Shown: positions 1 to 27,924 of the stretch, in pieces
How the letters are laid out: every line of letters begins with the position of its first letter
Position numbering within the stretch: position 1 is the stretch's first letter
From: Promethearchaeota archaeon
GTDB taxonomy: Archaea > Asgardarchaeota > Lokiarchaeia > Sigyniarchaeales > SOKP01
Assembly (NCBI GenBank): GCA_048941285.1
Contig: JBHLNS010000043.1
Coordinates: 1 to 27,924, forward strand
Length of the DNA stretch: 27,924 bases
Direction: 5' to 3'
Notes under the pieces: generated by a model
What the model was told of the DNA's origin: nothing
Database searches by the model: none
The model's input: the letters and a program-made list of their open reading frames with translations, nothing else
Made by a program: the position numbers and the translations under genes

Positions 1-181
1 GTATTTCATTTTCAGCCATTAGAAGTTCATATATCATCTCCAATTTATCTTTATCAATATCATGAAGAACTACTGTTGATCCTTTCAAAACATCGCTTAA
101 ATAAATATCATTAAACATGGACGGTCCAAATGATGTTGATCCAGCTCCAATCAGCACTATCTTTTTATCCATATAACTCAT
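1..181 (-). CDS. Family 4 glycoside hydrolase (NAD+-dependent alpha-galactosidase/alpha-glucosidase), 5' part only, runs off the window
   Basis: Not in the ORF track. Manual translation gives (MSY)MDKKIVLIGAGSTSFGPSMFNDIYLSDVLKGSTVVLHDIDKDKLEM. KIVLIGAGSxxF followed by VVLHDID is the GH4 N-terminal Rossmann pattern. In-frame ATGs at 181 and 172. Confidence 0.8.
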   Translation of the reverse strand, partial: MSYMDKKIVLIGAGSTSFGPSMFNDIYLSDVLKGSTVVLHDIDKDKLEMIYELLMAENEI

Positions 182-216
182 ACCAAGTTATTCGAAAATG
201 CATTTATAACTAGGTA
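181..216. promoter_or_regulatory. Inverted repeat overlapping the putative TATA box of the GH4 gene (candidate operator)
   Basis: TACCAAGTTAT (181-191) and ATAACTAGGTA (206-216) pair at 10 of 11 positions. TTTATAA at 203-209 overlaps the right arm. Confidence 0.4.
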
Positions 217-320
217 AAAGTGGAATCGCCCTAATAAATTCTCTTAGATTTAATTCATGCTTTCATTATACTTACTTGTCCAATTACACGTCTAAATAAT
301 CTGACAAATGGGAAGGAAAT

Positions 321-335
321 GGGAAAATTTATAAG
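321..335 (+). promoter_or_regulatory. Putative BRE-TATA promoter for the structured leader and small ORF
   Basis: Purine-rich GGGAAAA directly followed by TTTATAA (328-334). AAATGGGAA is directly repeated at 306-314 and 317-325. Confidence 0.45.
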
Positions 336-374
336 GTGTTTATATCTTATTTTATATAATGAGTTTTTCACAGT

Positions 375-599
375 ATGATACTACAGATTATTGGTGCGGT
401 TTACATTCCTATGTAAAGCCAATCTTTATCCGTAGTATTATTAAGAGAGAATAAATCAGACCTCTTAACCTTTTTCCTTTAATTTTTACTGATTTGTTCT
501 CTTTTATAACTACATAACAATAAAGATTATTTGAATTAGGTTAATATTGGATTTATTCCTCCTAAAGAAGAACTCAATTAAAAAAGGAGGTGAAAAAGG
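375..599 (+). ncRNA. Candidate structured 5' leader or ncRNA (two long hairpins plus an SD-sequestering stem)
   Basis: Hairpin 375-441 (ATACTAC/GTAGTAT, ATTGG/CCAAT, TTTACAT/ATGTAAA). An 18-bp stem 442-459/489-506 has two G-U pairs that work only on the + strand. CCTCCT 558-563 is complementary to AGGAGG 585-590. Confidence 0.5.
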
Positions 600-779
600 C
601 TGAAAGAAAAATCAGACAGAATGGATCTGATATTAGAATATTATCAAGATTGGGATTCTTATAAAAGCCCAGTTATGATATCATTGGATGCCCCAAATGA
701 GTTTTCTGAAAGTCTTGAAGCGGAAGATGAAAAAAGACTAAAAGCTTTAAGGCAGAAAATGAAAAAAAGACTGGGATAA
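600..779 (+). CDS. Small hypothetical protein (59 aa from CTG 600, or 52 aa from ATG 621)
   Basis: Strong SD GGAGGTGA at 586-593. Frame reads LKEKSDRMDLILEYYQDWDSYKSPVMISLDAPNEFSESLEAEDEKRLKALRQKMKKRLG*. T-tract follows at 813-820. Confidence 0.65.
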   Translation: MKEKSDRMDLILEYYQDWDSYKSPVMISLDAPNEFSESLEAEDEKRLKALRQKMKKRLG

Positions 780-828
780 AAATGTCAGTAGATTTATATA
801 AAAATTAAACTCTTTTTTTTATAATTTT

Positions 829-2019
829 TTAATTTAATAAGGATTTTATTCTATCTATTGCTTCATTTAACCTTTCTTCTGGCTGAGTTAAAGCAAACCT
901 TACAAAACCTTCTCCATATTTACCAAATCCAATTCCTGGTGTAACAATTACTCCTATTTCTATCAATTTTTTTACAAAATCCATACAATTCAGATTGCAA
1001 TATTGTTCAGGGATTTGTGTCCATACATAAAATGTTGCTTTAGGTGTGTCAGTTTTCCATCCAATTTCATTTAATCCTTTAATAAGGACATCTCTTCGCT
1101 TTTCATATATTTTAATTGAATTTAAAACAATACTTGGCTTTTTTCCTGAATTAAATTCATTTAATCCTTTTATAACTGCTTTTTGAATAAATGTAGGGCA
1201 ACCAGAATCGATTTGGGATTTTATTTTCCGTAACCCTTTAACGATTTCTTTATTCCCTGCAACCCATCCACACCTGAATCCTGTCATATTAAACATTTTA
1301 GATGCACTATTAATTTCAATATGGTTAGGTTCTATCTCTAATATTGATGGCGCGATATAATCTCCAAATGTAAACTCAGAATATGGATTATCATGAACTA
1401 CAATGAAATTATAGTCTTCAGCATAATCTACAACTTTTTTAAGAAAATCTTTAGATACTATCGCTCCTGTTGGATTATTTGGATAATTTAAATACATCAA
1501 TTTTGCTTTTCTAAAAATCTTTGGACTAATAGCTTCTAAATCAGGTAAAAACTGATTTTCCTTCAATAAAGACAGTGAATATGGCCTAGCATCACATAGT
1601 TTTGTTGCTCCATTCTCATAGACTGGATATCCTGGATTAGGGCAAAGAACAATATCTCCTGGATTTATAAATGCTCTAGCAATATTAGCTACTCCTTCCT
1701 TCCCTCCAATTACATTTGAAATTTCATTTTCTGGATGTAAATCTAAATTAAATCTAACCCTATACCATCTTGCTAAAGCTTCTCTAAAATCTTGTGTACC
1801 CATACTAGCAGGATATTTTTGGTTCTCTGGTAATTTAACCTGTTTTATGAGTTCATTGACTATAATCTCTGGTGTAGGTAGATCTGGGTCTCCTATTCCA
1901 AGAGGTATTAAATCAATACCCTTCTTCCATTTTTCTGATACTAACTGTTCAATCTCTAAAAAGATATATGTTGGTAATCGTTTTACTCTTTCAGAAAATT
2001 CTAAATTAATGTAAAACAC
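829..2019 (-). CDS. PLP-dependent class I/II aminotransferase, LL-diaminopimelate aminotransferase-like; true start may be ATT at 2010
   Basis: Motifs LGIGDPD, NYPNNPTG, HDNPYSE, PLP-lysine motif SASKMFNMTGFRCG, and PGIGFG..GEGFVRFAL. Confidence 0.88.
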   Translation of the reverse strand: MFYINLEFSERVKRLPTYIFLEIEQLVSEKWKKGIDLIPLGIGDPDLPTPEIIVNELIKQVKLPENQKYPASMGTQDFREALARWYRVRFNLDLHPENEISNVIGGKEGVANIARAFINPGDIVLCPNPGYPVYENGATKLCDARPYSLSLLKENQFLPDLEAISPKIFRKAKLMYLNYPNNPTGAIVSKDFLKKVVDYAEDYNFIVVHDNPYSEFTFGDYIAPSILEIEPNHIEINSASKMFNMTGFRCGWVAGNKEIVKGLRKIKSQIDSGCPTFIQKAVIKGLNEFNSGKKPSIVLNSIKIYEKRRDVLIKGLNEIGWKTDTPKATFYVWTQIPEQYCNLNCMDFVKKLIEIGVIVTPGIGFGKYGEGFVRFALTQPEERLNEAIDRIKSLLN

Positions 2020-2135
2020 CTCATAATAAAATTATTTGAAAAAATATGGGAATTTATTAATTATTCAATGTATAAACTATATTTTTTAAATTAAAATAAT
2101 AAAATAAATAAAAAAAAGATTTATCTGAGGTTATT

Positions 2136-3449
2136 CTAAGGGTTTCTTTCTATATTCACTTCATATTCTTTAGGATCTAATGTTCTGAAGGGAATTAAAG
2201 TAAAATTTATTACTATCGCCATTGTAATGAAAACAACAGTAAAAATTAAAAATGTATCTAACACTGCTAAAACTCCAATTAATATACTTGTTATCTGTAA
2301 TCCGATTGTTGATCCTAAATTGGTGAAAGAATTACATGTTGCATAATAAGTACTGTCCATTTCAGGATATAATTGTGATTCTTGACCAATAACCGCAGAA
2401 AAAGCAGAATTTCTCCACCCGGCAGAAGATCCTAATATTAAGGAAAATACGAGCAAAACAGGCCAAATTATTGGTATAATAAATATCAAGAAAGAAATTG
2501 TCGTTAAAATGAGTGATGTGTAAACAGCTCGCCTTCTAGATTGTAAATCTGCTATTCTTCCTCCTATAATTGCTCCAATAATTACCCCTAAACCAATAAT
2601 AAATGCTACTAATGCTTGAGGAGCGTATAAATCTTGTTGAGTTGGATCCCCGATAATATCTAATGATGCGCCAGATCCACCAAGGAATCCTCCTTGAAAG
2701 AGTATAAATAAAGGAACAACAACGAAAATTGTTCCATCAAAAAACGCATTAAATAATGAGAAGGCATAGACTTTCCAATTCTTTATTTTACCAAAGATTA
2801 TTTTAAGATTTTTTTTAGCATTTACTTCAAACGTTATTATCCTTTCTTTAACCAAAAGAGTAGTAAATGAAAAGAACATCATTAACACACCTAATCCTAT
2901 GAAAATAAATTGTACAACTCCTCCTGTTAACAATACTAATATTACCAATAACGGACCCCCAGCAATTATACCAACAGATCTGAAACCCCAACAAATTCCT
3001 TGTACTCGTCCGAGTCTTTCTTTAGGATATAAATCTAAGATTAACCCATCAATAGCAGTATCCCCCATTGCAACTCCAATAACAATTAAAACCCCCAAAA
3101 GTGTGACTAACCACATTGCATTAGTTGCCGTTAAAACAAATGGAAAAATTATCCAAATCAAACCTGACATCATTGAGGGAAAGATTATCCAAGGTTTCCT
3201 TCTTCCAAGTTTTTTTAATCCAAGTTTATCTGATAAGATTCCATAGATAAATTTCACCCCAAAGGGGAGCAAGACAATTGACATCATAGAAGCAATTCGC
3301 CCTGCATCTACAGGAGCCGGACTTATTAAATAAAATAGATATATCGGAATAATTGTTGTAAACATCGATTGATTAATCCCTTGAACAAAATAATTAAGTG
3401 AAAAAATTCCAATATACGACTTTTTTAATTCTACTCCACTTTCTCCCAT
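2136..3449 (-). CDS. MFS transporter (AmpG-like)
   Basis: About 12 hydrophobic segments. Motif-A-like GILSDKLG...GRRKPW and GRIADLQSRR, plus DTAIDG. Confidence 0.85.
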   Translation of the reverse strand: MGESGVELKKSYIGIFSLNYFVQGINQSMFTTIIPIYLFYLISPAPVDAGRIASMMSIVLLPFGVKFIYGILSDKLGLKKLGRRKPWIIFPSMMSGLIWIIFPFVLTATNAMWLVTLLGVLIVIGVAMGDTAIDGLILDLYPKERLGRVQGICWGFRSVGIIAGGPLLVILVLLTGGVVQFIFIGLGVLMMFFSFTTLLVKERIITFEVNAKKNLKIIFGKIKNWKVYAFSLFNAFFDGTIFVVVPLFILFQGGFLGGSGASLDIIGDPTQQDLYAPQALVAFIIGLGVIIGAIIGGRIADLQSRRRAVYTSLILTTISFLIFIIPIIWPVLLVFSLILGSSAGWRNSAFSAVIGQESQLYPEMDSTYYATCNSFTNLGSTIGLQITSILIGVLAVLDTFLIFTVVFITMAIVINFTLIPFRTLDPKEYEVNIERNP

Positions 3450-3621
3450 AATAATAAACCAAACTATTCTGTTATTTTTTTAAATTTTTAATTTAAAAAG
3501 TAATATTGTTTTTATGATTAATAATATTAATGCATTTCATTGGTGTAAATCTGAAATCTTTACCCCTAAAAATTGTTCTCTAATATTTGTATAAGGAAAA
3601 GAAAAAACTGAAATTATAATT

Positions 3622-3795
3622 TTATATTGGAAAGTCTCTCCGTATTTGGAGTTCACGCTTACAGTAACGAATTTGGCTTTTTATAAACCTAAGTGGCCTT
3701 GGTTGTATGAGGTGCTCATATTTTTGTAGATGATCTTCCAAAAGATTGATTGCAAGTTCAAGCTTATTAATTCTATTTTGAGTTTGGCTCATCAT
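3622..3795 (-). CDS. Small hypothetical protein, 57 aa, predicted helical
   Basis: Below the ORF-track cutoff. MMSQTQNRINKLELAINLLEDHLQKYEHLIQPRPLRFIKSQIRYCKRELQIRRDFPI*, with GAGGT upstream. It fills an otherwise 550-nt gap. Confidence 0.6.
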   Translation of the reverse strand: MMSQTQNRINKLELAINLLEDHLQKYEHLIQPRPLRFIKSQIRYCKRELQIRRDFPI

Positions 3796-4003
3796 AATTT
3801 TAGCTTACCTCAAACCCTTAATTTTTTAATAATAAAGATTCAAGAGTCATCAATTAAAAAATAGATAGAGGGCTCAGATTTTATGGATTTTTACAATGAA
3901 TTTAAACTGTTATTATTAACTCTTCTCATAATCTAATTAAATCATGAATTTTTTTATCTATTAAGACCTCTTTAAGGAATTTTTAAATTAAGGGATTATT
4001 AAA

Positions 4004-5107
4004 ATGGATGATAATTTTTGGTATAAACTTTCCCGTGTAATTGTAAAAGCAGGAAATATGCCATTTCCAATAACAGATACTTTAATCGAATTATTGCACA
4101 ATATTGTTTCTGAGGAAGAAGCTGAATTTATAATTAACGTCTATAACCGAAAACCTAACATGAATCTTAATGAAATTAAAAAGAAATCAGGAATAGATGA
4201 CACTTCGTTGATGAAAATATTGGATGATCTACAATTTAAGGGAGTAATCGTTGGTACAGAAAGCAAAACTACAGGTATTATTGTTTATCGATTGCAGCCT
4301 CCATTTCCGGGATTGTTTGAGTTTCAGTTGATGCGTCCTAAGGAGGGGGAGCATGAAAAAAAGCTAGCTCGATTATTTAATAAATTATTTGGAGAAATGG
4401 GACAATTAACATCTAAAAACTATGAATCTTTAATTCCTCAGTACAAAAATTTTCCTCCTATAGATCATGTAATACCAGTTGGGAAAGAAGTGGATTCTGC
4501 GGCAGATATTATTTTATCAAGTGAAGATGTAAAAAACATTATTGATAAATATAATGATATTGCTATAGCACTTTGTTATTGTCGTCATGAAAAGGATTTA
4601 ATTGATGAGCCATGTAGGATAGATGCTCCAAGAAGAAATTGTTTTCTTTTTGGAAAGACTGCAAAGTTTTGCATTGAAAAAGATTTCGCTGAACCAATAA
4701 CTAAAGATGAGGCCATTAAAGTTTTGCGAGAAGCAGAAGATGTTGGGTTAATACACAAAGCATTTCATATACATCAAAACCCAGAAAGAGATTTAGAGGC
4801 GATCTGTAATTGCTGTAATTGTTGTTGTGGTGTATTTCAACTATTTAACCGAGGAGTAATGCCATTTTATACGGTATCTAATTATTTAGCTGTTGTGAAT
4901 GAAGATGAATGTATTGGATGTGGTACTTGTGAAAAAAAATGTCCAATGCAAACCATCAAAGTAGAAGATGGTATAGCAGCTGTAAATGAAGATAAATGTA
5001 TTGGTTGTGGTGTCTGTGCTCATCATTGTCCTGAAGAGGCTATACATCTGAAAAGATCTGAATCTAGAGATGTTTTTATCCCACCAAAAAAAATTAAAGT
5101 AGAATAA
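4004..5107 (+). CDS. Fe-S protein with N-terminal winged-helix-like region, Cys-rich centre and C-terminal 2x[4Fe-4S] ferredoxin domain
   Basis: CYCR, ICNCCNCCCG, and two CxxCxxCxxxCP motifs (CIGCGTCEKKCP, CIGCGVCAHHCP). Confidence 0.88.
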   Translation: MDDNFWYKLSRVIVKAGNMPFPITDTLIELLHNIVSEEEAEFIINVYNRKPNMNLNEIKKKSGIDDTSLMKILDDLQFKGVIVGTESKTTGIIVYRLQPPFPGLFEFQLMRPKEGEHEKKLARLFNKLFGEMGQLTSKNYESLIPQYKNFPPIDHVIPVGKEVDSAADIILSSEDVKNIIDKYNDIAIALCYCRHEKDLIDEPCRIDAPRRNCFLFGKTAKFCIEKDFAEPITKDEAIKVLREAEDVGLIHKAFHIHQNPERDLEAICNCCNCCCGVFQLFNRGVMPFYTVSNYLAVVNEDECIGCGTCEKKCPMQTIKVEDGIAAVNEDKCIGCGVCAHHCPEEAIHLKRSESRDVFIPPKKIKVE

Positions 5108-5122
5108 ATGGAGAACACGTAA

Positions 5123-6010
5123 TTGGTTGTTCAAATAACGTACCACTGTAATAATGAAATTTTAGAATGGCAATGGGCATCCAATAATGATTTAATGCCA
5201 TACTCTTATTTTACTTCTTGTTATTTAGTGGATGGGCTTCTAATTGATTCAAGTGCACCTGGAGGAGAGAACAATTTTCGAGAATTTGTTAAATCACTCA
5301 ATGATGATGAAATGATTGATAAATGTTTTATTACACACAGTCATGAGGATCATGCAGGTAATGCCCATTTATTAAGCAGAGAATTTGGGATACCCATATA
5401 TTCAAGTAAAAAAACAGTAGATCTGTTAAAGAAGGGTAATACTTATCCTGATTATCGACAAATGGCATGGGGTCCAAAATTATTACCAGTAACCGCGAAA
5501 GTAATTGATGAACCACTAATAACTAAATCAAAGAAATATAAATTCGAATTATTCCCTATGAAGGGACATGCTCCGGAATTAGTTGCCTTAATTGAAAAAG
5601 AACAACAATGGGCTTTTGTAGCTGATGCTGTACAACCAAAATACAAAATGATATTTGGCAAGAACAGTGATATCCAGGAGGATATATCCTTAATATATAA
5701 ATCCCTGTTAAAGTTATATGAATTTACAGAAGAAATGGATAAATTATTAATTTTCTCAGCAGGTAATGGTGTACTCAAAGGAAGAGAAATTATAAAAGAA
5801 AAATTGAAAGAGATTGAAAATTTATACCTGAAGGTTCATGAGGAGCATAGAAAACTTCAGAATGATGGGTTTAAAGAGGACATATTAATAAAAAAAATAG
5901 TTAAAAATATATTCAAAAGGGAGAGTATTATTGGAAAATTAACTCAAGGCGACCTCTCTCGTGAAAATCTAATTATTTCTTTGCTTAAATGGGAAAAAAA
6001 AGATATATAA
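5123..6010 (+). CDS. Metallo-beta-lactamase fold hydrolase
   Basis: THSHEDHAG (HxHxDH), plus LLIDS, GHA and VAD. TTG start with GGAG upstream. Lies 15 nt after the Fe-S gene. Confidence 0.85.
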   Translation: MVVQITYHCNNEILEWQWASNNDLMPYSYFTSCYLVDGLLIDSSAPGGENNFREFVKSLNDDEMIDKCFITHSHEDHAGNAHLLSREFGIPIYSSKKTVDLLKKGNTYPDYRQMAWGPKLLPVTAKVIDEPLITKSKKYKFELFPMKGHAPELVALIEKEQQWAFVADAVQPKYKMIFGKNSDIQEDISLIYKSLLKLYEFTEEMDKLLIFSAGNGVLKGREIIKEKLKEIENLYLKVHEEHRKLQNDGFKEDILIKKIVKNIFKRESIIGKLTQGDLSRENLIISLLKWEKKDI

Positions 6011-6011
6011 T

Positions 6012-7250
6012 TTATTTTTTTAAATGCCTTGGAATTTTTACCTCAAGATCAGAAACTGGAAAAGAGTAACATGGATGAAAGTAGTTAAATTTCTTATCTG
6101 CTGCTCTCCTCCAATCATTTATTGGACTTATATAAATATTTCCTGAAATGAGAAGAGAACGACAAAATCCACACTCTCCAGAGCGACATTTTGATGGTGG
6201 AGCTAGATTTGCTCTTTCCATAGCAACAAGAACTGACTCGGTAGCATTTGCAGGGATTTCTTTTACTTTAGCCCCAATATGCGTAGTAATTTTAAAAACT
6301 TTATCAGCAACTTCTTTAGGAAATCCTGGATAGTTTTCAATATGCTTGATTTCACCAAATGCTTCTCTTCGGATTCTTTTACGAGGTACCTTAAATTTTT
6401 CCAATTCTCTTTGTACGAATTCATACATTACTTGAGGACCACAGATGAAAAAGGTGCTCTTGTTTACATCACAATACTTTTCAATAATCTCGGCTGTTAT
6501 AAAGCCAGTCTCACAGTCTTCTAAAGAAACTACTTCACAACTTAATACATTAACAACTTTTAATTTGTCTGGATGTTTTTTCTCAAGTTCCTTTAATTCT
6601 TCAGAATAAATAATATCATCTTCTTCACTACTTCCATATAAGATTGTTAGTTTCGCATCAATTATCCCGTCTATTATTGCCATTGCTATCGAGCGAAATG
6701 GAGTTATCCCTGATCCACCTGCAATCCCTACTATTTGCTTTAAATCTCGTAGAGGTTCATAATAAAAGAATCCTTCAGGTCCAGAACTCTCAACCACTGT
6801 ATCAACTTTCCAATTATTCCATATATATTGAGTTAAGAAACCATGATCTTCTTTACGTATCGTTATTTCATAGAAACCATTTTGGGCGTCTTTTGGTGAA
6901 GAAGCTATTGAATAAGGGCGTGTTATTTCTACTCCATTGACTTTTACTTTTAAACTTAAATATTGCCCCGGTCTAAAATAAGCTAACTCTTTTGTCCTCG
7001 AACCAACGTGAGGTTCCAGTTTAAAAGTTTTTGCACTTTTTGTTTCTTCCTTGATTTCACTTATGACTAAATATTGTCTTTTTGGATGAAGTCTTTTCGC
7101 AAGTTCGTTTATTGGATCGGTTTTTATTGGTTCGCTAGAAGCATTTTCAATTTTCTTTTTTCTATCTGGTACTAGCTTCATAAACGCTAGCAAATCTCTC
7201 GAATTGCTCCTAATAGTGATATCAAACTTCTTTTCCTCTTCTTTACTCAT
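6012..7250 (-). CDS. FNR-type FAD/NAD(P)H reductase with C-terminal [2Fe-2S] domain (PaaE/Hcr-like architecture)
   Basis: RPYSI, GPEG, IAGGSGITPF, FICGP and CRSGECGFC...HPC. Confidence 0.9.
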   Translation of the reverse strand: MSKEEEKKFDITIRSNSRDLLAFMKLVPDRKKKIENASSEPIKTDPINELAKRLHPKRQYLVISEIKEETKSAKTFKLEPHVGSRTKELAYFRPGQYLSLKVKVNGVEITRPYSIASSPKDAQNGFYEITIRKEDHGFLTQYIWNNWKVDTVVESSGPEGFFYYEPLRDLKQIVGIAGGSGITPFRSIAMAIIDGIIDAKLTILYGSSEEDDIIYSEELKELEKKHPDKLKVVNVLSCEVVSLEDCETGFITAEIIEKYCDVNKSTFFICGPQVMYEFVQRELEKFKVPRKRIRREAFGEIKHIENYPGFPKEVADKVFKITTHIGAKVKEIPANATESVLVAMERANLAPPSKCRSGECGFCRSLLISGNIYISPINDWRRAADKKFNYFHPCYSFPVSDLEVKIPRHLKK

Positions 7251-8818
7251 TTAATCACCCCTTTTTTAATTAAATCTTGTAAAGTAAGAAGTCCCGCTGT
7301 TTCTCCATCCTTTAGAGAACTACTATATCCATGACATCTCTTTCCAGACCCTCCACAGAACTCAAGCCCTTCAATGTGTTTCTCATCATTCATAGCCATT
7401 AATCGTGGAATAAAAGAATCCCATGGATCTGGTTCATACCCATATACAATTCCTCCATAAGTTCCAGTAAATCGTGCAAATGTTTGAGGTGTTGCAACCT
7501 CAATTTCTTCTATATGTTCCTTTATTGAGATACCAGTCCCCTTTTCAAAATGTTCAATTAGATCTTCCGCGATTTTATTTTTAATTGCTACATAATCCTC
7601 TGGTTTTACATTGTCCCATACACCCGGACGAAAGGCAGTTGTAATAGAAAGGATACATGTTCCTGGAGGTGAACAATCTGGGATAGCGGCATTTAAACAA
7701 ATTGTAGCTTGGACTTTTGGTGCTTGAAGTTCGTTTAAAGAATTGTATAATTCATCCGTATTCATATTACTGAAAACAAAATAACTATAATCTTTTAAAC
7801 CTAATTCATCTGCTGACTTATCTAAGCCTAAGTAAACTACGACTGACGTTATTGCGTGGGTTCTCGCATTTACTTCTTTATACGCAATTTCCGGTACTTC
7901 TGATTTTGGACAAATAAGTTTATTATACGCCAAGGTTGGTGAAGCATTACATATTACATTATTAGTTTTAATTTTATCCCCATTTGATGTTTTTACTCCA
8001 ACTATTTTTCCATTTTCGACTAAAATTTTTGCTACTCTAGTATTATATTCTATTTTACCCCCAAATTCTCTAATTTTTGCATCTAAAGCAGTGGTATATT
8101 CATGTGAACGATATTTGGGTATGTATGCTTTCCTTAAAATGTATAAGTAAACCATAACTGCATAAATAGTGAAATTTAACCTACTAGTTGGAATTCCTAA
8201 ATAAACCCAATAAGCATTAAGTATTTTTCGAGCTTTCGTGGGAATATTAAGTGCATCCTGGACTTGATCTACAGTATATGCAGTAGTTTTAAGGAAATTT
8301 GAATGTTCTTTTAATAAGACATTTTGATCTGGATTGCCTCTAGAAGCGCCGATATAGCTTGTTGCATTAAGAATATCTCGTCCTAAGTTAAAAAATTTTT
8401 TAACTGAATCTCTGCTTCCAGGTACTTCTTTTTCTATAACATCAAGAAAGTTTTCAATACCAAAGGGCATTACTATATCAATATCTTCATTTTCATCAGT
8501 TAAAATAAGCCTAAACGCTTCAGGAACCTCAATAAATTCACTATCCAAATTAAGCTTATCCTCAAAAAGAATCCTTACACCTCCTTTATTTGTAGATGGA
8601 CCAAAATCGCAAAGTTCATGAAGTGAGGTTTCAAATTCAAACCGACCTCTAACAAAACTAGATGCAAATCCTCCTGGTAAATTATGTTGTTCTAAAAGAA
8701 GAACTTTTGCACCTTTCATTGCCAATCTTGCAGTTGCAGCTAAACCCCCATTTCCAGCTCCAATAATAACAACATCGTATGCTTCATCTATAATTTGTTC
8801 GCTAATTTGCTTAATCAT
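7247..8818 (-). CDS. Phytoene desaturase (CrtI)/retinol saturase family FAD oxidoreductase
   Basis: VIIGAGNGGL...LLLEQHNLPGG..SSFVRGRFEFE, EVATPQTF..FT....G.VYG, and IEGLEFCG. Overlaps the reductase gene by 4 nt. Confidence 0.85.
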   Translation of the reverse strand: MIKQISEQIIDEAYDVVIIGAGNGGLAATARLAMKGAKVLLLEQHNLPGGFASSFVRGRFEFETSLHELCDFGPSTNKGGVRILFEDKLNLDSEFIEVPEAFRLILTDENEDIDIVMPFGIENFLDVIEKEVPGSRDSVKKFFNLGRDILNATSYIGASRGNPDQNVLLKEHSNFLKTTAYTVDQVQDALNIPTKARKILNAYWVYLGIPTSRLNFTIYAVMVYLYILRKAYIPKYRSHEYTTALDAKIREFGGKIEYNTRVAKILVENGKIVGVKTSNGDKIKTNNVICNASPTLAYNKLICPKSEVPEIAYKEVNARTHAITSVVVYLGLDKSADELGLKDYSYFVFSNMNTDELYNSLNELQAPKVQATICLNAAIPDCSPPGTCILSITTAFRPGVWDNVKPEDYVAIKNKIAEDLIEHFEKGTGISIKEHIEEIEVATPQTFARFTGTYGGIVYGYEPDPWDSFIPRLMAMNDEKHIEGLEFCGGSGKRCHGYSSSLKDGETAGLLTLQDLIKKGVIK

Positions 8819-8991
8819 GTATTATAAACCTTTTTTATTTCAATTTATTAAATTCTAATTATTAAATTAAAAAATACTTTGATGCGATTATATTTTTAGT
8901 TTTCTCCTTTTTGCTATAATCGAATATACCTATGGTTAAAAGGAGGCAGTTTAAGAATTTTTATATAGAATATATAATGAAGTTCTAAATT

Positions 8992-9996
8992 CTATACTAA
9001 ATTATTTATTATTATTTCAGAAATATCTCCAGCATATTCTCCCGTTCTTCTAATGCTTTCAATAATATACCCAATTGCTATTGACAATTCAGCACTATTG
9101 GTAGTATCAAGAGATATTTTTTCCGTAGTTAAAATTAATTCCTTTATCGCTTCTATATTTTGATTTGCTAGTAAAATACTTTTTTGAAGCCATGCATCAA
9201 GGCTTTTATCTAACAAATCTAATGCTAATTTACTTGCTACTAAGATGTTTTTAATTAAACCATTTTCAATCTTTTTGTAATCTATTAGTAGTACATTCTT
9301 AGCAATACGAACTGCATGATCCCCAACCCTTTCGAGAAACCTCGATATTTGTTGGAAATGATTTGCTTGCTCTAACGTTAAACCCATCTTTTGGCAGAGA
9401 ATGATGTCTCTCAATGCTATGTGAGATTGACGACCAATTAACCAATGTAATCTATCGACATCATTATCTCGTTTTATTACGTCTTCTGCTAAGTTTTTAT
9501 CACCCATTTCTAAAGCTTTAATTGCATCAAAATGCATGTCGTGAACAAGAATATACATTCTTTTTATGGTTTTTTCGAAAGGCATTTCGGTTGGATTGAG
9601 CAAATCTTTAATTACTATGAAATTATTAGATTCTTCAACTACTTCAGGACCAATTGCTATTTGAGTGAAATTATTGATACAATCTCTAATATAAGTTTCA
9701 AATTTCTTACTAGATTTAATTATAATTTTCGAAAAGCCCATTATATATGATCCAATTAAAACACGGAAAAAATAATTGTCGTCCTTAAATTCATCTACAA
9801 CTATCTCTTTAGTCTTGATTATTTTTTCACTATCAATTTGAGGAGTTATTAGCAAATTTCCATCAGGTTGAGATAAAATACCAAGAGTATCTTTTGATTC
9901 TATCCCATTTTTATCAATCCATATCTTTGGCAAGCTTATAATATAAGAACTTCCCCCCGTTTTCTGAACTTTTCTTGTTTCTATATGAAATGACAT
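8992..9996 (-). CDS. phoU: Archaeal phosphate uptake regulator (N-terminal AbrB/SpoVT DNA-binding domain plus PhoU repeats)
   Basis: ETRKVQKTGGSSYIISLPKIW (AbrB-like), DNDVDRLH, LERVGDHA and ESIRRTGEYAGDISE. Confidence 0.93.
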   Translation of the reverse strand: MSFHIETRKVQKTGGSSYIISLPKIWIDKNGIESKDTLGILSQPDGNLLITPQIDSEKIIKTKEIVVDEFKDDNYFFRVLIGSYIMGFSKIIIKSSKKFETYIRDCINNFTQIAIGPEVVEESNNFIVIKDLLNPTEMPFEKTIKRMYILVHDMHFDAIKALEMGDKNLAEDVIKRDNDVDRLHWLIGRQSHIALRDIILCQKMGLTLEQANHFQQISRFLERVGDHAVRIAKNVLLIDYKKIENGLIKNILVASKLALDLLDKSLDAWLQKSILLANQNIEAIKELILTTEKISLDTTNSAELSIAIGYIIESIRRTGEYAGDISEIIINNLV

Positions 9997-10056
9997 GTTT
10001 TTATCCCTTTTCTTCTATTTATATAAAAATAAGAAACAATATATTTAAATACTAAT

Positions 10057-10137
10057 CTATATATACTATATATTTTTATTCGTTTTTATATGTTCTTCAG
10101 CTAGTTTTCTTAAAAAGAGCCTATATTAAATATATAG
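10057..10137. promoter_or_regulatory. CTATATA box cluster upstream of phoU
   Basis: CTATATA at 10057 and 10066 (9-nt period). Palindrome CTATAT-N5-ATATAG at 10121-10137. Confidence 0.55.
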
Positions 10138-10243
10138 ATGATCTTTTTATGAATGATTTTATTATTTTATTCAGAAAACAAGATATCTCATATTAAAGTA
10201 AAATAAAAAATGTAAATTTTAAATAAAATTAGTTGATTTTTAT

Positions 10244-10870
10244 ATGGATTCTTATAACAAAATACCCGAGGCTGAAATTAAGCCTGTAGGAGAGATATCA
10301 AAAAAATTATTAAACCTTGGAATTAAATCATTTAGAGAAGCTTGTGAGTATATTCATAATATAGAATACGGTTATAATACTAATTATGATGATATGATGA
10401 TTCTATTTAAGGAGAATAAGGGTACTTGTACAACTAAACACGCCACAATTGCAGGATTGGCTAAAGAACTCGGAATACCTCTTTATAAACACGTTGGTGT
10501 TTATAAATTTACAGAACAAATCTCTACTGGCACTAATGAAATTCTGTTGAAATATAAAATTCCATACGTTCCAATGGTACACTGTTTTTTGGTTTATAAA
10601 GATTTTCGATTTGATCTAACGGAAGGTAATTGTAATGGAAAAAATACAACTCTAGAAGAATTTATTCATGAAGAAAAAGTAGATCCTTTCATTAGCAGAA
10701 AAGATGAATATTTACTGCTTAAAAGAGTTATAAAGGAAAAAGTCTTACCATCTAAAGAAATGGAAGGGATTAAAGAGAGATCAATTCTAAAAGCTAGAGA
10801 AGAAGCAATTATTCTTTTAAAAGAAAATATGGAAAGACAAAAAAAATTGATTATAAATTACAGTAGCTAA
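10244..10870 (+). CDS. Hypothetical protein, transglutaminase-like (Cys-His-Asp) fold candidate
   Basis: KGTCTTKH, VHCFL and FDLT occur in the order expected for a transglutaminase-like triad. Confidence 0.65.
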   Translation: MDSYNKIPEAEIKPVGEISKKLLNLGIKSFREACEYIHNIEYGYNTNYDDMMILFKENKGTCTTKHATIAGLAKELGIPLYKHVGVYKFTEQISTGTNEILLKYKIPYVPMVHCFLVYKDFRFDLTEGNCNGKNTTLEEFIHEEKVDPFISRKDEYLLLKRVIKEKVLPSKEMEGIKERSILKAREEAIILLKENMERQKKLIINYSS

Positions 10871-10889
10871 GTTGAGATGTATAAATATA

Positions 10890-11582
10890 CTAAATTCCTT
10901 TTTCACTAGTTAATAAAACCATTATATAATCTGCGACACCTTCAATTGAATCTGAAATGGCTTCAAGAATATCGAAAATATTCCCTACGGTAAATATAGT
11001 GAAAAAATTTACATCATAATGAGTTTCTTGGAGGCTTTTTCTAAGTTGTATGTTAAGAAGATCAATTTTATGCTCGTGTTGATTTATTTGCCTTGCAATC
11101 TCTTTAACATTTTTTCTATCTTCTACTAAATCTATGACAATTTTATCAAGGAATTCTCCACACTCAACAGATGTTGTCATAATTTGACTGGCCAGACTTA
11201 AAGTTTCCTCACTGCTTTGTTCCCAAAATTTAATTGGTACCGTAGCAATCCTTCGAGCAACACCTGTACAACAATTTGCAACGTCATCCATCCTCTTAAC
11301 CAAATGAGATAAGTTTTGCCGTATACTAGGATCTAATTCTCCTCTGGAAATATCTTGTTGTATTGTTCTTCTTAATTTATCTGCGTCTCTTTCTAAAATA
11401 TCAACTTCATGAAAAATACTAGATGATTTATCAAGGTTCTTTTCATTCAAAAGCATTTGCAATCCTTCATCTAGCTTCCTTACACATTCTTGTACTTTTT
11501 GAGCATGTTTTATGGTCTTTTCTAATGCATTTAAAGCAGTTTCTCTTTTCAAATATTCAATTAAAGAGCCCATTTTCATCAA
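10890..11582 (-). CDS. DUF47 (PhoU-fold) phosphate transport regulator
   Basis: LERDADKLRR, RMDDVAN, HEHKID and LEAISDSIEGVAD. Adjacent to PiT. Start is TTG 11582 or ATG 11579. Confidence 0.88.
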   Translation of the reverse strand: MMKMGSLIEYLKRETALNALEKTIKHAQKVQECVRKLDEGLQMLLNEKNLDKSSSIFHEVDILERDADKLRRTIQQDISRGELDPSIRQNLSHLVKRMDDVANCCTGVARRIATVPIKFWEQSSEETLSLASQIMTTSVECGEFLDKIVIDLVEDRKNVKEIARQINQHEHKIDLLNIQLRKSLQETHYDVNFFTIFTVGNIFDILEAISDSIEGVADYIMVLLTSEKGI

Positions 11583-11604
11583 TTTTTTATTTATTTTCTA
11601 TTAT

Positions 11605-11631
11605 CTATATAGAATATATAGAAATATATAT
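11605..11631. promoter_or_regulatory. TATATAG box cluster between pit and DUF47
   Basis: CTATATAGAATATATAGAAATATATA. Units at 11606, 11615 and 11625, with palindrome CTATAT-N5-ATATAG at 11605-11621. Confidence 0.55.
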
Positions 11632-11652
11632 TTTGTTATTATTTTTTATTGA

Positions 11653-12690
11653 TCAAGAAATACCAAATATACTAAATCCAAAATAAATAGAACCAGCTAA
11701 TATCGCAGCTATAGGAAATGTTAATACCCAAAAGATTGCCATTTTGCCTAGTCCTTTATAATCTACTTCTTTTTTTTGAGCAAGGCTCATACCAACTATA
11801 CAGAAAACAATTACATGGCTATGGGAAATTGGTAAAGCAAATAATGTTGCAATCATTAATATAATTGCCGAGCTTAACTGAATAATAAATCCTTCACTCG
11901 GGCGTGTATCAATCATATGAGATGCCAGATTTCTGATTACATATCGTGCAGCAAAGTAAATCCCGAGAAATGAAAAGATCGCACATATTATTGCAAATGT
12001 AAAATATAGCCCACTTGTAATTGAATTATTTTCTCTAAGTCCTAAGAGTATACCTAATGCTTCTCCTGAATTAGCACCAACCCATATCTCTGCAAAAATA
12101 ACAGCAATCAATAAAAACCACTTAAATCTTTTTTCAGACTTTTCAATTTGATTTAATCCCCTTAATCTTGATAAGAAAAATTTAGCACTTATTTTAAAGA
12201 GAATATATGTTACTAACAGACCTGATATTGGTGATATAAACCAACTTAAAACAACATCTCTTAATTTCTCATAATTGAATGCTGTATTAATATCAATACC
12301 CCCTTGAAAGATAGCATATACAACAACAACACCTACAATGCTACCTATAAGTGAGTGAGTACTGCTTAAAGGTATACCCGCAAAACTACCTATTACTAAC
12401 CATATAATACTACTAATTAAAACCGTTAAAAGCATGTAATTAGTGTATTGCGATTCTAAACCCTCTCCTAAAAGACTTTTTCCCACCGTTTCTGGGACAA
12501 AACCACCACTGAAAAGTATCATACCACTCCCTATTGCGATACCCCCTAAAATCAATGCTATTTTAAATTTCAAAACGCCAGCACCAACTAAGGAAGCAAG
12601 AGTTTCATCATTAGCACCAATACTAAAGGCTAAGCCAACAGCCATCATAACTAGGACTATAACTAAGATTATCGTTAATTCTTCAGCCAT
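11653..12690 (-). CDS. pit: PiT (PHO4/SLC20) family inorganic phosphate transporter, divergent
   Basis: IGAND, GIPLSSTHSLIG and SWFISP in the first repeat. GANS, LPISHSH and WVLTFP in the second repeat. Confidence 0.88.
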   Translation of the reverse strand: MAEELTIILVIVLVMMAVGLAFSIGANDETLASLVGAGVLKFKIALILGGIAIGSGMILFSGGFVPETVGKSLLGEGLESQYTNYMLLTVLISSIIWLVIGSFAGIPLSSTHSLIGSIVGVVVVYAIFQGGIDINTAFNYEKLRDVVLSWFISPISGLLVTYILFKISAKFFLSRLRGLNQIEKSEKRFKWFLLIAVIFAEIWVGANSGEALGILLGLRENNSITSGLYFTFAIICAIFSFLGIYFAARYVIRNLASHMIDTRPSEGFIIQLSSAIILMIATLFALPISHSHVIVFCIVGMSLAQKKEVDYKGLGKMAIFWVLTFPIAAILAGSIYFGFSIFGIS

Positions 12691-12713
12691 ATTTGTTCTT
12701 GTCTTTTAATTTT

Positions 12714-13376
12714 TTAATCAAAAATTAGGTATTTTGTTGCAAGAAACTGAATATATTCAGAGAAATCTTTCATATGATCGGCTAACATCATTATATCTTC
12801 AATTAAATTCTTCAAGTATAAAAATGTTCTAGATAGATAATCCATATCATAATTATAAAGACGATTTAATAAGCTCCATTCTTCATTTCTCATTTTCCTT
12901 CGTTCTTCTTTAATATCCTCACATATATCCTGAGCTTTACTAAGATCAGAGCCAATTAATTTCACTGCATCTGATACATTATTAGAGATTGTTCTTAGTG
13001 ATTTTAACACACTTTGAATTTGAAGCTTAAATTGCTCATCTGGAAAAACAACTTTATAAAGCAGCATACGATTTGCTAAATATTCTCCTATATTTTTAAT
13101 ATCATTAATTTTATTGAATAACTTTAATCTATCGGCCTTAGAGAACATTAATTTAGATTTGAATATTTTAGATTCAAATTTTTTTTTTATTTTAACCTCA
13201 GTGTTTGTATCTATTACGTAATTCAGATTTTCTTTAAATTTAGCGAAATCTTCTTTAACAAGACATTCTATTCCTTTTATCAACGTGATATTTTGTTCAT
13301 GTATGTTATCCATGAATAATTTTGTTAACTCATCAATACTGAGCTTATTTAAATCTGTATCCTCAATCTTTTTCAT
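12714..13376 (-). CDS. Divergent DUF47/PhoU-fold protein
   Basis: Similar size and helical pattern to its neighbours (DRLKL..KINDI, IEDIMMLADHMKDFSE), but lacks the ExxAD/EHxxD motifs. Ends 23 nt before pit. Confidence 0.65.
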   Translation of the reverse strand: MKKIEDTDLNKLSIDELTKLFMDNIHEQNITLIKGIECLVKEDFAKFKENLNYVIDTNTEVKIKKKFESKIFKSKLMFSKADRLKLFNKINDIKNIGEYLANRMLLYKVVFPDEQFKLQIQSVLKSLRTISNNVSDAVKLIGSDLSKAQDICEDIKEERRKMRNEEWSLLNRLYNYDMDYLSRTFLYLKNLIEDIMMLADHMKDFSEYIQFLATKYLIFD

Positions 13377-13401
13377 TTTCTATAATATTCTTTTTTATAT
13401 C

Positions 13402-13442
13402 CTATATAGTAAATATATTTTCTATTAAATTTCTATATATAG
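13402..13442. promoter_or_regulatory. CTATATA box cluster upstream of the divergent DUF47-pit unit
   Basis: CTATATAGTAAATATAT at 13402-13418 and CTATATATAG at 13433-13442. Confidence 0.5.
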
Positions 13443-13628
13443 TTTTATTTAATTGTTAAATTATTAATCTCAAAATATGAAGCTGAATAAGAGAAAATTT
13501 AGATATTCTCCTCTTATTAAAAGTTCTACTCTCTAAGTAAAATAACTCCAAATTTAGCAATATAAAACATAAAAAATAAGGAACGAATAAAAATTTCAAC
13601 TAGAATTATTTTATAATATAATTTTACA

Positions 13629-14324
13629 TCATTTTAGCTTTAAGGTCTTCTTAGCAACAGTCAACATGATAATGTAGTCAGCGACGTCTTCAGCATTATC
13701 ACTAACAGCTTCTAACGAGGATACCGAATTATGAATTTCGATTGCACTAAAGGGATTAATATCTGGATTTTTGGACACCAAAATTCTATTTATCCCATGA
13801 CGTAATTCGTCGCATTTATGTTCTAATACATTAATTTCTTCTCCTAGCTGCGTTATTTCCTCTTCTTTCGCGGTCAATAATTTATTTACCATAATATTTA
13901 CTTTCTTAACTGCTTCTACAGATATGCTAGTCATTTCTAAAAATTTCATATGAACTTCCGCATCCAATTTTAAAAAATCGGAATGATTCATATAAATGAA
14001 TATTCTGGCTCCTGCATTAGCAGCATTCGCTATATCATCAATCCTCTGAGTAAGATGAATCAAACTCTCACGAATTGTTGATGAGATCTCTGATTTTGAA
14101 ATCATATTCATTATATTTCTCCGGATCCCATCAGCTTGATGTTCTAATTCATCAACACGAAAAAAAACTTTTAACGATAGATCGATATTTTTTTCATTAA
14201 GTAGATAAGACATAGCTTTTTCGTATTCAACCACACACTCAAGAACTTTTTGCATATGAATTAACGTCTTATTTATAACATTTTCTTCATTACGCGATTT
14301 AAACCATTCAAATAATGAACTCAT
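13629..14324 (-). CDS. DUF47 (PhoU-fold) phosphate transport regulator
   Basis: LEHQADGIRR, RIDDIAN, LEHKCD and LEAVSDNAEDVAD. SD GGAGGT at 14335-14340. Confidence 0.9.
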   Translation of the reverse strand: MSSLFEWFKSRNEENVINKTLIHMQKVLECVVEYEKAMSYLLNEKNIDLSLKVFFRVDELEHQADGIRRNIMNMISKSEISSTIRESLIHLTQRIDDIANAANAGARIFIYMNHSDFLKLDAEVHMKFLEMTSISVEAVKKVNIMVNKLLTAKEEEITQLGEEINVLEHKCDELRHGINRILVSKNPDINPFSAIEIHNSVSSLEAVSDNAEDVADYIIMLTVAKKTLKLK

Positions 14325-14362
14325 TTCATTAACGACCTCCTTTTATAATTATTTTTATAACA

Positions 14363-15586
14363 TTATTCCAATTTTAATACTTCTTTTATAATATTGAATC
14401 CTGGATGTTTGAATATAATTCCCAACTCTTTTGGAAAATAAACAGTAACTTCTGAATTTTCTATAAAAGTACTATGAACTTCACTAGTTGCAGGAATTGT
14501 GACTACTATTATCTTTTCTTGTTCTTTTAGATTAATAAGAACTTCAAATCGATAAAAAACACCCATAAACTTACGTCGTTTTATCGTTCCAAAAATGGAG
14601 TTTTTCTTGTCTTTTACTCTATTTCCAATTCTTATCTTCATATGGTTTGCTCTAACTACTAATAATATTTTATCTCCATGATTAATTATATTATGTTTAT
14701 CTTTTGGTACATAAGAAACAAATATTTCATCTAATCCTATATCAATAGGCATAGGAGATGAATCTTCATGTATTTTAGCAAAAAATTTGTCTTTCTGTTT
14801 AGATGTCTTATGAATATCCCATGCTGGTATAGTCTTTTTTATACATACTCCCTCAAAATAATTAATTTCACTCATGAAGTTAGCAACAAAAAGACTTTTT
14901 GGATTATAATAGATTTGATCAGGCGTACCTAATTGTATGAGCCGTCCTTGGTTCATGATGGCAATACGATCAGCTAACATCATTGCTTCTCTTTCATCAT
15001 TTGTTACATGAATTGAGGTAAGCCCTAATTGCGATGATTTAGCCATTAATAATAATTCCCTTCTCAAATTCATCCTTAAACCAGCATCAAGTGCTTTTAA
15101 CGGTTCATCTAAAATTAACAATTTTGTATGCTCTAAATTTAAAAGCGCTCGACATAATGCTACTCGTTGTCTCATGCCACCACTTAGTTCATCTGGAAAT
15201 GCATCATTCCTTCCAGTAAGGAGAGTCATCATTAAAACTTGATCTACTAATGTTTGAGTTTGAGCCATATCACGAGCATGTACTCGTCCACTATAAGAAA
15301 TATTTTCAACAATATTCATGTGAGGAAACAAGGCATAATTTTCAAACATAAACCCTAGGTTTCTTTCTTCTGAGGTTTGGTTTGTCACATCTTTACTATC
15401 GAAGAAAACTTTTCCCGAATCTGGTTTTAAAAGGCCTGCAAGGATTTTAAGTAGTGTTGTCTTGCCTGCCCCAGTGGGGCCAAGAATTACAAAATATTCT
15501 TTATCCTTTATTTCGAGAGAAATAGTATCAAGAGCTTTAAAATTTCTGAAATTCTTATTGACATCTTTTAATTCTATATGTACCAT
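14363..15586 (-). CDS. ABC importer ATPase 2 (PotA/MalK/CysA-like, TOBE-like C-terminus) with degenerate Q-loop and H-switch
   Basis: Walker A GPTGAGKTT, signature LSGGMRQR, Walker B LLILDEP. Q-loop reads FENY and H-switch reads VTND. Confidence 0.92.
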   Translation of the reverse strand: MVHIELKDVNKNFRNFKALDTISLEIKDKEYFVILGPTGAGKTTLLKILAGLLKPDSGKVFFDSKDVTNQTSEERNLGFMFENYALFPHMNIVENISYSGRVHARDMAQTQTLVDQVLMMTLLTGRNDAFPDELSGGMRQRVALCRALLNLEHTKLLILDEPLKALDAGLRMNLRRELLLMAKSSQLGLTSIHVTNDEREAMMLADRIAIMNQGRLIQLGTPDQIYYNPKSLFVANFMSEINYFEGVCIKKTIPAWDIHKTSKQKDKFFAKIHEDSSPMPIDIGLDEIFVSYVPKDKHNIINHGDKILLVVRANHMKIRIGNRVKDKKNSIFGTIKRRKFMGVFYRFEVLINLKEQEKIIVVTIPATSEVHSTFIENSEVTVYFPKELGIIFKHPGFNIIKEVLKLE

Positions 15587-15602
15587 TCAATAATCACCAT
15601 AT

Positions 15603-16748
15603 TTATGTTAAAGATAATTCTTTAAGAAGATTATTAGGAGTTCTAAATACATGGATATCATTTTGATGAATTCCAATAATTAATTCTTGCCCATGAACAA
15701 AATTTTCCTCAAAATTACCAGGTTTTATTGATGAGAACCTATCTCCATTATCTAATATTAAATAAAATCTCTTAGTTGCTCCTATGAATCTTGAACTTTC
15801 AAGAGTAGTCTTAAATAATTGCATTTTTGACCAATCATAAGGGCTATTTTCGAAATCATAATCCAGTGGAAATAAATAGACATCTTCAAATCGAAAAGCA
15901 ATTACAATATTGTCATCTAGATTAAATTTGTTATTAAAATTATTACATAATAGTTTCGGTCCTCCTAACCTTATCCAAACCTCCATCTTTTCTTTTTCAA
16001 TCAGTTTTAAGACAAAACCTTGGAGGAAATTAGTTTCTCCTAAAAAATTTGCTACAAATATACTATTTGGATTTTCATACAAATCATAAGGAGATCCCAT
16101 TTGTAAAACATTTCCAGAACGCATGATAATTATTTTATCAGCTATCGCCATTGCTTCCTCTTGATTGTGAGTGACATGAATAGCGGTAAGACCTAAATCC
16201 TTTATTAAATTTCTTAACTCATTACGAAAAACTTTTGAAACTTTTGGATCTAATGACCCTAATGGTTCATCCATGATTAAAATTTTCGCTCCAGTGGCGA
16301 TTGCTCTAGCAATTCCAAGTTTTTGCAACCCTGGATTTCCAAATATGTTTGGATATTCATCAGCATAATCTAATAATCCAACTTTGATCAAAGCTTCTTC
16401 AGCTTTTTTAATAATATAATTATCGGGATACCCACGCATTTCTAGACCAAAAGTCACATTTTCCCAGACAGTTAACTGATCAAAAATTTCAAAATGCTGA
16501 AATATGAAACCCATATCTCTATCTTCTGGGGGAATGCCCCTAATATCTTCGCCATTTATTAAGACTTTTCCCAATGAAGGTTCTTCTAGTCCTGCAATCA
16601 TTCTTAGTGTTGTTGTTTTTCCACATCCAGTAGGTCCAATTAAAAATACATATTCTCCATCTTCAATTTTTACGGAAATATTATCCACCGCAAGAACTTT
16701 TCCTGCATTAAATGTTTTTGTAACGTTAACTAACTCTATACTTGGCAT
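15603..16748 (-). CDS. ABC importer ATPase 1 (PotA/MalK/CysA-like) with degenerate signature motif
   Basis: Walker A GPTGCGKTT, Q-loop FQHF, Walker B ILIMDEP, H-switch VTHN. The signature position reads FGNPGLQK. Confidence 0.92.
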   Translation of the reverse strand: MPSIELVNVTKTFNAGKVLAVDNISVKIEDGEYVFLIGPTGCGKTTTLRMIAGLEEPSLGKVLINGEDIRGIPPEDRDMGFIFQHFEIFDQLTVWENVTFGLEMRGYPDNYIIKKAEEALIKVGLLDYADEYPNIFGNPGLQKLGIARAIATGAKILIMDEPLGSLDPKVSKVFRNELRNLIKDLGLTAIHVTHNQEEAMAIADKIIIMRSGNVLQMGSPYDLYENPNSIFVANFLGETNFLQGFVLKLIEKEKMEVWIRLGGPKLLCNNFNNKFNLDDNIVIAFRFEDVYLFPLDYDFENSPYDWSKMQLFKTTLESSRFIGATKRFYLILDNGDRFSSIKPGNFEENFVHGQELIIGIHQNDIHVFRTPNNLLKELSLT

Positions 16749-16752
16749 AAGG

Positions 16753-18429
16753 TTAACCCCTTTTTTTTCTCACTGCTCTTAAGGCAAAAATTAAGAATGC
16801 ACTAAAAATTATAACAATAACACTTGCAAAGATTCCTGATGCATAGGCATTTGCCTCAACAAAATCAACGATTAGGACAGGAACTGTCCTTATACCTCCC
16901 ATTACAACAATAGTAGCGCCTGTTTCTCCTAATGAGCGAGTGAAAGTCATGATGCATCCTGCAATTATCCCTTGTTTTATATTAGGAAGTGTAATTTTTC
17001 TAAATACCGTCATATTTGAAGCACCTAAAGTACGTGCTGCTTCTTCAACACCTTTATTTGAAGATTCCAGAACTCCGATAATAGGTCGAACCATATACGG
17101 AAATGTAAAAGCAATATGTACAAACAAGATCATAAAAAACCCAGATTGAAATAATCCTAATCCTGTTGGCCCCCAAAACATAAATGTTGCAAATCCTAAA
17201 GCTGCTGAAGGAATTGCAATTGGAATATCTAAAATGGTATCCAAAAATGTAATAACTTTCCCCCAATTTCGTTTTGTAATTATAAATGCAAAAGGTATTC
17301 CAAAAATTATATTTACAAAAACAGCTAACGCTCCAATTTCTATTGAATAAATAAAACTTGTATAGAGAAATGCCCATTTATAATCTTGCCCTAAAAATAC
17401 TTCCCCTATAAAATCTTCTCCAAAAATTTCTGCAATAATATAAAAAGCAGGTATAAGAATTACAATAAAAAGTACACCTAATGATAAAACATCCCTTAAA
17501 CGTTTCAGATTCTTTTTACTTAAAAACTTTTCAATTTTAGGCCAAACTGATTTAACCGGGAATCTGCTCTTTCGAGTCAAAATTTTAATTGAAAATAGTA
17601 GTAGAATAGATATGGCAATTAATATTCCTGCCAACAATGAGGCAGAAGGCAGTTCTAATTGCCGTCTAAAACCCACAATCAGAATAGGAGCTGTCTCCAC
17701 TAAACCAGAAAGTATGATTGTAGCACCAGTTTCACCTAAACTTCTTGTAAAAGCAAGGATGGCACCAGCTATTAATCCTTCTTTCATTAATGGAAGAGTG
17801 ATGGTTCGAAATACAGTGAAACCTGAAGCACCTAGGCTTCGAGCTGCATCTTCATATAATGTAGCCGTTTTTTCTAATACAATTTTCATATTCCTTACAA
17901 TATATGGAAAAGTAAATACTATATGTCCTAATAAAATCAGAGTAAATCCTGGTTGAATTCCAAATATTCCCCAAAACAACATTATAGAAAATCCTAAGGC
18001 ACTTGTTGGTACTGCCATTGGCAAATCTACTAAAGCATCGAATATTTTTTTTCCTCTAAAATTATAACGAGTTAATATAATTGAAATTGGAAAAGCAATA
18101 ATAATATCTATCCCAACGGCTATTGCTGCAATTGAGAAGGAGTACCCTAGAGCTCTCAATATATTAAGCCATTGTAAATTACCTAATAATGAGTCGTTAA
18201 ACACATCCTCATTTATCGCGGGAATGTTGAAAAGAACTGTAGAAAAAATGTTAATTATTGGACCAATAATAACCAATACAAAGAAAATAATTACTATAGT
18301 GTCAAGACTTTTTCTGTATATTGATTTGGAAAAGAATCTATCTATTCTTAACACTAGAGGTAATTTTAACTCCTCTTCAAGAGATTCTTGAGTCAAATTG
18401 CGATCTTTTTTAAAGATTTTGTTTAACAT
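16753..18429 (-). CDS. ABC permease with two fused CysT/CysW/ModB-like domains
   Basis: Two EAA loops (YEDAARSLGAS, VEEAARTLGAS). DLPMAVPTSALG/DIPIAIPSAALG and FTRSLGETGAT each occur twice. Confidence 0.92.
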   Translation of the reverse strand: MLNKIFKKDRNLTQESLEEELKLPLVLRIDRFFSKSIYRKSLDTIVIIFFVLVIIGPIINIFSTVLFNIPAINEDVFNDSLLGNLQWLNILRALGYSFSIAAIAVGIDIIIAFPISIILTRYNFRGKKIFDALVDLPMAVPTSALGFSIMLFWGIFGIQPGFTLILLGHIVFTFPYIVRNMKIVLEKTATLYEDAARSLGASGFTVFRTITLPLMKEGLIAGAILAFTRSLGETGATIILSGLVETAPILIVGFRRQLELPSASLLAGILIAISILLLFSIKILTRKSRFPVKSVWPKIEKFLSKKNLKRLRDVLSLGVLFIVILIPAFYIIAEIFGEDFIGEVFLGQDYKWAFLYTSFIYSIEIGALAVFVNIIFGIPFAFIITKRNWGKVITFLDTILDIPIAIPSAALGFATFMFWGPTGLGLFQSGFFMILFVHIAFTFPYMVRPIIGVLESSNKGVEEAARTLGASNMTVFRKITLPNIKQGIIAGCIMTFTRSLGETGATIVVMGGIRTVPVLIVDFVEANAYASGIFASVIVIIFSAFLIFALRAVRKKRG

Positions 18430-18446
18430 ATAAATTATATTACCTA

Positions 18447-19571
18447 CTACGCTGTTGCTTTACATAATAACCATAAATCTGAGATCTTCAATAGTACTTC
18501 TCCATCTAATGGAGTATTTAGCTCAGGAACATTAAGTTCATAAGCAATTCCATTAGTCTCATAGTTAAATACTTCAGGATCCAATGGAATTGAAGGATTG
18601 ATTGGTCTAAATCCGTATTCTAATGCAGAAATAACAGTCTCATTATTATTTAAAAATTCAAGAAATGCTTCAGCTACAAATCTTTGCTGAGGGCTTATCC
18701 AATCCGCATTTAATATGCAAAATGGATGATCACTATATAAAGTGCCTTCTTCTGGATATACAGCAATGATTTTCCCTCCTGTAGCAGTACTAGAAATATC
18801 CCTTATTAAATTTTCATATAAAAACGCAATATTTAAAGCGGTTGGTCCCTCATTTTTCATATAACGTGCTAAGAAGCCAGTAGATGTTCCATAAACTACT
18901 GCACTAGACTCAAATTCTCGTAGCCATTGTTGGTTACTTAAATTGGTGAGATCAGATATTGTCAAATTTTCCGAAGAAGTACCTGAGGCTGCTGATAATG
19001 CCATAATTACACTCATAAACCCCGAATTTGATAATCGAGGATCAGTATGAGCCATTTTAATATTTATAGTTGGATTTAAAGACAGATTATGTACATCGTT
19101 GAAACCCTTAATATTATAAGTCTGGTTAAAAGACTCCCATGTAGCAATTACTATAGGCGAGTAAATTATTTTAACTGCAGCACTTATATTTACTATTGGG
19201 ATAATACTATGAGTTAGATCAGCCCACTTCGAATTTAAAAATGGCATCCAGATAGAACTTGCGGGACTCCAGATTGTAGGATATATCTCACCATTGAGGA
19301 TACTAATTATTGAGTTTGAAGACCCATATGGATGCATATCAATACTTATTGGTTCATCGGGATGAGTATTTTGCCACTCACTCAAAAAGCTTGTATATGC
19401 AACTGTCATCCAACTTGCTTTTTCAGAACTATAAATGATTGTTATATGTGTTTTGTTTTCTGTACCCCCTATTATAAGATTTGTCGATAATGTTCCTATA
19501 ACGAAGCCTATTATAAATATAAGTACTAAACTAAGTTTACTATGTCTTTTAATTTTGCGTGATTGATCCAT
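18447..19571 (-). CDS. Membrane-anchored extracellular solute-binding protein (ModA-like fold, resembling the SBP domain usually fused to vWA domains)
   Basis: Basic N-terminus plus one TM helix. Motifs YSSEKASW, PTIWSPASSIW, SPIVIATW, HTDPRLSNSG, TSTG, YENL, YPEEGTLYSDHPF and YGFRP. Confidence 0.85.
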   Translation of the reverse strand: MDQSRKIKRHSKLSLVLIFIIGFVIGTLSTNLIIGGTENKTHITIIYSSEKASWMTVAYTSFLSEWQNTHPDEPISIDMHPYGSSNSIISILNGEIYPTIWSPASSIWMPFLNSKWADLTHSIIPIVNISAAVKIIYSPIVIATWESFNQTYNIKGFNDVHNLSLNPTINIKMAHTDPRLSNSGFMSVIMALSAASGTSSENLTISDLTNLSNQQWLREFESSAVVYGTSTGFLARYMKNEGPTALNIAFLYENLIRDISSTATGGKIIAVYPEEGTLYSDHPFCILNADWISPQQRFVAEAFLEFLNNNETVISALEYGFRPINPSIPLDPEVFNYETNGIAYELNVPELNTPLDGEVLLKISDLWLLCKATA

Positions 19572-19795
19572 AATATTCAGAAATTAATTAGATTTTGGGT
19601 TAGATAAAAGATCTAATATATATATCTATAAAAGTGAAAATAATTCCACAAGTAATACCCAATATTAAAGTAATTAAAAATAAAGTTCGTCTTTTCATGT
19701 GTATTATTCTCTAATTTACTATATATATTTTTTTTAAGGTTGAAATCAATACTCTTTTTGAAATTTAATAGTTATAAGTTATTTGAATAGTTTTA

Positions 19796-19831
19796 CTATA
19801 TAACCTATATAAACTATATAGAGATATATAG
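19796..19831. promoter_or_regulatory. CTATATA box array upstream of the ABC operon
   Basis: CTATATA at 19796, 19805 and 19814 (exact 9-nt period), then TATATAG at 19825-19831. A further copy is at 19719. Confidence 0.6.
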
Positions 19832-19845
19832 ACGAAAAATTCTAA

Positions 19846-21420
19846 TTATAGTAGACTTTCACCAATAACACTCTCATGTGGTCTTTTTCCTAAAAATTTA
19901 ACTAATGTAGGAACTATATCAGTAACTTTACAAGCATTAACTCTCTTTTGAGGAATCTCTGAAGATCCACCTATAATTAAAGGAACTGCCATGCATTTCT
20001 GAAGGCCAATATCATGATCGTATAGACTTTTGCTTTTTTGCTTTCCATGATGAATGCCGTATTTTATTGTTTCATCATTACATAGGATTATATCAGCGCT
20101 TCTTGGGTTTTTAAAATGACGAGGTATTAAATCTGGGTGCATAGGGTAATCTAAATGGTATGTAGCTTCTAACCATTCTTTAGTTGAGTGGAATTTATTA
20201 TCCATTAATTGAATTGCGATATTATCATTTCTAAAATTAAAAATGTCTAATTTATTATCTTCTGAGATATAACGTGTTTTATATTCCTTCCCAATACCTT
20301 CATACTCAATCTTTCCAGTTATTATTCTACCTGTATCTTTAACTTTTCTTTTAAGGTGAATTGTACCTTTCTCATGTGTATTATTTTCATCTCTATAAAA
20401 CATCAAATGGCTTCCATTAATTTTAAATAAATCTTCTAATAAATTTATCCTTTTTGGGCCATATCGTTCAAGTTCTTTAATGCTCGGAAGACCCCAACTA
20501 TTTTTAAGATTGATATTAGTAAATCCTTTAAAATAGAAAAATCCTACACCAGCATAATAAGCAAGATCCATATTTCCTCTTATATTTTTGAAAGGATGAT
20601 AATTTACTAAACCATTTTGCTTAAAATATGGTCTTAAATCTCCAATTTTGTTAGATTTATAATTTCCATGATCAGATGTAATCGCTATAGCAGTTTCATC
20701 TAAATAACCCAATCTCTCCAAATTATCAATCAATACTCCAATAACTTTATCAATGTGTAGTAAATTTAATTTATAAATTTGCGAATCATATCCAAATTTA
20801 TGCATCAAAAGATCAGATGACATAAACCATATTGAAGAAGCAATTGGTGGATCTGCATTATGAAAAAATTTTTTAGGTTTCTCAAATGTTTCAATTAATT
20901 TTTGCACAATAACAGAATTCGAACGGGCCATCCTTCTTTTTACACTTGGAAAGTATCTCAAAACAAGATAAAGCATAGCAAGTTTAGTTTTTCTTTCGGG
21001 AAAAACGTAATCAGCTCCTCTATTAATGAATTGAGCTATACTAGCAGTATTTCCATCACCCACCATTTCAAGAAATGTTTTGCAATTATTCCCTATATCA
21101 TTGTTAATTTTATAGATTTGTAAATCTAAAGCAGCATATTCTCTTAACATTGGAGGCGATACTTCACGTCCCATCCAATTTAGAAGTGGAACTCCGTGAC
21201 ATGGTTCTTTTTTAAAATTTCCGGTATAGGTCCCTGTCAATAAAGAAACTTGTGTAGGATAAGTAATAGGTGGAAAGTCAGTAATACAATTTTCTGAATA
21301 AATGCCATTTTCCATTAATTTCTTAAAATTTGGCAATAAACCCTTTTTTATATAATCAAAGAAATGGGTAGCTCTAATGTCATCTATTATACAAAAAATA
21401 ACTCTGCTGATTTTATTAAT
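19846..21420 (-). CDS. Alkaline phosphatase superfamily enzyme (type I phosphodiesterase/nucleotide pyrophosphatase), probable ATT start, 524 aa
   Basis: VIFCIIDDIR lies upstream of the track's TTG. Other motifs: FPPITYP (Thr nucleophile), SDLLMH, TSDHG, YDHD, VPLIIGG and DIVPTL. Confidence 0.87.
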   Translation of the reverse strand: MNKISRVIFCIIDDIRATHFFDYIKKGLLPNFKKLMENGIYSENCITDFPPITYPTQVSLLTGTYTGNFKKEPCHGVPLLNWMGREVSPPMLREYAALDLQIYKINNDIGNNCKTFLEMVGDGNTASIAQFINRGADYVFPERKTKLAMLYLVLRYFPSVKRRMARSNSVIVQKLIETFEKPKKFFHNADPPIASSIWFMSSDLLMHKFGYDSQIYKLNLLHIDKVIGVLIDNLERLGYLDETAIAITSDHGNYKSNKIGDLRPYFKQNGLVNYHPFKNIRGNMDLAYYAGVGFFYFKGFTNINLKNSWGLPSIKELERYGPKRINLLEDLFKINGSHLMFYRDENNTHEKGTIHLKRKVKDTGRIITGKIEYEGIGKEYKTRYISEDNKLDIFNFRNDNIAIQLMDNKFHSTKEWLEATYHLDYPMHPDLIPRHFKNPRSADIILCNDETIKYGIHHGKQKSKSLYDHDIGLQKCMAVPLIIGGSSEIPQKRVNACKVTDIVPTLVKFLGKRPHESVIGESLL

Positions 21421-21567
21421 TAACTTTCACCAATCACGATACTAATTATATCTACATATTCTTCGAAATTAATAAATGATATTATAAAATAGCAATTTTA
21501 TTGAATTATAAATATTAATTCTATTTAGGTTCAAAATAAAAATATTGAAATTATAAAGTGAAAAATC

Positions 21568-22671
21568 TTGAATAAAAAAGAGATTTTTAAGATAATTAAA
21601 ACATTTTCATCGGAAAGAGCTCCCAGTGGGTTGGAAAAAGCACGCGGGGAACTTTTTAGAAGGGAATTAGAGAAAATAATAACTGATAAGGGTATTAAAG
21701 TCAAAAATGATTCACTTAGTAATTATTTTATCAAATTCAATGGAAAGGAGAGTAAAAAAGCAATTGCTATATTAGCACACATAGATGAAATTGGAGGAAC
21801 TATTAGAAAAATAAAAAAAAATGGCACTTTAGAGTTCTCTAAGAGAGGCGGATATGAAGGTAGATGGCTTATTTCAAGAAAGGTATCAATTTTAAATAAA
21901 GAAGGAAAATGGGTTAACGGTGTTATTGGTGGAAGAGCTCCCCATGCTACTCCTCAAAAATTAAGAGGTGAAGAAAAAGATGAACCACTTGAAATGGAAA
22001 TATATATTGGAGCAAAAGATAAAGAAGAAGCGATTGCCACATATAAGATTCATATTGGAGCACCATTTATATTTTCTGGAGAATTCGAATTTTTAAATGA
22101 GGGATTTAATGATAATATTATTTCTGGGTATTCAATGGATAACTTAGTTGGATTAACGGGATTGGTATTATTAGTAAATAAAATATCAGAGAATCTTTTA
22201 GACGATTCAGGAAATTTAATAAAACCTTTTGATCTCTATATCGTAGGAACATCACGTGAGGAGATTGGAACGGAAGGTTCTTTATTCTTTACGAGAAATA
22301 ATCCAATCGATGAAATAATAGCACTGGATGTTGGACTTGTTGAAAATTACCCAGGAACCGTAAATTCAGATATAAAATTGAATAATGGGCCTGTAATTAT
22401 ATGGCAAGAAGCAGGAGGATCAGGGATTTTCGATTATCAGATATGTAGAAAGCTAGTAGAGGCTGCTGAACAAAGTAATATTAAACACCAAGATGGAGTG
22501 TTAGAATTCTATGGTTCTGATGCTGGAAAAGCTCAAAAATGGCTTGGTATACCATCTGCGTTAGTTGGAATACCAGCTATGTTTACTCATAATGTTCCTG
22601 AAATAAGTACTTTAAGTGGTATTGAAGAAGCCGTAGAATTGATTTTTCAATACTTAAGAAGACAAAATTAA
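21568..22671 (+). CDS. M42 family (TET-like) aminopeptidase
   Basis: APSGLE, AHIDEIG, SMDN, SREEIG, IALDV, GSDAG and FTH. Confidence 0.88.
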   Translation: MNKKEIFKIIKTFSSERAPSGLEKARGELFRRELEKIITDKGIKVKNDSLSNYFIKFNGKESKKAIAILAHIDEIGGTIRKIKKNGTLEFSKRGGYEGRWLISRKVSILNKEGKWVNGVIGGRAPHATPQKLRGEEKDEPLEMEIYIGAKDKEEAIATYKIHIGAPFIFSGEFEFLNEGFNDNIISGYSMDNLVGLTGLVLLVNKISENLLDDSGNLIKPFDLYIVGTSREEIGTEGSLFFTRNNPIDEIIALDVGLVENYPGTVNSDIKLNNGPVIIWQEAGGSGIFDYQICRKLVEAAEQSNIKHQDGVLEFYGSDAGKAQKWLGIPSALVGIPAMFTHNVPEISTLSGIEEAVELIFQYLRRQN

Positions 22672-22701
22672 AAAAAATTAGTATAATATTAAAATTCGTA
22701 A

Positions 22702-22773
22702 AGCCCCCGGGGGGATTTGAACCCCCGACCTTCCGATTACAAGTCGAATGCTATACCGCTAAGCTACGGAGGC
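22702..22773 (-). tRNA. trnT: tRNA-Thr(UGU), no intron, CCA not encoded
   Basis: Reverse complement reads GCCTCCG TA GCTTAGCGGTATAGC A TTCGA CTTGTAA TCGGA AGGTC GGGGG TTCAAAT CCCCC CGGGGGC T. Full cloverleaf with anticodon TGT. Confidence 0.97.
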
Positions 22774-22946
22774 AATAAATTATAGAAAAACAATTATACA
22801 ATATTAAAAATCATGCTAAATTTTTAATTTTGTGGTTTTAAACGCCTTAAAAAATCAATGGAAATTATTATAAGGATAACTTACTTTTTGTTAATCAATT
22901 ACTATATTATTGATTGTATATAATATTTCACTTCTGTTGGAGATAA

Positions 22947-23285
22947 ATGTTTACAAAAGAAGACGTTACAAAATTGGCGTTTAAAATATACAAACAAGCA
23001 GAACCTTTGGAGAAGTCAATATGGCATTTAGCGGAGCTCTGTGTTGTGATTAATAAGAATATAAAAAATGGATATGATATTAAACCATTAGAAACAGATA
23101 ATTTGGTATTATTAATAAGAGAAAATGTGGATGGCCAATTAATTAAACCAACTGAAGATGAGATTAGAGAAGTTGCGGAGATTATTTATTATGAAAATCC
23201 AAGTCGTAGCCAATTAGATTGGTATATCGCTGAAAAGCAACTTCTTTTAGAAGAATTAAAAAATTTAATTAATAATAACAGATAG
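22947..23285 (+). CDS. Hypothetical protein with two DUF2934-like helical repeats
   Basis: TKEDVTKLAFKIY...SIWHLAE and TEDEIREVAEIIY...LDWYIAE. GGAG upstream. Confidence 0.75.
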   Translation: MFTKEDVTKLAFKIYKQAEPLEKSIWHLAELCVVINKNIKNGYDIKPLETDNLVLLIRENVDGQLIKPTEDEIREVAEIIYYENPSRSQLDWYIAEKQLLLEELKNLINNNR

Positions 23286-23434
23286 TAGCTCTTTTTCAGA
23301 AATTTTAATACTTCTTTAACTGAATTTCTTTAATTATAAAAAAAAGTCTTTATCTAGGCATAGCTATTATTTTATAATTGAAAAAAGACCAAAACCTTAA
23401 AGTATAAGTGAGATTTGTTTGAATAGTATCACAA

Positions 23435-24700
23435 ATGTCAGAAAATAAAATCTATGATGTATGTATAATTGGTGCTGGACCGGCAGGTTCAACATGTGCT
23501 TATTATTTAGCACAAAAAGGGATAATATCATTAGTCCTTGAAAAAAAAGAATTTCCTAGAGATAAAATATGTGGTGATGCATTTACTCAACGCGCTCAAA
23601 TTCATCTCGAGAGGATGGGACTTTTACAAAAATTAGTTGAAGAGAAGAAAGGTCGATGGACTGCTCAAGGAGGAATAATTAGCCCCAGAGGAATAGTGTA
23701 CACAGGAGATTCATATGCAGAAATAAAATCACATTTAGTAATAGCAGTTAAAAGAAAAATTATAGATGATCTACTTATAAAAACCGCAATTGAAGCAGGA
23801 GCAATCTTGGTGGAAAATTATGCAGTAAAAGAAGTAAATCTTGAAAGAAATAAGGGATATTGGGCTATTCATTCAATAAATGGAGAAAAACAGACTTATT
23901 ATGCTAAAATCTTAATACTCGCGGATGGTGCTTCTTCTAGTATTGCTCAATCATTAGGAATTATAAAAAATCCTCCACAGACAGTTTGCAGTCGATCTTA
24001 TGTAAAAGCAGGAACATATAAATTTGACCAAGAAGGTATTGTAGTTATTCCTATGAATCTCGTTCCTGGTTATTGTGCACTTATGAAGGAAGCAGATGAT
24101 GATCTAGTCTTTTGTTGTTATATCATTCCTTTTGGGGAAATTCGTACTGAAAATCTGCATAAAATGCATCATGACTTAATTAAGAATAATCCTTATATAG
24201 CTGATGCCTTAGGTCCTAATGCTGTGCTTGAAGAGATGAAAGCAGCCCCTATTCGGTTTGGTGGAACATCTCAAAGTTATGATAATCACTTACTCATTGT
24301 TGGAGATGCTGCGGGAATGATAGATCCCCTAACTGGAGAAGGATTGCAATATGCAATGGATGCTGCTGAAATCGCTGCTGATGTAATTATTGAAGCCATT
24401 CAAAAGAATAACTTTACTAAGCAATTTCTTAAACAATATCAAATAAAATGGATGAAAAGTTTTGGAAAAGACTTTAAGTGGTCTACACGTATGGCTCGTT
24501 TCTGTGCAAAGCATCCTATATTTTTTGATGCGTTTGCATCCTTAAGTCAAAAAAAAGGAGATAAATTTATGGTTGAATGGGGAAAGATCATGACTGGTTC
24601 GAAGAGAAAAATAAATTTTTTCCTTCCTAAGTTAGCTCTACCTTTAGTTTTCGAAACTTTGAGATTAAAACGTAAATTTAAGAAGCAGAATATGACATAA
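23435..24700 (+). CDS. Geranylgeranyl reductase family flavoprotein
   Basis: YDVCIIGAGPAGS, FPRDKICGD, ADG and VGDAAGMIDPLTGEGL. Confidence 0.9.
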   Translation: MSENKIYDVCIIGAGPAGSTCAYYLAQKGIISLVLEKKEFPRDKICGDAFTQRAQIHLERMGLLQKLVEEKKGRWTAQGGIISPRGIVYTGDSYAEIKSHLVIAVKRKIIDDLLIKTAIEAGAILVENYAVKEVNLERNKGYWAIHSINGEKQTYYAKILILADGASSSIAQSLGIIKNPPQTVCSRSYVKAGTYKFDQEGIVVIPMNLVPGYCALMKEADDDLVFCCYIIPFGEIRTENLHKMHHDLIKNNPYIADALGPNAVLEEMKAAPIRFGGTSQSYDNHLLIVGDAAGMIDPLTGEGLQYAMDAAEIAADVIIEAIQKNNFTKQFLKQYQIKWMKSFGKDFKWSTRMARFCAKHPIFFDAFASLSQKKGDKFMVEWGKIMTGSKRKINFFLPKLALPLVFETLRLKRKFKKQNMT

Positions 24701-24716
24701 TTCAATTAGATTTAAC

Positions 24717-25595
24717 TTAAATCTCCAGTTTATCTTTAATTTGCTCGACAAGTTTTTCAGCATTTTTAGAGTCAAAGATAAATTCAATTTCGTTTGGTGA
24801 TGTAATCCCAATACCGAGTTCAACTGCCCTTTTAATTTGCTCTTGGTCAAAAATAGAACCCTTAGAGACTTCCGGTGTTGTTCCTAGAATTCGTAAAATA
24901 GCAACACCAACAGCATCAATGGCGATTTTATCTGTACCGGCAATAAAAACATTGGCTTTTTTTCGAGTCCCTTCCATTGGCCCACGATCCACAAAGCTAA
25001 TAATACCATCCAAAATAATTAAGTCAGGCTTGTACACAGAGTTTATTTCGGAAATCATTTTCCTCTGATGTCGAGAAGAGTGTAACTCCGCCATGTAATG
25101 TTTTGCAACTAATCCTACTGCATTTTTCAGTGATAATGTAAAATGTCCACCATACATGTGAGTTTTCAAACAACAAGTTTCAACAATGCACTCTGCCTCA
25201 TCATATATTCTGGCAAAAAGGAAGCCATCTTTCCAATGAAATTCTTCTGATTTTTTAAGGATATAATCCTTTCTTGGTACATTATCTAAATCAACTATTT
25301 TAAAATTTAATTGCTTTGCCAAATCATATACTCCTTTCATCTTAAAAGTTTCAGCTGTATTAACAGGGCCACTACGTTCCGCTAATGTAACAGATTTAGC
25401 ACCCATTTCCCCCAGTTTAATAATAAGTTGTCTTACTGTTTCCATTGAGCTTGAAGCAGGAGGTGGATCAGGAGTATTGAAATTCGGCTTGAAAATTACA
25501 TTTTTATCCTTAACAGGATTAATCCCAAATAACTCAAAAGACTTGTTTACACCATAAATACGATCTTTGGCTGAAATAACCACTACTTTGGTCAT
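24717..25595 (-). CDS. DUF362 domain protein
   Basis: VIFKPNF, LKTH....FTLSLKNAVG, DLIILDGI and GTDKIAID. Confidence 0.85.
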   Translation of the reverse strand: MTKVVVISAKDRIYGVNKSFELFGINPVKDKNVIFKPNFNTPDPPPASSSMETVRQLIIKLGEMGAKSVTLAERSGPVNTAETFKMKGVYDLAKQLNFKIVDLDNVPRKDYILKKSEEFHWKDGFLFARIYDEAECIVETCCLKTHMYGGHFTLSLKNAVGLVAKHYMAELHSSRHQRKMISEINSVYKPDLIILDGIISFVDRGPMEGTRKKANVFIAGTDKIAIDAVGVAILRILGTTPEVSKGSIFDQEQIKRAVELGIGITSPNEIEFIFDSKNAEKLVEQIKDKLEI

Positions 25596-25810
25596 ATTTT
25601 ACACCTTTTATTTAATAAAAATTCGTATCTATAAAATTAAAATTTGTCTGTTTAAAATTATAACGATGCTTTGAGGAATTTTAGCCTTTTTATAAATTAT
25701 TTTGAATTTAAAGTAGCGATTAAATTATTAAAAAAGGACTAGTCGGTATTAAAATAAATATTATACTAATTAATCATAATAGAAATTAAAATAATTTTTT
25801 AATGAATTTT

Positions 25811-27924
25811 ATGCCACCTCCAAAAAAGAAAAAACTAGAAGATAAGGAACAAAAGTCACTTTTTTCCTTTGTTGAGGAAAAAGATGAGAAACAAGAAAAA
25901 TCAATTAAAACACCTAAAGAGCCTAAAATTGAAAAACCCAAGCAAGAAAAAGCAAAAAAAGAAGCGCTTCCAAAAAAAGAGCAAATTAAAGAAAAAAGAT
26001 CTTCAAAATTATATTTTACAGGAAAGGATGAGCCTTTTGGGCTAAAATCCGGAAATATTAAAGTAGATAAAGTTTTACGAGAGAGTGTATCTTCGAAATA
26101 TATTCGATATCTTATTGAAAAGGGTGAAATTAATGAAGATATAGAAAGAGGATTATTACTCGATGTAGACTATGATGGTGGACAAAATAAAGCATATTGT
26201 AAGTTCTATGATTTAGATTCTGACGATATAAAGATTTGGATCGATACGACCGATCATGAGCCTTATTGTCTAAGTAAAGAACCTATTTCAGAATTAGAAA
26301 AACTATATTACACTGAATCTACCGGAAAGAAGAAAAAACTGACGGATTACGAAGGATTTCAACGATTTGAAGAAATTCAACGTTTTGATTTATTAGGAGA
26401 TAGAGAGATTGATATGACCAAGATTTATGGTAAAACTCCAACTAATATTGGAGGTTCTGGAATAAATATACGTAATATTTTAGGTAATAATGAAAAAAAA
26501 GCTTGGGAGGCAGATATTAGGTATCATTTGAATTATATATTTGATCGGCAATTAATCCCAGGACTTATCTATAAAGTTGACAATGGAAAGCTTATAAAAT
26601 TAAATTTCGAAGAAACTGATGAAGATTCAAGAAAAATGGCTAATGAACTTCGAACAATATTCAAGGATGAATCTTCAGAAATTCAAGAATTTAGTGAAGA
26701 ATTTTTAGACATTTTTATTACTCCCATTCCAGATGTTAAACGTATGGCTATGGATATTGAGGTTATGGTTGGCGAGAGAGATTATAAAATACCTGATCCA
26801 CGTTTGGCAAAACAAGAAGTCATTAGTATATCATTTGTAGCTTCAGATGGTTTGAAGCTAGTTTACCTACTTGAGAGAGAAGGTTATAAATTTGATAAAT
26901 TACATGAGGAATTCCCTTCTGATGCTAAAATAATTTTTTTCAAATCTGAAAAACAATTATTAACTGAAACTTTTCGACTAATATGGGAGTATCCTGTTCT
27001 TATTACATTTAATGGTGACAATTTTGATTTAAATTACTTATACCATAGAGCAGAAATATTAAAAATTGATAAAGACTTAAATCCTATTCATGTAAAGCGA
27101 GGTTTTGGGATTTTATCACAAGCTGAATGTGACTTACGTAGAGGAATTCATATTGATTTATTTAATTTGTTTTTCAATAGGAGTATTTCCGGTTATGCAT
27201 TTGGAGGTGCTTATGAAAACGCATCTCTTAATTCTATTAGTGCCGCACTATTAGGGGAAGAAAAATTTCAGCACGATGAGATAATTCATGAAATGGAATA
27301 CGATATTCTTTCATGGTATAACCTTAAAGACTCAATCCTCACGTTAGACTTAACAAAATTCAACAGTTCTTTAGTTTGGAATTTAATAATTCTTTTATGC
27401 AGAATCACAAAAATGCCAATTCACGATATGGTTCGCAGGCAAATCTCAACATGGATTCAAAACATCTTTTATTTTGAACATAGAAGAAAAGAAGCACTTA
27501 TTCCCCGTAGATCAGAAATAAAGGAAACGAAACCAGGGGGGATATTATCATCTAAATTTGATGACGATAAATTTTTAGGCGCTTATGTTGTAGATCCTGT
27601 TCCGGGAATTCATTATGATGTAGTAGTTATGGACTTCGCAAGCCTATATCCGTCTATTATAAAGGAATATAATTTATCATATGAAACTGTTTTATGTCCT
27701 CATAAGGATGATAAAGATAATCTTGTTAAAGGAACACCATACCATATATGTACTCATAAAATGGGAATTTTTGCTTATGTTGTAGGTTTTTTCAGAGATA
27801 TAAGAGTCAAGTATTTTAAGCCAAAATCAAGTGATAAAACATTGACTGAAAAGCAACGAAATTATTATTTAACAATACAACAAGCGCTCAAAGTATTTAT
27901 TAATGGTTCCTATGGTGTTTTTGG
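25811..27924 (+). CDS. polB1: Family B DNA polymerase, archaeal B1 group, 3'-truncated by the window
   Basis: Missing from the ORF track because there is no stop in the window. LLDVDYDG..NKAYCKFYD...DTTDHEPY resembles the Dpo1 N-domain. ExoI MDIEV, ExoII FNGDNFD, ExoIII YNLKD, motif A DFASLYPSII, motif B QQALKVFINGSYG. Alternative in-frame ATG at 25802. Confidence 0.93.
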   Translation, partial: MPPPKKKKLEDKEQKSLFSFVEEKDEKQEKSIKTPKEPKIEKPKQEKAKKEALPKKEQIKEKRSSKLYFTGKDEPFGLKSGNIKVDKVLRESVSSKYIRYLIEKGEINEDIERGLLLDVDYDGGQNKAYCKFYDLDSDDIKIWIDTTDHEPYCLSKEPISELEKLYYTESTGKKKKLTDYEGFQRFEEIQRFDLLGDREIDMTKIYGKTPTNIGGSGINIRNILGNNEKKAWEADIRYHLNYIFDRQLIPGLIYKVDNGKLIKLNFEETDEDSRKMANELRTIFKDESSEIQEFSEEFLDIFITPIPDVKRMAMDIEVMVGERDYKIPDPRLAKQEVISISFVASDGLKLVYLLEREGYKFDKLHEEFPSDAKIIFFKSEKQLLTETFRLIWEYPVLITFNGDNFDLNYLYHRAEILKIDKDLNPIHVKRGFGILSQAECDLRRGIHIDLFNLFFNRSISGYAFGGAYENASLNSISAALLGEEKFQHDEIIHEMEYDILSWYNLKDSILTLDLTKFNSSLVWNLIILLCRITKMPIHDMVRRQISTWIQNIFYFEHRRKEALIPRRSEIKETKPGGILSSKFDDDKFLGAYVVDPVPGIHYDVVVMDFASLYPSIIKEYNLSYETVLCPHKDDKDNLVKGTPYHICTHKMGIFAYVVGFFRDIRVKYFKPKSSDKTLTEKQRNYYLTIQQALKVFINGSYGVF

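Follow-up and report, generated by a model that had tools for sequence, protein, structure and literature searches.

Tandem (C)TATATA(G) palindromes in a phosphate gene island of a Promethearchaeota archaeon: a candidate operator of an AbrB-PhoU fusion regulator

A phosphate gene island of a Promethearchaeota archaeon carries, before its genes, a repeated intergenic element that is non-randomly distributed and conserved and that covaries with the clade of the regulator encoded there. The repeat unit is most readily interpreted as a (C)TATATA(G) palindrome recurring two to four times at 9–10 bp. We consider it probable, arguing from sequence comparison, that these repeats constitute the autoregulated operator of a one-component regulator combining an AbrB and a PhoU domain (AbrB-PhoU), and that they define a Pho-like regulon. 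All coordinates refer to the window, i.e., the whole analyzed stretch of 27,924 nucleotides; the genome comprises 3.55 Mb at 29.7% G+C and is 94% complete. The features are collected in Table 1.

Table 1. Genes, intergenic gaps, and repeat sites of the phosphate island (strand "." where none is assigned).
Feature	Position	Strand	Description
AbrB-PhoU gene	8992..9996	-	334 aa; N-terminal SpoVT/AbrB (MazE_antitoxin), C-terminal PhoU domain
DUF47b - PiT - DUF47a	10890..13376	-	PiT: PHO4 family phosphate transporter, PF01384 3.3e-52; PF01865
ABC importer operon	13629..19571	-	SBP, fused double permease, two ATPases, DUF47c (PhoU_div); Pfam, NCBIfam
32-aa hydrophobic ORF MKRRTLFLITLILG...	19600..19698	-	First gene of ABC operon
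Type I phosphodiesterase / alkaline-phosphatase-superfamily protein	19846..21336	-	496 aa; PF01663 5.2e-22
Island gaps	8819-8991, 9997-10243, 11583-11652, 13377-13628, 19572-19845		Based on crude gene calls
Dimer TATATAGAATATATA	8962..8976	.	Between AbrB-PhoU stop and FAD-oxidoreductase gene
Dimer TATATAGTATATATAG	10057..10072	-	61-76 nt upstream of AbrB-PhoU start; exact TATATAG-N2-TATATAG match
Palindrome CTATAT-N5-ATATAG	10121..10137	.	Two units 9 bp apart
Triple unit	11605..11630	.	TATATA at 11606, 11615, 11625; spacing 9 and 10; exact dimer match
Units upstream of DUF47b-PiT operon	13393..13442	.	CTATATAG 13402-13409, flanking half-units, CTATATATAG 13433-13442
Single TATATAG	19719..19725	-	21-27 nt upstream of 32-aa ORF ATG
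Four-unit array	19796..19831	-	Coding strand: CTATATA TCT CTATATAG TT TATATAG GT TATATAG; two exact dimers

The preliminary description listed 13 copies of CTATATA on both strands, and an exact search recovered every one of them (8962, 10057, 10066, 10131, 11605, 11615, 13402, 13433, 19719, 19796, 19805, 19814, and 19825), together with overlapping opposite-strand copies at 11606, 13403, 13436, and 19815. Two further copies lie in coding sequence, at 18733 in the SBP gene and at 24194 outside the island. The window total of 19 CTATATA/TATATAG matches compares to 9.3 ± 2.9 in dinucleotide shuffles (n = 100; largest 15), none of which reached 19. The five island gaps, 1016 nt in length, contain 17 of the 19 matches; the contig's 17 remaining intergenic segments contain none. 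With intergenic regions defined by a crude longest-ORF gene caller, the genome yields 232 matches per 473,810 intergenic bases (0.49 per kb), while the island gaps reach 16.7 per kb, an approximately 34-fold density. Gaps with at least three matches number 7 among 2985 genome-wide, and four of these seven belong to the island. The repeat is real and far beyond chance. Its confinement to the island, as claimed earlier, is true of the window only: elsewhere in the genome, an identical 16-mer is present on contig C99 at position 2290. Altogether, TATATAG-N2-TATATAG has six exact matches in the genome, four in the island, and all intergenic matches with at most one mismatch map to either the island contig (C75) or C99.

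The reported 9-nt period is visible in the sequences of the island gaps, where units start 9 or 10 bp apart. TATATA-N3-TATATA occurs ten times in the genome, five of them in the island, and TATATA-N4-TATATA eight times, two of them in the island; a spacer of one nucleotide is represented in the island by one of five genome copies, spacers of two or five to eight nucleotides by none out of 3–9 genome copies each. The palindrome YTATAT-N5-ATATAR proposed earlier can indeed be read at 8961, 10121, and 11605, and imperfectly at 13402, but tandem (C)TATATA(G) units 9–10 bp apart describe the sites better. The C cap is kept in 63 of 86 distinct sites.

Among the island proteins, the AbrB-PhoU protein is the only one with a DNA-binding domain according to Pfam. 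It matches PF04014 (7.3e-10, residues 11–53) and PF01895 (4.2e-20, residues 144–235) and hence unites both domains of the AbrB+PhoU fusion family in one protein. Residues E6, R8, Q11, T13, G14, G15, S17, L22, P23, K24, and W26 of the AbrB domain are invariant in 17 orthologs of 41–93% identity, and the closest solved PhoU chains (1t72, 1xwm) align to residues 140–278 only. The second PhoU protein of the genome combines PhoU with TrkA_C and adjoins MgtE-type genes. In total, the island encodes three DUF47 genes and one PhoU domain, and the order DUF47b-PiT-DUF47a is kept in relatives. The ABC permease is of the sulfate/molybdate/tungstate oxyanion type and passes the score cut-offs of both the sulfate and the molybdate permease family. 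The phosphodiesterase gene travels with the island in 15 of 17 genus island loci, a count to be read with the three loci that have no full-length gene and stop at the contig edge.

The dimer at 10057..10072, immediately followed by the TATA-like TTTAAATATATT, is proposed to be the autoregulatory operator of the AbrB-PhoU gene. The palindrome further upstream lies 125–141 nt from the start of this gene and 107–123 nt from that of a divergent gene of 208 aa; about nine close relatives keep it as ATCTATATATTTAATATAG, including three that have no divergent gene there. The triple unit is located 27–51 nt upstream of the likely ATG of DUF47a (11579). It recurs at four related loci (L040, L044, L045, L047) and partly at L039, and a single TATATA is left at another four (L036-L038 and L042). 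Upstream of DUF47b, CTATATAG lies 26–33 nt from the ATG (13376), and in most of 13 orthologous DUF47b-PiT upstream regions a CTATATAG close to the gene is accompanied by a CTATATA(T)AG lying about 31 nt farther out. The four-unit array lies 15–50 nt past the stop of the phosphodiesterase-like gene and 98–133 nt ahead of the small ORF that opens the ABC operon. With its flank GTAAAACTATTCAA, it is kept upstream of the SBP gene in 5/5 loci, and genomes devoid of the ABC operon have it in front of DUF47b. A reading frame similar to the 32-aa ORF occurs in all five SBP-upstream regions. The single TATATAG preceding this ORF, kept as AAAAATATATAGT in four of the five, may serve the ABC operon either as its TATA box or as an operator that overlaps this box. 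The dimer at 8962..8976 has no counterpart in the four relatives sharing that junction (L036, L041, L043, L045) and is specific to the present genome. The proximal units at 13402, 19719, and 11606 lie approximately where a TATA box would be.

Phylogenetic footprinting revealed that the 16-nt dimer upstream of AbrB-PhoU is the best conserved of all sites: it is nearly invariant in 18/18 genus orthologs (68–93% protein identity), while its flanks have diverged. The conserved site before the regulator's own gene extends to other genera, where the 7-mer is found at most 240 nt upstream in 19/19 AbrB-PhoU orthologs of ten genera (shuffles: mean 5.4, maximum 13) and a TATATA-N3/4-TATATA dimer in 12/19 (mean 0.59, maximum 4); the relatives are MAGs labelled Promethearchaeota or Hermodarchaeota, whose genomes are non-independent, so that these counts overstate significance. 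In one of them (G029), the word sits within a G+C-rich flank. Arrays also precede the DUF47-PiT and ABC operons in relatives.

The site changes together with the DNA-binding domain. Orthologs carry CTATATA/TATATAG within 200 nt upstream at 36 of 37 loci and CCATATG at none (0/37). In a paralogous AbrB-PhoU clade, CCATATG/CATATGG is present at 10/12 loci (shuffle mean 0.26) and CTATATA at 0/12, CCATATGG replacing the word at 10/12 paralog versus 0/37 ortholog loci. The AbrB domains of the two clades likewise differ (ETRKVQKTGGSSY versus EQKKVQEVKGSFY); the genomes compared are related and non-independent.

Across 31 genomes of the genus, we obtained 107 exact dimer matches, compared to 18 for the reversed pattern. 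Grouped by hand, they form 77 site clusters, of which 40 belong to the island, 24 to a zinc-ribbon/metallophosphoesterase operon, 6 to the gene of a 71-aa membrane protein, and 7 lie elsewhere; three locus types thus account for 70 of the 77. The zinc-ribbon operon carries the upstream dimer in 23 relatives, its target there being a calcineurin-like metallophosphoesterase. By their annotation, the targets fall into phosphate acquisition: PiT (PF01384), three DUF47/PhoU_div proteins, a phosphodiesterase-family protein, and, in relatives, the metallophosphoesterase. A regulator ortholog is present in 24 genomes, all 24 with sites, in a comparison that includes the fragmentary genomes G001, G009, and G010. 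G018 and G021 are the sole genomes among the 31 without any dimer match, and both are also without the regulator; G021 has lost the dimer from its alaS-metallophosphoesterase junction. G012 (99% complete) and G019 (92%) yielded no AbrB-PhoU ortholog and no AbrB+PhoU fusion of any kind, and their stand-alone AbrB proteins look unrelated. Nevertheless, a perfect CTATATAGACTATATAG precedes the zinc-ribbon/metallophosphoesterase operon in both, which points to another reader, to a recent loss of the island, or to an island missing from these MAGs.

The two latter genomes provide the argument for a genuine operator that is read by another transcription factor encoded elsewhere, with AbrB-PhoU as one of its targets. 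We regard this as rather unlikely, since the palindrome switches with the AbrB-PhoU clade (CTATATAG versus CCATATGG, with no cross-occurrence), the best-conserved site is the one upstream of the regulator gene, G018 and G021 are devoid of both regulator and motif, and the island encodes no further protein with a DNA-binding domain in Pfam. Since the core of the unit resembles a TATA box, TBP may bind it, and the single units at 19719, 13402, and 11606 are 21–33 nt away from start codons. On this ground, the units might be core-promoter elements: unusual TATA boxes, perhaps recognized by a dedicated TBP/TFB paralog, that would form multiple or phased series in the arrays. However, the units lie between 21 and more than 130 nt from start codons, with two to four copies per array. 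Another TATA-like word comes about 70 nt downstream of the four-unit array, and in the AbrB-PhoU and metallophosphoesterase promoters the dimer is followed by a separate word of this kind. The conserved C and G caps are, moreover, rare in other intergenic DNA: outside C75, CTATATAG has only 7 intergenic sites in promoter-bearing gaps, in contrast to common TATA-like words such as TTTATATA (321 occurrences on both strands) and TTTAAATA (606). We therefore judge a core-promoter function improbable. Least credible is an effect of chance or base composition in AT-rich spacers, or a sequence that serves DNA structure or chromatin positioning and has no specific reader. TA-rich words are common at this G+C content, and a TA periodicity of 9–10 bp suits DNA bending, but the shuffles fall short of the observed count, and other intergenic DNA is far poorer in the word. 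In 31 genomes, moreover, exact dimers occur almost solely at the three locus types, and the block is conserved amid diverged flanks.

The earlier suggestion of an AbrB-PhoU operator linking the island to a phosphate regulon is partly supported: the conserved dimer, its presence in other genera, the clade-specific palindrome, and the arrays before the DUF47-PiT and ABC operons speak for it, and the dimers of G012 and G019, the sites beyond the island, and the unconserved site at 8962 speak against it. In our preferred reading, the (C)TATATA(G) units in groups of two to four would act as a transcription-factor operator in the promoters of a phosphate-acquisition set, i.e., DUF47-PiT, the regulator gene, and the oxyanion-type ABC operon, which has a DUF47 of its own. 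Outside the island, this operator would mark the small membrane-protein gene and, in relatives, the zinc-ribbon/metallophosphoesterase operon. The most likely binder would be the AbrB-PhoU protein, whose AbrB domains would dimerize, one dimer reading one palindromic unit and adjacent dimers cooperating. As bacterial PhoU is a negative regulator at plentiful phosphate, the PhoU domain would, by analogy, report phosphate status: under sufficiency the sites would be occupied and the promoters shut, and starvation would release them, where both sign and signal are presumed. The phosphate link itself is suggested entirely by domain annotation, and a search for RNA runs containing the locus found none. 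A wider reading, which we put forward as possible but doubtful, would make AbrB-PhoU the master phosphate-responsive transcription factor of the Asgard archaea and perhaps of further archaea that have no PhoBR, its PhoU domain sensing phosphate and its AbrB domain reading tandem CTATATAG, with clades that have their own co-evolving palindromes. On this reading, the regulator may compete with TBP, because the units are C/G-capped TATA-box look-alikes. If true, the clade palindromes (CTATATAG or CCATATGG) would provide a readable operator code for an archaeal regulator family without a described site; our literature search found no operator described for an AbrB-PhoU protein.

The arrangement resembles the bacterial Pho box and PhoB-PhoR in that a small regulon is defined by short direct repeats, about one helical turn apart, which precede phosphate transporters, phosphoesterases, and the gene of the regulator itself. 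The PhoB Pho box consists of two or more 7-bp direct repeats with an 11-bp period, whereas the units found here are palindromic CTATATAG at 9–10 bp, and the candidate binder is a one-component fusion rather than a response regulator. The present genome, 94% complete, has no PhoB above the cut-off (the best TIGR02154 match scores 94.6 versus 296.2 bits and covers the receiver domain only), and a profile search of it revealed no canonical PstC above the cut-off. In bacteria, PhoU and DUF47 (PhoU_div) accompany Pst and Pit transporters, and here, too, genes for PhoU-type helical-bundle domains adjoin those of phosphate transporters. Bacterial PhoU, however, works through PhoR and PstB and is devoid of a DNA-binding domain, while AbrB-PhoU carries its own.

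Dimeric AbrB, SpoVT, and MazE swapped-hairpin domains bind DNA, often AT-rich and over extended regions, and classical AbrB is not known to have a clear consensus site. The N-terminal domain described here matches the same family, PF04014, but is fused to PhoU, and the site predicted for it is sharply defined, consisting of tandem 8-bp palindromes. An AbrB-PhoU protein of Thermococcus kodakarensis, TK2245, appears in a table of chromosome-associated proteins (PMC7325993). Pho-boxes in the pst1 and pst2 promoters of Halobacterium salinarum (Furtwangler et al. 2010) are needed for phosphate-dependent induction of ABC transporters and are called binding motifs of PhoU-type regulators, as outlined in the description by a citing paper (PMC6560208). 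By that description, rather than by sequence, they are comparable to the element found here as archaeal promoter elements at phosphate genes. Haloarchaea are G+C-rich and have a canonical Pst, whereas the present Asgard lineage combines tandem TATA-like palindromes with PiT and a non-Pst ABC system.

All CTATATA/TATATAG copies listed in the preliminary description, where they were presented as a candidate Pho box and as the proposed operator of the AbrB-PhoU protein, are found at their positions. The window contains 19 CTATATA matches on both strands, compared with 9.3 ± 2.9 in shuffled sequences, and none of 100 shuffles reaches 19. The five gaps of the phosphate island (1016 nt in total) hold 17 of these matches, and no match falls in any of the contig's remaining 17 intergenic segments; the claimed restriction of the motif to the island is thereby borne out for the intergenic DNA of the window. 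With intergenic regions delimited by crude genome-wide gene calls (longest ORFs), the island gaps carry 16.7 motif copies per kb and the intergenic DNA of the whole genome 0.49 per kb (232 matches in 473,810 nt). No copy occurs in 2790 of the 2985 gaps, and at least three copies are present in seven gaps, four of which belong to the island. The concentration of the repeats in the island is thus confirmed.

Read along the sequence, TATATA hexamers form groups of two to four with a spacing of 9 bp, sometimes 10 bp (see table). TATATA-N3-TATATA occurs ten times in the genome, five of them in the island, and the N4 spacer eight times, two of them in the island. Spacers N2 and N5 to N8 yield three to nine genome matches each and none in the island. 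The exact dimer TATATAG-N2-TATATAG has six matches in the genome: four in the island, one at position 2290 of a second contig, C99, and one within a gene on C23. When one mismatch is allowed, all further intergenic matches are again located on the window's contig or on C99. Since a C precedes the first unit in 63 of 86 distinct sites gathered from relatives, the unit is an 8-bp palindrome, CTATATAG, of which one cap is often degenerate. The palindrome YTATAT-N5-ATATAR of the preliminary description does exist, but it consists of two CTATATAG units 9 bp apart.

The unit is not the ordinary TATA box of this genome: promoter-bearing gaps outside the window's contig contain CTATATAG at seven sites versus 321 for TTTATATA and 606 for TTTAAATA (both strands). 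Lone CTATATAG words elsewhere were discarded as targets; their nine intergenic sites outside the window's contig, two of them on C99, are no commoner than a rough base-composition estimate. Profiling the positions of Shine-Dalgarno-like and TATA-like words upstream of the crude gene starts yields broad signals only, with AGGA-type words enriched at 10–20 nt and TATA without a sharp peak; promoter positions are not fixed by this profile.

Positions of genes and of TATATA hexamer groups in the window
Feature	Position	Strand	Evidence or remark
ORF	2-181	-	runs off contig start
Hexamer group	8962/8971
AbrB-PhoU gene	8992-9996	-	Pfam
Hexamer group	10058/10067
Hexamer group	10122/10131
208-aa protein	10244-10870	+	below-threshold resemblance to the transglutaminase core (weak, E 0.002); no family match
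DUF47a	10890-11582	-	Pfam
Hexamer group	11606/11615/11625
PHO4/PiT phosphate transporter	11653-12690	-	Pfam
DUF47b	12714-13376	-	Pfam
DUF47c	13629-14324	-	Pfam
Two ABC ATPases, fused double permease, solute-binding protein (SBP)	14363-19571	-	Pfam
32-aa hydrophobic ORF (MKRRTLFLITLILGITCGIIFTFIDIYIRSFI)	19600-19698	-	between repeat array and SBP gene
Hexamer group	19797/19806/19815/19825
Type I phosphodiesterase-family protein	19846-21336	-	Pfam
tRNA gene	22702-22773	-	Rfam, 70.3 bits
Family B DNA polymerase gene	25802-27922	+	cut by contig end

The window is one entire contig of 27.9 kb. The assembly to which it belongs comprises 3.55 Mb in 101 contigs with 29.7% G+C; in it, a Vps4 gene with MIT domain adjoins Snf7, in line with an Asgard archaeon. 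All island genes (8.9–21.3 kb, Pfam) but one lie on the minus strand. At 13 of 17 loci of the genus, the island retains the gene of the 208-aa protein, in varying position and orientation. Because a similar frame is present in all five SBP-upstream regions of relatives, the ABC operon probably starts with this unannotated 32-aa ORF. NCBIfam models group the ABC permease with sulfate/molybdate/tungstate oxyanion permeases and place the ATPases closest to PhnT2, PotA and CysA. Neither PstC nor PhoB was found above curated cut-offs in this genome (94% complete), and phosphate uptake may depend on the island's PiT and its oxyanion-type ABC system. At the gathering threshold, Rfam gave no match in the island gaps; the tRNA is its only match in the window. 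Sequencing runs matching positions 9900–19890 number 13, all of them DNA metagenomes, with no RNA run among them. The gaps at 3450–4003 (554 nt) and 182–828 (about 650 nt) contain short ORFs only (44–57 aa) and no motif copy.

Another 17 genomes of the genus encode AbrB-PhoU orthologs with 68–93% identity. Although the island is kept in these, order and orientation vary for its DUF47b-PiT-DUF47a block, ABC operon and phosphodiesterase gene, and several genomes lack the ABC operon. Across the rearranged islands, the repeats move together with the promoters. The block TATATAGAATATATAG upstream of the regulator gene (coding strand) is nearly invariant in 18 aligned regions, while its flanks diverge. 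In the window it extends from 10072 to 10057, 61–76 nt before the AbrB-PhoU ATG; 7 nt farther downstream stands a TATA-like TTTAAATATATT, and a GGGAT/AGGAT resembling a Shine-Dalgarno sequence precedes the ATG by about 11 nt. The SBP gene is preceded at five of five loci by the four-unit array together with its flank GTAAAACTATTCAA; in genomes devoid of the ABC operon, this array precedes DUF47b. In most, though not all, relatives, the DUF47b promoter keeps its proximal CTATATAG and the DUF47a promoter its triple unit. Four relatives share the gene junction of the 8962 site, and none of them has a counterpart of this site.

At the level of the order, 113 of 151 genomes possess an AbrB-PhoU ortholog at E ≤ 1e-40. 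Beyond the genus, 20 upstream regions were collected, of which one (91 nt, contig end) was dropped, leaving 19 regions from ten other genera. The 7-mer is present in all 19 at a distance of no more than 240 nt (5.4 on average and at most 13 in shuffles), and a TATATA-N3/4-TATATA dimer in 12 (0.59 on average and at most 4 in shuffles). The CTATATAG unit is conspicuous in the G+C-rich flank of an ortholog with 42% identity (genome G029).

Searching 31 genomes of the genus for the exact dimer gave 107 matches, compared with 18 for the reversed pattern, and 29 genomes contain at least one. Overlapping and adjacent matches were merged into 77 site clusters, which were classified by gene searches on their flanks. 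The island accounts for 40 clusters, including two (G001:C440 and G041:C28:13634) that were classified solely by their position on an island contig. Another 24 clusters, from 23 genomes, are located downstream of alaS and upstream of a gene for a 60–80-aa CxxC...CxxC zinc-ribbon protein, which is followed by the gene of a 274-aa calcineurin-like metallophosphoesterase. The sites at this junction read CTATATAGACTATATAG and then TTTATATAA (e.g., loci L063, L069, L085, L169, L187). An unlinked phosphoesterase target fits a phosphate-scavenging regulon. The locus was not found in the window's assembly; genome G015 has two loci of this type (C58 and C97).

Six clusters lie 50–85 nt upstream of a gene for a 71-aa two-helix membrane protein, situated between hypC and a ParA/MinD-like ATPase gene. 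In the window's genome (C99:2018-2305, L001), the 16-mer TATATAGAATATATAG precedes this gene by about 57 nt; the same arrangement and site recur in G003, G006, G009, G010 and G011. The remaining seven clusters comprise three in coding sequence, two at a cation-efflux-family gene and two unclassified. In L089 (G005:C4) and L197 (G042:C104), the cation-efflux gene follows the exact dimer at a distance of about 80 nt; the 469–470-aa product has Cation_efflux domain and winged-helix matches, and its gene may be a fourth target. Taken together, the repeats very likely act in cis as a conserved regulatory element for a set of phosphate-acquisition genes.

Which protein reads the element? According to Pfam, AbrB-PhoU carries the only DNA-binding domain in the island, and the site in its own promoter is the best conserved of all, as expected for autoregulation. 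A paralogous AbrB-PhoU clade from two other families of the order (L199–L210, L035) is about 30% identical to the window's protein and differs in its AbrB motif, EQKKVQEVKGSFY versus ETRKVQKTGGSSY. In this clade, CCATATG/CATATGG stands in the 200 nt before the gene at 10 of 12 loci (0.26 on average in shuffles) and CTATATA at none, versus CTATATA/TATATAG in 36 and CCATATG in none of 37 ortholog regions; as genomes of relatives are not independent, these counts, like all others here, overstate the statistical weight. Palindromes of the CCATATGG type stand 30–110 nt upstream of the paralog gene, once in tandem 10 bp apart (CCATATGTAACCATATG). The regulator's neighbours in G032 and G061, two genomes with the paralog, form no clear phosphate island. 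Within the genus, the exact dimer is absent from two of 31 genomes only, G018 and G021, and both also lack the regulator; at the alaS-metallophosphoesterase junction of G021, dimer and zinc-ribbon gene are both lost.

On the other hand, a perfect CTATATAGACTATATAG is kept at that junction in G012 (99% complete) and G019 (92%), and in these metagenome-assembled genomes no AbrB-PhoU ortholog, island-type PiT or AbrB+PhoU fusion was found. The island may merely have escaped binning, but the exception to co-occurrence stands. Candidate substitutes were considered and rejected: stand-alone AbrB proteins of G012 and G019 (71, 87 and 135 aa) are unlike the N-terminus of AbrB-PhoU, and the genus's other PhoU protein, also the sole other one in the window's genome, combines PhoU with TrkA_C and is encoded next to MgtE-type genes. 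The proposed operator function is partly supported: it gains from the own-promoter site, the covariation between clades and the co-loss, and is weakened by sites without a regulator in two genomes. Based on these three lines and on the sole DNA-binding domain of the island, we regard AbrB-PhoU as the reasonably likely reader of the element.

The swapped-hairpin AbrB fold requires a symmetric dimer, which palindromic units would match. Tandem units spaced by 9–10 bp would bring neighbouring dimers onto nearly the same helix face, which suggests that these bind cooperatively. The DNA dimer of the regulator promoter and that of the metallophosphoesterase promoter are followed after 3–7 nt by a TATA-like word and would coincide with the position where TFB contacts the BRE. 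In the DUF47b and ABC promoters, the likely TATA box is overlapped by a single unit, with further units 30–110 nt upstream. This layout fits repression by occlusion, perhaps assisted by a loop that joins proximal and distal sites; the upstream sites might also serve for activation. Given the TATA-like core of the unit, AbrB-PhoU could realistically compete with TBP. In bacteria, PhoU is established as a negative regulator under plentiful phosphate, and by this analogy we favour AbrB-PhoU as a repressor that would leave the DNA on starvation, where both sign and signal are guesses.

Phosphate sensing and response in archaea are poorly understood. Our findings provide a precise site of 16–36 nt, propose a regulator and predict a small regulon that is conserved in a family of uncultured Asgard archaea. 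They also offer a functional hypothesis for the 32-aa and 71-aa membrane proteins, the zinc-ribbon protein (60 aa) and the ABC importer, which is of a non-Pst type. A search of full-text literature revealed no operator for any AbrB-PhoU protein and nothing on Asgard phosphate regulation; related hits concerned pho-boxes of haloarchaea, an sRNA and surveys of transcriptomes. In Thermococcus kodakarensis, an AbrB-PhoU protein is tabulated among chromosome-associated proteins (PMC7325993), and for Methanosarcina mazei the relevant passage reports induction of pst-phoU and phoA by starvation and names no regulator (PMC6864096). In Halobacterium salinarum, pho-boxes in two pst promoters are described as essential for induction and, citing Furtwangler 2010, as binding motifs of PhoU regulators (PMC6560208). 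Phosphate boxes as such are thus known from archaeal promoters, while novelty appears to lie in the sequence, its tandem-palindrome architecture, the lineage, the members of the regulon and the switch of operator between clades.

Follow-up and report, generated by a model that had tools for sequence, protein, structure and literature searches.

Organization of the Cassette

The window analyzed here is a 27,924 nt stretch of contig JBHLNS010000043.1 (assembly GCA_048941285.1) from a Promethearchaeota archaeon (Lokiarchaeia; Sigyniarchaeales; SOKP01). On its minus strand, it encodes a cassette comprising, in order, a substrate-binding protein, a fused permease, two ATPases (hereafter A1 and A2), and a PhoU_div (DUF47) protein (Table 1). 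Archaeal uptake cassettes that end in a PhoU_div gene are widespread and uncharacterised. The cassette described here has a patchy distribution, having been detected in 9 of 25 genomes of the genus and in 113 of 301 genomes of the phylum sample (E ≤ 1e-62). Separately, Pfam identified a PiT gene located between two PhoU_div genes in the window.

Table 1. Genes of the cassette and ATPase motifs, with positions in the window.
Feature	Position	Strand	Remarks
Substrate-binding protein, 374 aa	18447..19571	-	N-terminal membrane anchor
Fused permease, 558 aa	16753..18429	-	Two BPD_transp_1 halves
ATPase 1 (A1), 381 aa	15603..16748	-	Catalytic motifs kept, signature gone, weak TOBE-like C-terminal domain
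A1 Walker A GPTGCGKT, residues 38-45	16614..16637	-	Intact
A1 degenerate signature FGNPG, residues 136-140	16329..16343	-	Replaces LSGGQ
ATPase 2 (A2), 407 aa	14363..15586	-	Signature kept, Walker side degenerate, weak TOBE-like C-terminal domain
A2 Walker A GPTGAGKT, residues 36-43	15458..15481	-	Intact
A2 Q-loop FMFENY, E82 for Gln	15335..15352	-	Q82E
A2 signature LSGGM, residues 134-138	15173..15187	-	Intact
A2 Walker B LLILDEP, residues 156-162	15101..15121	-	Intact
A2 H-switch HVTNDE, N196 for His	14993..15010	-	H196N
PhoU_div (DUF47) gene	13629..14324	-	Starts 38 bases after A2; closes cassette

Permease, Binding Protein, and PhoU_div

The two halves of the permease are 40% identical over 266 residues, and an EAA coupling loop is present in each half, at residues 193 and 462. 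Summed over its two halves, the permease scored 245 bits against the NCBIfam sulfate permease subfamily TIGR00969 (sulfate/molybdate/tungstate-type), a small margin above the cut-off of 240, and fell below the cut-offs for PstC (73.6 vs. 196.45) and PstA (65.2 vs. 193.45). A1 scored 126.9 against PstB, where the cut-off is 343.2, indicating that it does not belong to the Pst family.

The binding protein matched Pfam SBP_bac_11 (48.4 bits), and a sequence search with it against the PDB returned no match. The top Foldseek match of its AlphaFold model (pLDDT 91.1) was 5um2 (E = 1.2e-13). VIA Z scores were 27.5 for 5um2, 26.9 for 1sbp, 26.8 for the thiamin-binding 2qry, 25.5 for 4r6y, and ~24 for PotF/AfuA, with identities to the structural neighbors of 13–14%. 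The model suggests a cluster-D fold that is nearest to the sulfate-binding protein, with scores that are nearly tied across the group. Because the model matches the whole cluster-D group in this manner, no substrate can be named from the fold, and this approach to substrate assignment was dropped. Our guess is that the substrate is a phosphorus-containing anion.

The terminal gene of the cassette encodes a homolog of PhoU_div (PF01865; 88.8 bits vs. Pfam cut-off of 24.4). Of 17 loci in the order, 15 have a PhoU_div gene next to the ATPase pair, as do all 14 Thermoplasmatota loci, and BLAST placed one next to 11 of 17 phylum-level pairs. PstC or PstB homologs scoring above cut-offs were not detected in the window's own genome (94% complete). 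Replacement of Pst by the cassette was nevertheless rejected as a general role; among 61 genomes of the family, which are not independent where related and of which some are incomplete, 14 encoded both systems, 15 the cassette only, 8 Pst only, and 24 neither, a split that reveals no complementarity. A chloroflexotal version of the cassette was also rejected, on the basis of seven loci. Homologs of the binding protein were detected in 48 of 301 Chloroflexota genomes; at the seven loci that were inspected, they are longer ORFs that resemble binding proteins and lie in tandem, and neither a fused permease nor an A1/A2 pair nor PhoU_div is present.

Motif Changes Map to One Composite Site

Both ATPases scored well above the Pfam cut-off of 25 bits for ABC_tran (PF00005; 94.9 bits for A1 and 109.8 bits for A2), and TOBE_2 was found in both C-terminal domains only at a sub-threshold level (19.9 bits vs. 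Pfam cut-off of 21). Beyond the motifs listed in Table 1, A1 retains the Q-loop Gln (Q84), Walker B (ILIMDEP, residues 156–162, with D160-E161), and the H-switch His (H194). The D-loops read LGSLD in A1 and LKALD (residues 163–167) in A2. The motif changes that an initial annotation of the window had reported in A1 and A2 match the ORFs and motif coordinates exactly.

Each nucleotide site of an ABC transporter combines the Walker, Q-loop, and H-switch elements of one NBD with the signature of the other. The FGNPG of A1 and the Q82E and H196N substitutions of A2 all fall within a single composite site; the second site, comprising Walker A, Q84, Walker B, and H194 of A1 together with the LSGGM of A2, is consensus. 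This placement agrees with the initial annotation, which had assigned the three substitutions to a single site and considered the other canonical. Based on these motifs, the pair is predicted to be a member of the consensus/degenerate class, with Walker-side changes in one NBD meeting a signature change in the other.

Three elements of the original proposal require revision. The altered site had been described as fully degenerate, but Walker A and the Asp-Glu of Walker B are still present in A2 of the window and are lost only in other lineages; the site is therefore degenerate in three elements rather than fully. The retained Walker A Lys and Walker B Glu leave room, at the level of sequence, for residual or normal hydrolysis. 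The LKALD D-loop had been counted as part of the degeneration; however, LRALD is already the reading in all 14 consensus-type A2 relatives from Thermoplasmatota, and this D-loop is therefore ancestral and not a product of the decay. Finally, the asymmetry of the ATPases was said to fit the fused permease. At 10 Thermoproteota loci, however, a permease fused in the same way is accompanied by just one ATPase, which is consensus, and fusion thus does not call for asymmetry.

An unselective scan, in which an A1-type alignment was run against genome contigs, recovered at least 80 loci with ordinary, mostly bacterial ATPases. Among the matches listed, which comprised 85 ATPase ORFs at 80 loci, Q>E and H>N were both absent, and a single ORF lacked SGG. 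The other motifs of this ORF look like those of another ABC subfamily, to which it presumably belongs. Measured against this background, the A1/A2 substitutions exceed what chance would give. A Thermoplasmata locus (L021) recovered in the scan carries a consensus pair.

Conservation of the Altered Motifs

Within the order, SGG is absent from 20 of 20 A1 homologs, all of which keep Walker A, the Q-loop Gln, the Walker B Asp-Glu, and the H-switch His, and 18 of 18 A2 homologs have the Q-loop Glu, the H-switch Asn, and an intact [LC]SGGM; because related genomes are not independent, such counts stand for fewer independent observations than they suggest. Walker B E>D is an additional change in 2 of the 18 A2 homologs. 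At the level of the phylum, 13 of 17 further ATPase pairs are of the same one-sided type. The A1 signatures of these 13 pairs read LSAPELQR, LNTPELQR, VGAADLQR, and similar. Their A2 Q-loops have Glu (11/13) or Ala (2/13), and the A2 H-switch residue is Asn in three, Gln in one, and still His in nine. Walker B of A2 has E>Q in 4/13 and E>D in 2/13, and Walker A of A2 has K>P in 3/13. All of these additional losses lie on the Walker side of A2; the consensus site, made by the A1 Walker side with the A2 signature, remains intact in all 13 pairs. The substitutions are therefore co-conserved across orthologs in both the order and the phylum.

The altered loop of A1 is under purifying selection. 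FGNPGLQK is identical in nine of nine close A1 orthologs even though all eight of its codons vary synonymously, and the variation within the altered motifs is synonymous only. The earlier view that selection rather than decay shaped these motifs is thus upheld. Stop codons were not detected in 18 A2 genes of the order or in 13 of the phylum, down to 35–45% identity. One locus (L112), from a genome that is 63% complete, encodes an A1 homolog with no A2 or PhoU_div within ~10 kb.

Phylogenetic Origin of the Degenerate Pair

Phylogenetic reconstruction of 72 NBDs (quick IQ-TREE search) placed the 23 signature-less A1 homologs in one clade (SH-aLRT 99) and the 23 A2 homologs with a changed Q-loop in another (SH-aLRT 89), with consensus pairs outside of both. 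The A2 clade was joined to the first ATPases of consensus pairs only weakly (SH-aLRT 13). According to these two clades, the degenerate pair arose once among the Asgard archaea, and the distribution of the further losses indicates that, among Asgard lineages, it was only this same site that kept decaying. The initial annotation had proposed that the inactive site may be a regulatory sensor of nucleotide or phosphate; the three lineages in which the Walker A Lys is gone argue against nucleotide sensing as a universal role.

All 14 Thermoplasmatota pairs are consensus. In Thermoproteota, a single consensus ATPase was identified at 10 loci and ATPase pairs at 14 loci. In three of these 14 pairs, the first ATPase carries H>N and the second reads LSGGIAQM, changes that again fall in one site.

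Pairing of the Two ATPases

A homodimer of A1 would have two signature-less sites and a homodimer of A2 would have two sites with the E/N substitutions; a consensus site is thus predicted only for a heterodimer, which this logic would require. At 18 of the order's 20 loci, A1 and A2 lie side by side, and their trees are similar in shape. A model of the A1/A2 complex gave an ipSAE of 0.80 compared to 0.37 for the best control, a difference that may reflect likeness to solved MalK/CysA/PotA dimers and that, because the controls were unrelated stand-ins, does not compare the heterodimer with homodimers. The score mark applied to complexes is passed by 116 of 157 solved complexes and by 2 of 215 mismatched pairs. 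Model runs shared at least 93% of contacts, with partner pLDDT of at least 85. The heterodimer of the initial annotation is thus favored over unrelated partners by the model, which cannot separate it from homodimers.

In the model, Walker A of A1 (residues 37–45) contacts residues 133–141 of A2, which is the signature region, and a large interface is formed between the C-terminal domains. Residues 136–140 of A1 are missing from the model's confident contacts, although absence from this list does not mean that they are apart from A2.

Comparison With Characterized Systems

One-sided logic of the kind seen in A1/A2, with the other site consensus, is shared with exporters that have one degenerate site. 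In TM287/288, TAP1/2, CFTR, BmrCD, and PatAB, Walker-side and signature changes coincide in one site, as reviews of exporters describe (PMC3971661; PMC7756269). These proteins have the exporter fold and NBDs fused to TMDs, whereas A1 and A2 are separate soluble subunits with TOBE-like C-terminal domains that would serve a binding-protein-dependent type I importer with a fused permease. The key change in TM287/288 is Walker B E>D (PMC3971661), whereas A2 in the window keeps this Glu. Among importers, the fused-NBD sugar and nucleoside importers RbsA and NupO resemble A1/A2 in that one of two ATP sites is degenerate by sequence; they are classed as type II importers, and their signature deviates at this site while the second Walker A lacks its lysine (PMC11466899). 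The two NBDs of RbsA and NupO reside in one polypeptide of a different ABC subfamily, whereas A1 and A2 are encoded by two genes and belong to a CysA/PotA/MalK-like clade. The set of substitutions in A1/A2 (Q>E, H>N, signature) also differs from the RbsA/NupO set.

By sequence, A1 and A2 are closest to PotA, CysA, ModC, MalK, FbpC, and PhnT2, type I importer ATPases that have a C-terminal regulatory domain and are known to act as homodimers with two consensus sites. The best NCBIfam matches of the two ATPases were PhnT2, PotA, the sulfate subfamily, and WtpC, all well below cut-offs. Scores for A1 and A2, respectively, were 270 and 285.5 for PhnT2 (cut-off 457.7), 265.6 and 258.2 for PotA (482), 222.2 and 225.9 for CysA (502), and 210.9 and 240.1 for WtpC (440). 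Their best PDB matches were archaeal MalK-like proteins, PotA (8y5f), and ModC (3d31).

In its operon logic, the cassette is like PstSCAB-PhoU, with a binding protein, a permease, one or more ATPases, and a PhoU-type protein last, but its accessory protein is PhoU_div (PitR type) rather than PhoU. The tandem pstB1/pstB2 genes of Firmicutes are, like A1/A2, adjacent and non-equivalent ATPase genes (PMC12096839). The accessory family is also shared with PitR (DUF47)-PitA pairs. In a survey of 926 bacterial genomes, PitA is reported in 97.8% of the genomes with PitR, and it adjoins pitR with one exception (PMC13170248). In contrast to these pairs, the PhoU_div gene of this cassette, like that of related archaeal ones, is the last gene of an operon for an ABC importer.

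Alternative Explanations

It is improbable, in our assessment, that both sites are catalytic and that the pair is an ordinary two-site heterodimer with unusual residues, in which ATP would be clamped by the altered A1 loop, with its gamma-phosphate hydrogen-bonded by the Asn and Mg2+ coordinated by the Q-loop Glu. Such an arrangement is consistent with the intact Walker A and Walker B Asp-Glu of A2 in the window and in 16 of 18 orthologs of the order, and the strong conservation of the A1 loop does imply that it has some role. However, among the 13 phylum-level pairs, six no longer have the Walker B Glu at this site and three no longer have its Walker A Lys, losses never seen at the other site; this indicates that catalysis at the A2-side site is dispensable. 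In the ABC ATPases that have been studied, hydrolysis is known to be abolished by loss of the signature Ser-Gly-Gly and likewise by loss of the H-switch His, which also weighs against two working sites.

The partners might instead be separate, with A2 acting as a regulatory pseudo-ATPase or alternative partner to A1 homodimers, or with A1 and A2 forming homodimers specific to different conditions. Such roles have been proposed for tandem pstB genes; the two adjacent pstB genes of Enterococcus faecalis are reported to be non-equivalent, with one able to substitute when over-expressed (PMC12096839). Yet neither homodimer of A1 nor of A2 would contain a consensus site, and the conserved adjacency of the genes, the likeness of their trees, and the contact in the model between Walker A of A1 and the signature of A2 all run against separate partners, which leaves this explanation quite improbable. 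Least can be said for neutral decay of a redundant duplicate toward a pseudogene. The patchy distribution of the cassette and the L112 locus with no A2 are what such decay might leave behind, but the A2 genes are free of stops, the substituted residues are invariant across the order, the altered motifs vary synonymously only, and the changes are restricted to one composite site. We regard neutral decay as exceedingly improbable.

Proposed Mechanism

Overall, we consider a heterodimeric importer driven from one site to be the best explanation of these data, with a probability of roughly 75%. A1 and A2 would be distinct ATPase subunits that serve a single type I ABC importer, which depends on a binding protein and is genetically coupled to a PhoU_div protein, and they would have to pair with each other in the cell. 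The hydrolytic site would comprise the Walker A/B, Q-loop, and H-switch of A1 and the LSGGM of A2. The second site, comprising Walker A/B of A2 with E82 and N196 and facing the FGNPG C-loop of A1, probably still binds ATP in the lineage of the window, with hydrolysis there likely to be poor or absent. Transport would then be driven by ATP hydrolysis at one site, and the TOBE-like C-terminal domains would hold the dimer together. The silent site or PhoU_div may, in addition, have a regulatory role.

A broader reading joins this one-site import to an evolutionary series and to use of the silenced site as a docking or sensing surface for PhoU_div; as a whole, we regard it as tentative and rather doubtful. 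If it were true, the series would run from one ATPase acting as a homodimer to a consensus pair, to a silenced site, and to a partner without the Walker A lysine, and binding-protein-dependent import would need just one hydrolytic site. Among the Asgard archaea, the silenced site would have been co-opted for docking or sensing along with its newly conserved C-loop xxP[DEG]LQ[KR] and the paired TOBE-like domains, and PhoU_div would throttle the uptake of phosphorus oxyanions through this surface.

Implications

A one-sided design is known in exporters and is apparently undescribed in importers of this kind. The initial annotation knew of no degenerate NBD in a CysA/PotA-like importer, and the literature that we searched likewise yielded no description of a one-sided degenerate ATPase pair in the CysA/PotA/MalK-like importer clade. 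The pair would bring into this clade the consensus/degenerate design that exporters and fused sugar importers display.

The finding bears on the old questions of how many ATP molecules are used per import cycle and what purpose the second site serves. Both questions have been studied mainly through mutants of homodimers, in which the two sites are not separately addressable. Separately encoded A1 and A2 allow each site to be mutated alone, and graded natural states are available in the form of consensus pairs, a silenced site, and a site without the Walker A lysine. In Bacteria, the PhoU_div family is tied to PitA rather than to ABC importers, and the archaeal cassette departs from that association.

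Operon Organization and Composite ATP Sites

ORF calling identified a tight, minus-strand operon of five genes in the window, with intergenic gaps of 17, 4, 16, and 38 bases from the binding protein gene to the PhoU_div (DUF47) gene. Motif placement in its two ATPases (A1 and A2) showed that the coordinates and residue numbers of the initial annotation are exact. In an ABC dimer, one subunit supplies the Walker A/B, Q-loop, and H-switch elements of each ATP site, and its partner supplies the signature. The signature loss in A1 and the Q-loop and H-switch substitutions in A2 therefore all fall in one site, as had been proposed, and the site formed by the Walker side of A1 with the A2 signature is consensus. 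To describe the other site as ‘fully degenerate’ goes too far for this window, since A2 retains its Walker A lysine as well as the Walker B Asp-Glu.

Importer cassette, diagnostic motifs, and neighboring phosphate-type genes in the window
Feature	Window position	Strand	Residues	Remark
Binding protein	18447-19571	-		ORF
Fused permease	16753-18429	-		ORF
ATPase 1 (A1)	15603-16748	-		ORF; passes Pfam ABC_tran
A1 Walker A GPTGCGKT		-	38-45	
A1 Q-loop, Walker B ILIMDEP, H-switch			Q84, H194	all intact
A1 FGNPG replacing LSGGQ	16329-16343	-	136-140	
ATPase 2 (A2)	14363-15586	-		ORF; passes Pfam ABC_tran
A2 Walker A GPTGAGKT, Walker B LLILDEP				both intact
A2 signature LSGGM			134-138	intact
A2 Q-loop position			E82	
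A2 H-switch position			N196	
PhoU_div gene	13629-14324	-		last operon gene
AbrB/MazE + PhoU regulator	8992-9996			
PhoU_div gene	10890-11582			flanks PiT
PiT transporter	11653-12690			
PhoU_div gene	12714-13376			flanks PiT
Type I phosphodiesterase/NPP-like gene	19846-21336			

Conservation and Selection within the Order

All named close homologs were from Asgard lineages (e.g., Promethearchaeota, Lokiarchaeia). Full or near-full A1 orthologs were recovered at 20 loci (49-84% identity) among 41 related genomes searched, and a paralogous ATPase adjoined A1 at 18 of these; of the two loci without a neighboring A2, one is a contig end and one a genuine absence. Alignment of these orthologs showed the substitutions to be co-conserved. 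Walker A, Q, Walker B, and H are retained in 20/20 A1 homologs, all of which lack Ser-Gly-Gly (variants FGNPG, WGNGD, WSNGD, and L[NS]TPE), while 18/18 A2 homologs combine a Q-loop Glu and an H-switch Asn with an intact [LC]SGGM. Two A2 homologs, both from another family, carry an additional Walker B E>D substitution. Neither Q>E nor H>N was detected in 85 ATPase ORFs among the matches listed in an unselective background scan.

The FGNPGLQK peptide is invariant in nine orthologs with synonymous variation at all eight codons, and therefore the altered A1 loop is itself under purifying selection; this agrees with the earlier suggestion of selection rather than decay. HVTN is likewise kept in the nine orthologs with synonymously varying codons, as is FMFENYALF over most of its length.

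Two loci were irregular. At L112 (G033:C1:3092900-3110000) the cassette looks broken: the binding-protein match spans residues 224-369 only, the A1 match ends at residue 330 within a 452-aa open frame, and neither A2 nor PhoU_div was found downstream of it. At L109 (G035:C59), A2 seems split into two ORFs, but 10 consecutive N occupy the break (~6340-6350), which therefore reflects a gap or masking and gives no evidence of a frameshift.

Distribution and Phylogeny

Among 1.84 billion representatives searched with phmmer, further signature-less homologs (36-47% identity to A1) were recovered, and all that were named were Asgard. A1-like matches (E<=1e-62), often tandem pairs, were detected in 113 of 301 genomes sampled from this phylum, and 20 of these loci were retrieved for motif comparison. 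Thirteen were pairs of the window's type (A1 first, A2 second), and in each the change was one-sided, with the A1 signature lost and the A1 Walker side and A2 signature intact. On the A2 Walker side, the Q-loop residue was Glu in 11 and Ala in two, the H-switch was Asn in three, Gln in one, and His in nine, Walker B carried E>Q in four and E>D in two, and the Walker A lysine was replaced by proline in three. In four other pairs the gene order was reversed and the motifs of either side were close to consensus, and three loci encoded only one ATPase, of consensus type.

In a tree of 72 nucleotide-binding domains (quick IQ-TREE search; 10 close or truncated rows excluded), all 23 signature-less A1 homologs formed one clade (SH-aLRT 99), as did the 23 A2 homologs with a changed Q-loop (SH-aLRT 89). 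Consensus pairs branched outside both clades. The cassette was identified in 14 of 201 Thermoplasmatota genomes, where all 14 pairs are consensus at both sites, and in 24 of 201 Thermoproteota genomes, where 10 loci encode a single consensus ATPase, 14 encode pairs, and one more is truncated at the edge of its contig. Three of these Thermoproteota pairs (L148, L153, and L160) have a first ATPase with H>N and an intact Q-loop and a second reading LSGGIAQM, a milder one-sided change that again affects one and the same composite site, in another phylum. The silenced form was not found outside Asgard genomes among the Asgard, Thermoplasmatota, and Thermoproteota genomes searched.

These comparisons also bear on two features that had been associated with the degenerate site. 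Consensus pairs already have Lys or Arg in the D-loop of A2 (LKALD, LRALD); this residue is a marker of the paralog rather than of degeneration. Likewise, the proposed tie to the fused permease is not upheld, since the same fused permease accompanies the single consensus ATPase at the 10 Thermoproteota loci. The archaeal clade appears to show a clear evolutionary direction, and the simplest reading of the sequences would be a series from a homodimer to a consensus heterodimer, to one silenced site, and to further decay at that site.

Evidence for a Proposed Heterodimer

Pairing of A1 with itself would give two signature-less sites, and pairing of A2 with itself two Glu/Asn sites, so only A1/A2 would have a consensus site. 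The complex predicted for A1 and A2, modeled together with two ATP and two Mg, scored 0.80 vs. 0.37 for the best control; runs shared at least 93% of contacts, and partner pLDDT was at least 85. Among solved complexes, 116 of 157 attain the score mark, compared with 2 of 215 mismatched pairs, a calibration that is rough here because of our own alignments and the inclusion of small molecules. Since structures of dimers are available for relatives of MalK, PotA, and ModC, the score may reflect likeness to them, and it does not compare heterodimer with homodimer. In the model, A1 Walker A (37-45) contacts the A2 signature region (133-141), the altered A1 loop (136-140) is absent from confident contacts, and a large C-terminal-domain interface involves residues invariant in the ortholog alignments.

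Gene Neighborhood and Putative Substrate

Within the order, 12 of 17 loci have all five genes in collinear arrangement. PhoU_div is adjacent at 15 of the 17 (the others being a contig edge and a locus without A2 and PhoU_div), and it follows the ATPases in 14/14 Thermoplasmatota loci. Six loci of the genus keep a phosphate-type neighborhood beside the cassette (8992-14324 and 19846-21336 in the window). A 208-aa ORF without a Pfam match (10244-10870, +) lies between the regulator and the PhoU_div/PiT genes, with 75-81% identity and the same placement at six genus loci (L101, L102, and L113-L116). Other genes in the window are metabolic (aminotransferase, MFS transporter, ferredoxin-domain and flavoprotein oxidoreductases, M42 peptidase, and DUF362 protein), and a family B DNA polymerase gene (25802-27922, +) runs past its end.

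The permease narrowly passes the sulfate-permease subfamily model (245 vs. 240 bits), and both ATPases fall far under every equivalog cut-off, including PstB. The binding protein had no PDB match by sequence; sulfate-binding proteins are the top matches (Z 27.5 and 26.9) to its model (pLDDT 91.1), closely followed by thiamin-, phosphonate-like, polyamine-, sugar-phosphate-, and iron-binding proteins. In Chloroflexota (L178-L184), homologs of the binding protein are longer and arranged in tandem (open frames, ~390-800 aa), and at none of the seven loci fetched do transporter genes adjoin them.

No PstC or PstB above NCBIfam cut-offs was identified in the source genome (94% complete). Its sole PBP_like_2 binding protein (contig C62, 2486-3220) has a CysA-like ATPase and a small permease as neighbors and may belong to a tungstate- or molybdate-type system. 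Complementarity of the cassette and Pst was considered and rejected: of 61 family genomes, 14 encode both, 15 the cassette only, eight Pst only, and 24 neither. In two genomes of the genus (L102, 2126-4448; L114, 10020-12342), genes for a small permease, a short ATPase, and a PhoU-like protein a few kb from the cassette are probably the tail of a pst-phoU operon: in genome G023, PstC and PstA matches were located just upstream of them. The cassette and Pst can thus share one ‘phosphate’ locus. From its gene neighborhood, the cassette perhaps transports a phosphorus-containing anion, an assignment that we put at slightly below even odds.

Comparison with Known Systems and Implications

In published accounts, the fused importer ATPases RbsA and NupO of Bacillus subtilis have one degenerate site (PMC11466899), Enterococcus encodes tandem, non-equivalent pstB genes (PMC12096839), and bacterial PitR (DUF47) is tied to PitA (PMC13170248). 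The available part of an Asgard transporter survey mentions SulT-family homologs only, in general terms (PMC7997004). Searches of full-text literature, with most subscription journals outside their coverage, turned up no CysA/PotA/MalK-like type I importer described as having separate ATPase subunits that form a consensus/degenerate pair.

Collectively, these observations support a heterodimer under selection, in which one site is consensus and the other degenerate, and extend it to a whole archaeal clade. Three lineages lack the A2 Walker A lysine, which shows that the silent site need not bind nucleotide in every lineage; a sensor role for this site would be a guess. For ABC mechanism, the value of these importers is that the two sites are separately addressable in a natural graded series.
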